This document shows positions 1 to 64,000 of a DNA stretch of 64,000 nt, in pieces. Where the stretch lies: contig BSWA01000002.1 in NCBI GenBank assembly GCA_036245095.1, positions 2,691-66,690 of the forward strand, written 5' to 3'. Below the pieces are notes generated by a model. That model had not been told where the DNA came from. It did not search any database and worked only from the letters and a program-made list of their open reading frames with translations. Every line of letters begins with the position of its first letter. The first letter of the stretch is position 1. The stretch comes from Candidatus Improbicoccus devescovinae. GTDB lineage: Bacteria > Bacillota > Clostridia > Oscillospirales > Acutalibacteraceae. The translations under genes were made by a program, and so were the position numbers.

Positions 1-147
1 TTCCCTACGTATCTCAGATTTTACACCTTTCCAGTCATTTTTAGAGTTAATTTTATTCAGATTTTGTATAGTTTCTGTATATTTGTTTTCGTCATCCTTT
101 TGATAGTTTTTAATAATTTTTTCTAAATGGGTTTTAAATTTATTCAT
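1..147 (-). CDS. hypothetical protein, first 49 codons only (gene runs off the left edge)
   Basis: ATG at 147 on the minus strand opens a stop-free frame (MNKFKTHLEKIIKNYQKDDENKY...) down to position 1. No motif recognised and the RBS is weak. Confidence 0.25.
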   Translation of the reverse strand, partial: MNKFKTHLEKIIKNYQKDDENKYTETIQNLNKINSKNDWKGVKSEIRRE

Positions 148-286
148 ATATTTAGCCAAATTTATCACATCCTTTTGTGCTGATATTTTGGTTATTTAAT
201 AAAGTTTAGTTACAACATTATTATAGCATATCCAAAAGTTTTTAACAACACTCTGGTTACAAATTAAATCTAAATTTCGATTTTAT

Positions 287-470
287 TAGACCTGTCCTAA
301 AACTGAATTATTTTTGTAAATTTCATAGGTAATTCGACGCTCGAAACTACTTATATACATGCAGAAAAAGTTTCAAACGAGCATGCTATTGGATTTATCA
401 AACGTTCTAAAATTTTATCTAAACAATACTGCAATCATAGAAAACGTTTTGGCTTAAGATTTAATTCAAT
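287..470. mobile_element. mobile-element debris: left half of the 148-bp MITE fused to a 3'-end remnant of an IS-C-type transposase gene
   Basis: 287-325 matches the MITE terminal repeat TAGACCTGTCCTAAAACTGAATTATTTTTGTAAATTT. 355-470 resembles the C-terminal transposase region seen in 2297-2420 (..SMLLDLSNVLKFYLN..). Confidence 0.5.
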
Positions 471-624
471 AGCAGATATATACAATTTTTAACTGATTAC
501 TTAAATTTCGTAATAGGTCTATTGTGATTTTTTGCGTGTTATCGTGAATTATAAAAAATAAGTTTAAAATACATGAACATATTTTGATTAATTTAAATAA
601 AATGTAATAGGAGGAATGTGTATT

Positions 625-1428
625 ATGTACAATGGTATCGATGTCTCTAAATGGCAAGGAGATATAAATTGGACTAAAGTTAAAAATGCTGGCATTGAAT
701 TCGTTATTATAAGAGATGGTTGGGGGAAAAGTTCGCCTACTCAGGTCGATAAAAAATTTAAAGATAATTATAAAAACGCTAAATCTCTGGACATTCCGGT
801 AGGTGTATATCATTATAGCTATGCGGATTCTGTTTCCGATGCTCGTCAGGAAGCTTTGTTTTGTTTAGATAATATTTCAGGAATGCAACTTGAATATCCT
901 GTGTGCTTCGACATAGAAGACCCAGAAATGTATGCACTTTCAACAGAATTACGTACCGAAATTTGTAGGGCTTTTTGCTCTGAAATCGAAAACCATGGCT
1001 ATTATGCTATGATATACTGTAATTATGACTGGTATGTGAATCGCCTTCAGGGTGCTCTATTGGCCCAAAAATACGATATCTGGCTGGCGCAATGGAGCGG
1101 TAATACGCCTTTAGCACCATGCGGCATCTGGCAACATTCTGAATCCGGTAAAATAGACGGTATAAACAGTAATGTCGATCTTGATATTGCATATAAAAAT
1201 TATCCATCAATAATAAAAGAAAGTGGCTTGAATGGTTTCTCAAGTTCGGGTTCAGAAACTAAGCCAACATATTTTAATTATACTGTTAAATCCGGGGATA
1301 ATCTTTGGAGTATAGCACAAGTTTTTTTAAAAACTGGTTCAAATTATGTTAAAATAAAACAATTAAATAATCTCACAACTGATGTTATTTATCCCGGGCA
1401 GATATTAAAAATACCATATTCAATATAA
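625..1428 (+). CDS. GH25 muramidase (lysozyme) with C-terminal LysM domain, endolysin-like, intact
   Basis: NGIDVSKWQG, FVIIRDGWG, YHYSYA and FDIED motifs of the GH25 family. C-terminal LysM (YTVKSGDNLWSIAQ...YPGQILKIP). AGGAGG lies about 10 nt before ATG 625; the track ORF starts at 616. Confidence 0.85.
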   Translation: MYNGIDVSKWQGDINWTKVKNAGIEFVIIRDGWGKSSPTQVDKKFKDNYKNAKSLDIPVGVYHYSYADSVSDARQEALFCLDNISGMQLEYPVCFDIEDPEMYALSTELRTEICRAFCSEIENHGYYAMIYCNYDWYVNRLQGALLAQKYDIWLAQWSGNTPLAPCGIWQHSESGKIDGINSNVDLDIAYKNYPSIIKESGLNGFSSSGSETKPTYFNYTVKSGDNLWSIAQVFLKTGSNYVKIKQLNNLTTDVIYPGQILKIPYSI

Positions 1429-1460
1429 TAATAAAAATAATATTTTGAGGTGAATAAGTT

Positions 1461-2021
1461 TTGGCAATCAAAATTTTCATTGATCAAGGTCACAATCCGC
1501 ATACCGTAAATGCCGGAGCCGAGGGAAATGGCCTAAGAGAACAAGATATAACTTATGCTGTAGGTATGCATCTGGCTGATTTGTTAACGGCAAATCCAAT
1601 GTTTGAAGTAAAAGTATCCCGAGAAACTCCAGAAACAATTTTGGGCACAACTGTAACCGAAAGTCTTAGCCAAAGAGTCGAAATGGCAGCAGATTGGGGC
1701 GCTAACTATTTTCTAAGTATTCATGCAAACGCTAGTACTAATCCTGAAATTAACGGAAGTGAAGTTTATATTTATTCTGAATTTTCTCCTGCTGCAAATT
1801 TAGCACAATCTATCCTAGATTCAATAGTCAAAGACATCGGAACTAAAGATAATGGAATAAAAATTAATCCTACATTATACGTGTTACGGAAAACTACTAT
1901 GCCCGCAGCACTTATTGAACTTGCTTATATTACTAATTTTGAGGATTCAGAAAAACTTAAAAACAATCAACTCGAATTTGCTTATGCAATATATGCAGGA
2001 ATCTTAAATAGTTTGAATTAA
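1461..2021 (+). CDS. N-acetylmuramoyl-L-alanine amidase (Amidase_3 / CwlD-like)
   Basis: IFIDQGHN, SIHANAS and LIELAYITN motifs typical of zinc Amidase_3. TTG start after GAGGTG. Adjacent to the lysozyme gene. Confidence 0.8.
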   Translation: MAIKIFIDQGHNPHTVNAGAEGNGLREQDITYAVGMHLADLLTANPMFEVKVSRETPETILGTTVTESLSQRVEMAADWGANYFLSIHANASTNPEINGSEVYIYSEFSPAANLAQSILDSIVKDIGTKDNGIKINPTLYVLRKTTMPAALIELAYITNFEDSEKLKNNQLEFAYAIYAGILNSLN

Positions 2022-2245
2022 ATTTTATGCGGATTACACATATTTCTTTTGTGAAACTAAATCCCGATATCAGAACTAAAAATCTCATAAATATAATTAT
2101 ATCACATATAATTTTAAATTGCAATAAATATTTAATTTGAAAGAGGTTTATAACTTAAACTTCTTTCGAATATATTGAGTGGGAGGCTATGTGATCTCTA
2201 CAACCTTCATATTTTCAGGAAATTCTGTAGGAGATTTTGATTAAA

Positions 2246-3143
2246 TAGACTTCTTTCCAAACTAAACAATCAGATCAAAATTACAGATACCGGAGATCAA
2301 ATTACACCTGATACCAAAACGTTTCCTACGATTTCGGTATCGTTCAGATAAAATTTTAAAACGTTTGATAAATCTAATAGCATGCTCGATTGAAACTCTT
2401 TGGCTTGCGATTTTACGATTTTTCTCTTTTTTTGTTTTGTAAGCGGATGTCTTTTAGTTTTCTTTTTTGGAATTTCTGAATTTTTATGGAATTTGTGAAT
2501 TCCTTGAAATTCGGTATCAATCAGTAATTTTATTTTGCTGTTTATCTTGAGTTTAGATTCTTTAAAAAGTCTGAAATCATACTTTCTGCCATTTGCAAAA
2601 TCAGTGCAAATAATCGTTCTGTCTTTTTTGTTCACAACTAATTGAGTCTTTAATGTATGGCGTTTTTTCTTGCCAGAATAATATTCTTTCTGTTTGTTTT
2701 TTCGATTTTCTATTTTTTGCCCATTCTTTTTTCTGTTTTTTTGGCCGTTCGGTTGTAGTTTCAGAAGCATCAATTAAAATTACTTTATATTTTAGGTCAC
2801 TTTTTTGAAGCGCTTTTTGACCAGGAAGTGCGAAAGTTCCGTTCTTTACAAATGTGTCCTTCACTCACTTAATAATTTTGTATGCATAAGATCCTGATAT
2901 TCCGTAGTTTACGCTGAGATGAAAATAGGTTCTGTACTCTCTTAGATATTCTAGAGTCATCAAAACCATTTCTTCCACAGACAGCTTATTTTTTCGGCAG
3001 CCTCTAGCTTTTTTATCTGGTGAGCGACTTCTACGTTTTCTATCATTTTTTAAAGGTTTCTTTTTTGACTCCTGTGAGTCTTCTAAATTTTTTGTTCCAT
3101 ATTTCATATTCTAACTTATTTTTTAAGTTTGGAAAGAAGTCTA
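2246..3143 (-). mobile_element. IS-C copy 1: 898-bp IS5-family-like element with a decayed transposase
   Basis: 18-bp terminal inverted repeats TAGACTTCTTTCCAAACT at both ends. Three minus-strand ORFs (3107-2865, 2864-2601, 2773-2297) in different frames together spell an HTH + DDE transposase (ERPKKQK, YSGKKKRHTLKTQ, DTEFQGIHK). Confidence 0.75.
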
Positions 3144-3235
3144 TTATGTGTCAAATATATTTTTTAATAAAAACAAGGATGGCACAAAAATTCAAAGAAA
3201 TTTCAAGCTTATTTCTGAATATTTATACAAAACTA

Positions 3236-3264
3236 TTGAAATTAAACTTTAAATTTTGTAGAAT
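3236..3264 (+). promoter_or_regulatory. sigma-A-type promoter candidate for the 1153-aa gene
   Basis: TTGAAA, 17-nt spacer, TAGAAT, about 95 nt upstream of ATG 3360. Confidence 0.4.
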
Positions 3265-3359
3265 ATCTCTATAAACATGCTACAGGTACCGAGAACTTTT
3301 ATAAATTAATCGGGGGTGGTGAATCTTTTGCGAATTATTATGCTAGGGGGTGAAAATTT

Positions 3360-6300
3360 ATGGTATCAATTAAAAAGGAAATTAAAAAAAAATTAGGCCT
3401 TCAAATTGAATCGTGGAAGAAAACAAAAGATAAAAGCAAATCGGGAAGCGATGAAACATCTCAGTATGATATAACAAAAGAAACTATACAACAGGATATA
3501 CAAAAAAAAAATATAAATAAATTTCATAAAATAATGCCATTTTATAAACATGCTGATAACTTAGATAGACTGATGAAATGGGTCGATAAAACCGCTAAAC
3601 CAAATAAATTAACCGCATCACAAATCGAAACAATTAAGACGCTGTTTGAGATCGCTATCTTGATAGATGCAGACGAAAATAATAAAAATTATAAAGAATA
3701 TGAAACAACATTGAAAGATAGAAAAAATAATATTGAAATAAATGATAAATTTAGGAAAAATATTGCTAGCGAAATTGTGTGGTATATAATTAAAATCGTT
3801 GAGGGCTCATCGACCAGAATAGTCGCTATTACTGAGAATCTTCGAAGAATATTACCTAGCGTTAGACAGGTGAGAAAGGCAGTTTCTGTTTATAAATCAA
3901 TGGAGGATAAAGATAAAGATCAGTTTATTTATATTTATAAGAAAAATGGAAATGACAACGAAAAGTTAAGAGCCACTTATAAATACAATCCCGAAAAAAC
4001 TTTTGTTGAAAATATTGAACTTATAATTAACGGGAAGAAAAAGCATGGAATTGTACTTACCGATGATACCTGCGTTAAAATTAAAAGAAAAAACTCGACA
4101 CCAGATCAAATAATAGGAGAATATAACTGGAGCGAGTTAAAAACCGAGGCTGAATTAAAGAAACTAACTGATAGTATAAGAGATATTCCTCATATAAAGG
4201 TCACGTTAAGTATCCCCGAAATTACTCAAAGTGCATCAGAAGATAAAAAACCAGGTGAAGGGCATAATCAAGGAGCTCAACCTGCAACGACCGATCCGCC
4301 TAAACCTATAGTTAATCCTACCGCTGAAGGGGGTAATCCAGGTGCTCAATCGCCACCGTCAGAGCCGCCGAAACCTACAGGTAATCCTACCGATGAAGGG
4401 GGTAATCAAGGCGATGACCCTCCATCGGCCGATCCGCCTAAACCTGTAGGTAATCCTGCCATGGAAACTTCTACACCTATTTCAGACGAGCATGATGACG
4501 AGCAAGACGACGAGCATGATGAACCGCCGAAAGATACGGATAAGCCGCCTGAGGCAAATCCACCGCCTAATAAATCTGTTACGCCGCCGAATAAGCCACC
4601 TGCAGCTTCCTGCAATGTGACAGTAAAAATAACCTCAAGAGATTCAGGTAAGGAAGGAAAAATTAAATATGATAGTATTCCTGATGATCCGCTTTTGGTT
4701 CCCGAAATAATAACTAAAGAGAGTAATAACTTATCTAGTTTCTTTAAAGATCCCGCGCCTGAGCTGCAGATTCTCATATTGAGTTACTCACACACACAAA
4801 TTCAAGATAGCTTACTGATGCCCTATGAGACATTCTCCCGTTCCGTCAAAAATTTATGCACATCCTCGTCAGAAAAATCCCCAACAAAAAAAAATGCGAT
4901 TACTGCTAATTATTTATTGCCAACGATTATAAAGCTTACGTGCAACCTGAAAAACCCAACCAAATCTTTCGATTCAATGATATACTGGACTGGAAATAAA
5001 AATCTGAATGAGACGCAGCTTAGTAGCCTAATTGCCAAAATAAAAGAAATAAGAGCCGAAGCCGATACCAAATTCGAATACGAAATAAAACAGGCCGACC
5101 ATGTTATCCGGGTCGAGTACGATAATATTAAATCTGGCGTAGAGGGCTACATCGCAAAAGATAATAAGCACAAGATATTAAATATAACAGAGGTATATAG
5201 AAAATTAGTAATAACTATAACTAACCAATCGGGAATCAAAGAAAACTGGAGCTTCGACACAGACCCCTGGATAGTTTATAATATTCCTAAAATTATATCC
5301 GATGATCAGAAAAATATTAAGAAAATAGATTCTAATCTTGAACCTAAACTGTTCGAATCAAATAAGCCTGATAAATTAGTAACACATAAAGATATAGTAG
5401 ATTACTTCAAACGTCATACGCCTGCTCCCGTTACCAATCTAGTCTATACGTTAGCTACACTAACGGTATTTACGGTGCAGCTTGCCAATGGAGAGAAAAA
5501 AGTATTTAACTACTGGGCTCGAGGAACTGGCAGTGGAGATTATGAATCTGTGTTTACTCAAATAACGGAACTTACGAAACACAGCCAGACCTCAAACACG
5601 GAATATAAAATAGACAATAAAAACCTTAATTATAAACATGACAAGATTGTTGATGCTCTTAAAAACCTAATCTCGCTCAATGGTGCCCACGCTAAGATTG
5701 ATATTCATGAGATTACGCCTAAAATCACAATTCAACTAAAATTCATAAATGGAGAAGTTGAAGACAACCTCTTTTATTATGATAAATTAGATGAAAATGC
5801 AACGTGTAATAGAGAATTTTCAGAATATTTACAGAATTTGGAATTCACCAACGACCTCGATCAAGGTTACGCTGAACAGTATATAACACGCTATTCATTG
5901 TGTTCAACCCCAAATGAGAAATTTATGAGCAACAAAGTTATTAAGGTCGTAAAAAATTGCCCGAGCACCAGCGAGACAGTTAGATTAAATGTTTATTTTA
6001 CTTTTGTTGTTAAGTTTGTCCCCTCCAATAAAGTTTATACCGTTCCGATTTTGTATTTATATGAATTGGAAACCGAGGCTCAAGCCAAAAAGAAAATAAA
6101 TGACTCTCTGTGTGATTTTCAAAATACAAATAATATCACATTCGCTCCTGAAGTTGATACAAAAAATTACACATACACCGAACTAAACAAAAATTTATAC
6201 TCGATGGTTCTCGCAAACCTAAAAAAACGCTCTTTTAAAGTGCAAGTGAATGACATGGTCACAGTTACCTATGATAGTGGGATCCACAAAAGCAAACACT

Positions 6301-6821
6301 CAAAAGAATTAATTTTAACCACAGAATATATAGCCGAATTAAGAAAAGAGCTATCTTCTGCTTACCCAGAATCAAAATCCATGAAGTTATCTATAATGCC
6401 TATAAATCCTGCTTCCAAGAAAGGAGCCGTAGCAACAGAGGAAGGGCAATTGTTAAATACTTCAGGTTTCGATAAAAAGTTGAATGATATGGCGACCGAT
6501 AATGCTGCATTAACTATTAGCCCTTGCTTCAATGTTCATTTATATCCCCAGGGAAAACAACCGCCCACAGCTATAGCAACCCAAGTAACAGCTCCGCACG
6601 ACACATCCCTAGACCTCTTAATAAACGCAATAATTTCAAAACACAACTTAAAAAAGACAAAAAGCTCGGACTATTGCGTTGGTATTGGAAAAGAAGATGA
6701 TGAACAGCATCCTGAGACGATGCATAAAAATAACGTCAAAATAAAGAAATTATGTAAAGGCAAGGAAATAACATCGGACACGATTTTTATAGTATGCCTT
6801 AAGTCGGAGATCAAGCGATGA
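3360..6821 (+). CDS. giant lineage-specific protein (1153 aa), no signal peptide, three 24-aa Pro-rich repeats; function unknown
   Basis: 3.4-kb open frame in an AT-rich genome with a GGGGGTG RBS. 72-bp x3 repeats at about 4250-4450 (EGGNxGxxxPxxDPPKPxxNPT). Paralogous to 6907-8913. Confidence 0.8.
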   Translation: MVSIKKEIKKKLGLQIESWKKTKDKSKSGSDETSQYDITKETIQQDIQKKNINKFHKIMPFYKHADNLDRLMKWVDKTAKPNKLTASQIETIKTLFEIAILIDADENNKNYKEYETTLKDRKNNIEINDKFRKNIASEIVWYIIKIVEGSSTRIVAITENLRRILPSVRQVRKAVSVYKSMEDKDKDQFIYIYKKNGNDNEKLRATYKYNPEKTFVENIELIINGKKKHGIVLTDDTCVKIKRKNSTPDQIIGEYNWSELKTEAELKKLTDSIRDIPHIKVTLSIPEITQSASEDKKPGEGHNQGAQPATTDPPKPIVNPTAEGGNPGAQSPPSEPPKPTGNPTDEGGNQGDDPPSADPPKPVGNPAMETSTPISDEHDDEQDDEHDEPPKDTDKPPEANPPPNKSVTPPNKPPAASCNVTVKITSRDSGKEGKIKYDSIPDDPLLVPEIITKESNNLSSFFKDPAPELQILILSYSHTQIQDSLLMPYETFSRSVKNLCTSSSEKSPTKKNAITANYLLPTIIKLTCNLKNPTKSFDSMIYWTGNKNLNETQLSSLIAKIKEIRAEADTKFEYEIKQADHVIRVEYDNIKSGVEGYIAKDNKHKILNITEVYRKLVITITNQSGIKENWSFDTDPWIVYNIPKIISDDQKNIKKIDSNLEPKLFESNKPDKLVTHKDIVDYFKRHTPAPVTNLVYTLATLTVFTVQLANGEKKVFNYWARGTGSGDYESVFTQITELTKHSQTSNTEYKIDNKNLNYKHDKIVDALKNLISLNGAHAKIDIHEITPKITIQLKFINGEVEDNLFYYDKLDENATCNREFSEYLQNLEFTNDLDQGYAEQYITRYSLCSTPNEKFMSNKVIKVVKNCPSTSETVRLNVYFTFVVKFVPSNKVYTVPILYLYELETEAQAKKKINDSLCDFQNTNNITFAPEVDTKNYTYTELNKNLYSMVLANLKKRSFKVQVNDMVTVTYDSGIHKSKHSKELILTTEYIAELRKELSSAYPESKSMKLSIMPINPASKKGAVATEEGQLLNTSGFDKKLNDMATDNAALTISPCFNVHLYPQGKQPPTAIATQVTAPHDTSLDLLINAIISKHNLKKTKSSDYCVGIGKEDDEQHPETMHKNNVKIKKLCKGKEITSDTIFIVCLKSEIKR

Positions 6822-6906
6822 TAAATTAACCCCATTGCGGGAAAACCAATAGGCAATCTCAGATTTATAAAATTACAAATTCACACAAGTATAAGGAGGC
6901 TTAATC

Positions 6907-8913
6907 ATGAATGGTTTTTTTAATAATTTAAAAACAAAACTTACAAAGTTTATAGACACAAAAGGAAAACCGGCCAATACGCTTACCCTGAAAATAGCTA
7001 CAAAACTAACCGACGACGGTGTGGAAATCATAAAAGAATTTGAAGCAGCAAACACCTGGCCCAAACTCCGACTTGCCGGGAAGAAGACCATTAAAGACTC
7101 CAAAAATAAGATAGCATACAAGCCTTTAAGGCAGCTTATAGGGCTAGCACATCATTTGTTTGGCGGCCAAAAACTTGACGATGAATCTGAAAAAATTATA
7201 AAGTTATGGACCAATTCAACAGCGGCCAATCAATTCATCGCAGCAGAAATAGCATGGTATATACTACAATTCGCAACTGACACGCCCATTAATAAATTAA
7301 AAGCGCGCATAAACAAACGAAATAACAAACCGAAATCCAAGCTTGGAAAAAAGGCACTTAATTTGTTTTATCATGCTCCAAAGGGAAAAGAGAGTATAAA
7401 ACAAAAGCATAGTGATTTTAAGTTATATTTAACTTTCCCTGAGATAACACTTAAAAAAGACGAAAAATCACCGGATCCGATATCCTTAAAGAGAACAAAA
7501 AACCTCGCCTTATACAATAAAATAATGGAAATTACGCCAACGAGTGTCATAGCCCGAATCGGGAAAAACCCGCAAGGGCTGGAAATTAAGGCGAAAACAA
7601 CAGACAAAGACGGGAACGAAACATTCGAAACGATAACCCGAGATTCTAATTTTAATAAGAATTTAAAACAGTATATCCATAACAAAGAACTTCATGTACA
7701 GATGCATATTCCAGATATAAAACCCACGGAAGTTAATGCGCCGGAAAAACAAACGGAGGATACACAAAAAGGAAGAAGTTCTATACTACCTGCTAATGCA
7801 AAAGCAAAGGATCCCCAAGATGAAAAAGAGATTATAAACCAAAAACAAGGTAAAGCGACAGAAGAAAACCAGCTTAAACAAGGAGATATGCAAATTCCAG
7901 AAATAAAACACAAGGAAGTTAATGCGCCTGAAAAACAACCGGCGGATAAACAAAAAGAAAGAAGTTCTACACTACCTGCTCCTGCAAAAGCCCAGGACCA
8001 CCAAGATGAAAAAGCGATTATAAACCAAAAACAAGGTAATGCGAAAGAGGTACAAAGGAGAGGAACAACGATACCAGCACCGAAACACACAGCAGTGTCT
8101 CGAATAATACATGTTAAATTACCCGATGGAGAAATAGAGAAAATTAAATGGAATACGGATCCAACTGATGAGAATGCTGAAGCAAAAAGCAAATGGAGTA
8201 ACTTACAGGGAAACTGGGGTGGTTGGTCTAGTTATTATGTTGGTAGTGACAAGCAAAAAATAGAAAACCCAAACGACGTAATGAACACAACTAATAATGC
8301 AAAAGTTAATATTACGCTTGTCATGAATCGTTCTTTTACAGTATATGATCTGTTAGGAAACTCTGATGAATTTGTCGTTAATCTGCCGTTAGATACCATT
8401 AGCGACATCTACAAGAAAATTCAGGAGCATAAATTTTTAAATAACAAAAAAAAATTCAATAATTCCCATTTCATATTCGACGTTCTAGAACAATCCCAAA
8501 AAGGAACAACGTATTCCAAGCTTGCAACGTATATCCCCAACCAATGCGCTGAAAAATACCGCATACTGCAACAAGAGAATAAAGAAAACAGAGCCACAAG
8601 ATTACTAACCCTGCGCGAATATTTACCCCTTAAACTTATCTACAAGATCCCATCTACAAAGAAAGATCAAGTATATCATGGGCTATATTATTATAACATG
8701 CAGGACTCAGATATTCTAAAGTTTATACAAGTATCCCACAACAATGAAGGTAAGCCCAAGGTAGAAATAAAAATAGATGGGGAAAAAATATCTGAAGATC
8801 CCATTTCTTTTTCAAATAAGAGTTACGATTTATGCGACTCATTGAAAGAACATATTAAAAAGGGTAACAAACCAAAAACCATAACTTTTATACCGATAAA
8901 ACCGACAAATTAG
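6907..8913 (+). CDS. lineage-specific protein (668 aa), paralogue of the preceding gene, two roughly 62-aa tandem repeats; function unknown
   Basis: AAGGAGG RBS. Shares IAAEIAWYILQF / IASEIVWYIIKI and the IP(D/E)I boundary motif with the 1153-aa protein. 186-bp x2 repeat at 7709-8060. Confidence 0.8.
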   Translation: MNGFFNNLKTKLTKFIDTKGKPANTLTLKIATKLTDDGVEIIKEFEAANTWPKLRLAGKKTIKDSKNKIAYKPLRQLIGLAHHLFGGQKLDDESEKIIKLWTNSTAANQFIAAEIAWYILQFATDTPINKLKARINKRNNKPKSKLGKKALNLFYHAPKGKESIKQKHSDFKLYLTFPEITLKKDEKSPDPISLKRTKNLALYNKIMEITPTSVIARIGKNPQGLEIKAKTTDKDGNETFETITRDSNFNKNLKQYIHNKELHVQMHIPDIKPTEVNAPEKQTEDTQKGRSSILPANAKAKDPQDEKEIINQKQGKATEENQLKQGDMQIPEIKHKEVNAPEKQPADKQKERSSTLPAPAKAQDHQDEKAIINQKQGNAKEVQRRGTTIPAPKHTAVSRIIHVKLPDGEIEKIKWNTDPTDENAEAKSKWSNLQGNWGGWSSYYVGSDKQKIENPNDVMNTTNNAKVNITLVMNRSFTVYDLLGNSDEFVVNLPLDTISDIYKKIQEHKFLNNKKKFNNSHFIFDVLEQSQKGTTYSKLATYIPNQCAEKYRILQQENKENRATRLLTLREYLPLKLIYKIPSTKKDQVYHGLYYYNMQDSDILKFIQVSHNNEGKPKVEIKIDGEKISEDPISFSNKSYDLCDSLKEHIKKGNKPKTITFIPIKPTN

Positions 8914-9129
8914 CGGATATTATTTTGATCTCGATTCAAACAAATAGCCAAAACCGAGAGCCCAATTAGGAATTTAGCGCGTAAGTTTACTCAGGGATAT
9001 ATTATGGCCTTGTGTGTCTTTAGCCCGAAGTCTTCGCTCATGTTGAGTATTTGCTTTATTAATAATAATATGCTATATACAAACATGCAAAAAAATATAG
9101 AGTATAGAACAAAGGAGTTATAACTATCA

Positions 9130-10572
9130 ATGAAAAGATTCCTATCCATTTTATCGGTATTCCTATTTTTTATAAACATTATAGTTTTGGCGGAAACACC
9201 GCGATGTGTTAAAAATTTTATGCAAACTGCTTCAATGAAAAACACGGATTTTGCGTTTATAGTGAAAGACATTGATTCCGGGGAAATTGTTTATGATTAC
9301 AACATCAAAAACAACATGGTTCCTGCCTCTGTTTTAAAAATTGTCACGACAGCAACAGCTTTAGAAATTTTCGGGGCCGATTATCGCTATAAAACGCATT
9401 TACAATATGATGGGGAAATCAAAAATGGTATTTTGCACGGAAATATTTATATAAAAGGCAGTGGTGATCCAACGCTTGGCTCAGAATATTTTGAGCCTCG
9501 AACAAAGTTTTTAGTCGATTGGGCTGAAGCAATTCGGAAATTAAGTATCAAGAAAATAACAGGTCAAATTATTTCCGACGAAAGTATTTTTGATAACCAA
9601 GGCATACATGCGAGATGGCAAGCTGAAGATTTAGGTCTGCATTATGCGGCTGGGAGTTACGGACTCAATGTATTTGATAACAGATATAAGCTTTTTCTAA
9701 AATCTGGTGTCCTAGGAAGCAAACCAAGAATTGCAACAGCACACCCTGAAATGAACCTCAACTTTCTAAATGAGCTTACTGTTTCACACAAGCCATCAGG
9801 AGCAACAATTTTCGGTGTTCCTTTTTCTAATGAACGCTTTTTAAACGGAAGTGTAGCTCCAAATTCATCTTGTATGATATATGGTGATATTCCGGACCCT
9901 GCATTGTATTTAGCGAATTTGCTTACAGAGACAATCAAGAATTTAGGCATTCAAATTGAAGGTCATCCAACTTGTTTTAGGCTTATATCACAATCAGGTA
10001 AATCGTTAACGCAAAAAAGACAAAATATTACAACAACATATTCGCCACCTATGAGCGAAATTGTAAAAATCACTAACTATTTAAGTCATAATCTTTTTGC
10101 AGACACACTTTTAAAAACAATAGGAACCAAACACGAAAAAACAGATGAACCGTTAAATTCATTTGATAAAGGTATTATCGTTTTGAAGAAATATTGGGCA
10201 AACAAAGGTATCGATAGTGATTTGATTCTTTATGATGGAAGCGGATTGACCCCGATGAACAGAATTACTGCTACATTTATTAGTGACATTTTAGTATACA
10301 TGGCAACAAAATCTTTGGCATCCGAAGCGTTCATTAATTCTTTTCCAGCATCAGGAGTAACGGGCACTAATAATAAGTTACTTCATGGTACGTGTTTAGA
10401 GGGCAAAGCATTGCTTAAATCTGGCTGGATTAGCGGTGTAATGTGTTATGCTGGTTATATTAATTCCAACGATAAAAAATATGTTATTTGTATTTTTATA
10501 AATAATTATCATTGCAATACATGTGAAATTAATAAAGCTATTGAAGAAATTTTACTGAACTTGTTTTCTTGA
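9130..10572 (+). CDS. dacB: D-alanyl-D-alanine carboxypeptidase/endopeptidase, PBP4 (peptidase S13) family
   Basis: Signal peptide. SxxK (PASVLK), SxN-like (YDGSGL) and K(T/S)G (KSGWISGV) motifs in PBP4 order and spacing. AAGGAG RBS. Confidence 0.85.
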   Translation: MKRFLSILSVFLFFINIIVLAETPRCVKNFMQTASMKNTDFAFIVKDIDSGEIVYDYNIKNNMVPASVLKIVTTATALEIFGADYRYKTHLQYDGEIKNGILHGNIYIKGSGDPTLGSEYFEPRTKFLVDWAEAIRKLSIKKITGQIISDESIFDNQGIHARWQAEDLGLHYAAGSYGLNVFDNRYKLFLKSGVLGSKPRIATAHPEMNLNFLNELTVSHKPSGATIFGVPFSNERFLNGSVAPNSSCMIYGDIPDPALYLANLLTETIKNLGIQIEGHPTCFRLISQSGKSLTQKRQNITTTYSPPMSEIVKITNYLSHNLFADTLLKTIGTKHEKTDEPLNSFDKGIIVLKKYWANKGIDSDLILYDGSGLTPMNRITATFISDILVYMATKSLASEAFINSFPASGVTGTNNKLLHGTCLEGKALLKSGWISGVMCYAGYINSNDKKYVICIFINNYHCNTCEINKAIEEILLNLFS

Positions 10573-10591
10573 AATTTAAAATTTAAATAAA

Positions 10592-10810
10592 TAGACTTCT
10601 TTCCAAACTAAACAATTACAAATACCGGAGATTAAATTACACCAAATTGCAATTCAAAGAATAAAAATTAAAAATATTATTAGTTTTATTAAACGTTTTA
10701 AAGTTTTAGCCGATAAATACAAAAACCGTAGAAAACGTTTTGGTCTCCGGTGTAATTTGATCTCCGGTATTTGTAATTTTGATCTGATTGTTTAGTTTGG
10801 AAAAAGTCTA
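10592..10810. mobile_element. 219-bp palindromic derivative built from two inverted copies of the IS-C right end (MITE-like)
   Basis: Starts TAGACTTCTTTCCAAACTAAACAATT and ends AATTGTTTAGTTTGGAAAAAGTCTA. The interior is the last roughly 150 bp of the IS-C transposase gene (..FIKRFKVLADKYKNRRKRFGLRCNLISG). Confidence 0.7.
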
Positions 10811-10862
10811 TTTTTTTATTGACAATATTTTTTTAAAATTTAAACTTATACTACACTTTTTT

Positions 10863-10940
10863 GCGCCTGTAGCTCAGCTGGATTAGAGTATTTGGCTACG
10901 AACCAAAAGGTCGGGGGTTCGAATCCCTCCAGGCGTACCA
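10863..10940 (+). tRNA. tRNA-Arg (anticodon ACG), CCA encoded
   Basis: Hand-folded cloverleaf. Acceptor GCGCCTG/CAGGCGT, anticodon stem TTTGG/CCAAA, loop CTACGAA, T arm GGGGG-TTCGAAT-CCCTC. Confidence 0.9.
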
Positions 10941-11212
10941 TCATCAAACCATAATTTTGATACAAGCCAGAATCGCAGTAATACTGCGGGTTTTAACGTT
11001 TAGGAGAAAATTTTAAAGTCTGATTTTTTAAATTTTTAAACCCAAAAGCGCATTTGTGCACACACCTCGGAGGAAAAGTTTCATTGTGCACCAGGCTAAC
11101 AAATGCAGTAAATATGCCATTTTTGCGAAAAAATCCATCTCACGGCAACCGTAAAAAAAATTGTGAAAATAGAGCATAATTTAAGTAATAAAACACGGAG
11201 GGGCAAAGTCTC

Positions 11213-11581
11213 ATGAGTGATATCAGTGAAGAAAGATTACAAGAATTAAAAGATTTAGCAAAACTTCTTGCTGTAAATGGTGTTAGAAATAATACGGAAT
11301 TAGAAAATTTACACGCTGGACGAGGACCTTCATCGGTTGTTGGAGATTATTCTGATATTAAGGCACTATCGCCTTATGGAGAAATCGAATGGAATAGGCT
11401 TTCTCGTATTAGCGATAAAGAAATGCGATCACTTATGTTAAGCATAGAGCGTGCACTAGAGAATACACTAATTTCATATGAAAAAGCCGATCAAAAAACG
11501 AAAAAGGACATACTAAAATTTTTCAAAATCCAACGGTCATATGATTATGATATTTCATGTTCATCGTCCACAAAAATATAA
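11213..11581 (+). CDS. hypothetical protein (122 aa), island-borne
   Basis: GGAGGGG RBS. Identical copy at 56488-56856. No motif recognised. Confidence 0.6.
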   Translation: MSDISEERLQELKDLAKLLAVNGVRNNTELENLHAGRGPSSVVGDYSDIKALSPYGEIEWNRLSRISDKEMRSLMLSIERALENTLISYEKADQKTKKDILKFFKIQRSYDYDISCSSSTKI

Positions 11582-11929
11582 CTATTTCATTGATTTTAAG
11601 AGCGGTATAATATTTTGCAAATCTCCGTCCGCCACCATCAATGTTTTTATGTTTTCTGCCGTCAATGTTTCAACAAAATTTATAATTTTTGAAGTTGAAC
11701 GGCTGTAACGGCTTAGATTTTCGGCTATTATCGCGTCTATTTTATAATGTTTAATTAATTCATAAATTTTTTCAAATCCATCTTGTTTTTTACCAATTTC
11801 TTTGATCACATTAACAACTTCAAAACCGCACAGTGCTGCGTAATCCCTTGTGTTTTGTTCTTGAAGATCTAATGCTTTATTGGCATTGTTACTTGTTGCC
11901 ACGCGGCAGTATAAAATTGCTTTTTTCAT
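11582..11929 (-). CDS. small serine-recombinase catalytic-domain protein, probably inactive (catalytic Ser replaced by Ala)
   Basis: MKKAILYCRVATSN aligns with the resolvase YxRVSTxxQ motif with S->A. AENLSRYSRS replaces the conserved DRLxR. No DNA-binding domain. Start taken at the internal ATG just after the stop of the large recombinase. Confidence 0.55.
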   Translation of the reverse strand: MKKAILYCRVATSNNANKALDLQEQNTRDYAALCGFEVVNVIKEIGKKQDGFEKIYELIKHYKIDAIIAENLSRYSRSTSKIINFVETLTAENIKTLMVADGDLQNIIPLLKSMK

Positions 11930-11937
11930 AAATTGCT

Positions 11938-13287
11938 CTAACTGCCGTTGTTGCAGGCATTTTGATTGCTCCTTTCTAAAGATTTTTGTCTTGCTTTTTC
12001 TTTCATTTCTGGCGTCCAAGATTCACTTCGAGACTTGTAACTCCACACTTTTCGCATAATTGTCCCGTTCTGAAAAATAAAATTGAGACTTCCAGCTTTG
12101 GAAATCTCAATCAGATTTATTTCTTTGAATTTTTCCTTAAATTTTTCTTCGTTAAATTCCGATAAATTAAGTATTTCTGCTATTTTTGATTTCAAAATTT
12201 CCTCAGGAACTTGTTTTGAACTGCATTCAAATTTGCCTTTTAGGTTAAACGATGAACAAATCCAAACTGCTTTTTCATATTTTGTTCCGACGCCATTAAT
12301 TTTCCTTCTATAATTTTTACCGCAGATTTCGCATTTTATCTTGCTTGTGAACAGGTATTTTGATTCTGATTTTAGTTTGTTTTTAGGCTTGTAAATTTCA
12401 GCTCTTCTTCTAATTTCATTTTGAACTTTATCAAAAATTTCTCTGTCAATTATTGCTTCATGACTGTTTTTGACCAGATACATTGGCAATTCACCGCTAT
12501 TTTTAATCTTTTTCTTCTCAAGATGATTATTGACGTATGTTTTCTGAAAAAGCATATCGCCGACATATTTTTCATTTCTTAAAATTTTATCAATTGTGCT
12601 TTCGTTCCAAAAATCACTGATTTTCGGCTTTATTTTAAGTTTATTAAGCTTCTTCATAATGGCGTTTTTGCCTAATCCTTCAAGGTAATTTTTAAAAATT
12701 ATTTTTATGATTTTGGCTTCTTTAGTAGTTATTTCTAGTCTGCCGTTTTTTAATTCATATCCATAAATTTTAAAATTGTTCGGTATCCCTGATTTGAATT
12801 TCTTTCTCAGTTTCCATTTGCAATTTTCAGAAACAACTCTTGATTCTTCTTGTGCATAGCTCGCAAGAATTGTAAGCATCAGCTCGCCATCTTCACTCAG
12901 ACTGTGAATTTTTTCCTGTTCAAAATAGACGTCAACACTCAAATTTTTGAGTTCTCTGGTAATTAAGAGCATATCCACCGTGTTTCTCGCAAATCTAGTG
13001 ATTGACTTACAAATAATCATATCGATTTTGCCTTTACGACAGTCTTGAATAAGCTTTTGAAATTCAGGCCTCTCGCCTTTTGTGCCGGTATAGGCTTTAT
13101 CAATGTAAACTCCTGTATATTCCCAATTTTTATGATTTTGGATATAATCGCTGTAATAACTGACTTGCGCTGACAATGAATGGAGCATCGCCTCTTTGCC
13201 GTCAGAAACTCTGGCGTAAGCCACAACACATTTTTTATTCAAAAAGTGACAGTTTTTTGGCTCAATTTTTGTAATATTTTTCTTCAT
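11938..13287 (-). CDS. large serine recombinase (449 aa)
   Basis: YARVSD catalytic motif, SITRFARN, recombinase domain, Cys-rich zinc ribbon (CEICGKNY...WICSS...ECSSK). Confidence 0.85.
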   Translation of the reverse strand: MKKNITKIEPKNCHFLNKKCVVAYARVSDGKEAMLHSLSAQVSYYSDYIQNHKNWEYTGVYIDKAYTGTKGERPEFQKLIQDCRKGKIDMIICKSITRFARNTVDMLLITRELKNLSVDVYFEQEKIHSLSEDGELMLTILASYAQEESRVVSENCKWKLRKKFKSGIPNNFKIYGYELKNGRLEITTKEAKIIKIIFKNYLEGLGKNAIMKKLNKLKIKPKISDFWNESTIDKILRNEKYVGDMLFQKTYVNNHLEKKKIKNSGELPMYLVKNSHEAIIDREIFDKVQNEIRRRAEIYKPKNKLKSESKYLFTSKIKCEICGKNYRRKINGVGTKYEKAVWICSSFNLKGKFECSSKQVPEEILKSKIAEILNLSEFNEEKFKEKFKEINLIEISKAGSLNFIFQNGTIMRKVWSYKSRSESWTPEMKEKARQKSLERSNQNACNNGS

Positions 13288-13335
13288 AATTTTTTAATCC
13301 TCCATTCATATATATCCATATATTAAGGCTATTAG

Positions 13336-13518
13336 TCAAGGTTTAATGCGGTTTTTCAGGTGATTTAGCTCACCAAAAATTGGTTTGTATTTTTTGATTA
13401 ATTTGTCATTAACTACATCAAAATCTTTTTTGGAAATAACGCTGTTTTTAAGCATAGATTTTATAAGTAAAATTGAAATTTGATAATTTTTTTCGCGTTC
13501 AAATTGTTTATCTGTCAT
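13336..13518 (-). CDS. small conserved hypothetical protein (60 aa) next to the recombinase
   Basis: ORF overlaps the antirepressor stop by 11 nt. Identical second copy. Function unknown. Confidence 0.45.
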   Translation of the reverse strand: MTDKQFEREKNYQISILLIKSMLKNSVISKKDFDVVNDKLIKKYKPIFGELNHLKNRIKP

Positions 13519-14301
13519 TTAGCCGCACCACGCCAAGAAAGTAATTTACAAAATATTGCTGACCTTTACCTGTAACTTTAGTGGTTTTATTTACAGTGAT
13601 GTGCCCGTCAGAATGAGTAATTGCGGTTTCTTTTATTTTGAAAAGTTCCAGTTCCATCGATTTTTGTGTCGGCATATTGTAATCAGTACCGTTACGTTTT
13701 ATGAGATATCCGTCTTGACGAAGCTTTTCGAATAAACGATTTTGTCCGATTTCGATACCGTTACCTTTCAGAATTTTTGCGAGTTCGCCAATTAAAATTG
13801 TGCCATCGGAAACTGAGACAGCATCTGCAAAAATTACTTTCGGCTTATCTTTTTTAGACTGAATTTGCAGATATTCTTTTTCAGCACGCTCAATTTTTAA
13901 AGCCTGTGCCATTTCGATGAGCAAATCAGGATTATTTAGTAGTTCTTTTGTGGCATACATTCCGTGTTTGCGGATGGATGGCAAGACTTCATCGAAAACC
14001 CAACGTTCAAATTTTTCTGCTTTTAATTTTATTTCAGAATTTTTGTTCTGGTCAGCTGCTTTGATTATCAGACGATAAACATCGCCTTCAGAGATTACGT
14101 TCGTTTCTTGAATTCCTCCAACCGAAGGTATTCCCAACTTGGAAATACCTTTGCAGTGGTCGTGAACTGCTTTACTTGGGTTGGCATAATCTAAATTTTT
14201 TGCGACATCAATGCTAACAAAATGAGGTGAGGATTACCCTCAATTAAAATTGTTCTAATTTCGCCAAATTCCTCATTTTTAAAAATTGTAAGTTCATTCA
14301 T
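13508..14301 (-). pseudogene. phage antirepressor (BRO-N/AntA N-terminus + KilAC C-terminus) frameshifted by a 5-bp duplication
   Basis: N-terminus MNELTIFKNEEFGEIRTILIEGNP is in one frame. The rest (HFVSIDVAKNLDYANPSKAVHDH...KilAC) is in another. A tandem CCTCA CCTCA (coding strand; 14223-14232 on plus) causes the shift. Confidence 0.75.
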
Positions 14302-14377
14302 ATTAAAAAATCCTCCAAAATTTAATTTAAAATTAAGCATGAAAAAGGAGCCGTTTTACGGCTCCAAGTAATAATAT

Positions 14378-14785
14378 TTATGGGCTTTTGTAACGAAAAT
14401 TAATGTAACATTGATGACTGCAATAAATTCTTTTGCTATTTTGATAATCTGTAAATTTCTTGCCGCAATGCTTACAAATTACTATATTTTTGGGCTTATT
14501 TGTATAGATATTTCGATTTTTGTTCCAGCAACGATTTTTACAAGTTTTACAGCAAAATTTCTCTGGTTTAGTTTTTTTATCCAGAATCAGCGCTTTGCTG
14601 CAGTTTTTACAAAAATTTTGAGATTTATCATCTTTTATTTTCAAAACTTTAAAATTATTCCGTCTACAAAACGACTTGATTGTGTTTGCTGAAACTCCAG
14701 TAACTCCTGCAATTTTAGTATAGCTTTCACCATCTTCTCGCATTCTCTGAATTTTAAATCTTTGCGTCGTATCCAACAAAATCAC
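14378..14785 (-). CDS. small HTH (sigma-70 region-4-like) plus Cys-rich zinc-ribbon protein
   Basis: ESYTKIAGVTGVSANTIKSFCRRN helix-turn-helix followed by CxxC pairs (CKNC, CKTC, CKHC, CSHQC). GTG start. Confidence 0.6.
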   Translation of the reverse strand: MILLDTTQRFKIQRMREDGESYTKIAGVTGVSANTIKSFCRRNNFKVLKIKDDKSQNFCKNCSKALILDKKTKPEKFCCKTCKNRCWNKNRNIYTNKPKNIVICKHCGKKFTDYQNSKRIYCSHQCYINFRYKSP

Positions 14786-14786
14786 C

Positions 14787-15611
14787 TCAGCTGTTAGGAA
14801 TTTTCAAAACTTGTCCGGGATAAATTTTATCGCCGATAATGCCGTTAAGTTCCGCAATCTTACGCCATCTTGTACCGCTTCCAAGTTTCATCAAGGCAAC
14901 GCCCCATAATGTATCATCTGTGACCACAGTGTAAGTGTGGTAATTCGGTTGGTTTACTGAAATTGACTCGTTTTTTTAAAATCCATTTAGACCATTAGTT
15001 TTCATAATCTGCGGATAATCTTTGTAGCTTTCGTTTAAATCAACATTTCCGCTAATTCCATCGATTTTGCCTTGATCAGACTTCTGCCAAATCCCGCAAT
15101 TTATCGAAGGTTTGGTGGTATTCCACTGAGCGAGCCACAAATCAAATTCATTCAAAAGTTCATCTTTATTGAGATAATTTTGAAGCCAATTTAGGTTCAT
15201 ATAAATCATTGCATAATAGCCTGAATCTTCGATTTTTTCACAGAAAGCCTTACAAATGTTGGTTTTTTGGCGATTTGTGAGCGCCAACATCGTACGATCT
15301 TCAATGTCAAAAATTATTGGGTATTCAAATTGCTTGTTTGCGATATTTTTTAGACAAAATTCAGCCTCCAAAACGGCATCGTTTGCGGAATCTGCATAAG
15401 AATAATGATATGAACCTATGCAAATCCCTGCTGATTTTGCACCTGCGTAGTTTTGTTCGAAAAATTTATCTTTTTGGTTAGGTGATTCTTTTCCCCAGCC
15501 GGACCTGATTATTGCAAACTCCACGCCATTGTTTTTGGACTTTTGCCAATTAATATTGACGTTCCACTTTGAGACATCAATTCCGTTAAATTTCATATTC
15601 TTAACCTCCAA
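14787..15611 (-). pseudogene. GH25 muramidase-LysM endolysin split by an in-frame TAA (GH25 part 14976-15611, LysM part 14787-14975)
   Basis: The GH25 ORF ends ...NGLNGF-TAA. The same frame continues KNESISVNQPNYHTYTVVTDDTLWGVALMKLGSGTRWRKIAELNGIIGDKIYPGQVLKIPNS-TGA, a canonical LysM domain. Confidence 0.7.
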
Positions 15612-15815
15612 TTATGTTCTTTGCAAATTCATACGTGCCTGTTGACCCAAGCAAAATAGGAATTAAATTGAAAATTCCCAAAACTATGCCATTAAATGAA
15701 AAATCGCCCACAATGAAGTGCACCCCTTTGTTAAACTTAGACTTTTGTCTAAATTTTGGGGTGCAGTTCACAAAGGCGATTCTTACGATTGTTACAATAC
15801 TTGAAATTATTAAAT
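15601..15815 (-). pseudogene. holin remnant (3' two-thirds only; 5' end deleted at the IS-A junction)
   Basis: Matches 52254-52468 of the intact holin-like gene in copy 2. Homology stops at 15815, where truncated IS-A begins. Confidence 0.7.
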
Positions 15816-16671
15816 AAATTGGATTTTTATGTCTAAATATGATTTAATAATATCGGTGATGAAAATTGACAAGATATGAAAAAGCTATGAGATTACAAGA
15901 TGCAGATTTTAAGCAATTAATAGGTGTAAAAAAAGAAACTTATAGTGCGATGATTGCTCAGCTTCAAATAGCTTACGCTGAAAAGCACAAACGTCGAGGC
16001 AGGCACACAAAATTAACACTTCAAGATCAATTATTTATGGCTTTGAAGTACTGGCGACAGTATGTGACACAAAAAGAATTGGCATTTGAGTTTGAGGTTG
16101 GCGAAGCAACAACGCACGACACAATCGTTTGGGTCGAAGATACACTGATTAAAAGCAGAAAATTCAGTTTACCCGGCAAAAAAGCATTACTTGAAAATAA
16201 CGAGATAGAAATTGTGGTTGTTGATGTTATGGAAAGTCCGGTCGAACGCCCTAAAAAAAACAGCGTCAGTGGTATTCAGGAAAGAAAAAAAGGCATACCA
16301 TAAAAACGCAACTAATTGTAAATCGACAAACAAAAGATATTATCTGTATTGCCCATGCTGAAGGAAAAACTCACGACTTTAAACTTTATGAGGAAAGTAT
16401 AGGATATGCGATTTCAAATGATAAAAAAGTCCAAGGAGACAGCGGTTATCAGGGAATTTTGAGATTACACAAAAACAGCGAAACTCCAAAGAAAAAACCA
16501 AGAAAAGGCACACTCACTGCCGAAGAAAAATCTGAAAATCGGCGTATTTCAAAAGAACGAATCATAATTGAAAACATAAATGCAAAAATTAAAGTTTTTA
16601 AAATAGTAGCAAACAAATACCGTAATCGACGTACTCGGTTTAAATTAAGAATGTCTTTGTTGTGCGGATTA
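15816..16671 (+). mobile_element. IS-A copy 1: lacks the first roughly 12 nt of its left end, 3' end interrupted by IS-B
   Basis: orfA (15866-16303) is identical to the two other copies. orfB is readable in the -1 frame. Sequence diverges from IS-A at 16672, where the IS-B terminal repeat starts. Confidence 0.8.
16253..16260 (+). promoter_or_regulatory. A8 slippery run: candidate programmed -1 frameshift site joining IS-A orfA and orfB
   Basis: CCT AAA AAA AAC. A -1 slip gives PKKKQRQWYSGKKKRHTIKTQ..., stop-free into the DDE region (GDSGYQG, IIENINAKIK). Same run in all three copies. Confidence 0.5.
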
Positions 16672-17039
16672 GATAGTGTCTACACAAAATTTGACATTCT
16701 TAAATCAATGAAATAAACTTAAAAACTATGAATAATTTACAAAACAGACATGATTTAAAAAACGAACAATGGCTTAAAATAGAACCGATAATCAAGAGAA
16801 CGAATCATAATTGAAAACATAAATGCAAAAATTAAAGTTTTTAAAATAGTAGCAAACAAATACCGTAATCGACGTACTCGGTTTAAATTAAGAATGTCTT
16901 TGTTGTGCGGATTAGATAGTGTCTACACAAAATTTGACATTCTTAAATCAATGAAATAAACTTAAAAACTATGAATAATTTACAAAACAGACATGATTTA
17001 AAAAACGAACAATGGCTTAAAATAGAACCGATAATCAAG
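16554..17039. repeat. 243-bp tandem duplication (2 units) spanning the IS-A/IS-B junction
   Basis: 16554-16796 repeats at 16797-17039. Each unit has the last roughly 118 bp of interrupted IS-A plus the first 125 bp of IS-B. Confidence 0.85.
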
Positions 17040-17503
17040 AAATTAATCGGAACTTGGGGAGGAAGCAACGCAAAAGATAATCAAACTTTTGTGAATGCCT
17101 GTTTTTGGATAACTCGAACAGGTGCACCATGGCGTGATTTGCCACCGCAATATTATTATCACAGAAGGTACCAAAGCTGATTGCAAAATGGCTATCCCTC
17201 TCATTAAAGGGATAAAAGCTGAGAATTTACTTGCCGACAGAGGCTATGATAGCAATGAAATTGTTGAGTTTGCAAAAAAATGTGGTATGAATATAATTAT
17301 CCCACCAAAAAAGAATCGGAAGATTCAACGAGAATATGATAAATACTTGTACAAGTTACGCCATTTGGTTGAAAACGCTTTTTTAAAACTAAAACGACTT
17401 CGTGGTGTAGCCTCGCGTATGCAAAAACGACTTCTTCTTTTCGAGGTGCGGTCACGATTGCTTCAATTTTACAGTGGTTGAGGATTCTTGTGTAGACACT
17501 ATC
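16672..17503 (+). mobile_element. IS-B: IS5-family element (APWRDLP-type N-terminus) with an internal deletion, inserted into IS-A
   Basis: Perfect 16-bp terminal inverted repeats GATAGTGTCTACACAA / TTGTGTAGACACTATC. The ORFs give the N-terminus (..FWITRTGAPWRDLPPQY) and DDE C-terminus (ADRGYDS, LVENAFLKLK), but the middle of the transposase is missing. Confidence 0.75.
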
Positions 17504-17506
17504 TAG

Positions 17507-17853
17507 ATTTGTAAGCGGATGTCTTTTAGTTTTCTTTTTTGGAATTTCTGAATTTTTATGGAATTTATGAATTCCTTGAAATTTTGTATGCATAAGATTC
17601 TGATATTCCGTAGTTTACGTCAATATGAAAATAGGTTCTGTGCTCTCTTAGATATTCTAAAGAGTCATCAAAACCATTTTTTCCATAGATAGCTTATTTT
17701 TTCGGCCTCCTCTAGCTTTGTTTATCTGGTGAGCGACTTCTACGATTTCTATCATTTTTTAAAGGTTTCTTTTTTGACTCCTGCGAGTCTTCTAAATTTT
17801 TTTGTTCCATATTTTATATTATAACTTATTTTTTAAGTTTGGAAAGAAGTCTA
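17507..17853 (-). mobile_element. IS-C fragment (internally deleted, left end retained)
   Basis: Ends ...TAAGTTTGGAAAGAAGTCTA at 17853. Contains KKKTKRHPLT and YGISESYAYKI coding remnants joined by a deletion. Confidence 0.7.
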
Positions 17854-17871
17854 ATATATTTTTACTCAAGT

Positions 17872-19977
17872 CTACCCCACATGTTGCTCGGTTTGATCAG
17901 TGCTTTTTATGCGATAATTGCAGTCGACATTCTTGCATATTAATTTATTTGATATTTGATACAACATACTGTTGCATTTTGGACATTTTGTGGTTACTGG
18001 CTTTTCCCATGATGCAAAATCACAGCTCGGATAGGCTGAACAACTATAAAATTTCTTGCCTTTCCGTGTAAGTTTTTCTTGAATTTCGCAACCGCATTTT
18101 GGGCAGTCGATGCCTATGGAGAATATGAATTTTTTGACCGCTTTGCATGTAGGATAGTCAGAACATGCTATGAATTTACCAAATTTGCCAAATTTAATTT
18201 GCATTTTATTTCCACACCTTTCGCATATAATATCGGTCTCGGTTGATTTGAGATTAATTTTAATGTCTTTAGATTCTTCTTTTGCCAATTCTAATTTTTG
18301 TGCAAAATCACCATAAAAATCAGATAGTATGTCACTCCAATTGGTAGTCCCTCCCTCTATGGAGTCTAATTTTTTTTCCATTTCTGCTGTAAATTTAATA
18401 TCTATGATATCAGGGAAATATTTATGAATTAATTCATATACAGCCTCGCCGAGTTCTGTAGGAACCAAAGATTTTACTTCTTTTTTTATATATTCGCGAT
18501 ATAATATAGTGCTAATAATTGACGCATACGTAGAAGGCCTTCCGATGCCGTTTTCATCTAGATATTTAATCAATGAGGCTTCATTAAATCTTGCAACAGG
18601 TTGAGTAAAATGTTGCTCTGGAACAAGGGCTTTTAGATCGCAAATTTCACCTACGTAAAGGTCTGGGATACTTATTTCGGTTTTCAAGTTATTATCCTGG
18701 TTTTGTGTATATAAAATAGTAAATCCATCAAAAAATATATTAAATCCAGAGACTTTAAAAATATATTCATTGGCAGTTATTTCTATTCGAATAGTGTTTT
18801 GAATACAATTAGCCATTTGGCTTGCTACAAATCGTTTCCATATTAAATTATATAATTTAAACTGATCCGATGTCAAGCTTTTTTCTATCATTTCAGGACG
18901 AATCATTACATAAGTCGGTCTAATAGCCTCATGAGCATCTTGCGCCCCAGATTTTTTTTTGAATTTTCTCAGGGTTTTAGGTAAATATTTTTCGCCCCAT
19001 GTCAATTTTATTAATTCTGCACATTCTTTTACTGCAATTTTCGATATTCTTAGCGAATCTGTTCGCATGTACGTTATTAAGCCTGTATAGCCTGTTTTTT
19101 CGAGATTAACACCTTCATATAATTCCTGCGCTATTTTCATTGTACGTTTTGCACTAAAATGTAACTTATATGATGCCTCTTGTTGCAAGCTTGATGTTAT
19201 AAACGGCGGAGCAGGCGATTTATTTCTTTTACCTTTTGTTATTTTAGTTACGATAAATTCAGAATTTTTAATTTCCGCTATAATTTTATCGGTATCTTGT
19301 TGACTTTTTAATAAAATAGCTTTATTCTTCTTACCGAAGAAATTCGCGATAAAAAATTGATTTTCTTTTTTTATTAATTCGGCAGTAATACTCCAATATT
19401 CCTCAGGGATAAAATTTCTTATTTCATATTCTCTTTCGACAATAATTTTCAACGCTACTGACTGAACTCTTCCAGCTGAAAGGCCCTTATGAATTTTCTG
19501 ACATAAAAACGGGCTTAATTTATAACCTACTAGTCTATCAAGAATTCGCCTAGCTTGCTGCGCATTCACCAAAGGAAGATCAATTTTCCTAGGCGAATTT
19601 ATACCAATTTCCACACCATTTTTAGTTATTTCATTAAAACTTATACGATTTTCTTCCTCAGTATTTAATTTCAAAATATATGCTAAATGCCACGAAATAG
19701 CCTCGCCTTCGCGATCGGGATCTGTAGCCAAAAAAACCCTTTGACTTTTAGTTGCTTTATCTTTTAATTTTTTTACGACAGCCTCTTTGCCTTTTATAAT
19801 ATCATAAGTAGGCGTGAAATTTTTTTTAATATCAATACTAAGTTTTTTCACTGGAAGATCTCTTATATGACCGTTAGAAGCAATAACATCATATCCAGAG
19901 CCCAGATATTTTTTAATAGTTTTCGCTTTAGCAGGAGACTCAACTATAACAAGTTTATGTATATTCAATAAAATCAT
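17872..19977 (-). CDS. topA: DNA topoisomerase I (type IA) with C-terminal zinc ribbons
   Basis: TOPRIM start LVIVESPAKAKTI, active-site region GLITYMRTDS, four CxxC...CxxC ribbons at the C-terminus. 701 aa. Confidence 0.95.
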   Translation of the reverse strand: MILLNIHKLVIVESPAKAKTIKKYLGSGYDVIASNGHIRDLPVKKLSIDIKKNFTPTYDIIKGKEAVVKKLKDKATKSQRVFLATDPDREGEAISWHLAYILKLNTEEENRISFNEITKNGVEIGINSPRKIDLPLVNAQQARRILDRLVGYKLSPFLCQKIHKGLSAGRVQSVALKIIVEREYEIRNFIPEEYWSITAELIKKENQFFIANFFGKKNKAILLKSQQDTDKIIAEIKNSEFIVTKITKGKRNKSPAPPFITSSLQQEASYKLHFSAKRTMKIAQELYEGVNLEKTGYTGLITYMRTDSLRISKIAVKECAELIKLTWGEKYLPKTLRKFKKKSGAQDAHEAIRPTYVMIRPEMIEKSLTSDQFKLYNLIWKRFVASQMANCIQNTIRIEITANEYIFKVSGFNIFFDGFTILYTQNQDNNLKTEISIPDLYVGEICDLKALVPEQHFTQPVARFNEASLIKYLDENGIGRPSTYASIISTILYREYIKKEVKSLVPTELGEAVYELIHKYFPDIIDIKFTAEMEKKLDSIEGGTTNWSDILSDFYGDFAQKLELAKEESKDIKINLKSTETDIICERCGNKMQIKFGKFGKFIACSDYPTCKAVKKFIFSIGIDCPKCGCEIQEKLTRKGKKFYSCSAYPSCDFASWEKPVTTKCPKCNSMLYQISNKLICKNVDCNYRIKSTDQTEQHVG

Positions 19978-20116
19978 TTCCTATTATTATATTTTTTATA
20001 TATTTAAGATAAATACAACCATCTAGAACTATTTTTTATAAAATCCTAAATAATTATATAAATATTTTTTTAAAATACAAGTATTAATTTGGTCATGCTT
20101 CAAAATAGTTTACAAA

Positions 20117-21072
20117 TAGACCTGTCTGAAAATATAAAAATATGATATAATCCCATTACAAAATAAAAATGGTGATAAAAATTAACACCCAAGCTAGAAT
20201 TGCAGAAATAGCAATCAACAAATATAAAAAGATTTTTTGGTGTAGAAAAATATGTTTTTGATAGGCTATTACGCCTTTTGGAAGTTGCTGATACTTTTAA
20301 TAGAAAAATCACTGCCGACAGGAAGGCTAAAATATCTGTTTTAGATAAACTTGTGATAAATTTACAATATTGGCGAGAGTACAAAACCTATTTTTATATT
20401 GGCGTAAGCTACGGAATATCAGAATCTTATGCATACAAAATTATTAAGTGGGTGGAGGACACACTTGTAAAGGACGGAACTTTCGCGCTTCCTGGTCGAA
20501 AAGCGCTTCAAAAAAGTGACATAAAATATGAAGTAATTTTAATTGATGCTTCTGAAACTCCAACCGAACGGCCAAAAAAACAGAAAAAAAGAATGGGCAA
20601 AAAATAAAAAATCGAAAAAACAAACAGAAAAAATATTATTCTGGCAAGAAAAAACGGCATACTTTCAAAATTTCAGTTAGTTGCAGACAAAAAACAGGTC
20701 AAGTAATTTGCACAAATTTCGCTAATGGTAAAAAACACGATTTCAAACTTTTTAAAGAATCTAAACTCAAGATAAACAGCAAAATAAAATTACTGATTGA
20801 TACCGGATTTCAAGGGATTCACAAATTTCATAAGAACTTATAAATTCCAAAAAAGAAGATTAAAAGACATCCGCTTACAAATCCAGAAAAAGAAAAGAAT
20901 CGTGAAATTTCAAGTCAAAGAGTAAAAATTGAAAATATTATTGGTTTTATTAAACGTTTTAAAGTTTTAGCCGATAAATACAGAAACCGTAGAAAACGTT
21001 TTGGTCTCAGGTGTAATTTGATCTCCGGCGTTTTTAATTTTGATCTAATTGTTTAGTTTGGAAATAAGTCTA
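20117..21072 (+). mobile_element. IS-C-related element (956 bp), transposase decayed by a frameshift and a stop
   Basis: Starts TAGACCTGTCTG and ends GTTTAGTTTGGAAATAAGTCTA. HTH part is in 20278-20607. The frame breaks at the poly-A (RPKKQKK). In-frame TAA in HKNL*IPKKK. Confidence 0.7.
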
Positions 21073-21073
21073 T

Positions 21074-22036
21074 TTATTCAACGTTATTTTGGCTTTTAAG
21101 GGCATTTATTTGGTCGATAGATAAATTAGTTAATCTTGAAATTAAACTAGGTTCTAATCCCTCTTCAAGCGATTTTATGGCCATTTCAATCGCTTTGTTC
21201 GCTTCGCCTTCCTGTCTGCCTTCCTGTCTGCCTTCCTGTCTGCCTCTTGCTTCGCCTCTCGCTTCGCCTATTTGTATGCCTTCCCTTTTACTTCTGGCCA
21301 TATCGCTTTGATAGTCTTTGACTTTTTTTTCTGCTTCTATTGCCCGAATCTGCATTATTTCATTAAGACTTATGCCCCGTAGTGCCTCCGCTGCCATGGC
21401 TATTCCTCCTTCGGATTCTATGATCTTATTTATGTCTTCGAGTTTGGTTTTGTCGTTTGCCCATTTTAGAAATGCTCCCCAGTTATCTTTTTGATTGTCT
21501 GGAATGGTTTTTTTGTCAAGCTTGCTCATCTCAAACGTAATTATACGAGTTTTACCATCTAAAGATATATTATTTTCTTTATCATAATACTCAAAATTAT
21601 GAACTGTTTTATTATCATCGAAAAATTTTCCTTCCGCTAGCAGCGTGATTTGATATGCGGACATCAATTTGTCGTAATCGTCTTCGCCTTTACTTTCTTG
21701 CGAGATGAAAAGCTTGGAAACATAATATTCACTTCGTGTAAGTTCGTCGGGTCTGTGTTTTAGCGCCATCTCGACAGTAGCCCTTTCCCCGCTGTTAAAT
21801 TTGCAGCTAAAATCAAATCTTATTTGTTTTTCTTCTCTTTGTGTTATTGATGGTTCATTTGGAAGCAGTGTCGCTTCAATTACTTTTTGATCTGTAAATG
21901 CACTTAAGAAATCTTTCAGTGCTTCTTTTGATTCGTAAGTTTCTGATGTAAAAAGCGCTTTAAATATTGGGTCGAGTTTTGGGTCTAGGATGTTTTCGTC
22001 AAGCGTAATTAATGAATCCCTATTTTGGGTTTCCAA
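21074..22036 (-). CDS. Rpn-family PD-(D/E)XK recombination-promoting nuclease / putative transposase
   Basis: N-terminal DPIFKALF, nuclease core RFDFSCKF...ATVEMALKH, C-terminal GEARGEARGRQEGRQEGRQEG repeat and helical tail typical of the Rpn/YhgA-like family. Confidence 0.7.
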   Translation of the reverse strand: METQNRDSLITLDENILDPKLDPIFKALFTSETYESKEALKDFLSAFTDQKVIEATLLPNEPSITQREEKQIRFDFSCKFNSGERATVEMALKHRPDELTRSEYYVSKLFISQESKGEDDYDKLMSAYQITLLAEGKFFDDNKTVHNFEYYDKENNISLDGKTRIITFEMSKLDKKTIPDNQKDNWGAFLKWANDKTKLEDINKIIESEGGIAMAAEALRGISLNEIMQIRAIEAEKKVKDYQSDMARSKREGIQIGEARGEARGRQEGRQEGRQEGEANKAIEMAIKSLEEGLEPSLISRLTNLSIDQINALKSQNNVE

Positions 22037-22276
22037 ACTTAAATTCCTCCCTTTTTGTAAATTATTAATATAAATTTATAACTTAATTATATGCTAATTA
22101 AATTTAAAAATCAATTTCTAATTTTTTATCTCATCTAGATTTACTACGTTCTACTGCGCTAGCTAACGAATCTAATCTGCTCGTGGGGATCGCGTTTATA
22201 TTTGGGAGAAGCTTTATATACGGGTATTTTGCCGCTATATCCGATGCCTGGGCAAACTGTAACTTTCACTTTTACT

Positions 22277-22768
22277 TTATAAATGTCTTTGCCTCTTAGC
22301 TATAGGGACATTAGCTCCTAATTGCAGGGCTATCCTTTCCATTTTCCCGAATGGTAAGGCGACAGCCCCGACAGCGAACGGAATCCTAGTCGATTTATCG
22401 CCTGATTGATCATGTAACTCAAGAAAATTATGCCTGGGTGGATGAATCGGAAACCCGTCAGTATGTAATATAACCGCAGATTGAAAGGTAGAGTAATCGG
22501 TCTTTCCGCTTGGCCCTATGCTGATAGTGGTGACTGGATGCTCACTTGGAACAATTTTAACTTCATCGACATCTCCGTTCAGTAAGAGAATATCTTCCTT
22601 CCTTAAGTGTCCATTAATCATATGCCAGTCTAGGAAGGGTCTTTGCGTCCAGTATTAATAAATGCTTTCCGGCCAGGATTGATAAAGGCTTGTAGCTTTA
22701 ACTCCGCTAGATGCTGACATAACTATGAGAGAAGCTATCATACTCGTGATTTTTTGTACAAATTTCAT
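22277..22768 (-). pseudogene. secreted protein of unknown function interrupted by an in-frame TAA
   Basis: Strong AGGAGG RBS, ATG 22768, signal peptide MKFVQKITSMIASLIVMSASSG. TAA at 22655-22657. The same frame continues YWTQRPFLDWHMINGH... into track ORF 22277-22621. Confidence 0.6.
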
Positions 22769-22911
22769 GAAAAATTTCCTCCTTGTTTAAAAATAACTTT
22801 AAATTTACACGATTTATTTTTAATAATAACATCTATTATAAAATTTGTCAAAGATTTTGCGAATATTACGATAAATATATTTTTTTGTATAAATTTCTCC
22901 TTCTTTGATTA

Positions 22912-22945
22912 GATATTGTCTACACAAAATTTGATATTTTCAAAA
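22912..22945 (+). mobile_element. solo IS-B left end
   Basis: GATATTGTCTACACAAAATTTGAT matches the IS-B terminus at 16672 with one mismatch. Confidence 0.6.
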
Positions 22946-22967
22946 AATATTTTTTTGAAATTTGTTG

Positions 22968-22996
22968 TTGACATTTAAATATTAGTATTTTACAAT
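22968..22996 (+). promoter_or_regulatory. near-consensus sigma-A promoter
   Basis: TTGACA, exactly 17 nt, TACAAT. It lies 55 nt upstream of the tRNA-like element and 150 nt upstream of the zinc-ribbon gene. Confidence 0.6.
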
Positions 22997-23050
22997 ACAT
23001 TTGTATTGATTGGGGTAATTAATATAACAGTTCAGTTAATCTAGTATTAT

Positions 23051-23122
23051 GGCCCAAGTAGCTTAGTTAGACAGAGCGTTGTTATTTTTCAGAGGCGTCG
23101 GTGCGAACCCGTCCTTAGGGCA
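23051..23122 (+). ncRNA. tRNA-like element (degenerate cloverleaf; possible tRNA pseudogene)
   Basis: Acceptor GCCCAAG/CTT(A)GGGC with one bulge, D arm GCTT...GAGC, T arm GTCGG-TGCGAAC-CCGTC with one mismatch. The anticodon stem does not pair (TTGTT/AGAGG). Confidence 0.3.
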
Positions 23123-23148
23123 GATTCAAAAAAAGTGAGGTTAGATTA

Positions 23149-23457
23149 ATGGACGAAAGTTTTGGGGAAAGAGAGGACAAAGTTCTCATTTGCAAAGAAT
23201 GTGGGAAGGAATTTGTATTTACCGGTGGAGAACAGGAGTTTTATGCTAGTAAAGGTTTTGAAAACGAACCACAAAGATGCAAAGAATGTCGTACGCGTAG
23301 GAATTCAGGGCGTATTCAAAAAGAAATGTTTGTCACTGAATGCACTGCATGTGGTGGTGAGGCTCGTGTTCCTTTCCAACCACGGGACGACCGACCTGTG
23401 TATTGTAGCGCTTGTTTCGCTAAAATACGCGAAGAAGAGCATGGCCCTAGAAGTTAA
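23149..23457 (+). CDS. small double zinc-ribbon (CxxC...CxxC x2) protein
   Basis: CKECGKEF...CKECR and CTACGGE...CSACF. This widespread small Cys-ribbon family is recognised by pattern only. Confidence 0.7.
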   Translation: MDESFGEREDKVLICKECGKEFVFTGGEQEFYASKGFENEPQRCKECRTRRNSGRIQKEMFVTECTACGGEARVPFQPRDDRPVYCSACFAKIREEEHGPRS

Positions 23458-23485
23458 ATTTCTTTTGAATTAGCTTTATGGATGT

Positions 23486-23524
23486 TCCCACTGAAATTCT
23501 CCTGATTTTAGTGGGATTTTGTTT
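23486..23524 (+). terminator. rho-independent terminator after the zinc-ribbon gene
   Basis: TCCCACT (17-nt loop) AGTGGGA followed by TTTTGTTT. Confidence 0.55.
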
Positions 23525-23700
23525 AATTTGAACAATTATATGGTAAATCGAATTTGTTTGTTTTTAAGAATTTTAATATAATTTTAATAATTAATATGAA
23601 AAATTAATTAAATATAAGATAATAATTAAAATTTTATGTGAGATGTTTGCATAAATTAAATTTAAATAAGAATTATAATAATTTTATATTTTTCATAAAA

Positions 23701-23937
23701 TTCGTGTTTTTTAATGTTTAATATTTATTATCCCGATTGTTGTCATGACCAGAATTATAAATACTACTAATAAGGCTGATCCTGCATTTAAATTGTATGA
23801 GCTTCCTAGTAATCGCAAAATGCGTGTTTTTTAATGTTTAATATTTATTATCCCAATTGTTGTCATGACCAGAATTATAAATACTACTGATAAGGCTGAT
23901 CCTGCATTTAAATTGTATGAGCTCCCTAGTAATCGCA
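23701..23937. repeat. 120-bp tandem duplication (2 units, about 4 mismatches) of the 3' end of the potB-like gene
   Basis: 23701-23817 aligns with 23821-23937 base for base, apart from substitutions at about 23702, 23735, 23770 and 23804. Confidence 0.85.
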
Positions 23938-24629
23938 TTTCTATTAGTTCGCCGATAAGTATATTACGTACTCCACCTAGCATTTTTGAAATTATAAACG
24001 TACTTATTGCTTGTACAAATACGATAGTTACTCCTGAGAATACGCCTGGTAAACTTAATGGGAAGATTATTTTTCTGAATACATCGAATTTGTTTGCCCC
24101 GAGGTCCTGTGCAGATTCAACAATACTTTTATTTGTTTTTGTCAGAGATGTATAAATTGGTAGTACCATATATGGGAAAAAATTGTATATCATGCCAAAA
24201 ATCACGGTTCCGGTTTTGTTTAAAAATTCTATTTGACTTATTCCTAATTTAGATAGTAATAAATTTATTAGACCATTGTTTTCTAGGATAGTCATCCAAG
24301 CATAGGTTCGTAATAGCATACTTATCCACATGGGTAGAACAATTAGTGTCATAGTTATTACTTGCGATCGGTTGCTGAATTTCGAAATTATAAATGCAGC
24401 AGGATAACTAAAAATCAAGCAAATTATAGTCGAAATTATGGACAAATTCAACGAGCGCAAAAATACAGACGAAAAATCAAAAGCGTTTATGAAATTTTCA
24501 AGTGTAAATTCGTTTTTTGAGTTCACTAAAGAAAAAAACATTATTAAAGCAAGTGGTGTTAACGAAAATATGAACAACCATGCAGTATATGGTGCTATGA
24601 GGAAAGATAGTTTTTTTTGAATTTAGCAT
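23831..24629 (-). pseudogene. orphan ABC polyamine-type permease (PotB-like), N-terminus out of frame at an A8 run
   Basis: The permease EAA-loop region (AQDLGANKFDVFRKIIFPLSLPG) is present. ATG 24629 after GGAGG reads MLNSKK, then A8 (24611-24618). One extra A would fuse it to ...KLSFLIAPYTAWLFIFSL. No potA, potC or potD nearby. Confidence 0.55.
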
Positions 24630-24663
24630 TACCTCCTTAGTATAAATTGAACTAAAATATTAT

Positions 24664-25608
24664 TTATTTTTGGCTATTATTAATAACAGGCTGTAATCTT
24701 ATTACTGCTTGACATCTTAATTTCGTTTCTAATTTTTGTTCGAGATTTTCTATTATTTCGTTTGCAGCATATATGTCATTGTTTATGATTAATACTTTAG
24801 CTTTAAATGTGATGACGCTCCACCCTGGCCCATAATTATGAACCATTAGATTTGTAATTTCTAGTATTTCTGGATAATCTTTTATGCAATTATTAATTTT
24901 TTCTATTAATTCTGGCTCTGGAGCTTTGCCTAAAAGAATGTCAAGAGATTCTTTTAGAGTTTTTGTGCCTGTTAAAACTATAAAAACAGAAACTATTAAC
25001 CCGGCATATGGATCGAGATAAAAACCTGTTAATTTTGTTGTAACTATGCCGAGTATCACAGTGCTTGTAGCTATTGAATCCATAAAGCTATCGTTTGCCG
25101 TAGCTTGAATGGCTGATGAATTTATTAGTTTGCTTATTTTATGGTTAAAAAAACCCATCCAGAGCTTGATTATGATGGAAATGCTTAAAATTAAAATAGA
25201 CAGAATATCAATGACTATTTCTTCTGGTTTGAATATTCTCTCAATGGATGTTTTTATAAAACTTAATCCAGTCAAAATTATCGCGATCGAGACAATAAGT
25301 CCAGATACATATTCTATACGTCCATGGCCAAATGGATGTTCTTTGTCTGGGGGAGTGCTCGCGGTTTTGAAGCATATAAATGTTATAATCGATGAACCAG
25401 CATCTGAAAGATTATTAAATGCGTCGGCCATGGTGGCGATCGAGAAACTAAAAATTCCTATCATGAGTTTACTGCTAAATAATAATAAATTCAAGATGAT
25501 TCCGAAGACGCCGCTTAAAATTCCGCTTTTTTTTCTTATCTTATTATCTGTTGCGTCTATATTTTTACCTATGAATTTGTGGATCAAAAAATCGTTTAAA
25601 TTAAACAA
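24664..25608 (-). CDS. cation diffusion facilitator (CDF) family efflux transporter
   Basis: Six predicted TM helices, ADAFNNLSD and HPFGHGRIEY motifs, C-terminal cytoplasmic domain. Confidence 0.8.
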   Translation of the reverse strand: MFNLNDFLIHKFIGKNIDATDNKIRKKSGILSGVFGIILNLLLFSSKLMIGIFSFSIATMADAFNNLSDAGSSIITFICFKTASTPPDKEHPFGHGRIEYVSGLIVSIAIILTGLSFIKTSIERIFKPEEIVIDILSILILSISIIIKLWMGFFNHKISKLINSSAIQATANDSFMDSIATSTVILGIVTTKLTGFYLDPYAGLIVSVFIVLTGTKTLKESLDILLGKAPEPELIEKINNCIKDYPEILEITNLMVHNYGPGWSVITFKAKVLIINNDIYAANEIIENLEQKLETKLRCQAVIRLQPVINNSQK

Positions 25609-25860
25609 AACAACAACCTACCCTTGAAATTTCGGAATATTTACTTAGAATACATTGTATTCAATTTATAGTTTGATAGTTAAAAAATTGAAATTTTTAT
25701 TAAATAAATATTTTCTTTGAAATTCTACTTGTAATTTGTTAATAATATATTTAAATTATTATTCAAAATAATGATGGGTGAGTATATTGGAGAAGTGTTG
25801 AATTTTAATATAGTGTAAGTGTATAGTATATTTAGCGGTTTTTTGAGGAGGTCTTCCTGA

Positions 25861-26154
25861 ATGCTAGACGAAAATGTAGATATTACAAGAGAGAAAATTT
25901 TGGATTTGGCTAAATTAGCTAAAATTCGTATATCAGAAGATGAAATTACTGGTATAATTTCACAAATGGGGAATATAATAAAATTCGTCAATCAGATTTC
26001 CAACGTGGAGACTCATGAGACTTCTGAATTATATTTTAAAACAAAAATTTCTACTCATTTGAAAGATGATAATAAAGAAATTTCTTTAAGTCAAGATGAT
26101 ATTTTTAAAAATTGTGCTGAAAAAGAAAATGGATTCTTTGTTGTTAAAATATAA
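25861..26154 (+). CDS. gatC: Asp/Glu-tRNA(Asn/Gln) amidotransferase subunit C
   Basis: 97 aa. LAKLAKIRISEDE and ..ETS.. pattern. Immediately upstream of gatA. Confidence 0.85.
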   Translation: MLDENVDITREKILDLAKLAKIRISEDEITGIISQMGNIIKFVNQISNVETHETSELYFKTKISTHLKDDNKEISLSQDDIFKNCAEKENGFFVVKI

Positions 26155-26200
26155 AAAAATATAAAATTTATATAAATTTTTGTATTAAATGGAGGTACAC

Positions 26201-27658
26201 ATGAGTCCTAATACGGGAATAATATTAAAAATTCATGAGTTATTGACGTCGAAAACAGCATCGTGTGTTGAAATAACACAAAATTATTTAAAAGAGATTA
26301 AAAAAAACGTACTAAATGCATATATAACTGTAACGGAAGAAGAAGCGTTAAATAGTGCTAAAAAAGTTGATGAAAAAATTGCTAAAAATCAAGAGATGGG
26401 GATTTTAGAGGGTATTCCGGTAGGCATAAAAGATGTAATTTCCACAAAAAATGTGAGAACAACTTGTGGTTCAAAAATGCTTGCAAATTATGTTCCTATT
26501 TATGATGCAACATGTTGGGAAATTTTAAAACTTGCCGGTGTAGTCTTGCTTGGCAAAAATAATCAAGACGAGTTTGCTATGGGGTCTTCGAATGAGACTT
26601 CATTTTTTGGGCCGGTTAAAAATCCGCATGATTTAACAAAAGTACCGGGCGGAAGTTCCGGCGGAGGCGCCGCAGCAGTTGCTGGCGGTCTCGCTGCGTT
26701 TACTATAGGTACGGACACTGGTGGATCGATTCGGCAACCTTCGGCATTTTGTGGGACCGTAGGTTTTAAGCCAAGTTATGGCTCTGTTTCGCGGTATGGA
26801 TTAATCCCGTTAGCATCAAGTTTTGATCAGGCTGGTCCTATTACTTTGACTGTGGAAGATGCTTGCTTAGTTTTTGACGCAATTTCAAAATTTGATTCAA
26901 AAGATGCCACCTCGAGTTCTCATATACGGAAAAGCAGTTTTAGCCTACGTAATGATAGTATTAAAAATATAAAAATTGGTATTCCAAAAGAATGTTTAGA
27001 AGGTATTGATCCTGAAATCACGACATGTATTTCAAAAGCTATTAATATTTTTGAAGACTTGGGTGCGGAAACAAATTTGTTTAGTTTTCCGGAAATTTCT
27101 TATGCTATACCTATTTATTATATTCTTTCGTGCGCGGAGGCATCATCGAATTTGGGCCGTTTCGATGGCATTAGATATGGCTTTAGACCTGAGTCTTATG
27201 ATAATTATCAGGATTTAATTATAAAAAGTCGAACCGAAGGTTTCGGCGCTGAAATTAAGCGTAGAATTTTACTAGGCACATATGTGTTAGGTGCTGGGTT
27301 TTGTGATGATTTTTATAAACGTGCACAAAAACTTAGAGAGTTTTTGACGGGTAATTTTATGAAAATTTTCGAAAAATTTGATATAATACTAATGCCCGTC
27401 ACACCAACTACGGCGTTTGGCTTTAATTATTCTGGGTCGGACCCAATAAAAATGTATCTATCAGATATATGCACTGTAGCTGCAAATGAGGCTCGCTTGC
27501 CTGCAATCTCGATTCCTTGCGGATATTCTAGCAAACATTTACCCATAGGAATGCAATTATTGGCTTCTAGATTTAATGATGAATTTTTATTGAACGTAGC
27601 TTATAAATATGAATCACAGGAATTTCATGCCAAAGTAGTTTCGGGATATAAAATTTAA
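26201..27658 (+). CDS. gatA: Asp/Glu-tRNA(Asn/Gln) amidotransferase subunit A
   Basis: Amidase signature GGSSGGGAAAVA, GTDTGGSIRQPSAFCG. ATG 26201 follows GGAGG; the track ORF starts at 26189. Confidence 0.95.
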   Translation: MSPNTGIILKIHELLTSKTASCVEITQNYLKEIKKNVLNAYITVTEEEALNSAKKVDEKIAKNQEMGILEGIPVGIKDVISTKNVRTTCGSKMLANYVPIYDATCWEILKLAGVVLLGKNNQDEFAMGSSNETSFFGPVKNPHDLTKVPGGSSGGGAAAVAGGLAAFTIGTDTGGSIRQPSAFCGTVGFKPSYGSVSRYGLIPLASSFDQAGPITLTVEDACLVFDAISKFDSKDATSSSHIRKSSFSLRNDSIKNIKIGIPKECLEGIDPEITTCISKAINIFEDLGAETNLFSFPEISYAIPIYYILSCAEASSNLGRFDGIRYGFRPESYDNYQDLIIKSRTEGFGAEIKRRILLGTYVLGAGFCDDFYKRAQKLREFLTGNFMKIFEKFDIILMPVTPTTAFGFNYSGSDPIKMYLSDICTVAANEARLPAISIPCGYSSKHLPIGMQLLASRFNDEFLLNVAYKYESQEFHAKVVSGYKI

Positions 27659-27766
27659 TATAAATTTAAGAATATTTTAATATAAAATTCAAAAATATTT
27701 AATTATTTATTAATATTTCCAAATAAAATTTAGAATAATTAAGAAACTGTCGGTTAAAAATAATAT

Positions 27767-29056
27767 ATGAGTTATATATTTTTAGCGGCGGTAGATTTTA
27801 TGAAATTTTTGAATAATAATATTAATAATATAAAAAAATCAATTATATTTAGTATTATTTTACTTAGTGGTATTATAGTATCGGTCAATTTTTTTATATG
27901 CAGAGAGATTCCGTCGGTATTTTATTCTGAAGAAAAAGCTGAGATAAATCTTGGCAATGTTTTTCAGATTTTACCTATAAAAATTGTTCCAAATTCGAAT
28001 TTAGACTCCGTAGAGGCGAATTCTAAATTTGACACGAAAAACAGTTATAAAGCAAATGTCACGTTATTTAATATTCCGTTAAAAAAAGTAACAGTACAAA
28101 TTTATGAAAGACCAAAAGTTTTTGTTTCTGGTATTCCGTATGTTATAAAAATATTTATGAATGGCGTAATGGTTGTAAATACAACATCAGTTTCGACTCA
28201 GAACGGCGAAATTAACCCTGCTCAAGAATGCGGCATAAAATCTGGAGATTTAATTACTCAAGCTAATGGGACTGCAATTAATACCAATGAAGATTTTGCG
28301 TACATGGTCGAGAATTGTTCTGGGATATTAAACTTAACAATCTCAAGAAAAAACTATTGTTTTCCTGTCAATTTATTTCCGGCTAAGACTTCTGATAACA
28401 AATACCGAGCCGGCCTATGGATAAGAGATAGCTCCGCCGGCATAGGAACTATGACATTTTTCGACAAAAATACGCATCAATTTGCTAGTTTAGGTCATGG
28501 CATACGAGACATTGACACCGAAGAACTCATACCTTTGGCGTATGGAGATATTCTAGAAGCTAAAATTAATTCAGTAATTAAGAGCGTGAACGGCCTAGCA
28601 GGCGAACTTCGTGGAAGCGTGAGTAATGACAAGCCAATCGGTGAACTCAAGCTGAATGACAATTCAGGAGTCTACGGGAATTATAATGAGACTGCAAATT
28701 CAACAAAACCGAATAATTTATCGGAAGTTGAGATTGCGTTCAAACAAGAGATTACAAGGGGCCCAGCTACTATGATTTCTACAATTAATGGTACTATACC
28801 TAAAAGTTATAATATAAACGTAGATGCCATAAAATTAAATAAATCGGATTCGACCAAAAACATCGTAATCAGTGTAACAGACGAAGAATTACTACAAAAC
28901 ACGGGAGGAATCGTCCAAGGGATGAGCGGGAGCCCTATAGTCCAAGGAAACAAACTTGTCGGAGCAGTGACTCATGTATGCGTCAACAATCCCGTGAAGG
29001 GCTATGGGATTTTAGCGGAAACTATGATGAAAAACTTACAAAGTACAAAAAAATGA
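27767..29056 (+). CDS. spoIVB: SpoIVB sporulation signalling serine peptidase (S55) with PDZ domain
   Basis: N-terminal TM segment, PDZ region (GIKSGDLITQANG), catalytic LGHGI and GMSGSPIV motifs. The start could be ATG 27800. Confidence 0.85.
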   Translation: MSYIFLAAVDFMKFLNNNINNIKKSIIFSIILLSGIIVSVNFFICREIPSVFYSEEKAEINLGNVFQILPIKIVPNSNLDSVEANSKFDTKNSYKANVTLFNIPLKKVTVQIYERPKVFVSGIPYVIKIFMNGVMVVNTTSVSTQNGEINPAQECGIKSGDLITQANGTAINTNEDFAYMVENCSGILNLTISRKNYCFPVNLFPAKTSDNKYRAGLWIRDSSAGIGTMTFFDKNTHQFASLGHGIRDIDTEELIPLAYGDILEAKINSVIKSVNGLAGELRGSVSNDKPIGELKLNDNSGVYGNYNETANSTKPNNLSEVEIAFKQEITRGPATMISTINGTIPKSYNINVDAIKLNKSDSTKNIVISVTDEELLQNTGGIVQGMSGSPIVQGNKLVGAVTHVCVNNPVKGYGILAETMMKNLQSTKK

Positions 29057-29189
29057 ATAAAACTCAATACCGAATTGGATTAGATGAAGCGGCTAATTTG
29101 CTCTGCCGACGATCAGATAAAATATTACAAATTTAAATTAACACGAATCCAACCAACTCATACTTTTAAAAAAATATTTTTTTAAAAGA

Positions 29190-29966
29190 TCAGGCTACAT
29201 TACATAATTTCGCATCAGCCTCCCGTCTGGCGATCCGAGCACGTTCGTTCGCCTCATCTCTTGCTTTTTCAAGGCGAGCTCTTTCAAGAGAACCAACAAA
29301 CTGCTGATCACTTAGATTTTTATCATAATCATAAAGATGGCTACTTGGTGCAACTTCAACAAAGGTTTCCCAAACGAGGTCTCGACGCCCAGATCGTTCA
29401 AGAGTTCCATTAGGAGAATATACGTCAAAAGTTCCTAAATATGCCGATGATATAATAAATTTACTACCAATTTCTCTAGAAATATCTTTAATAAAATTAA
29501 AAGTTTCAGTATAATTTACAATCAAATTTGTACGTTGATCACATTTTGCACCGACAAACATAATCGTACCATTACAACCCCGGGTCTGAGCAAATGCCTT
29601 AGAAAATATTCTATTTATATACTCCCTGCGGGTGTCACCGCACGGCAACGTCATATCAACTACAATTAACGTGATATGTGTACCTGGTAAAAGTTCAGCA
29701 ACTTTCTCAAAATAATACTTCCATCCAGGGGTATCATAAACCTTTAAGGAATAGTCTTTATATCCTTCTTGATAAAAACTAAAATCGTCTGTGGGATCTT
29801 CACAAACAAAATTATCATTTTTCAGCCTTTCAATAATTGCAGTTTTCCCTTCTGTTTTATCCCCTACAACAACAATTTTTACATATTTCACATGAGCCTG
29901 TATTTTTGAATAACCAAATATAAAACAGCTAAATAACACAACCAATAATTTACTGAGTTTAAACAT
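29190..29966 (-). CDS. signal-peptide-bearing Ras/Rab-like small GTPase with polybasic tail and C-terminal CNVA (CaaX-like)
   Basis: Signal peptide ..YSKIQA|HV, G1 VVVGDKTEGKT, G3 VYDTPG, G4 VGAKCD, G5 SSA. Tail ..RARIARREADAKLCNVA-stop. AAGGAAGG RBS. Confidence 0.7.
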   Translation of the reverse strand: MFKLSKLLVVLFSCFIFGYSKIQAHVKYVKIVVVGDKTEGKTAIIERLKNDNFVCEDPTDDFSFYQEGYKDYSLKVYDTPGWKYYFEKVAELLPGTHITLIVVDMTLPCGDTRREYINRIFSKAFAQTRGCNGTIMFVGAKCDQRTNLIVNYTETFNFIKDISREIGSKFIISSAYLGTFDVYSPNGTLERSGRRDLVWETFVEVAPSSHLYDYDKNLSDQQFVGSLERARLEKARDEANERARIARREADAKLCNVA

Positions 29967-30050
29967 AAATTTAACCCTTCCTTATAAATATTTTATTTTT
30001 TGCTTTTTTAAATAATAATATAGTGCTACCGCCAATTATGGTCCCTAAAG

Positions 30051-30842
30051 CTAAGCAACTCCACAAGAACCATCTGCCGGGAGGTTTTTTTTTACGTGGC
30101 TTTGCTCAGGGCCTATATATTGTGTTTGCGGAAAATTCAATATATCTACAGCCACACTGTATCCTTTAGAAATAACCCCCATAATCCTCCCGGGGTTGCC
30201 TGAATAGGTTCGTTGCCAACTATTATCGTGGGTTGGTGGATAATATTTCGATGGATATCCATGGGTATGTTCAAGCTGCACCGTTGTATTCTTCAATTCA
30301 AAAAACGCTTGTACTCTTGCTGATTCTTCGGGATCTTTGCTTTCAAAATCCAAAGCTTCTTTATCAAAATTCCAAAAGTCCAAAACATTAGACCAACGAA
30401 ATCCTGCAAACCAATAAATAACATCTGTTATAACACATTTTGCACGCGGAGTTATGCCTTTTAATCTTGGATCGTCTGTATCATAAAAAATCGCTGCCAT
30501 AAACGCATTTTGCACAACCGCTTGAGCCCTCGGCCCAAGTTCCTGTTCTTCAAAAATCTCAAATCTAATATGCAATTTTGCTCCATTAGGCCAATTTATA
30601 ATAGCTTCTGGAGTACTAGGATTTTCTTGAACAAATTTTTTCCCGAAATCACCTTTTCCATATGTTGATACATTAAACTCGCGTTCAGACAACAAACCAA
30701 CATGGGCTTGTACTCGTGGACGATCTCCATTAGCGCAAATCAAAACCATGGTACCGCTGTATTCTCCTGGCTGCACAGCTCTCGTGCTTGGAATATTAAA
30801 AAACAAACAAAACGCCAAAATGATAGCAAGCTTTTTATTCAA
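30051..30842 (-). CDS. secreted protein of unknown function ending in CGVA (CaaX-like)
   Basis: TTG start 8 nt after CAGGAGGG. Signal peptide MNKKLAIILAFCLFFNIPSTRA|VQ. Last residues ..PADGSCGVA-stop. No P-loop. Confidence 0.65.
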   Translation of the reverse strand: MNKKLAIILAFCLFFNIPSTRAVQPGEYSGTMVLICANGDRPRVQAHVGLLSEREFNVSTYGKGDFGKKFVQENPSTPEAIINWPNGAKLHIRFEIFEEQELGPRAQAVVQNAFMAAIFYDTDDPRLKGITPRAKCVITDVIYWFAGFRWSNVLDFWNFDKEALDFESKDPEESARVQAFFELKNTTVQLEHTHGYPSKYYPPTHDNSWQRTYSGNPGRIMGVISKGYSVAVDILNFPQTQYIGPEQSHVKKNLPADGSCGVA

Positions 30843-30960
30843 AATTTTAACCCTCCTGTATTTAATATAACTAATTAAGTATACCCATTATTATCACCTG
30901 TGAATATTTATACCAGATAAATTTTAAAAAACAACCCCTTATTTTTTATAAATTTTAAAT

Positions 30961-31100
30961 TAGACCTATTCTAAAACTGAATTATTTTTGCAAATTTTAA
31001 GGAGCACAGAAACGTGCAACATACTGGCTGTATGTGGGCAGTTTTGAGTACCACATTGATGGTGAAATTTACAAAAATAATTCAGTTTTAGGACAGGTTT
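30961..31100. mobile_element. MITE copy (about 140 bp)
   Basis: TAGACCTATTCTAAAACTGAATTATTTTTGCAAATTT ... AAATTTACAAAAATAATTCAGTTTTAGGACAGGT. Conserved core GAGCACAGAAACGTG..TGTATGTG.GCAG. Confidence 0.8.
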
Positions 31101-31323
31101 TTTCAATTCAACTTTATTATACAACATTCTTAAATATTTTGTGATAATGCAAAAAATAGTTTAGACTTTGGAATTAGAAAATTTATTTATTTTGTACAAA
31201 ATATATAAAAAAATATGTCTAATTAATCGATTTTTTGTTTTATATGTTGCAAATATATATAAATATTATAGAATGTCGTCACTGTTGAGAAATATTATGT
31301 ATTTTTTTGTAAGGAGTGTGACT

Positions 31324-33594
31324 ATGTTTATGAAAATTCTCAAAAAAACTCTTGTGTATTTTATGGTAGTAAGTTTTGTGTTATTTAATTTTTTTGGAGT
31401 CGTTTTGTCAGCCGGAACTACTGTTAGCCGGCAAACAAGTGTTGCTGAACCAGGGTCGGGCATGGCTGTTTATTTAAGTAATATATTTAAAAAAACTGAC
31501 GAAGGAGGGATAGCTATAGGTGGTTCTGATCCTGATGCAGAAACAACTAGGCAAACAAAAGCAACAAAAGCGACAAAAGACTCATCGACGGCAATCTCAA
31601 CATCGAAAGTTTTTTTCGGTGGCAATGAATACTGGGTTGTATCGAATGAAGAAGAAACTGGTGAATCAACAAATACAACAAATAATTATTTGTATTTATT
31701 AGCTGCTCGGCCCTATGTAAGTTTTCCGTTTTATCCGGACCCGGTCGAGTCAAGTCGGCAAGTAAGAACTGAAGAGCAAATTAAACCTAGAAATAGTTAT
31801 AATTATGGCAATAAACTAAGTTCTATTTGTAAATATTTTACAGATAAAGCGAGCACAGTCGGGCCTGACAGTGAAAATGGCGATGTAACACGACCAAGCA
31901 CGGAGGCTGTCCCGCCAGGATACAACGCAGCTGATTGGTCGGGATCAAAACTAATAGGCGATGCGTTGAAAAGCTTTACCGGCCAAGATCTTAAAAATTT
32001 CTATCTTGATTTTTTTAAAAATAACCGAGACCGTGATTGGAATTTAGCAATAGACACTGCGGTGAAAACCAATATGTATCCGGCGTCTAATGATACTGAT
32101 CTAAATTTTACCACGCCGTCGACAACAACTTATGAAGGGAAATTTTGGCTCCCAAGTGTTTTAAAAGGAACTAACGATTCTTACTCATTAAGTATAGACC
32201 CAAATAATGATGGTGACTTTAAACCAGATCTAAGAGCAAACATAAGTACTGAAAATACAAATTTGTCAATCCCGCGTGCCTACTGGTCTTCAACTGCAGG
32301 AAGAACAAGAACTCAAAGTAGTGATCGGGCTTCTAATCATGCGTTATATAATAAATCTGCCCAAAATCCTAACAGCATTGGAGACGTTAAAGTTGGCATG
32401 TTGCAAGACGTGTTCCCTGCCTGTAGAATTAACTTGGCTGATGTAGTTTATGCAGATTCACTAGATTCAGATTCTAAGGTAAATACCGAAAACTTTAGCA
32501 TCAAAACTCCTAGCGACGGCTTGGCCGAATTGACGGAAGATTCCGCAGAAAATGTGAATAAAAACGTAGTTTTGACTGTGAAATCCGAAGATGTTACGAG
32601 TAAGACCAATGCGATAGAAAGTTCATTGGATGAAACAGGGGCATTAATTATAACACCGGTTACATCCACATTAAAGACAAACGAATATCTTGGGTTAATA
32701 ATTGATTCGGGTAGCAAAATCGCATTTATAAATGGTAATTTATACAAATCTTCAGATAGCACAAAGTATACAATCCCGAGCGAAATTTTAGATAAATTTG
32801 GTGAAAATATAAAAATACAAATTCATGCCTGTGAAGATAATACAAATTCAATGTATGCTTCAGAAACGGGTTCTGAAACCCGAAAACGAGATGCTGAAAC
32901 TTATGAAGTAGATGATTATAAAATTCGTTATGCAAGACATCTGGCAGACATAGAATTAGCTGAAGATACCTCAATTGGCGAAAGTTCTGATTATGCAGAA
33001 AGTGAGGAAAGTAATATTGACGAATATACTTTTAATAAAACAGATCCAGCAAGCGGAGTAATTGTAAAATCAAAAGGCTTCCCATCGGATTCCTTATTAA
33101 ATGTAACAACAGCTACGAAAGCCGACCAATTAAGTGAATATTTTGAATTTGTCAAAAATAATATAGACAATCCAGAACACGTTGAAAATTATACAATATA
33201 CAGTATTGCAGTTCAAATAAAAAAAGCAACAACCGGCGACTCTGATTCTATTGAATATGAAAACGTAGGAAATTTTGAATCAACCTATGGAGAAGCAGAG
33301 GTATGGCTTCCAGTTCCTGAAGGCTATACAAAATCGAATCTGCAAGCCCGATTTATATCAACCGAGGAAGACACAGTCAAACCCGGGACCATTGAAAAAA
33401 TAGGAGACAAAGAATATTATGTATTTAAAACCACGCATTTCAGCCCATATGGACTTCTAGACTTAAAAGATTCCTATTATTACCCACAGACAGGCCAAAA
33501 ACTAATTGGGACATATTTAATAACAGCCACTTCCACGTTAATGGCCACTTTAGTAATTTTAACCAAAAACAGAACTAAAAAAAGAGTATTTTAA
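31324..33594 (+). CDS. sortase-anchored surface protein (PQTG sorting signal)
   Basis: AAGGAG RBS and ATG 31324 (MFMKILKK..., signal peptide). C-terminus YPQTGQ + hydrophobic LIGTYLITATSTLMATLVIL + KNRTKKRVF. The track ORF begins upstream at 31168. Confidence 0.8.
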   Translation: MFMKILKKTLVYFMVVSFVLFNFFGVVLSAGTTVSRQTSVAEPGSGMAVYLSNIFKKTDEGGIAIGGSDPDAETTRQTKATKATKDSSTAISTSKVFFGGNEYWVVSNEEETGESTNTTNNYLYLLAARPYVSFPFYPDPVESSRQVRTEEQIKPRNSYNYGNKLSSICKYFTDKASTVGPDSENGDVTRPSTEAVPPGYNAADWSGSKLIGDALKSFTGQDLKNFYLDFFKNNRDRDWNLAIDTAVKTNMYPASNDTDLNFTTPSTTTYEGKFWLPSVLKGTNDSYSLSIDPNNDGDFKPDLRANISTENTNLSIPRAYWSSTAGRTRTQSSDRASNHALYNKSAQNPNSIGDVKVGMLQDVFPACRINLADVVYADSLDSDSKVNTENFSIKTPSDGLAELTEDSAENVNKNVVLTVKSEDVTSKTNAIESSLDETGALIITPVTSTLKTNEYLGLIIDSGSKIAFINGNLYKSSDSTKYTIPSEILDKFGENIKIQIHACEDNTNSMYASETGSETRKRDAETYEVDDYKIRYARHLADIELAEDTSIGESSDYAESEESNIDEYTFNKTDPASGVIVKSKGFPSDSLLNVTTATKADQLSEYFEFVKNNIDNPEHVENYTIYSIAVQIKKATTGDSDSIEYENVGNFESTYGEAEVWLPVPEGYTKSNLQARFISTEEDTVKPGTIEKIGDKEYYVFKTTHFSPYGLLDLKDSYYYPQTGQKLIGTYLITATSTLMATLVILTKNRTKKRVF

Positions 33595-33624
33595 TTACAA
33601 ATTACTCAAAATTTAAATCTAACA

Positions 33625-33661
33625 CTTGAGAGCATTTAGAATTAGCTCTCAAGTTTTTTTA
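33625..33661 (+). terminator. rho-independent terminator after the surface-protein gene
   Basis: CTTGAGAGC (11-nt loop) GCTCTCAAG followed by T8. Confidence 0.7.
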
Positions 33662-33843
33662 TTTAATTTATTTCGGAACTAAAATGGTTTTACATTTTTG
33701 GCCAGGTCTATTTGCGTGAAATTTACCTAAAAATTTATGTTATAAAATTTGTGAAAATTTATATGAAAATTAAAAAAATGTTTAATTTAAAAAATAAATT
33801 ATTATAATACTAAGTATATATGATTTCGGAGGCGGTTTAGCTC

Positions 33844-35265
33844 ATGGAATACGAACTTGTTTGTGGTTTGGAAACTCATATCGAGCTTTCAACGAATACT
33901 AAAATATTTTGTAATTGTAGTACTAAATTTGGAGGAGAGCCTAATACTAGTTGTTGTCCGATATGCTTAGGTATGCCTGGTTCATTACCGACGCTTAATA
34001 AAAATGTAATAAAATATGCAATTATGATGGGTTGCGCGCTGGATTGTAAAATAAATTTGCGGTCTAAAATGGAAAGGAAAAATTATGTGTATCCAGACTT
34101 GCCTAAAGCGTATCAGATTTCTCAATTTGAGGCCCCTATTTGTACCGGAGGATACGTTTTGCTTTCGAACGGACGTAAAATACGAATTAATCATATTCAT
34201 ATGGAAGAAGATGCTGGTAAAATTGTGCATAAAAATAACAGTTTTTTTATTGATTATAACAGAGGTGGCGTGCCATTGTTAGAAATCGTGAGCGAACCCG
34301 ATATTAGAAGTTCTGAGGAAGTTAAAGAATATGTTGAAATTTTACGGTCGATATCGCGGTATTTGGGTATTTCTGACGGAAGAATGCAAGAAGGTTCTTT
34401 GCGTTGCGATGTTAATATTTCTGTTCGCGAAAAAGGTAGTCAAGATTATGGAGTCAGAATAGAAATTAAAAATATGAATTCTATAAATTTCATAGCAAAC
34501 GCGCTTGAAAGCGAGTTTGAAAGGCAAATTCAGGTTTTAAATTCGCGGGGTAAATTGGTTCAGGAAACTAGAAAATATAACGAGAATACTAATAAAACTG
34601 AAAGTATGCGTGAAAAAGAAGATGCTATGGATTATCGTTATTTTGTTGAACCTGATATAAAAGAAATAGAATTAGATGATGTTTTTATTAAAAATATACA
34701 AAAAGAGCTTCCGGTTTTACCTAATGTTCGGTTGAATTATTATAAAAATGAATTAAATATCCCAGAAAAAATTTCTAAAATTTTAGTTAAATATGTGAAA
34801 ATTTCTGATTTTTTAAATCATGCTTTGAAAACATGTGAGCATCCTATTATTGCAGCAAATTTTATAACTGGCACTATTTTTTCGTGTCTGGAAACCGAAA
34901 ATGAACGAGAAGAATTTAATATATTTATATCACCAGAAGATTTCGCATATTTTGTGAATTTATCAGCAAATTCGACAATGGATCAAGGTAATTTTAAAAA
35001 AATATTAAAAGTATCGTTAGAAGAAAACAAAAATTTAAGAAAATTAATCGACGATTATTTATCTTCGGCCCAAAAATATGATATAAACGATGTCTGTGAG
35101 CAAGTTATAGCTAATAACAAAAAAGCAGTTTCAGATTATATAAACGGCACAGATAATGCGTTCCAGGCAATTTTAGGCGCTGCCATGCGAATTACTAAAG
35201 GCCAAATAGATGCATCGCAAATTACACAAGCTTTAAGAAAAAAATTAACAAGAATCAACTCATGA
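33844..35265 (+). CDS. gatB: Asp/Glu-tRNA(Asn/Gln) amidotransferase subunit B
   Basis: YELVCGLETHIELST, CPICLGMPGSLP, NRGGVPLLEIVSEPD. 473 aa. Confidence 0.95.
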   Translation: MEYELVCGLETHIELSTNTKIFCNCSTKFGGEPNTSCCPICLGMPGSLPTLNKNVIKYAIMMGCALDCKINLRSKMERKNYVYPDLPKAYQISQFEAPICTGGYVLLSNGRKIRINHIHMEEDAGKIVHKNNSFFIDYNRGGVPLLEIVSEPDIRSSEEVKEYVEILRSISRYLGISDGRMQEGSLRCDVNISVREKGSQDYGVRIEIKNMNSINFIANALESEFERQIQVLNSRGKLVQETRKYNENTNKTESMREKEDAMDYRYFVEPDIKEIELDDVFIKNIQKELPVLPNVRLNYYKNELNIPEKISKILVKYVKISDFLNHALKTCEHPIIAANFITGTIFSCLETENEREEFNIFISPEDFAYFVNLSANSTMDQGNFKKILKVSLEENKNLRKLIDDYLSSAQKYDINDVCEQVIANNKKAVSDYINGTDNAFQAILGAAMRITKGQIDASQITQALRKKLTRINS

Positions 35266-35349
35266 TTCTCAAAAATATGGTTAAAATTAATAATTAAGTA
35301 AGCAAATTCGACTTATTGGATTTATTATGTTTATTCGACATATTTCCCC

Positions 35350-35378
35350 TTGACTTTGGCATATAATACTCACATAAT
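35350..35378 (+). promoter_or_regulatory. sigma-A-type promoter candidate for the 259-aa / 1378-aa gene pair
   Basis: TTGACT, 17 nt, CATAAT, 25 nt upstream of ATG 35403. Confidence 0.4.
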
Positions 35379-35402
35379 TAAAATATAGGAAGTGAATAAG
35401 AT

Positions 35403-36182
35403 ATGTCGCTTTTAGGATCAATTGTTTCAAATTATAGAACCAGTGTATTATATGATTTTAGTTTAGTAGTTAAAGCCAATATATTTATATTGAAGGTAGT
35501 AGAAAAAGATGTAACCGATTTGTTTACTAAGGGGCCATTTGGTTGGAGCGTTAAAGAAGCATTACCATTGCAATTAAATCCAACAAGTATAAAGCGTAAT
35601 CGAGGTTCACAGATGAAATCCGCGGATGATAGTAAAAAAGGCTTAAGGTCGTTTGATGGTCCTGCTGTTACAACACCTGATAATTATGTATTACTGTTCC
35701 CCGATAGAGCCCAAAAAGCTGAGGATCTTGAATTGGACTTAACATTTGACATATATGATGAATATAATATGCGAACTATGAATGGCACTATTCCTCTTGA
35801 TATATCTTTAGCTGATCCAGATGTAGTGATTATTGAACACTTATTTTTATATGCAAATACGAATAACTACTGGGCATTATTCAAATGGGGCCCGTTAGTT
35901 TATTTTGGAAAAATTAGAAGAGTAAACTTTGAATATACTACATTTTCTGCTTATGGTGAACCATTAAAAGGCAAGGGAAGTCTTTCGATAGAAAAACAAT
36001 CCCTGGGAACGGACGATGATGGGACAGAGCTAGAACCAGGATTACGTACGTTGGGAGCAGTTCCGTGGGCGGAAATAACTGGTTACACGAAAGCTCAAAC
36101 AGCTTTAGTTGTAGGTATGCGCATAGCAGAAGAAGCAGCAGCATTAACAGTTCCGACAATTTTACGTACAATTGGGAATTAG
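35403..36182 (+). CDS. contractile-injection-system / phage tail tube-like protein (orphan)
   Basis: Motif string LQLNPTSIKRNRG ... LELDLTFDIYDEY ... DVVIIEHLF ... ALFKWGPLVYFGKIRRVNFEYTTFSAYGEPLKGKGSLSIEKQ. This resembles the F-x-F-N-P ... L-F-F-D ... F-x-W-G ... F-x-G ... F-T-x-F ... G-x-P-x-R-A pattern of CIS tube/tube-initiator domains. Confidence 0.45.
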   Translation: MSLLGSIVSNYRTSVLYDFSLVVKANIFILKVVEKDVTDLFTKGPFGWSVKEALPLQLNPTSIKRNRGSQMKSADDSKKGLRSFDGPAVTTPDNYVLLFPDRAQKAEDLELDLTFDIYDEYNMRTMNGTIPLDISLADPDVVIIEHLFLYANTNNYWALFKWGPLVYFGKIRRVNFEYTTFSAYGEPLKGKGSLSIEKQSLGTDDDGTELEPGLRTLGAVPWAEITGYTKAQTALVVGMRIAEEAAALTVPTILRTIGN

Positions 36183-36258
36183 TTCTGTTATTTATATATG
36201 TTTAATTTGGCATGTTTAGATATAAAAAAATGAACATATATAATTAGGAGTTGATAAA

Positions 36259-39200
36259 ATGTCAGCAAAAAAAGCAAAGCTTGAACTGAAGACTGACGAA
36301 ACAGTGGCATCTGATGATAATCTTGAAAGTATATATACATTTTTTGAGGGCCTTGATACCAAAAATGATAAAAAGCGTTTAAGTGAAAAAGCTAAAAAAC
36401 TTAAACGTGAATGGCAAAAAGATAAATCTAACAGCCAGACAGAAGCCAAAAGGAAAGAGAGAACCTCTGATAAAGAGTTTAGCGAATCAAATATATCCCA
36501 AAGAGCTTTGGTGTTTAGTTATAGACAACGAACATTTAAAAAGTTACTTGACGCAATGGGTATAAAAGAAGTCAAACATGATAATTCTACTAATATTGAC
36601 GCATTGACTACAGACGCAGATGACCGAACAAGTTTTAAAATCTTGTTAGACGCTATATTTGAGGAAACTCATACAATGGAGAATGAAATAAACAGCAAGC
36701 CTGACCTACGGACTGAGATGAAAAAACACGTAAATACCAAAGATGAGAAGAAAAATAAAAAATATGATAGAGAAGAAGAGGAATCTCTGGAAAGCCAACA
36801 AAAGAATGAAAAAAAGAGATTTGAAAAAACTATGAAAGAACGCAAAGAAGAATTTGAAAGACTTAATGAGATAGTTACAGAAAGAATAGAAATTAGTAGT
36901 GACCTTAAGTTAACAGATGTAATTGCAAAAGTAAATGAAAGAAGAACAAAAGAAACGAAAGAAATAAATAAAAAAAGACAAAAAGAAATGGCCAAAATAA
37001 ATGCAGATAGATTAAAAGAACGTAAACGCAATGAGATACGCAATAAACTTAAATCTATTTTCCCGTGGAACAAAAAGGAAGAGGAAGAGGAAGATGATAT
37101 CAAAGAGGATAGCCCTCCTAAAAAATTGGAATCAACTATTCCAGACATAAAAATTGATACCATTGAAAAACCTGAAAATGAAGCTGATGAATCCAAGTAT
37201 AAGGCGCATTATATGGCTACAGAAGAATTTATAGTTGATTTTTGCAATAAAATTGAAAAAAAATTTTTAGAAATAAAATCAATCAAGAAAATTTTTAATA
37301 TTAAAAAAGATCTGATAAACTGTGTTAGTTCGTACAAAGATAAATGCAAAGAAATAGAAAGATCTCAGTTAGCTAAAAAATCATTTGAAGACATCAAATC
37401 AAATGAAAAATTATATACTAATTATGGCAAAACACGAATAGATGGATTTTTACGAAATGCAAGCAATGCTTATGAATTTGGTATTCAAAATTTTTTTTCA
37501 AATTTAATTAAAGAATTAATTGGCATACATTCAGAAATTATAATCATGAAAGAAGAGCTAAATACGTCGGTAGAGAATCCTCCTGATGAATTGGATGAAG
37601 TTGATGACATTACGGATTATTTGGGTGCTAATTTACAAGCTTTCAATGAAATAGTACAATCTTCTTCTAAAAAATTAGAGGATGAAAATGCTCCAAAAGC
37701 TGATGTAGATGAAGAGCCTTCTGCCAAACCAAACGAACTAAAAAATACTCCTGCAAATATGCATGAAGAAAATGAATATCAAACGGCACGATTAGTTAAT
37801 TTGGCTACGTTTGCATCTGTGGTTGCTCCTATGTTGAACGTATCAGTGGATACAGCCAAGCCGGTGATTACCAGGGATATGAAATATAAAGCGCTATTTG
37901 ACTGCAAAGATGCAGTTAGATTCCATGAGTTAGAAACGAGGCCATGTATCGAGCAAATAGCTACTCTAGAACAATCTAAAGCAGACAAGCCAGACACCGC
38001 GACGAATGACCAAGATCAATCTCAAGCTTTACTTAAGAGGTTGGACAAAATACAAAGTAAATACCAAGAGGAAGCAAATTCAAACGAAAAAAAAGTGAAA
38101 GATTTTTTTGCTATAGTAGTAAAAAGAAGTTTAACAAAATCTAGACATCTTCACTTGTTGAAGCTATATGATGAAATTAAAAAATATCTTGATAAGACGT
38201 ATCATGAACAATTAATAACATGGTCGAAGACTGCAATTAATTCTACCAAACAGACAACTGAGGAAGATCCCAAGACTACTAGCCCAGTAGCCACCCAGCC
38301 AGCTGCCGGAAGCGTTACGCCTCCTGCTACTCCGTCTGAGCAGGTTGGACAACAGCAAGCAACAGAAAAGCCAAAAATAGATCCAACGTACATTCATTAT
38401 TTTTTACAGGAAGATACTACTCAAGTAAAAAAATTAGAAAATATATTTTTAAAATCAGACTGTGATTTTGAAAAAATTCAAGAAACCTTTGTAAAGATTC
38501 CTGCGGCTAAAGAAATGAAAAAATCAATATTAAAGATAGACGAGGCGAAAGAAACCGAACAAGAAAAATGGTTTAATAGAAATGACGTATTTTTAACATG
38601 TTTCGGGACGTTGGCTTCGGCTGCGGCAATATATTGCAAATCATCAAAAACATCTAATAAATTTGACGAAATTAAAGAAAAATATCAAGCATATCTTAAA
38701 ATTGGTGGAATCGCTGTTGAGGAGGCAATTAACCAAGTTTTTCCTCTTACTATAATCGAGCCCCAAAACCAAACACAAGAAACAACCCAAAAACCAACCA
38801 ACGAACCTCCGAAAAAACAACTTTTAGAGGAAGACTTGAAACGACATTTTGATACTCAACAAGTAGAGTTAGCACTTTTTGCCCAAAATCTATTCTCTGG
38901 TTTCAATGATGACATAAGAGACAACCTAGCCACGCAGTCTATCAGCATAGACAAAATAAAACAATCAATAGAGTCAGACAAACCAGCGAGCTCATATTCT
39001 GGCGAGTATATTACAGCTATTATGGAACAACCGACTGGTGAGGAAGCTTATAAATATGCTAAAGAAAAAGATAAAAAACATCCAAGATTATATAACCTAT
39101 CAGAACCAGCACCAAATGCTCCTGAAACAGATAAACTACCACAACCCGATGGTGAAAATAAGGCGCCGGTCGATCCACAACAGAAGACCCATATTTGCTT

Positions 39201-40395
39201 AGGTAAGCGAATATATCAGGAAGCTTTAGTCAATAATTTAAGCTTGTTTGCTGCTATTGTAGCCCGAAAATTATCGTTACCTGATGAAATTACAAATGCG
39301 AAGGATGTAAAATATAAAAAACTTTATGATATCGTATGTTATCCAAAAATATACCTTAAGCCAGTAACTAATATAATAGATAATGAAAAATCTGATGCCG
39401 ACAACGCAAAGAATATTGCTGCTATAGATAAATTTATGAAGCGTTGGGAAGCAATAATTGCAGACAGTAAAAAAGCATTATCTCAATTTATTTCTGAAGA
39501 TTTATTAAAAGAAGAAAATATAAGTGAATCGCAAGGAAAAGATATTCAAGAGCTATTTAACAAAATTAATAATCATTTAGAATCACAATATAATAAACCA
39601 GAAATTAAACCAAAGAATCAGCCTGACATAGCAAATCTTAAAAAAATGGACTTAGTCTCATATGCGTTATACTCTTGTTTTATTAATTATAGCTTACCTG
39701 AGGCAAAACAGGTTGCTAGTGGAGCCACATTTACTGACGTGATTAACACTATCAAATCTGACAGAGGAATACTAAAAGACCTGAATAATCTGATATTAAC
39801 TGAGGGTACAGATGCAGTAAATATTCTCTATAAATTAATAAATAGAAATGAAATAGTGATTGCCTATTACTTAAATGATGTATTATTTTCTGCTATCAAT
39901 GCTAGAGAAAAAAATGATAATTTTATTAAAACAAAAAAAGATTTCAATGAAAAATACGAGGCCTTAATGTTACAACGAATAAAATACAAAACGCAAAAGA
40001 CAGAACAATTAGAACTCATGTTTGAACAAATAGCATTAGAAATAGACGATATACAGGCTCGCAAAGAAACTACGGCTGGAACCTGCGCACCAGGCGACTC
40101 CTATACCCCATATATAACAATATTTAATCAAATAACCAATTTTTGGAATGAAATAACAAACAAAGAAGATAACCTGGTAACAACAACTAATCGTCCTGAT
40201 ACTAAAATAAAACATTATTTTAATACAGAATTTATAAATGAAATAAATAAAGAAGAAAAAGCTGAGAAAATATATGAACTCATAAAAGCAAAAAAACATG
40301 CATCAAAATTAGAAATCATTAGTAAACTGTTAACAGAACTAGAAAAAAAGAAAACTGCGGCAGCAGATACTCAGAATCCACCTCCTAGCACTTAA
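36259..40395 (+). CDS. giant K/E-rich, largely helical lineage-specific protein (1378 aa) with an internal module duplication
   Basis: AGGAG RBS and a 4.1-kb ORF. Two divergent modules (..ARLVNLATFASVVAPML..DMKYKALFD.. and ..EALVNNLSLFAAIVARKL..DVKYKKLYD..). Short Pro-rich linkers. Confidence 0.8.
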   Translation: MSAKKAKLELKTDETVASDDNLESIYTFFEGLDTKNDKKRLSEKAKKLKREWQKDKSNSQTEAKRKERTSDKEFSESNISQRALVFSYRQRTFKKLLDAMGIKEVKHDNSTNIDALTTDADDRTSFKILLDAIFEETHTMENEINSKPDLRTEMKKHVNTKDEKKNKKYDREEEESLESQQKNEKKRFEKTMKERKEEFERLNEIVTERIEISSDLKLTDVIAKVNERRTKETKEINKKRQKEMAKINADRLKERKRNEIRNKLKSIFPWNKKEEEEEDDIKEDSPPKKLESTIPDIKIDTIEKPENEADESKYKAHYMATEEFIVDFCNKIEKKFLEIKSIKKIFNIKKDLINCVSSYKDKCKEIERSQLAKKSFEDIKSNEKLYTNYGKTRIDGFLRNASNAYEFGIQNFFSNLIKELIGIHSEIIIMKEELNTSVENPPDELDEVDDITDYLGANLQAFNEIVQSSSKKLEDENAPKADVDEEPSAKPNELKNTPANMHEENEYQTARLVNLATFASVVAPMLNVSVDTAKPVITRDMKYKALFDCKDAVRFHELETRPCIEQIATLEQSKADKPDTATNDQDQSQALLKRLDKIQSKYQEEANSNEKKVKDFFAIVVKRSLTKSRHLHLLKLYDEIKKYLDKTYHEQLITWSKTAINSTKQTTEEDPKTTSPVATQPAAGSVTPPATPSEQVGQQQATEKPKIDPTYIHYFLQEDTTQVKKLENIFLKSDCDFEKIQETFVKIPAAKEMKKSILKIDEAKETEQEKWFNRNDVFLTCFGTLASAAAIYCKSSKTSNKFDEIKEKYQAYLKIGGIAVEEAINQVFPLTIIEPQNQTQETTQKPTNEPPKKQLLEEDLKRHFDTQQVELALFAQNLFSGFNDDIRDNLATQSISIDKIKQSIESDKPASSYSGEYITAIMEQPTGEEAYKYAKEKDKKHPRLYNLSEPAPNAPETDKLPQPDGENKAPVDPQQKTHICLGKRIYQEALVNNLSLFAAIVARKLSLPDEITNAKDVKYKKLYDIVCYPKIYLKPVTNIIDNEKSDADNAKNIAAIDKFMKRWEAIIADSKKALSQFISEDLLKEENISESQGKDIQELFNKINNHLESQYNKPEIKPKNQPDIANLKKMDLVSYALYSCFINYSLPEAKQVASGATFTDVINTIKSDRGILKDLNNLILTEGTDAVNILYKLINRNEIVIAYYLNDVLFSAINAREKNDNFIKTKKDFNEKYEALMLQRIKYKTQKTEQLELMFEQIALEIDDIQARKETTAGTCAPGDSYTPYITIFNQITNFWNEITNKEDNLVTTTNRPDTKIKHYFNTEFINEINKEEKAEKIYELIKAKKHASKLEIISKLLTELEKKKTAAADTQNPPPST

Positions 40396-40435
40396 TTGAA
40401 AATTTTATTTAATTAATAATAAAAAAAGGTGGTGA

Positions 40436-41380
40436 ATGAAAGTGGGGAATTATATTTTATTGAATTTCAAAAACATCTTAAAATATTTGAATAAATTATT
40501 AATAATTGTTTTCATAGTTTTATTTTTAAATTGCAACGCTAGATTAATATCTAGTCATAGTAATATTCCAAATATTAAAAAAGTATTAAGCCGAGCTGTA
40601 GACCTTGAAGATGCTGAACAGGAAGAAGAATTGGATGATACCGTCGAGACGGCTGAAACTGATTATGTAAAACTTTGTATATCATTGACATCAAAATCAG
40701 CGCAAAATATTTTAAGACTTGTTTCTTCAGAAAAATTAAAAAAATTTGAAGATATTTTTGTTGAAAATTATAAAATTTTAATTGACTTAAAATTAGAAGA
40801 ACGACTTCTATCGGCTTTAGCTGATATAATTTTCTTACAAACTGTTGCTAACAACGATTTATTTCCATCAGAAGATTTAAGTTCAAATTCACAAAAAACC
40901 ATAGCTTTGGCTTTAAAAACCATTAATTCTAACGAATTAGAAAAATATAGTACCGATGATTATGATGCATTTATAAACGATTCTGAAGATTTTGGCAATT
41001 CCGGTAAAAAAACCGGGAAATGTCTCCCTGAAAATGTCGTATTTTTTGGTAAAAAATTAACTCTTAAAAATGCACCTGTTACCTATGATAAAAACGTTTT
41101 ATTATCTATAGATGATATTTTAAATCTAACTGATGGAACTGCAACTTACATGACTCAGAATCCTACTATAGTTTTAAAAATCCCCCAAATAGGAACTCTA
41201 GAAATAGAAAGCGGAAGTACCGTAGCTTATGTAAATGACAAAGAAAAATCTATTCCTCCTATTTTAAATATTAACGGTAAAATTTATCTTCCGGGCGAGG
41301 CTACCTTGAATTTATTAGGATTAAAATCAATTTCTATTCCTACAGTTCCGGCACTAGTTATTTATAAATATTTGAGTTGA
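40436..41380 (+). CDS. membrane-anchored/secreted protein with C-terminal copper-amine-oxidase-N-like (stalk) domain
   Basis: N-terminal hydrophobic segment LLIIVFIVLFLNC. C-terminus VFFGKKLTLKNAPVTYDKNVLLSIDDIL...VAYVNDKEKSIPPILNINGKIYLPGEATLNLLGL matches the repeat pattern of that domain. Confidence 0.55.
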   Translation: MKVGNYILLNFKNILKYLNKLLIIVFIVLFLNCNARLISSHSNIPNIKKVLSRAVDLEDAEQEEELDDTVETAETDYVKLCISLTSKSAQNILRLVSSEKLKKFEDIFVENYKILIDLKLEERLLSALADIIFLQTVANNDLFPSEDLSSNSQKTIALALKTINSNELEKYSTDDYDAFINDSEDFGNSGKKTGKCLPENVVFFGKKLTLKNAPVTYDKNVLLSIDDILNLTDGTATYMTQNPTIVLKIPQIGTLEIESGSTVAYVNDKEKSIPPILNINGKIYLPGEATLNLLGLKSISIPTVPALVIYKYLS

Positions 41381-41530
41381 AATCGGTTTAATTTATTTTT
41401 ATGTTCAAAATTTCAAAAGGTGCTTAATAATATTTTTGCGATTTATTACTAGTTTATTAAATTATTATAATTAAATTTTATATATTCATACAAAAATATT
41501 TAAAATTCGCATTGTTTGAAATTTTTACCG

Positions 41531-41559
41531 TTGACATTTCAGGCTTTAAATTATAAAAT
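41531..41559 (+). promoter_or_regulatory. sigma-A-type promoter candidate for the M16 peptidase gene
   Basis: TTGACA, 17 nt, TAAAAT, about 70 nt upstream of ATG 41629. Confidence 0.4.
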
Positions 41560-41628
41560 TTGAAATATAAAATACAATAAAGAATATTTCTCAATCTTAA
41601 AATCTTATTAAAGGGACTGTAAAATATT

Positions 41629-44600
41629 ATGAAATTTAAAAAAAACATAGCTTTTTTACTAGTTATACTGAACATTTTTATTTGTTCATTTAAACCCGAA
41701 GTATCAGCGATAAGAAAAATAAAAAACATTACTTTATTCAATCAAGTTTGCAGCATCCCGAAAGAGGCCCATGGCTTTATATCAACCAAGCAATTACAAT
41801 ACAAAAATACACAAGTATTTCATTATATTCATGCCAAATCAGGAGCAAATTTAGTATTCCAAAAAAACAATAATATTAATAAAGTTATAGAATTTAATTT
41901 TAAGACGCCGCCAAAAGACAATACTGGCGTTAATCATGTATTAGAGCATTCTTTGTTAGAAGCTAATCAACGGTATCCAGGTTTTTTCAAATTACATGAC
42001 TCAGCGTTTTCCACTAAATTAAATGCATGTACGTCTCTAACTAATACATTCTATACTGTTTCAAGTCTTGACGAAGATGAGGCGAATTCACTTGCTAAAA
42101 TTTACATGAGTTATATTTTCGAGCCTTCTATTTTAAATAACGATAAAGCATTTAAGCAAGAAGGCATCCGGTTCGAGCTCGATGAAAATGGAAAATTAAA
42201 AGCCAACGGCATTGTATTTAATGAAGTAAATGATTCATCATACCTAGAATTAATGAAGCGTCTTGAGTTTTTCTATCCTGATACTCAAACCAAATTTTTT
42301 TCCGGAGGAATTTCTTCGGAATTAATGGATCTCACATATGAAGAGTTTCTAGATACATATAAAAAATTTTATCATCCTGCGAATTGTCTGATTACTATTA
42401 CAGGAAACTTGAATATAGAAAAAACTTTGAAATGGCTTTCAGAGGATTATTTGAATAATTTCGAAAAACAAGATTTCAATGCTGAAAATGTTAAATTCAT
42501 CGAACAGAATCCTGTAAAAACAGAGGATAATAATTATAAAGTAATTGACTTGTATCGAGCATCAGGTGATATTAATTGGTGCGATGTGTGGTATATATTA
42601 AACAGGGATTTACCAGTATATTCCCTCGCCAGCTATGAAACTTTAAGCAATATTATATCGGATCCAAATTCTGAAAGAAATAAAAAATTAAGAGACGATG
42701 GGTGGACAGATATTCAATCTGACGTTTATAATTTTTGTTTTTATGAACCAGTATTTCATGTTGTTTTATCTACAAATAATTCCAAATTATTAACAAAAGA
42801 AAATATTAAAAAAACTATAGACGAGATCTTATATACACCGTTTACAACTGCCGTTATAGATAAATATTTGGATAACGATGACTTTTTGAGCGAGATTAAG
42901 AAAAAAACTTTAATATATGATGAAAGTATTAAAAACGATTACTTGCGGTATTCATGGCTTAGATCTAATGATCCAATTTCTAATAAAATATTTAATATAA
43001 CAGGTGATAAACTTGATTTAAATTATGACAAAGACACTGTCCATCAGATGTTGGGTTCTGTCGAAAAAATTTTACCCAAAGAGCGGCATGCAATATTAGT
43101 ATCAAATTATAAAGATGATTTCAGCTTAAGTGATGAATATAGAATTAGAGAAAAATTGAACAAATTAGAGGATAAAAAAAATGAAATAATCATAGAAAAA
43201 CAAATACCAGAACATAAAACTGCCTCGAGTTTTGGTAGCATGCTTAAAAAGATATCTGATCTAGATATTCAAAAATTAAGCTGTAACGTTATCGAAAAAA
43301 CAGTAAATAATAAAAAATGCCATTTTGCTTTAGAAGATATTTCTGACTTAATTGTCTGTGAGTTAATGTTTAAAATTAATAATTTGTCGGATGAAGATAT
43401 AAAGTATATGTATCTTCTTTTGGAAATATTTAATAGTAATGATAGTTCGGATTGTACAAGAAGTGAAATTGAAAATATGAAAAGTCAAAATATAATTACA
43501 TTTTTTGGTCTTGACGCTACTACAAATATTAAATCTGAACAAAATGCATTTGCAAATATGGGGTTTATTACTACTAAAGAAAAATTAGAACAAGCCTTTT
43601 TCTTAATGAATACACAAACATTTAATATTAAATTCGACAATAAAGACACTATAAAAAAATGGGTTACTCAGATTTTAAATAATATCAATGAAAACAAATC
43701 ACAGTTTAATTATTCTCAATTTATAAATAGCCAGAAATTAAATTCGCAGTCGTTTTTATGTAGATTTAATACTGAAGAAATTACATTTTTTTTAAAAAGT
43801 ATTTTGGAAAATATAAATGATGAGAAGTTTTTGAGTTATTTGACTAAAAAATTAGAACAAACTTTTAATAATTTATTTAATAAAACAACTTTAGAATCAT
43901 TTGCAGTTATCTGTGCACAGGAAAATTGTGACGAAGTTTCAAATTCTATTGAAAAATTTATAAATTCACTAGATGATGTTCCAGAAAATATTTATAAAAT
44001 AATTAAAGAAAAAAACAATAAACCTTTAGAATTACCGAATAAATTCAAGCACAAAAAAATAGCAATTATCAACAAAAATTTCGATGCCAATAAGGTCGCG
44101 ATGTATTTAGACATAAACTGTAAAGATCACTCAGCCGAATTAGAATGCCTATGTGAATATATAACGGATTACTTTCTATATAAAGAAATTCGCGTTAACA
44201 ATGGTGTTTATCATACGCACATGAGATACAATGTGTTTGATAACAATATCGAGATTAAAATGCAAAATGGCCAAAATTTAAAAGAAACTTTGAAAACTTT
44301 TGGAGAAATTATGAATTTTTTGAAGACCAATGAAATAACTCAAGAGGCTATAGAAGGTATTAGTAAGAAAAAATTAAGCTCATCATTCATAACTTCTAAG
44401 CTTGCGATAAGTAGTCAGGTGTTAGGTAGTAAAATTTGTCAGGGATTAAATTTTTGTGATTATTTAAATAATCATATAGAAAGTTTCAAGCATATGACAG
44501 TTGAAAAAATAAAATCTGTCATTCCCATTCTAGAAGCAGCCTTTAATCAACCTACAGTAGGTGCGCTATTCACTCAAATAACCGATAATGACAAAGAATT

Positions 44601-44631
44601 ATTCGATGAAATCATAGACGATAATAGATAA
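41629..44631 (+). CDS. M16-family (insulinase/pitrilysin-like) zinc metallopeptidase, 1000 aa, with signal peptide
   Basis: Inverted zinc motif HxxEH (GVNHVLEHSLL). Size and layout resemble PreP-type M16C proteins. N-terminal signal-like segment. Confidence 0.75.
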   Translation: MKFKKNIAFLLVILNIFICSFKPEVSAIRKIKNITLFNQVCSIPKEAHGFISTKQLQYKNTQVFHYIHAKSGANLVFQKNNNINKVIEFNFKTPPKDNTGVNHVLEHSLLEANQRYPGFFKLHDSAFSTKLNACTSLTNTFYTVSSLDEDEANSLAKIYMSYIFEPSILNNDKAFKQEGIRFELDENGKLKANGIVFNEVNDSSYLELMKRLEFFYPDTQTKFFSGGISSELMDLTYEEFLDTYKKFYHPANCLITITGNLNIEKTLKWLSEDYLNNFEKQDFNAENVKFIEQNPVKTEDNNYKVIDLYRASGDINWCDVWYILNRDLPVYSLASYETLSNIISDPNSERNKKLRDDGWTDIQSDVYNFCFYEPVFHVVLSTNNSKLLTKENIKKTIDEILYTPFTTAVIDKYLDNDDFLSEIKKKTLIYDESIKNDYLRYSWLRSNDPISNKIFNITGDKLDLNYDKDTVHQMLGSVEKILPKERHAILVSNYKDDFSLSDEYRIREKLNKLEDKKNEIIIEKQIPEHKTASSFGSMLKKISDLDIQKLSCNVIEKTVNNKKCHFALEDISDLIVCELMFKINNLSDEDIKYMYLLLEIFNSNDSSDCTRSEIENMKSQNIITFFGLDATTNIKSEQNAFANMGFITTKEKLEQAFFLMNTQTFNIKFDNKDTIKKWVTQILNNINENKSQFNYSQFINSQKLNSQSFLCRFNTEEITFFLKSILENINDEKFLSYLTKKLEQTFNNLFNKTTLESFAVICAQENCDEVSNSIEKFINSLDDVPENIYKIIKEKNNKPLELPNKFKHKKIAIINKNFDANKVAMYLDINCKDHSAELECLCEYITDYFLYKEIRVNNGVYHTHMRYNVFDNNIEIKMQNGQNLKETLKTFGEIMNFLKTNEITQEAIEGISKKKLSSSFITSKLAISSQVLGSKICQGLNFCDYLNNHIESFKHMTVEKIKSVIPILEAAFNQPTVGALFTQITDNDKELFDEIIDDNR

Positions 44632-44638
44632 AAATCTT

Positions 44639-44745
44639 GATAGTGTGTCTACACAATAATCTTAAACTATTGGAAAATTGAAGCAATCGGAACTTCACCT
44701 CGAAAAGAAGAAGTCATTTTTGTATATCGCCAGGCTACATTTTCT
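44639..44745 (-). mobile_element. IS-B right-end remnant
   Basis: GATAGTGTGTCTACACAA followed by the reverse complement of the IS-B 3' region (compare 17400-17503). Confidence 0.6.
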
Positions 44746-44987
44746 ACAATGAGACAAGTATTTATAAGCCGACATTGAGAATAATTTTTGTTAAACTTAA
44801 CTAAATTATTATCTTTTTTGAGCCTAATAATTGCCAAATAACTCATTTTTTATTTTTTCTGGGATTTTTATATGCCCAATTAATTTAATTTGATAATCTT
44901 TCATAAAGTGCTGTGATTTTTTGTAAATTATTATTTAATATTGTAACAAACTTCTTCAGTGAGTTACAGTGAAACCAACAATATTTA

Positions 44988-45199
44988 CACTCTTAGATAT
45001 TCTAAAAAGTCATCAAAACCATTTCTTCCACAGACAGCTTATTTTTTCGGCCGCCTCTAGCTTTTTTATCTGGTGAGCGACTTCTACGATTTCTATCATT
45101 TTTTTAAAGGTTTCTTTTTTGACTCCTGTGAGTCTTCTAAATTTTTTTTGTTCCATATTTCATATTCTAACTTATTTTTTAAGTTTGGAAAGAAGTCTA
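44988..45199 (-). mobile_element. IS-C left-end fragment
   Basis: Matches 2930-3143 of IS-C copy 1 and ends TAAGTTTGGAAAGAAGTCTA at 45199. Confidence 0.7.
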
Positions 45200-45700
45200 G
45201 TGAAAAAAGCTTATATAAAAGATTTGATGATTAAAAATGTCATGCCAATTCTAACTGTCGATAAAATCGATGAAATCGCCAAAAAGATTTGCGACCTCTC
45301 TAAAGAAAGAAAGTAACATAGATGTTCTTACAATACTTAAAAAGAAAATACGCGAAAATGAAACTGCAACAGAAAATTTAATAAAAGCTCTTGAATCAGG
45401 AAACGCCATCGAAGTCATTTCTGCTCAAATCGAAAAAAGACAACTTGAGAAACAAAATTTAGAAGTTCAACTTGCGAGAGAAAAAATCCTGAAATCTCAA
45501 CTCAAATTTGAACAAGTTAAATTTTTCTTTAGCAGATTTTAAAAAGGTAATGTCAATAACATAAATTTTCGCCGTTCTTTGATAGATACTTTTATCAATA
45601 AAATTCACCTGTATGACAGTAAACTTCATATCTTTTGCAATGCTCAAGACTCCAAAGTAGAAATGCCATTAGATAAACTTAAGAGTTCGTCTAATGGCTG
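45200..45700 (+). pseudogene. C-terminal remnant of a second large serine recombinase (5' truncated by IS-C, at least 2 frameshifts)
   Basis: Three frames together read ..ILKKKIRENETATENLIKALESGNAIEVISAQIEKRQLEKQNLEVQLAREKI.. / ..NFRRSLIDTFINKIHLYDSKLHIFCNAQD... This is the coiled-coil and tail typical of large serine recombinases. Confidence 0.6.
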
Positions 45701-45702
45701 TG

Positions 45703-45793
45703 TGGTGGAGAGACGGGGATTTGAACCCCGGAAACTGTTTTGCAGTTTATATGATTTCCAATCATACTCCTTCGGCCACTCGGACACCTCTCC
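45703..45793 (-). tRNA. tRNA-Ser (anticodon GGA), long variable arm, CCA encoded
   Basis: Reverse complement GGAGAGGTGTCCGAGTGG...TATGA-TTGGAAA-TCATA...CGGGG-TTCAAAT-CCCCG-TCTCTCC-A-CCA folds as a class II tRNA. Confidence 0.9.
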
Positions 45794-46251
45794 ATATAAC
45801 ATTTATATTTCGATGATTATGCCTGTCTCTTAACTTAATTTTTAACCCAATATCAACTTGATTTAACTAAATTTTAATTTAAAATTTATATAAATCTGAT
45901 ATTAATTTAAAATTTTCATCATCCAGAATTTGTATCTTTTCAAATTTAGCCATATGATTATTATAATATGATATTCTGAAAATGATAGTAGACAGGTCTA
46001 TTATATGTTTTATTATAAAAACTTATACCGGTTAAAACATATAATAGCACTTCCAAACAAAATAGAAATAGTAGACTTATTTCGGAACCGTAATATAACA
46101 ATAAATACTGTCAAAGTATAATAGACCTATTCTAAACCTAAACCATTAACTCATAATTACAAATACCAGAAATAAGCAATACACGAAGTAAATGTTTTTT
46201 TCTATTTGTTTACGATAACTATACTTTAATATTTTAAGTCTTTTTATGCAA

Positions 46252-46399
46252 TAGACATGTCCTAAAATTGAATTATTTTTGTAAATTTCGAGGAAAAATG
46301 AGCACAGAAGCGTGTAGCATACTAGTTGTATGTGAGCAGGTTCGAGCACCGTATTGACGATGAAATTTGCAAAAATAATTCAATTTTAGGACATGTCTA
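46252..46399. mobile_element. MITE copy (148 bp, best preserved)
   Basis: 37-bp terminal inverted repeats TAGACATGTCCTAAAATTGAATTATTTTTGTAAATTT / AAATTTGCAAAAATAATTCAATTTTAGGACATGTCTA around a conserved roughly 70-bp core. Confidence 0.85.
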
Positions 46400-46463
46400 T
46401 GTCACATGATTTATTTTACACTATTTTTTCGGGTTCACAAGAGACCCTATTATTTAGAAATTT

Positions 46464-47390
46464 TTAAAATTTCAAACTTCTTCCGATTATATTTTTTAAT
46501 TTTTTAATCCCATACTTTTTCATTTGCCCAGGTAAAGATTCTATTATTGTCTTGCAGACCAGCGGGTCAACTAAATTACAGCTTCCTACCTCAACAGCAC
46601 ATGCTCCAACTGATAAAAACTCCAAAACATCGTCCGCGGTTTTAATGCCTCCAACACCAATTATAGGAATTTTCACATGTTTCGCTACTTCATATATCAT
46701 ACGTAAAGCGATTGGTTTTATCGCAGGCCCGGAAAAGCCACCTAATTTGTTGTGTATTACAAATTGCCCATTTCTAGGATTAATCGCAGTGCCTAGCAGG
46801 CAATTTATAAGAACTAATCCGTCAGCACCCGAGTCTTCTGCGATTTTCGCTATTTCTAGTATATTTGTAACATTGGGAGATAATTTAATATATATAGGTT
46901 TTTTTACACATTTTTTAAGTATTTTACATAATTTTTTTATAATTTCTGCACAAACTCCAAAAGCCATTCCACCTAGTGAAATATTTGGGCAACTTACGTT
47001 AATTTCCATGATCATGACTTCAGGACAAGTATCGAATTTTTGTGCAACATACACATATTCATCGACCGTTGACCCGGCTATATTAGCTATTATTTTTTTA
47101 CTAAATTTTTTCTTAAGCTTAGGAATCTCTTCGCCTAATACATTAATAACTCCCGGATTCTGCAGGCCTATCGAATTTATCATGCCACTACTAGTTTCGG
47201 CAACTCTTGGCAACTCATTCCCATAACGAGGATTTTGGGTAGTACCTTTTATACACAAACTTCCCAAAATATTAATATCATACCAATCAGCAAATTCATA
47301 GCCATAGCCGAACGTTCCGCTCGCGGGGATAATAGGGTTATCCAAGACAAATTCGCCTAAATTAACACTCAAACAATTTATAATAACCAC
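46464..47390 (-). CDS. pyrD: dihydroorotate dehydrogenase, class 1B catalytic subunit
   Basis: NPIIPASGTFGYG, NSIGLQNPG, NVSCPN, GGFSGPAIKPIAL. 308 aa. No pyrK seen next to it. Confidence 0.9.
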   Translation of the reverse strand: MVIINCLSVNLGEFVLDNPIIPASGTFGYGYEFADWYDINILGSLCIKGTTQNPRYGNELPRVAETSSGMINSIGLQNPGVINVLGEEIPKLKKKFSKKIIANIAGSTVDEYVYVAQKFDTCPEVMIMEINVSCPNISLGGMAFGVCAEIIKKLCKILKKCVKKPIYIKLSPNVTNILEIAKIAEDSGADGLVLINCLLGTAINPRNGQFVIHNKLGGFSGPAIKPIALRMIYEVAKHVKIPIIGVGGIKTADDVLEFLSVGACAVEVGSCNLVDPLVCKTIIESLPGQMKKYGIKKLKNIIGRSLKF

Positions 47391-47840
47391 TCCTAAGAAC
47401 GAAATCTTAATAAAAGTGAAATCTTCATATTCTATGTTTTTTTGGATTTATGGAAGCTCCGATTAACAAAATAGTGTTCCATTCTTAATAAAATCTGATT
47501 TATTCATCTCCATAGTTCTTTATATATTTACAGAGTATTTGCAGAGTGGCCGACATCTTATCATATAATTTACGACTAATATAAAATATTTTTGTTCATA
47601 ATCACTAGTTTAGATCTTGTTTTGTTTCGTAGTAACATGTTCGACTTTCTTTGAATTCAGAAGTTAATAATATTAAAAGTCTCTTTTTATTTTCTTGAAT
47701 CCATAATTAATAAATTTAGACACTGTATCATTTTTTATGTCTGTTAATTCTTCGTTAGGTTTTAACAAATAATCTTGAGAGCCCATGATTTTTTATATTC
47801 CCAAAATTTTAATAATATTTGGTCCTTCTTTACTTCATGG

Positions 47841-50738
47841 TTATAGCCAGGTTTTCTTGAATTTTATATATATCTTTTTTGAAAGATTCGCGATTGTTAT
47901 ATATAATATTAAGACCGCTAGTAAATACATGTAATACTTTCCTGGTAAGTAGGCCAAATCTAAGCCCGAGGCTATTGGCGTATATATTAATGCGTTGACT
48001 AGAATGCTTATTGCGATAGGGAGTAATATTACTAAAGTCCCCGGTTTGTTGTGCAAAATGGATTTTGTCCGTAAGACGAAAAATACTAATACTTGGCTCC
48101 AGGCGCATTCTATGAGCCATCCAGTTTGAAATACTATTATATATATCATTCGCGCGTTCATATTTTTGAATATGCCTGATTGAATTATAGCATCTACTGG
48201 GATGTTTTTATATACAATGCCTCCAGTACACGCTGGGCAAATTATAAAATATAATATTAAATATGTCAAGCAGTCAAATAAAGAACTAACTGGACCATTC
48301 CAGATCATGAAGCTTTTTATTGAATCACTTTCCCATGTGCGAGGCTTTTTTAAAAAGCTCTTATCAACGTTATCCCACGGAATTACTACTGATGATGTAT
48401 CGTAGGTTAAATTTAATATCATAATATGCAGGCTTGACATTGGTAAAAATGGCAAAAATATACTGCTTATTAATACCGAAAACATATTTCCAAAGTTAGC
48501 GCTCGATGTGATTTTTATATATTTAATCATATTAGCATACGTCTTCCGACCCTCTATAATTCCATTTTCTAAAACCATTAAATTTTTTTCTAATAATATT
48601 ACATCTGCGGCTTCTTTTGCTATATCTACGGCATTGTCTACTGAGATACCAATATCAGCTTTTTTCATAGCAGCTGCATCGTTAATTCCATCACCCATAT
48701 AGCCGACTACTTTGCCGGTTTTTCGCAGAATTTTAATAATTCTAGCCTTCTGCGCTGGATTCAATTTTGCATATATATTTACATGCTTTACATTTTCAGA
48801 TAAAGTCTTATCTGACATGTTTTCTATCTCATTTCCCATGAGGATTTCTAGATTTTTTAAGCCTACTTTTGCACATACACTTTGTGTTACTTTTTCGTTA
48901 TCTCCTGTCAAGATTTTGACGTCTATTCCATAGGAATCCAGCGCCTTCAAAGCGGCTTTACACGTGCTTCTGGGAGGATCCTGGAATGCTAAAAAGCCGA
49001 TTAAAATCATATCAGATTCATCTTTAATAGTATATTTTCCCCCATGAGAATCTTGAATTTCTTTGTATGCAATCGCGATTACACGCATTCCGTTTTTATT
49101 AAGAGAATTAGAAATTTCAGTTGTTTTTTGTTTACGTTCATCGGTAAGAACGCTAGGTTCATCTGTGTTATTTTTTTTAATTTTAGAACAAATACTCATC
49201 ATTTCTTCTGTTGCGCCCTTAGTAATTATAAACTTAAAATTACTAGAATTTTGTTTAATTATTACAGAAATTCTACGTCGTTGGAAATCGAATGGGATTT
49301 TATCGTAGTAACTAAAATCGATCTTAAGATTTTTTAATTCAGCTATTTTTTCTTCATTTTCTTCGTAATAATTTGTAATTGCCACGTCGATAGCATTGCG
49401 AGTGCCGTCTTGAAAATAGCTATTTAAAAACGCATATTTAAGCACATTAGGATCTTTTTCATTCAGGCAATTCACAAATAATTCGAGTATAATTTTATCT
49501 TCCGTAAGAGTACCGGTTTTATCGGTACATAAGACATTCATGGCACCGAAATTTTGTATAGAATTAAGATTTTTAATTATCACCTTCTTTTTAAACATTG
49601 AAACAGAGCCCTTAGAAAGACAAGTAGTCACTATCATTGGAAGCATCTCGGGAGTCAGCCCAATAGCGACCGATAACGAAAACATAAAAGCATTCAACCA
49701 ATCGTGTTTAGTAAAACCGCTCACAAAGAAAACAATAGGAACCATAATTAACATAAAATTAATAAGAATCCATGAGACTTTATTTATTCCTTTTTCGAAA
49801 TTCGAGTCCTCTTTAGGTTTATTCACGCTTTTAGCAATTGAACCCAGCATAGTATTATCACCAACAGCCAACGCAACAGCCGTTGCAGAGCCTGTTATAA
49901 TATTTGCGCCAGTAAACACCAAATTAGGATAATCAGTAATCGAATCATAATTTTTATCCACGATATTGTCATTACGTTCTAACTGATCGCTTTCTCCGGT
50001 CAAAGACGCCTGACTAATAACTAGACTTTTAGATTCAATTAATCTAGCATCCGCAGGAACGATATCTCCCGGATTCAAATAAAACACATCACCAACGGCG
50101 AGTTCATCGATAGGGATATTTTTCACACTTTTTTTGCCTCGTAAAACTTTAACAGTTTTTTCAATCATTTTCATTATTTTTGATACAGCATCACTAGATT
50201 TCGATTCTTGTACAAACTTCATAATTCCCGAAAGAATTACTAAAAACACAATTACAATAGCAGTTGCTGGATTAATCTCATTAAAATCATTATTTAAAAT
50301 CGGAGTAATAATATCGGTAAACACAGATATTAATGCTAAACTAATCAACACTAAAGTAAACGGATTAATAAACGCTTCTATAAACAACACAAACTTAGGT
50401 TTTTTTTCATCTTTACTAATCACATTATTACCATACTGACATTTATTAGCCTCCAATTGTTTCCGAGAGAGGCCTATTCTAGAAGTATTAAAATCCCAAA
50501 GCACAGAATTTATATCATCTTTAGCAGCTTGTTTAAGAATTTTATTATATTTTTCACGGGACTTATCCTGAACAACAGGTTTCACAGGAGTATTATTACT
50601 AAAAAACCTAAAAAATTTAGTAATATAATCATATCGTGGGAGGTCTCTGATATTTTCCTGAGCGCAAATAAAATCTCCAGGTGGAGCTTCTTTAAATATA
50701 GAACTTAAAATTTTAGTTTTTTTAAAATTAAATTTCAT
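47841..50738 (-). CDS. mgtA: magnesium-importing P-type ATPase (MgtA/MgtB type)
   Basis: TGES (SLTGESD), phosphorylation site CTDKTGTLT, MGDGINDAAAMKKADIGISV. About 10 TM helices, 965 aa. Confidence 0.9.
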   Translation of the reverse strand: MKFNFKKTKILSSIFKEAPPGDFICAQENIRDLPRYDYITKFFRFFSNNTPVKPVVQDKSREKYNKILKQAAKDDINSVLWDFNTSRIGLSRKQLEANKCQYGNNVISKDEKKPKFVLFIEAFINPFTLVLISLALISVFTDIITPILNNDFNEINPATAIVIVFLVILSGIMKFVQESKSSDAVSKIMKMIEKTVKVLRGKKSVKNIPIDELAVGDVFYLNPGDIVPADARLIESKSLVISQASLTGESDQLERNDNIVDKNYDSITDYPNLVFTGANIITGSATAVALAVGDNTMLGSIAKSVNKPKEDSNFEKGINKVSWILINFMLIMVPIVFFVSGFTKHDWLNAFMFSLSVAIGLTPEMLPMIVTTCLSKGSVSMFKKKVIIKNLNSIQNFGAMNVLCTDKTGTLTEDKIILELFVNCLNEKDPNVLKYAFLNSYFQDGTRNAIDVAITNYYEENEEKIAELKNLKIDFSYYDKIPFDFQRRRISVIIKQNSSNFKFIITKGATEEMMSICSKIKKNNTDEPSVLTDERKQKTTEISNSLNKNGMRVIAIAYKEIQDSHGGKYTIKDESDMILIGFLAFQDPPRSTCKAALKALDSYGIDVKILTGDNEKVTQSVCAKVGLKNLEILMGNEIENMSDKTLSENVKHVNIYAKLNPAQKARIIKILRKTGKVVGYMGDGINDAAAMKKADIGISVDNAVDIAKEAADVILLEKNLMVLENGIIEGRKTYANMIKYIKITSSANFGNMFSVLISSIFLPFLPMSSLHIMILNLTYDTSSVVIPWDNVDKSFLKKPRTWESDSIKSFMIWNGPVSSLFDCLTYLILYFIICPACTGGIVYKNIPVDAIIQSGIFKNMNARMIYIIVFQTGWLIECAWSQVLVFFVLRTKSILHNKPGTLVILLPIAISILVNALIYTPIASGLDLAYLPGKYYMYLLAVLILYITIANLSKKIYIKFKKTWL

Positions 50739-50954
50739 CTTATTATGCCTCCTATTTGATTCATGAATTTTGATTTATAAATTTTTATTTATGAATATTG
50801 AATAAAAAAAATACAATGCTTGTGAAATTATAGTTCAATATTCCAATTAAGACAATATTTAAATTCATAAAAAACATTTATCAAAACATGTACAGGTATT
50901 TTTTTAAATAAAAGATCTATAAGATATATTTACAAAAAGAAAAAATTGTTTTTG

Positions 50955-51040
50955 CATATACAAAAATGACTTCTTCTTTTCGAGATGCATTTACGATTGC
51001 TTCAAGTTTATAATAATTGAGAAGTATTGTAGACACTATC
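50955..51040 (+). mobile_element. IS-B right-end remnant
   Basis: ..AAAAATGACTTCTTCTTTTCGAG...TATTGTAGACACTATC resembles 17420-17503. Confidence 0.6.
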
Positions 51041-51149
51041 TAGACTTCTGCCAGTGAATTTTTTGCCAAAAAATACACAAAAAATATTTTTAAAATTTTC
51101 TATAAAAAACACTAAAAATCCGCTTGACATCTATAATACAATCGATATA

Positions 51150-51197
51150 TAATAAATCTCTTCGGAAATTGGATTTTTATGTCTAAATATGATTTAA
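51150..51197 (+). mobile_element. solo IS-A left end (48 bp) abutting IS-A copy 2
   Basis: CTCTTCGGAAATTGGATTTTTATGTCTAAATATGATTTAAT equals the first roughly 45 nt of IS-A. Confidence 0.65.
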
Positions 51198-52099
51198 TAG
51201 ACCTCCTCGGAAATTAATTTTCAAAATTAATTAATCCGCACAACAAAGACATTCTTAATTTAAACCGAGTACGTCGATTACGGTATTTGTTTGCTACTAT
51301 TTTAAAAACTTTAATTTTTGCATTTATGTTTTCAATTATGATTCGTTCTTTTGAAATACGCCGATTTTCAGATTTTTCTTCGGCAGTGAGTGTGCTTTTT
51401 CTTGGTTTTTCTTTGGAGTTTCGCTGTTTTTGTGTAATCTCAAAATTCCCTGATAACCGCTGTCTCCTTGGACTTTTTTATCATTTGAAATCGCATATCC
51501 TATACTTTCCTCATAAAGTTTAAAGTCGTGAGTTTTTCCTTCAGCATGGGCAATACAGATAATATCTTTTGTTTGTCGATTTACAATTAGTTGCGTGTTT
51601 ATGGTATGCCTTTTTTTCTTTCCTGAATACCACTGACGCTGTTTTTTTTAGGGCGTTCGACCGGACTTTCCATAACATCAACAACCACAATTTCTATCTC
51701 GTTATTTTCAAGTAATGCTTTTTTGCCGGGTAAACTGAATTTTCTGCTTTTAATCAGTGTATCTTCGACCCAAACGATTGTGTCGTGCGTTGTTGCTTCG
51801 CCAACCTCAAACTCAAATGCCAATTCTTTTTGTGTCACATACTGTCGCCAGTACTTCAAAGCCATAAATAATTGATCTTGAAGTGTTAATTTTGTGTGCC
51901 TGCCTCGACGTTTGTGCTTTTCAGCGTAAGCTATTTGAAGCTGAGCAATCATCGCACTGTAAGTTTCTTTTTTTACACCTATTAATTGCTTAAAATCTGC
52001 ATCTTGTAATCTCATAGCTTTTTCATATCTTGTCAATTTTCATCACCGATATTATTAAATCATATTTAGACATAAAAATCCAATTTCCGAAGAGGTCTA
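51198..52099 (-). mobile_element. IS-A copy 2 (902 bp); orfA intact, orfB frameshifted
   Basis: Both terminal repeats are present (TAGACCTCCTCGGAAATT ... AATTTCCGAAGAGGTCTA). orfA is 51599-52036. Relative to copy 3 it has a one-base shorter homopolymer (T5 vs T6 on the plus strand, about 51406-51410) plus one substitution. Confidence 0.85.
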
Positions 52100-52120
52100 T
52101 TATTTTTCGAAGGAATCAAA

Positions 52121-52468
52121 ATGAGCGAAAATTTTAATCTTAATCAATTTTTAACCGAAGAAATGTTCTTGAGTTTGGCGAGTTGTATATTGATCGTTAC
52201 TGGTGGTGTTAAATTTTTCAAGAATTATACAAATTTAAGTCCGCTTTGGCTGAATTTAATAATTTCAAGTATTGTAACAATCGTAAGAATCGCCTTTGTG
52301 AACTGCACCCCAAAATTTAGACAAAAGTCTAAGTTTAACAAAGGGGTGCACTTCATTGTGGGCGATTTTTCATTTAATGGCATAGTTTTGGGAATTTTCA
52401 ATTTAATTCCTATTTTGCTTGGGTCAACAGGCACGTATGAATTTGCAAAGAACATAATTGGAGGTTAA
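52121..52468 (+). CDS. holin-like small membrane protein (intact only in this copy)
   Basis: 115 aa with three hydrophobic segments. It overlaps the start of the lysin gene by 11 nt, a typical lysis-cassette layout. Confidence 0.55.
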   Translation: MSENFNLNQFLTEEMFLSLASCILIVTGGVKFFKNYTNLSPLWLNLIISSIVTIVRIAFVNCTPKFRQKSKFNKGVHFIVGDFSFNGIVLGIFNLIPILLGSTGTYEFAKNIIGG

Positions 52469-53282
52469 GAATATGAAATTTAACGGAATTGATGTCTCAA
52501 AGTGGAACGTCAATATTAATTGGCAAAAGTCCAAAAACAATGGCGTGGAGTTTGCAATAATCAGGTCCGGCTGGGGAAAAGAATCACCTAACCAAAAAGA
52601 TAAATTTTTCGAACAAAACTACGCAGGTGCAAAATCAGCAGGGATTTGCATAGGTTCATATCATTATTCTTATGCAGATTCCGCAAACGATGCCGTTTTG
52701 GAGGCTGAATTTTGTCTAAAAAATATCGCAAACAAGCAATTTGAATACCCAATAATTTTTGACATTGAAGATCGTACGATGTTGGCGCTCACAAATCGCC
52801 AAAAAACCAACATTTGTAAGGCTTTCTGTGAAAAAATCGAAGATTCAGGCTATTATGCAATGATTTATATGAACCTAAATTGGCTTCAAAATTATCTCAA
52901 TAAAGATGAACTTTTGAATGAATTTGATTTGTGGCTCGCTCAGTGGAATACCACCAAACCTTCGATAAATTGCGGGATTTGGCAGAAGTCTGATCAAGGC
53001 AAAATCGATGGAATTAGCGGAAATGTTGATTTAAACGAAAGCTACAAAGATTATCCGCAGATTATGAAAACTAATGGTCTAAATGGATTTTAAAAAAACG
53101 AGTCAATTTCAGTAAACCAACCGAATTACCACACTTACACTGTGGTCACAGATGATACATTATGGGGCGTTGCCTTGATGAAACTTGGAAGCGGTACAAG
53201 ATGGCGTAAGATTGCGGAACTTAACGGCATTATCGGCGATAAAATTTATCCCGGACAAGTTTTGAAAATTCCTAACAGCTGA
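52458..53282 (+). pseudogene. GH25 muramidase-LysM endolysin split by an in-frame TAA (53091-53093)
   Basis: Identical to 14787-15611. 63 further in-frame codons encode the LysM domain. Confidence 0.7.
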
Positions 53283-53283
53283 G

Positions 53284-53691
53284 GTGATTTTGTTGGATAC
53301 GACGCAAAGATTTAAAATTCAGAGAATGCGAGAAGATGGTGAAAGCTATACTAAAATTGCAGGAGTTACTGGAGTTTCAGCAAACACAATCAAGTCGTTT
53401 TGTAGACGGAATAATTTTAAAGTTTTGAAAATAAAAGATGATAAATCTCAAAATTTTTGTAAAAACTGCAGCAAAGCGCTGATTCTGGATAAAAAAACTA
53501 AACCAGAGAAATTTTGCTGTAAAACTTGTAAAAATCGTTGCTGGAACAAAAATCGAAATATCTATACAAATAAGCCCAAAAATATAGTAATTTGTAAGCA
53601 TTGCGGCAAGAAATTTACAGATTATCAAAATAGCAAAAGAATTTATTGCAGTCATCAATGTTACATTAATTTTCGTTACAAAAGCCCATAA
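53284..53691 (+). CDS. small HTH plus zinc-ribbon protein (copy 2)
   Basis: Identical translation to 14378-14785. Confidence 0.6.
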   Translation: MILLDTTQRFKIQRMREDGESYTKIAGVTGVSANTIKSFCRRNNFKVLKIKDDKSQNFCKNCSKALILDKKTKPEKFCCKTCKNRCWNKNRNIYTNKPKNIVICKHCGKKFTDYQNSKRIYCSHQCYINFRYKSP

Positions 53692-53767
53692 ATATTATTA
53701 CTTGGAGCCGTAAAACGGCTCCTTTTTCATGCTTAATTTTAAATTAAATTTTGGAGGATTTTTTAAT

Positions 53768-54561
53768 ATGAATGAACTTACAATTTTTAAAAATGAGGAA
53801 TTTGGCGAAATTAGAACAATTTTAATTGAGGGTAATCCTCACCTCATTTTGTTAGCATTGATGTCGCAAAAAATTTAGATTATGCCAACCCAAGTAAAGC
53901 AGTTCACGACCACTGCAAAGGTATTTCCAAGTTGGGAATACCTTCGGTTGGAGGAATTCAAGAAACGAACGTAATCTCTGAAGGCGATGTTTATCGTCTG
54001 ATAATCAAAGCAGCTGACCAGAACAAAAATTCTGAAATAAAATTAAAAGCAGAAAAATTTGAACGTTGGGTTTTCGATGAAGTCTTGCCATCCATCCGCA
54101 AACACGGAATGTATGCCACAAAAGAACTACTAAATAATCCTGATTTGCTCATCGAAATGGCACAGGCTTTAAAAATTGAGCGTGCTGAAAAAGAATATCT
54201 GCAAATTCAGTCTAAAAAAGATAAGCCGAAAGTAATTTTTGCAGATGCTGTCTCAGTTTCCGATGGCACAATTTTAATTGGCGAACTCGCAAAAATTCTG
54301 AAAGGTAACGGTATCGAAATCGGACAAAATCGTTTATTCGAAAAGCTTCGTCAAGACGGATATCTCATAAAACGTAACGGTACTGATTACAATATGCCGA
54401 CACAAAAATCGATGGAACTGGAACTTTTCAAAATAAAAGAAACCGCAATTACTCATTCTGACGGGCACATCACTGTAAATAAAACCACTAAAGTTACAGG
54501 TAAAGGTCAGCAATATTTTGTAAATTACTTTCTTGGCGTGGTGCGGCTAAATGACAGATAA
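53768..54561 (+). pseudogene. phage antirepressor (BRO-N + KilAC) with the 5-bp CCTCA duplication frameshift at 53837-53846
   Basis: Identical to copy 1. Removing one CCTCA restores ...IEGNPHFVSIDVAKNLDYANPSKAVHDH... Confidence 0.75.
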
Positions 54562-54733
54562 ACAATTTGAACGCGAAAAAAATTATCAAATTTCAATTTT
54601 ACTTATAAAATCTATGCTTAAAAACAGCGTTATTTCCAAAAAAGATTTTGATGTAGTTAATGACAAATTAATCAAAAAATACAAACCAATTTTTGGTGAG
54701 CTAAATCACCTGAAAAACCGCATTAAACCTTGA
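54551..54733 (+). CDS. small hypothetical protein (copy 2)
   Basis: Identical translation to 13336-13518. Confidence 0.45.
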   Translation: MTDKQFEREKNYQISILLIKSMLKNSVISKKDFDVVNDKLIKKYKPIFGELNHLKNRIKP

Positions 54734-54781
54734 CTAATAGCCTTAATATATGGATATATATGAATGGAGGATTAAAAAATT

Positions 54782-56131
54782 ATGAAGAAAAATATTACAA
54801 AAATTGAGCCAAAAAACTGTCACTTTTTGAATAAAAAATGTGTTGTGGCTTACGCCAGAGTTTCTGACGGCAAAGAGGCGATGCTCCATTCATTGTCAGC
54901 GCAAGTCAGTTATTACAGCGATTATATCCAAAATCATAAAAATTGGGAATATACAGGAGTTTACATTGATAAAGCCTATACCGGCACAAAAGGCGAGAGG
55001 CCTGAATTTCAAAAGCTTATTCAAGACTGTCGTAAAGGCAAAATCGATATGATTATTTGTAAGTCAATCACTAGATTTGCGAGAAACACGGTGGATATGC
55101 TCTTAATTACCAGAGAACTCAAAAATTTGAGTGTTGACGTCTATTTTGAACAGGAAAAAATTCACAGTCTGAGTGAAGATGGCGAGCTGATGCTTACAAT
55201 TCTTGCGAGCTATGCACAAGAAGAATCAAGAGTTGTTTCTGAAAATTGCAAATGGAAACTGAGAAAGAAATTCAAATCAGGGATACCGAACAATTTTAAA
55301 ATTTATGGATATGAATTAAAAAACGGCAGACTAGAAATAACTACTAAAGAAGCCAAAATCATAAAAATAATTTTTAAAAATTACCTTGAAGGATTAGGCA
55401 AAAACGCCATTATGAAGAAGCTTAATAAACTTAAAATAAAGCCGAAAATCAGTGATTTTTGGAACGAAAGCACAATTGATAAAATTTTAAGAAATGAAAA
55501 ATATGTCGGCGATATGCTTTTTCAGAAAACATACGTCAATAATCATCTTGAGAAGAAAAAGATTAAAAATAGCGGTGAATTGCCAATGTATCTGGTCAAA
55601 AACAGTCATGAAGCAATAATTGACAGAGAAATTTTTGATAAAGTTCAAAATGAAATTAGAAGAAGAGCTGAAATTTACAAGCCTAAAAACAAACTAAAAT
55701 CAGAATCAAAATACCTGTTCACAAGCAAGATAAAATGCGAAATCTGCGGTAAAAATTATAGAAGGAAAATTAATGGCGTCGGAACAAAATATGAAAAAGC
55801 AGTTTGGATTTGTTCATCGTTTAACCTAAAAGGCAAATTTGAATGCAGTTCAAAACAAGTTCCTGAGGAAATTTTGAAATCAAAAATAGCAGAAATACTT
55901 AATTTATCGGAATTTAACGAAGAAAAATTTAAGGAAAAATTCAAAGAAATAAATCTGATTGAGATTTCCAAAGCTGGAAGTCTCAATTTTATTTTTCAGA
56001 ACGGGACAATTATGCGAAAAGTGTGGAGTTACAAGTCTCGAAGTGAATCTTGGACGCCAGAAATGAAAGAAAAAGCAAGACAAAAATCTTTAGAAAGGAG
56101 CAATCAAAATGCCTGCAACAACGGCAGTTAG
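54782..56131 (+). CDS. large serine recombinase (copy 2)
   Basis: Identical translation to 11938-13287. Confidence 0.85.
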   Translation: MKKNITKIEPKNCHFLNKKCVVAYARVSDGKEAMLHSLSAQVSYYSDYIQNHKNWEYTGVYIDKAYTGTKGERPEFQKLIQDCRKGKIDMIICKSITRFARNTVDMLLITRELKNLSVDVYFEQEKIHSLSEDGELMLTILASYAQEESRVVSENCKWKLRKKFKSGIPNNFKIYGYELKNGRLEITTKEAKIIKIIFKNYLEGLGKNAIMKKLNKLKIKPKISDFWNESTIDKILRNEKYVGDMLFQKTYVNNHLEKKKIKNSGELPMYLVKNSHEAIIDREIFDKVQNEIRRRAEIYKPKNKLKSESKYLFTSKIKCEICGKNYRRKINGVGTKYEKAVWICSSFNLKGKFECSSKQVPEEILKSKIAEILNLSEFNEEKFKEKFKEINLIEISKAGSLNFIFQNGTIMRKVWSYKSRSESWTPEMKEKARQKSLERSNQNACNNGS

Positions 56132-56139
56132 AGCAATTT

Positions 56140-56487
56140 ATGAAAAAAGCAATTTTATACTGCCGCGTGGCAACAAGTAACAATGCCAATAAAGCATTAG
56201 ATCTTCAAGAACAAAACACAAGGGATTACGCAGCACTGTGCGGTTTTGAAGTTGTTAATGTGATCAAAGAAATTGGTAAAAAACAAGATGGATTTGAAAA
56301 AATTTATGAATTAATTAAACATTATAAAATAGACGCGATAATAGCCGAAAATCTAAGCCGTTACAGCCGTTCAACTTCAAAAATTATAAATTTTGTTGAA
56401 ACATTGACGGCAGAAAACATAAAAACATTGATGGTGGCGGACGGAGATTTGCAAAATATTATACCGCTCTTAAAATCAATGAAATAG
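56140..56487 (+). CDS. small degenerate serine-recombinase catalytic-domain protein (copy 2)
   Basis: Identical to 11582-11929. Confidence 0.55.
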   Translation: MKKAILYCRVATSNNANKALDLQEQNTRDYAALCGFEVVNVIKEIGKKQDGFEKIYELIKHYKIDAIIAENLSRYSRSTSKIINFVETLTAENIKTLMVADGDLQNIIPLLKSMK

Positions 56488-56856
56488 TTATATTTTTGTG
56501 GACGATGAACATGAAATATCATAATCATATGACCGTTGGATTTTGAAAAATTTTAGTATGTCCTTTTTCGTTTTTTGATCGGCTTTTTCATATGAAATTA
56601 GTGTATTCTCTAGTGCACGCTCTATGCTTAACATAAGTGATCGCATTTCTTTATCGCTAATACGAGAAAGCCTATTCCATTCGATTTCTCCATAAGGCGA
56701 TAGTGCCTTAATATCAGAATAATCTCCAACAACCGATGAAGGTCCTCGTCCAGCGTGTAAATTTTCTAATTCCGTATTATTTCTAACACCATTTACAGCA
56801 AGAAGTTTTGCTAAATCTTTTAATTCTTGTAATCTTTCTTCACTGATATCACTCAT
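56488..56856 (-). CDS. hypothetical protein (122 aa, copy 2)
   Basis: Identical translation to 11213-11581. Confidence 0.6.
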   Translation of the reverse strand: MSDISEERLQELKDLAKLLAVNGVRNNTELENLHAGRGPSSVVGDYSDIKALSPYGEIEWNRLSRISDKEMRSLMLSIERALENTLISYEKADQKTKKDILKFFKIQRSYDYDISCSSSTKI

Positions 56857-57128
56857 GAGACTTTGCCCCTCCGTGTTTTATTACTTAAATTATGCTCTAT
56901 TTTCACAATTTTTTTTACGGTTGCCGTGAGATGGATTTTTTCGCAAAAATGGCATATTTACTGCATTTGTTAGCCTGGTGCACAATGAAACTTTTCCTCC
57001 GAGGTGTGTGCACAAATGCGCTTTTGGGTTTAAAAATTTAAAAAATCAGACTTTAAAATTTTCTCCTAAACGTTAAAACCCGCAGTATTACTGCGATTCT
57101 GGCTTGTATCAAAATTATGGTTTGATGA

Positions 57129-57214
57129 TGGTGCCGACAGTGGGACTTGAACCCACACACAGTCGCCTGCAACGGATTTTGAGTCCGTCTCGTCTACCAT
57201 TCCAACACGTCGGC
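57129..57214 (-). tRNA. tRNA-Leu (anticodon CAA), long variable arm, CCA encoded
   Basis: Reverse complement GCCGACG..ACGGA-CTCAAAA-TCCGT..GTGGG-TTCAAGT-CCCAC-TGTCGGC-A-CCA. 86 nt. Confidence 0.9.
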
Positions 57215-57388
57215 ACAAAATTCTAACCTGGGGTTATTATATTTATTTAAATTTTAAATTTCAAGAAAAAATTTATATTTTCATATTAAATTCATTCGTA
57301 AATACAAGCACTTCCAAAAAATAGAGCCAGGAACGTAAAAAAATTTGTGTAAATGGTTTTCCGGGAAGCAAAATTAATATTTAAAAAA

Positions 57389-58291
57389 TAGACCTCCTCG
57401 GAAATTAATTTTCAAAATTAATTAATCCGCACAACAAAGACATTCTTAATTTAAACCGAGTACGTCGATTACGGTATTTGTTTGCTACTATTTTAAAAAC
57501 TTTAATTTTTGCATTTATGTTTTCAATTATGATTCGTTCTTTTGAAATACGCCGATTTTCAGATTTTTCTTCGGCAGTGAGTGTGCCTTTTCTTGGTTTT
57601 TTCTTTGGAGTTTCGCTGTTTTTGTGTAATCTCAAAATTCCCTGATAACCGCTGTCTCCTTGGACTTTTTTATCATTTGAAATCGCATATCCTATACTTT
57701 CCTCATAAAGTTTAAAGTCGTGAGTTTTTCCTTCAGCATGGGCAATACAGATAATATCTTTTGTTTGTCGATTTACAATTAGTTGCGTGTTTATGGTATG
57801 CCTTTTTTTCTTTCCTGAATACCACTGACGCTGTTTTTTTTAGGGCGTTCGACCGGACTTTCCATAACATCAACAACCACAATTTCTATCTCGTTATTTT
57901 CAAGTAATGCTTTTTTGCCGGGTAAACTGAATTTTCTGCTTTTAATCAGTGTATCTTCGACCCAAACGATTGTGTCGTGCGTTGTTGCTTCGCCAACCTC
58001 AAACTCAAATGCCAATTCTTTTTGTGTCACATACTGTCGCCAGTACTTCAAAGCCATAAATAATTGATCTTGAAGTGTTAATTTTGTGTGCCTGCCTCGA
58101 CGTTTGTGCTTTTCAGCGTAAGCTATTTGAAGCTGAGCAATCATCGCACTGTAAGTTTCTTTTTTTACACCTATTAATTGCTTAAAATCTGCATCTTGTA
58201 ATCTCATAGCTTTTTCATATCTTGTCAATTTTCATCACCGATATTATTAAATCATATTTAGACATAAAAATCCAATTTCCGAAGAGGTCTA
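57389..58291 (-). mobile_element. IS-A copy 3 (903 bp), the only apparently intact copy
   Basis: Both terminal repeats, orfA 57791-58228, A8 slip site, and an orfB frame open to 57405 (..GDSGYQGILRLHKNSETPKKKPRKGTLTAEEK..LLCGLINFEN). Confidence 0.85.
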
Positions 58292-58512
58292 ATCTATTCT
58301 TTATTTTGTGAAGTTAAAATTTTAATAACAAAATATTTATTTGTTAATGCTAACGTTAGTTGTTCATTTATAATCACGTGTTTACATTTTTAATTATAAT
58401 ACTAAGATTATAAAAATGCAAGTATATAAAATAAAAAAATTTAATAACATATTTCAAAAAATATATCAGGTTAAATGTTATAAATAAGTTAAATTTTTAA
58501 AAAACCTTGTTG

Positions 58513-58531
58513 TTTTTTTTTTTTTTTTTGT
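58513..58531. repeat. T19 homopolymer in the promoter region of the 697-aa / phosphatase gene pair
   Basis: 19 consecutive T counted from the listing, 72 nt upstream of ATG 58604, between TTGTTG and TATTAT hexamers. Confidence 0.9.
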
Positions 58532-58603
58532 TTATTATTAATAAAAAATATTTAATTTTAAATATTTTAAGGTTTAATATATACAAAAAAGAGGTGGACT
58601 GTT

Positions 58604-60697
58604 ATGCCTGCAAAGGAAGAAATTAAGGAACAACTTAAAAATAAAGCTTTTATAATTAGGGTTAAATATTGCTGGCTTGCTAGTAAGTGGTTTATTAAGT
58701 TTAGAATGAAGAATGGAGATAATTGTAAATTAAAATCAACAGGGATTTATGATGCTAGTACTGGTAGGTTGGATTTAGATAAACTTAAAATACAAGTAAC
58801 TGAAGAATATGTTACAGATAAAAAGAAAAAATCAAAGATTAACACTACGTTTTTTGCAAACAGTTTAACATTTTATATAGTAAATAAAAGTAAACCTAAA
58901 TTATTAACCAAAGAAACTGATATTACAGAATATGTAAATGGAGACAACGTCAAGGGATATATTTTGTTATTAGAAGCGGAAAGAGCTATCCGTTTAAAGA
59001 ACGGAACTTGTAGAATTCAAGCATTGGATGAATCTGATAAATTTATATATTTATCACATAGCATTTATTTAGAGAAAAGTGAATTTAACAGATGTATACC
59101 ATATTCAAAAAAATACAATACTTTTTTAAACAGAGCTTTGAAATTAGTTAATAAACAATTGCGTAAATATTTTAATATATATTGTGATCATCATAAAGTA
59201 GAAGAAATATTTAAAATAAGTATATCAGAGATGGTATGCAAGGAAATAGTAATTAGCCAGTTGGAATTGTGTAGAATTAATGAAAAAGGGCAAATAGATA
59301 GGGTTGCTTCCGGCGCGGGCACGCAGGCACAAACCTTGGAAGTTCAACCACTAAACAAAGGTGGAAGGTTCCTATTACGAATACATCAAAAAATTCATGG
59401 TATTTTTTATAATATAAAAACAGGTCCAACATATAACCCTCAACACAACACTATTTATTTACCCAATAGACCAGGAGGAACAAAAAAAACAACAGAAGAA
59501 CATAAAAACGAACCAGATTCATCAGCTCACCAGGGAGGGACACAGGCACCCCCAAGAGGAAACCAACATGCACCAGAGGAAACATCAGGGGCATCATCGC
59601 CCATCAGCCAACCACCCGGGGGGCATCACACTGGGATAACCCCGCCTCTCCCCTCAAGTAGCCCAAGCGCTGTATCGGAGGATCCATCGCCGCCGCCTGA
59701 TCACGGTACAGATCCTGTTCGGTCTACGTCGCAAGTTCCCGCGCCGGATCCTGAGCCTGAGCCTGAGCCTGAGCCGGTTCCTGTTCCGGTGGCTCCTAAG
59801 GCCACCCATCAGGATGCAGCTCCACCTACTGTTTCGGTCCATGTTCCTCATCCTGCTGCTGCGTCTGTGACTTCTTCGTCTCATGCTCCTGCTACTGCGC
59901 CTGCGCGTGTGTCTTTTGCGGCTCCTGCTGCTGCGCCTGCGCGTGTGCCTTTTGCGGCTCCTCCTAAGGCTACTCCTCCTGCTCAGCCAGCTGCTGCGCC
60001 AGCTCATGCTGCTTCTGCGGCTGCGACTCCTGCTTCGACTCCAGCTTCTGCTCCTCCGCCGGTTCGTGCGGCATCTCCGGCGGCGACACCTGCTTCCGCT
60101 CCTACGCCTGCTTCTTCTCGTGTTTCTTTTTCTGATACTGCTTCGGCTCCTTCGCATCCAGCTGCTGCGCCGTCTCATGCTGCTCCTACGGCTGCTTCTG
60201 CTTCGTCTCCTGCTTCTGCGCCTCCGCCGGTTCGTGCGGCTTCTCCGGCGGCGACACCTGCTTCGACTCCTGCTTCTGCTCCTCCGCCGGTTCGTGCGGC
60301 ATCTGCGGCTGCGTCGCCTGCTTCTGCTCCTGATCCATCTCCTGACCCAGATGATTTTGCTATCGATTTAAGCGCTCCAGAACCATCAGAGCTTACGGTG
60401 CACTATAACGGGGAATCCATTACCGTCACAACAACAAAAAAAATTGAGGGTATTGACTTAAATGCCTTTTATAAAAAGATAAAAATTCTTGAGGATAATG
60501 GGGGATTTGTTTTTATGCAGGATAATAACATTGATAGATATATTGAATTTTATAATAAAGACTCAACAGCATTTGCCCGTTGCGTGGAATTTTACAGTAA
60601 TTCTGACCGTATTGCAGAACTTAGAAAAGTTGGCCAAGAATTAAGAGGTGTTGTAAAAGAAATAAAACGTACATCTGAAGCAGTACCAAAATCATAA
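58604..60697 (+). CDS. lineage-specific protein (697 aa): N-domain, about 280-aa Pro/Ala/Ser-rich repeat region, small C-domain
   Basis: GAGGTGG RBS. Repeats ASAPPPVRAASPAATPAS x3. The region from about 59500 to 60360 is strikingly GC-rich for this genome. No signal peptide. Confidence 0.8.
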   Translation: MPAKEEIKEQLKNKAFIIRVKYCWLASKWFIKFRMKNGDNCKLKSTGIYDASTGRLDLDKLKIQVTEEYVTDKKKKSKINTTFFANSLTFYIVNKSKPKLLTKETDITEYVNGDNVKGYILLLEAERAIRLKNGTCRIQALDESDKFIYLSHSIYLEKSEFNRCIPYSKKYNTFLNRALKLVNKQLRKYFNIYCDHHKVEEIFKISISEMVCKEIVISQLELCRINEKGQIDRVASGAGTQAQTLEVQPLNKGGRFLLRIHQKIHGIFYNIKTGPTYNPQHNTIYLPNRPGGTKKTTEEHKNEPDSSAHQGGTQAPPRGNQHAPEETSGASSPISQPPGGHHTGITPPLPSSSPSAVSEDPSPPPDHGTDPVRSTSQVPAPDPEPEPEPEPVPVPVAPKATHQDAAPPTVSVHVPHPAAASVTSSSHAPATAPARVSFAAPAAAPARVPFAAPPKATPPAQPAAAPAHAASAAATPASTPASAPPPVRAASPAATPASAPTPASSRVSFSDTASAPSHPAAAPSHAAPTAASASSPASAPPPVRAASPAATPASTPASAPPPVRAASAAASPASAPDPSPDPDDFAIDLSAPEPSELTVHYNGESITVTTTKKIEGIDLNAFYKKIKILEDNGGFVFMQDNNIDRYIEFYNKDSTAFARCVEFYSNSDRIAELRKVGQELRGVVKEIKRTSEAVPKS

Positions 60698-60710
60698 GGA
60701 GGCTTTAACT

Positions 60711-62660
60711 ATGAATAATAATAATGATTTGTTTAGATGCAAGGATGGCTTGATATATCCAATTTGTGAAACAAAAGAAGATTTAAAGAAGTTATCAAAA
60801 ATTTCCGAAATAACTATTGATTTTTCTAAAGATTTTAAAGACGAAAACGGAAGCGGGGGAAAAGCGACCGGTTTTTCACAAGAAAATTATGAAAAATTGC
60901 AAGGCTGGCAAGGATTATCATCTCTTAAAACTATGACCATAAAGAATATTGATAGTGACACATTATTAATGCATTTTAAAGCCAATACATTAACTCCTTC
61001 CAAGTTTGGGCGAAGTCTATCAAATATATTGGATCAACTTAAGCAGGCTATTTTAAAAAATAATAATACAGATATAGAAAAAAATTATAAGTCATTAGAA
61101 TCGTTTGTGCCATCCCAATGGAAGTGGATAAACCCTATTCATCTTATTATTCAAGGCAAGGGCGAGTACTATTGGATACCTGCAGAAGCTAAGATAAAAT
61201 CAAAAAATAATTCCCAAATGGAACTTTTATTTAAAGAACAAATTCCCACATATTCCGAATTAAAAATCCCTAGTCCTGATGAAGAAGAAAAGGCTAGAAT
61301 AGAAATAGAAGCAAAATATAAAAAATTCTTAAAAATTTTTAAAGACATACCTGCAGAAGGAGTTATAAGAAAAGATGTTGATTCTAACGGTGGGAAAGTC
61401 GCGGTTTTTGGCGATTTGCATGGCGATCTCATATCAACTAGAGGCATTGTAAAAGAAGCAGTAAAAATCATAATTGATGGAGGGCAAGTGGTGTTTTGTG
61501 GAGATTATATAGATAGAGGCCCAAATAATCTTGATGTATTAGAACTAGTTTTTGGGCTTAAAACAAAGTATCCAAAGTATGTGACTCTATTAAGAGGGAA
61601 CCATGAAGTTGCTGCCCAAAATAGCCGCTATGGCTTTGCAGCTCAATGTGAAAAAATCTTGGGTAAAAAATTTGGAACGTTAGTTTGGAAAGCTGCAAAC
61701 TTGATATTCGACTTAAAATTAGCTTATTGTGCTGTTATTAATAAAAAACAATTTGTAGCACATGGGGGATTACCTAATGTTGATAATGAAGCAGAATTAT
61801 TTGAAGGGACAAACAATACTGATCTCCCTAAATTATTTGGTCAAGACAATTCAGATATCTTTGATACTTACACTTCCGAAATGGTAGTGGCTGGATTATC
61901 CGATAGCAAAGAGACGGCAGATCGATTTTTAAGTCATAATAATAAACCAGATAACGTTAATATGATGTTTGATGATTTAATGTGGAGTGATCCTATGTCT
62001 CGTAGCGCCCACCGATACCAAGATAGTAATCGCCGCTGTGGTCATCTTTATGGACCAAAACAAATTAACGGATTCCTAGGCCGGCATGGCTTTACACAGA
62101 TCGTACGTGCACATCAGGTAAACGATGAAAAAAGGGCATACGTCACAGGAGTGCTTACTGTTTTTTCGTCAGCTGGATATAGTGAGCGGTATTGTGCATT
62201 GAAAGATGATAAAAAAGCTATTGCTATCCAACAAGACTTGATTAGTAACGGAAAAGGGTATATAGGCGATTTAGCAATAATTAACCCAGACACAAATGAA
62301 ATTACTCCAATGAAGTATACCACAGCGCAGATTAATGCTTTCGGGCAAAATGAAGACACCACAGAATTAAGTCAGGCAGGAATCACTACTCAAGAACCAA
62401 TACCTGAGCATAAATTTGAATTTAAAATAACTGCCGATCTAAAAACAAAATTGCTCGATTTATATAAAAAAGCGCTTGAAATCAGCAAATCAGCTTGCGT
62501 ATTACCAACGAGTATTATGACTACAGAAGAAAAAAAAAGACAGAAAAATAATAAAGAGGACTCTGAGTTAAATAAAAAAAGACCGGCAAGGGTTTTAAAT
62601 AAATATATGCATGCTGCGAAAATGTATCTTGATACTGCTGGTATACGGATACCTAAATAG
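60711..62660 (+). CDS. eukaryotic-type PPP-family Ser/Thr protein phosphatase with N- and C-terminal extensions
   Basis: GDLHGD, GDYIDRG, LLRGNHE, AHGG, LMWSDP, VRAHQV and VFSSAGYS in the canonical PPP order. AAGGAGG RBS 14 nt after the upstream stop. Confidence 0.8.
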   Translation: MNNNNDLFRCKDGLIYPICETKEDLKKLSKISEITIDFSKDFKDENGSGGKATGFSQENYEKLQGWQGLSSLKTMTIKNIDSDTLLMHFKANTLTPSKFGRSLSNILDQLKQAILKNNNTDIEKNYKSLESFVPSQWKWINPIHLIIQGKGEYYWIPAEAKIKSKNNSQMELLFKEQIPTYSELKIPSPDEEEKARIEIEAKYKKFLKIFKDIPAEGVIRKDVDSNGGKVAVFGDLHGDLISTRGIVKEAVKIIIDGGQVVFCGDYIDRGPNNLDVLELVFGLKTKYPKYVTLLRGNHEVAAQNSRYGFAAQCEKILGKKFGTLVWKAANLIFDLKLAYCAVINKKQFVAHGGLPNVDNEAELFEGTNNTDLPKLFGQDNSDIFDTYTSEMVVAGLSDSKETADRFLSHNNKPDNVNMMFDDLMWSDPMSRSAHRYQDSNRRCGHLYGPKQINGFLGRHGFTQIVRAHQVNDEKRAYVTGVLTVFSSAGYSERYCALKDDKKAIAIQQDLISNGKGYIGDLAIINPDTNEITPMKYTTAQINAFGQNEDTTELSQAGITTQEPIPEHKFEFKITADLKTKLLDLYKKALEISKSACVLPTSIMTTEEKKRQKNNKEDSELNKKRPARVLNKYMHAAKMYLDTAGIRIPK

Positions 62661-63188
62661 AGCATTGAATTTTATGTAGCATCCCAATCAAACGGGGTCA
62701 GTTCAGTTTCCCCCGATGAGGGGCCTGGGACGAAAGCATCTGGAAAACCTGGGGTAAATTTAGGGAATTCAGGAAATACCGGCAAGGAGGCAGGGCTCGC
62801 TATCTCGGTAGTTCCTAAGGCAAGAGAAGAAACTGGAACATGCCTCTGTATTCATCTAGCGGTCCAGCATTTTAATTTATAATCAGGAATCACAAAACCA
62901 TGATCCTTAAAAAAATCATAAAAGATACAGGCTTTTCGACTATATTCCATGTTTTAGGCAAGTTATCGTTTATATTGCTTTTTGAACCGCCTAAATATCC
63001 GGCAAATAATTTGGCGTTTATGAACAAAATATCGTCTAATGTTAAAAGACCAACAGACATCGCAAAGGTATATTGCTGTGATGGTGTTTTGATTGAGCTT
63101 TTAAAACCATAATCAAAATCCTGTTAAATACCAAGTTTTTATTATCTCTTGAATAGCTATTGGCTTTATATAATCTTTGGGCATCTAA

Positions 63189-63782
63189 ATATCAGAATCT
63201 TATTCATACAAAATTATTAAGTGGGTGGAGGACACACTTATAAAGAACGGAAATTTCGCACTTCCTGGTCGAAAAGCGCTACGGTCAAAAAAACAGAAAA
63301 AAGAATGAGCAAAAAATAAAAAATCGAAAAACCAAATAGAAAAAATATTATTCTGGCAAGAAAAAACGGCATACATTAAAGACTCAATTAGTTGTGAACA
63401 AAAAAGACAGAACGGTTATTTGCACTGATTTTGCAAATAGCAGAAAGCATGATTTCAGACTTTTTAAAGAATCTAAACTCAAGATAAACAGCAAAATAAA
63501 ATTACTGATTGATACTGGATTTCAAGGAATTCATAAATTTCATAAAAATTCAAAAATTCCAAAAAAGAAAACTAAAAAACATCCGCTTACAAATCCAGAA
63601 AAAGAAGAAAATCGAGAAATTTCAAGCCAAAGAATAAAAATTGAAAATGTTATTGTTTTTATTAAACGTTTTAAAGTTTTATCCGATAAATACAAAAACC
63701 GTAGAAAACGTTTTAGTCTCCGGTGTAATTTGATCTCCGGTTTGTAATTTTGATCTGATTGTTTAGTTTGGAAAGAAGTCTA
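63189..63782 (+). mobile_element. IS-C-type element, 5' truncated (right end intact)
   Basis: Homology starts inside the HTH region (..YKIIKWVEDTLIKNG). ORF 63394-63747 is the DDE C-terminus. Ends GTTTAGTTTGGAAAGAAGTCTA. Confidence 0.75.
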
Positions 63783-63783
63783 T

Positions 63784-63932
63784 TAGACCTGCTCTGAGAC
63801 TGAATTATTTTTGTAAATTTCGAGGACACAGGAGTACAGAAACGTGTAGCCATCCTGCTTGTGTGTGCGTAGTTTCAAGCATCACATTGGCGATGAAATT
63901 TGCAAAAATAATTCAGTTTCAGGATAGGTCTA
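63784..63932. mobile_element. MITE copy (149 bp)
   Basis: TAGACCTGCTCTGAGACTGAATTATTTTTGTAAATTT ... AAATTTGCAAAAATAATTCAGTTTCAGGATAGGTCTA. Confidence 0.8.
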
Positions 63933-63935
63933 ATA

Positions 63936-64000
63936 TAGAAATCGTAGAAAATGTTTTGATCTCAGGTGTAATTTGATCTCCGGGATTTGCAATTTTGATC
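63936..64000 (+). mobile_element. 3'-end fragment of another IS-C-type element, running off the window
   Basis: ..RNRRKCFDLRCNLISGICNFD coding remnant (AATCGTAGAAAATGTTTTGATCTCAGGTGTAATTTGATCTCCGGG). Confidence 0.6.

Follow-up and report, generated by a model that had tools for sequence, protein, structure and literature searches.

A eukaryotic-type PPP phosphatase with orphan flanks in an IS-flanked island of a clostridial genome: a putative host-directed effector

A phosphatase gene in a mobile-element-rich island

The window, i.e. the whole 64-kb stretch of DNA that was analysed, carries an unbroken gene for a 649-aa PPP protein (Table 1). As stated in the initial annotation, the ORF listing gives an ATG at 60711 on the forward strand and a stop codon ending at 62660. 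The Shine-Dalgarno sequence of this gene overlaps the TAA stop codon (60695-60697) of a co-oriented upstream ORF. The gap between the two ORFs is 13 nt, which suggests co-transcription or translational coupling, and they probably belong to one operon. A scan of promoters and terminators gave counts that are not above those of shuffled sequences. For the PPP gene, GC3 is 0.258 and the RSCU distance is 0.063, inside the housekeeping range. With its strong Shine-Dalgarno sequence, its housekeeping codon usage and its location in an IS-flanked island adjoining a tRNA-Leu gene, it is a bacterial gene.

Table 1. Position of the PPP gene, its parts and the surrounding features in the window
Feature	Position	Strand	Basis and remarks
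Ras-family small GTPase	29190..29966	-	Pfam Ras 8.8e-10, Arf 4.7e-8, Roc 3.6e-7
tRNA-Leu(CAA)	57129..57214	-	ARAGORN, Rfam; borders the mobile-element-rich island with the cassette
IS copy, HTH_Tnp_4 transposase, frameshifted	57389..58291	-	Pfam HTH_Tnp_4; inverted repeat I23; left of the cassette
Upstream co-oriented ORF, 697 aa	58604..60697	+	orphan N- and C-terminal domains; likely shared operon
RVSF motif 1, upstream protein residues 435-438	59906..59917	+	regex, shuffle test
Tandem RVPF copy in the upstream protein	59942-59953	+	regex
RVSF motif 2, upstream protein residues 506-509	60119..60130	+	regex, shuffle test
Shine-Dalgarno AAGGAGG	60696..60702	+	read from sequence; 8 nt 5' of the PPP ATG
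Gene of the 649-aa PPP protein	60711..62660	+	ORF listing, stop included; Pfam Metallophos E=1.3e-18
N-terminal extension, residues 1-180	60711..61250	+	orphan; low-confidence fold, pLDDT 25-66
PPP catalytic core, residues ~181-535	61251..62315	+	AlphaFold pLDDT mostly 80-96; Foldseek
Acidic/polar lineage-specific insertion, residues ~354-415	61770..61955	+	HGG to WSDP spacing; pLDDT 42-52
C-terminal tail, residues 536-649	62316..62657	+	AlphaFold secondary structure, pLDDT 33-75
Related IS, 5'-truncated, right of the cassette	63200..63810	+	BLASTP among window ORFs; repeats I1, I8

The repeats of the window indicate an IS-rich genome. The IS located on the left of the two-gene cassette has 18-nt terminal inverted repeats and is 100% identical to copies found at 15863-16300 and 51602-52039, which links the cassette region to the genome of the rest of the window. 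The IS located on the right shares about 51% aa identity with the left one. A composite transposon was considered and rejected, because the two IS copies differ to this extent and one of them is truncated. Serine recombinases, an ANT/Bro antirepressor and a GH25 lysozyme are also encoded around the cassette, besides the IS copies and the tRNA-Leu gene, one of only three tRNAs found by the Rfam scan of the window. The window also contains four large orphan ORFs and keeps SpoIVB and cell-wall genes.

The Ras-like GTPase previously noticed in the window is real, since it matches the Pfam Ras family, and its N-terminus, MFKLSKLLVVLFSCFIFGYSKIQA, resembles a Sec signal (KD19 1.72). The best matches of GatB belong to an Oscillospiraceae MAG (58%), to 'Ca. 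Improbicoccus pseudotrichonymphae' (56%) and to Acutalibacteraceae (52-53%). The organism looks like a divergent clostridium of the Oscillospirales, and a host-associated lifestyle is suggested only by the relatives that are 56-58% identical in GatB. No secretion or injection system and no type IV genes, including Dot/Icm, were seen in the 64-kb window. A single CIS_tube match (35403-36182), below the Pfam cut-off, about 25 kb away and devoid of PHROG support, was rejected as a sign of a contractile injection route, no other CIS genes being seen.

The protein encoded upstream of the phosphatase has a 301-aa disordered centre rich in proline, alanine and serine (about 59489-60391). Searches of this protein gave no Pfam match above threshold, no PHROG and no PADLOC match, and its N- and C-terminal domains have no homologue in 5.8 billion proteins. 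The ORF has 61% GC because of the amino-acid composition of its product, and its GC3 is 0.33. Its single-sequence model (pLDDT 37) is unusable. This centre carries two RVSF motifs of the canonical PP1-docking type and one RVPF. Three of its four phenylalanines are found within RV[SP]F motifs, and at least two RVxF matches occur in 3e-4 of composition-preserving shuffles.

A eukaryotic-type catalytic core between orphan flanks

The PPP motifs had been listed in the initial annotation, and all of them are found, in the order given there, between residues 234 and 491: GDLHGD (234-239), GDYIDRG (264-270), RGNHE (295-299), AHGG (350-353), LMWSDP (423-428), VRAHQV (465-470) and VFSSAGYS (484-491). 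The profile search then suggested yields a Pfam Metallophos (PF00149) match at residues 229-470, with 68.5 bits for a gathering cut-off of 21.5 (E=1.3e-18). Furthermore, phmmer against the PDB finds eukaryotic PPPs down to E=5e-32, and an exhaustive search returns 9667 relatives at E<=1e-3. Judged from its sequence, the membership of the protein in the PPP family is thus far beyond chance.

The initial annotation described the phosphatase as eukaryotic-type, and sequence, fold and phylogeny agree on this point. The best PDB sequence matches are BSU1, PP1, PP5, rdgC and PP2A (E from 5e-32 to 1e-18) and they cover both halves of the domain. The best 50 Foldseek matches listed against the PDB are all eukaryotic PPPs, with a TM of about 0.7 to PP1/PP2A. 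In neighbour-joining (NJ) trees, a distance method only, built with Kimura distances from 254 columns and three taxon samples, the core groups with the named eukaryotic PPPs in 98 to 100 of 100 bootstraps and is placed outside ApaH, PrpA and lambda-like enzymes. The NCBIfam models of PrpA, PrpB, ApaH and PrpE only reach 19-24 bits for cut-offs of 176-340, and only over residues 228-306. In the same way, the similarity of lambda phosphatase and of the bacterial PPP ORFs of about 210-310 aa at loci L001-L018 is limited to the first ~75 residues of the domain. A WSDP-type motif occurs in none of them, and the loose RAHQ-type pattern is matched in this bacterial set only by [KI]GSHEY, in four ORFs. 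This agrees with the initial annotation, which described the last three blocks as usually missing from lambda-phosphatase/PrpA-type bacterial enzymes.

Within the eukaryotic-type enzymes, the core appears as a solitary long branch that falls in no eukaryotic subfamily. It is about 30-40% identical to any relative, and the scores of these relatives are flat (95-115 bits per domain in the exhaustive search). The named organisms among the 20 top matches are all eukaryotes (Leishmania, Ancora, Ditylenchus, Paratrimastix, Tritrichomonas and Flabellula). No sister group reaches 40% of NJ bootstraps. The most frequent one (28-37%) is the bacterial protein P0015, from a MAG of ruminant-gut Alphaproteobacteria. 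A eukaryotic donor is therefore no more than probable. The two best matches, P0166 (1.8e-44) and P0167 (7.7e-34), were rejected as close relatives, because each of them carries two tandem PPP domains that inflate its score. The PPP protein is a singleton at 90% identity clustering, and a scan of 185,579 GTDB species genomes and of JGI metagenomes yielded no orthologue; its matches are unrelated bacterial PPPs that share only the word VFCGDYID, and they were rejected as orthologues.

Loss of catalytic residues on proper alignment had been named as a possible objection, and nothing is lost. The equivalents of PP1 D64, H66, D92, D95, R96 and N124 are D235, H237, D265, D268, R269 and N297, and those of H125, H173, D208, R221 and H248 are H298, H351, D427, R441 and H468. 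The alignment thus shows no loss among the metal ligands, the catalytic His-Asp pair and the two phosphate-clamp arginines. In alignments of 44 and 100 sequences, D235, H237, D265, R269, N297, H298, H351 and H468 vary little or not at all. The protein is therefore apparently catalytically competent, with a two-metal active site, and apparently active. W425-S-D427-P428 pairs with PP1 W206-S-D208-P, and R441, which pairs with R221, is followed by Cys then Gly (RRCG vs DRGV). The equivalents of V250 and C273 of PP1 are also kept. Motif 6 reads FSSAGYSERYC vs FSAPNYC, the Tyr-Cys being kept. The initial annotation took 'AGYS' as the counterpart of SAPNY, which has to be corrected: MAFFT pairs PP1 Y272-C273 with Y494-C495 ('ERYC'), which implies a 4-residue insertion in the beta12-beta13 loop.

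Another, larger insertion separates HGG from WSDP and amounts to about 40 extra residues. The HGG-to-W.D spacing is 71 in the PPP protein vs 30 in PP1; among 146 relatives, its median is 31 and only three reach at least 60. The AlphaFold model, which exceeds pLDDT 90 in the core, does contain the folded PPP domain that had been announced, but its limits are about 181-535 instead of 225-500. The unexplained flanks are thus about 1-180 and 536-649.

These flanks, described beforehand as devoid of recognisable motif, indeed have no homologue in 5.8 billion proteins, be it for the N-terminal or the C-terminal extension. The query was a chimera that joined both flanks to the N- and C-terminal domains of the upstream protein, and it matched only the window's own proteins. 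According to AlphaFold, the tail starts with a disordered linker and continues with Lys-rich helices (575-595 and 605-642). A nuclear localisation signal, KR-x11-KKRPA, was considered in this tail and rejected, since the pattern is common to most Lys-rich ORFs of the window. Pfam detects only Metallophos in the protein, without STPPase_N, TPR/PPP5, EF-hand or Kelch modules; accessory modules of this kind occur in 18 of the 100 nearest relatives. Neither a signal peptide nor a transmembrane segment (maximum KD19 1.28; N-terminus -0.11) nor any other recognisable secretion signal was found in the PPP protein. The N-terminal extension, the 40-residue insertion and the helical Lys-rich tail are most likely involved in targeting or regulation.

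Possible roles of the phosphatase

The protein fits a divergent lineage of eukaryotic-type PPP, a kind already known from symbionts with host-like genes. With a probability of roughly 0.55, it would be a horizontally acquired PPP that most likely acts as a Ser/Thr phosphatase effector directed at a host. The gene would have reached an ancestor of this Oscillospirales-like clostridium by horizontal transfer, with a protist as the most likely donor, and the acquisition would be ancient since the codon usage of the gene matches that of the genome. The conserved core would then have been joined to the lineage-specific 180-residue N-terminal extension, the 40-residue insertion and the helical Lys-rich tail, and the protein would be expressed from the two-gene operon of the IS-flanked island. 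Once in the host cytoplasm, it would dephosphorylate host proteins carrying phospho-Ser/Thr, the orphan flanks setting its substrate and location. The Legionella effector WipB, a PPP domain joined to a targeting domain, works in this way. The context favours such an effector: endosymbiotic relatives carry PP2Ac, Rab and kinase genes, the window encodes a Ras-like GTPase with a predicted signal peptide as well as orphan ORFs, the genome is IS-rich, and the GTDB and JGI scans gave no orthologue. Against this role stand the lack of any recognisable secretion signal in the protein and of a secretion or injection system in the window, the retained SpoIVB and cell-wall genes, and the occurrence of EukaryoticPPP-Like enzymes in free-living bacteria.

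The phosphatase could, with a lower but appreciable probability, be an endogenous signalling enzyme of the EukaryoticPPP-Like group, acting on the bacterium's own Ser/Thr phosphoproteins, for instance in opposition to Hanks-type kinases during growth or sporulation. EukaryoticPPP-Like enzymes are known in some Firmicutes and Deltaproteobacteria, and those of free-living Clostridia and Myxococcales presumably have bacterial proteins as substrates (PMC8249667); the absence of a signal peptide, the fully native codon usage and the retention of the sporulation protease SpoIVB in the window would fit this role. However, no clostridial or other bacterial orthologue was found, scores are flat, the named neighbours are eukaryotes, and the PPP protein branches nearer to the eukaryotic crown than the sampled relatives with a bacterial context do (NJ order, a secondary argument). 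Furthermore, the gene lies beside an orphan gene in an IS-flanked island and not with kinase or sporulation genes, it co-occurs with a predicted secreted Ras-like GTPase, and it keeps V250/C273-type residues that are missing in aligned archaeal PPPs (PMC10214084).

The nearby recombinases, antirepressor, GH25 lysozyme, IS copies and tRNA-Leu gene, together with a match to PHROG 246 'NinI-like serine-threonine phosphatase' (E=3.2e-14), could also evoke a gene carried by a mobile element or prophage, i.e. a NinI/lambda-type phosphatase involved in anti-phage defence or plasmid maintenance and unrelated to any eukaryotic host. This is improbable: the PHROG match is confined to the universal N-terminal half (residues 219-358), lambda phosphatase scores only 12.9 bits over the first ~75 residues, neither gene of the operon has a PADLOC defence match, and the C-terminal half is eukaryotic-type. 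It is even harder to believe in a functionless relic or in an artefact of assembly or contamination joining eukaryotic DNA to a bacterial contig. Such an origin would explain a singleton without orthologues next to frameshifted or truncated IS copies, but the 1950-nt ORF is unbroken and keeps all catalytic residues at ~30-40% identity, it has a canonical Shine-Dalgarno sequence and native codon usage, and a flanking IS has 100% identical copies at other sites of the window.

The RVxF motifs of the upstream protein raise the question of its relationship with the phosphatase. The disordered partner may dock on the neighbouring PPP and steer it, or it may hijack the PP1 of the host while the PPP works in parallel. 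Legionella LpPIP, for its part, reportedly hijacks host PP1. It is conceivable, if rather unlikely, that the operon as a whole is a bacterial copy of a PP1-type holoenzyme, associating a PPP catalytic subunit with a disordered partner, and that a Gram-positive protist symbiont delivers this paired module into its host. In the RVxF pocket, I169 and L243 of PP1 are replaced by Q347 and Q463 in the PPP protein, V264 and L289 by L482 and L510, and the alignment is poor around F257, R261, C291 and F293.

Bacteria rarely encode eukaryotic-type PPPs (59 in UniProt in 2021, PMC8249667), and very few of these have a known role. The present protein, an intact and highly divergent lineage from an uncultured clostridium, would add an independent case to the recent finding that Gram-positive endosymbionts of gut protists gather host-like signalling genes (PMC10579323). 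If it is an effector, it provides a handle on the delivery of proteins to eukaryotic hosts by bacteria devoid of type III, IV or VI secretion and on the host phospho-signalling pathways that such bacteria target; the orphan flanks and the RVxF-bearing partner are then candidate targeting elements. If its substrates are bacterial, it would show a phosphatase of eukaryotic style at work in the physiology of a clostridium.

Comparison with known phosphatases

The PPP protein shares GDxHG, GDxxDRG, GNHE and the metallophosphoesterase fold with ordinary bacterial PPPs (PrpA/PrpB, ApaH, PrpE and lambda phosphatase), but it has the WSDP motif, the R221 loop, RAHQ and a SAPNY-type motif, which they lack. 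With eukaryotic PPPs (PP1, PP2A, PP5, PPEF/rdgC, BSU1/PPKL), it shares the fold, the six motifs, the two-metal site, the D208/R221-type clamp and a SAPNY-like beta12-beta13 loop with Tyr-Cys. It also keeps seven of the ten residues that contact okadaic acid, the equivalents of I130, E275 and F276 being altered, so that an intermediate sensitivity to such toxins would be expected. However, it is only 32-40% identical to these enzymes, it is encoded by a bacterium, and it has orphan flanks and about 40 residues added after HGG.

EukaryoticPPP-Like proteins have been reported from a limited range of bacteria, among them free-living Clostridia (Alkaliphilus, Clostridium cadaveris) and Myxococcales (PMC8249667). 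Kerk et al. (2021) found 59 such bacterial sequences in UniProt, seven of them in Firmicutes, one of the few bacterial phyla in which they occur, as well as 224 archaeal ones (PMC8249667). In this wing of the family, the second clamp Arg of bacterial enzymes gives way to an Asp (PP1 D208) followed by Pro, and the second clamp Arg (PP1 R221) is located in a wing-specific loop, usually as 'RG' (PMC8249667). The Asp-Pro pair, the loop arginine and the remodelled motif 6 of these prokaryotic proteins are all found here. The PPP protein is twice as long as is usual among them, because of its orphan extensions, and its named nearest neighbours are eukaryotes, the 59 sequences being known by description only. 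It also differs from three aligned archaeal eukaryotic-like PPPs, which lack V250 and C273 while it keeps the equivalents of both (PMC10214084).

Endosymbiotic Clostridia of termite-gut protists carry eukaryote-like PP2Ac/PPP-family, Rab and kinase genes (PMC10579323), and the authors infer that each lineage acquired them independently (PMC10579323). Among them, CfP3-15_0165, RsTa-C01_0208 and NkDv07_0536 are PP2Ac/MPP_PPP_family proteins without signal peptide (Takahashi et al. 2023, PMC10579323). The situation is comparable here: the gene is of the same kind, it comes from the same broad group (Oscillospirales, 30-39% GC), small GTPases with Sec signal peptides occur nearby, and the PPP protein likewise lacks a signal peptide. 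None of these three proteins, known by description only, is recognisable among the matches listed for the PPP protein, and the GatB of the window is only 56% identical to that of 'Ca. Improbicoccus'; orthology is therefore unlikely.

The Legionella effectors WipB and WipA also join a PPP fold to non-catalytic parts that steer it to host targets, and they have no classical signal peptide (PMC5572681, PMC5454105). WipA favours phosphotyrosine, and Wip proteins travel by the Dot/Icm type IV system (PMC5572681, PMC5454105). No Wip entry occurs among the 60 sequence matches and 50 fold matches listed from the PDB. The motifs of WipB are degenerate (GDLHA, GDELVDR, NHG), whereas the PPP protein keeps the canonical eukaryotic ones.

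A phosphatase core of eukaryotic type

The seven PPP signature blocks that the initial annotation had read in the PPP protein are all present in the proposed order, and the Pfam Metallophos profile that it had named as a check matches residues 229-470 well above threshold (E=1.3e-18; 68.5 bits against a cut-off of 21.5). Alignment with human PP1-alpha indicates that the metal ligands, the catalytic histidine with its aspartate partner and both phosphate-clamp arginines are kept, so that the loss of catalytic residues envisaged as a refutation was tested and not found. We infer that the protein is an active Ser/Thr phosphatase. Among the ten PP1 sites contacted by okadaic acid (set of Kerk et al. 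2023, PMC10214084), seven are kept (equivalents of R96, Y134, W206, R221, V250, Y272 and C273) and three are altered (I130, E275 and F276).

Four independent lines of evidence, namely sequence matches to solved structures, fold, diagnostic residues and phylogeny, agree that the core is of eukaryotic type, as first proposed. The best solved structures are plant BSU1 (5e-32), PP1 (~5e-23), PP5, rdgC/PPEF and PP2A, with aligned stretches (230-356 and 413-500) spanning both domain halves. The NCBIfam PrpA/PrpB, ApaH and PrpE models score just 19-24 bits where the cut-offs are 176-340, and only over the first ~75 domain residues. In the AlphaFold model, built from a 44-sequence alignment, pLDDT exceeds 90 across most of residues 190-355 and 420-490, and the best 50 Foldseek matches in the PDB are all eukaryotic PPPs (TM ~0.7 to PP1 and PP2A). 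Furthermore, the Asp-Pro pair, the loop arginine and the remodelled motif 6 that set the EukaryoticPPP-Like wing (prokaryote-encoded PPPs of eukaryotic type) apart from bacterial PPPs (PMC8249667) are all present. Lambda phosphatase and the ordinary bacterial PPP ORFs from 18 comparison loci (L001-L018) align over the first ~75 domain residues only; none has a WSDP-type motif, and a loose RAHQ-type pattern finds only [KI]GSHEY, in four of them, in keeping with the rarity of both blocks asserted earlier for such enzymes. Finally, in neighbour-joining trees (Kimura distances, 254 columns, three random taxon samples), 98-100 of 100 bootstraps unite the protein with named eukaryotic PPPs and leave lambda phosphatase and the ordinary bacterial PPPs outside; it does not fall within ApaH/PrpA-like clades, the other refuting outcome considered.

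Coordinates of features in the window and of residues in the proteins of the two-gene cassette
Feature	Window position (strand)	Residues	Remark
IS copies/fragments	2300-3110, 15863-16713, 17300-17614, 20212-20840, 51217-52039, 57389-58291, 63200-63810		HTH_Tnp_4-type
Large orphan ORF	3360-6821 (+)		1153 aa
Large orphan ORF	6907-8913 (+)		668 aa
Inverted duplication	~11192-16713, ~51217-56877		two arms
SpoIVB	27767-29056 (+)		Peptidase_S55, 3.3e-76
Ras-family GTPase	29190-29966 (-)		Pfam Ras 8.8e-10, plus Arf and Roc
Large orphan ORF	31168-33594 (+)		808 aa
CIS_tube-like ORF	35403-36182 (+)		4.7e-6, 26.9 bits, cut-off 27
Large orphan ORF	36259-40395 (+)		1378 aa
tRNA-Leu	57129-57214		adjoins cassette region
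IS copy, 18-nt inverted repeats	57389-58291		left of cassette
Two-gene cassette	58604-62660
Upstream ORF	58604-60697 (+)		697 aa
ARVSFA	59906-59917 (+)	435-438	upstream ORF
ARVPFA	59942-59953 (+)	447-450	upstream ORF
SRVSFS	60119-60130 (+)	506-509	upstream ORF
PPP gene	60711-62660 (+)		649 aa
GDLHGD		234-239	PPP protein
GDYIDRG		264-270	PPP protein
RGNHE		295-299	PPP protein
AHGG		350-353	PPP protein
LMWSDP		423-428	PPP protein
VRAHQV		465-470	PPP protein
VFSSAGYS		484-491	PPP protein
Metal ligands		D235, H237, D265, N297, H351, H468	PP1-alpha D64, H66, D92, N124, H173, H248
Catalytic His and Asp partner		H298, D268	PP1-alpha H125, D95
Phosphate-clamp arginines		R269, R441	PP1-alpha R96, R221
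Asp-Pro pair stabilising second clamp arginine		D427-P428	PP1-alpha D208-P
Non-coding segment	62680-62860		~43% GC
Truncated copy of related IS	~63200-63810		right of cassette

Orphan architecture and nearest relatives

The core had been placed at about residues 225-500, whereas the confidently predicted fold is wider (~181-535). Residues 1-180 and an acidic/polar insertion (354-415) are modelled with low confidence, and in residues 536-649 a disordered linker leads into Lys-rich helices. The insertion lies in the HGG-to-WSD interval, which measures 71 residues here, compared with 30 in PP1 and a median of 31 among relatives; an interval of at least 60 occurs in only 3 of 146 relatives. The flanks, already described as lacking any recognisable motif, matched only the window's own proteins when searched alone against 5.8 billion sequences. 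No signal peptide or membrane segment was found in the protein, and Pfam detected none of the eukaryotic accessory modules (STPPase_N, EF-hands, PPP5/TPR, Kelch) carried by 18 of its 100 nearest relatives.

Searched exhaustively with phmmer, 1.84 billion representatives gave 9667 relatives at E<=1e-3 and only three matches at E<=1e-30, the query itself and two proteins whose scores are inflated because they hold two tandem PPP domains; with a per-domain identity of ~30%, these were rejected as close relatives. The scores of the others are flat (95-115 bits). Among the 20 top matches looked up, the six with an organism name are all eukaryotes, mostly protists (Leishmania, Ancora, Ditylenchus, Paratrimastix, Tritrichomonas and Flabellula). 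In the trees, the query is a lone long branch close to the base of the eukaryotic radiation, with less than 40% support for any sister; the commonest (28-37%), P0015 (1043 aa; Alphaproteobacteria MAG GCA_017476405.1), matches just the core's N-terminal half (43% over 135 residues). P0015 is among the eukaryotic-like PPPs on other bacterial contigs whose motif 1 likewise opens GDLHGDL[IV]S (loci L019/L020, 1266-4397; L021, 7001-8266 and 8682-9062). Another PPP of this type, P0025 (421 aa), immediately follows dnaG-rpoD and adjoins a Pkinase fragment.

Genomic setting and possible upstream partner

The PPP gene is a bacterial gene. A Shine-Dalgarno sequence (AAGGAGG) lies 8 nt before its ATG, overlapping the stop codon of the upstream ORF, and its GC3 (0.258) and RSCU distance (0.063) are within the range of the housekeeping genes of the window, which makes any transfer an old one and rules out contamination. 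The window (~32% GC) encodes GatA, GatB, TopA, SpoIVB, a DacB-type carboxypeptidase, PyrD and a P-type ATPase. GatB, a singleton at 90% identity, best matches an Oscillospiraceae MAG (58%) and 'Candidatus Improbicoccus pseudotrichonymphae' (56%). Just downstream of the PPP stop, a non-coding segment of higher GC than the genome (~32%) matches nothing in Rfam and holds no convincing ORF.

The cassette lies beside a tRNA-Leu, and mobile elements abound in this region. Related IS elements occur in the 64 kb as seven or more copies, full or fragmentary, of which several are frameshifted; IS proliferation of this kind is typical of recently host-restricted bacteria. An inverted duplication of ~5.6 kb, with arms ~35 kb apart, carries in both arms a 100% identical large serine recombinase, small resolvase-like ORF, ANT/Bro antirepressor, GH25 lysozyme and IS copy. 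The duplication could allow the segment between its arms to invert, or may represent two copies of a prophage remnant.

In the upstream ORF, which probably shares an operon with the PPP gene, orphan terminal domains surround a disordered P/A/S-rich centre of 301 residues, where three of the four phenylalanines lie in RV[SP]F. Both RVSF motifs fit the PP1-docking consensus [RK]-x(0,1)-[VI]-{P}-[FW]. At least two consensus matches arose in 3e-4 of composition-preserving shuffles, a statistic weakened by internal repeats, and three RV.F in 0 of 200,000. The residues I169 and L243 of the PP1 RVxF pocket are both Gln in the neighbouring PPP, other pocket positions being ambiguous in the alignment. 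Given this unclear conservation of the pocket, the binding partner of the motifs, should they be functional, could be the neighbouring PPP or else the host's PP1, which Legionella LpPIP is reported to engage (PMC12313075). The upstream protein may be a mimic of PP1-interacting proteins or a regulatory partner of the PPP. This putative partner and the orphan architecture of the PPP protein are the parts most deserving follow-up.

Proposed function and comparison with known systems

Context suggests, with a probability of roughly 0.55, that the PPP protein would be exported to act on host phosphoproteins, its extensions and insertion supplying targeting or regulation. Lineage and context make a host-directed role likely, although unproven. 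The main rival, an endogenous clostridial signalling phosphatase, agrees with the lack of any export signal and with the fact that free-living Clostridia too have eukaryotic-like PPPs, and appears clearly less probable. Cargo of a phage or other mobile element is unlikely: a PHROG NinI-like match exists but is confined to the N-terminal half, and PADLOC gave no match. A relic or an assembly artefact is also unlikely; the ORF runs uninterrupted through 649 codons.

The Ras-like GTPase announced earlier is borne out, and its Sec-signal-like N-terminus (MFKLSKLLVVLFSCFIFGYSKIQA) recalls the signal-peptide-bearing Rab/Rho genes reported from endosymbiotic Clostridia. The adjoining SpoIVB gene is intact, which shows that the lineage, for all its symbiont-like features, has kept some or all of its sporulation machinery. 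Four large orphan ORFs, with no Pfam match even at E<=0.1 and no PHROG match, are candidate lineage-specific proteins, perhaps effector-like. Between gatB and the 1378-aa orphan lies a weak, sub-threshold match to a contractile-injection-system tube protein, near which no further CIS genes were recognised.

Endosymbiotic Oscillospirales of termite-gut protists (30-39% GC), a clade extended to rumen ciliates in a preprint, have independently gained eukaryote-like genes for small GTPases, of which many bear Sec signals, and for kinases and PP2Ac/PPP-family phosphatases; the three phosphatases classed there as PP2Ac/MPP_PPP_family also lack a signal peptide (Takahashi et al., PMC10579323). In Legionella WipB and WipA, a PPP-fold domain fused to targeting elements makes a translocated effector (PMC5572681, PMC5454105), but WipB has GDLHA, GDELVDR and NHG, and the motifs of the PPP protein are more canonically eukaryotic. 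The PPP protein keeps the equivalents of V250 and C273, whereas the archaeal eukaryotic-like PPPs aligned in PMC10214084 lack both. Kerk et al. (PMC8249667, PMC10214084) showed that the distribution of eukaryotic-like PPPs among bacteria is narrow; it takes in seven Firmicutes, and free-living Clostridia are among these. The PPP protein fits in with these known cases as a new, independent and very divergent one.
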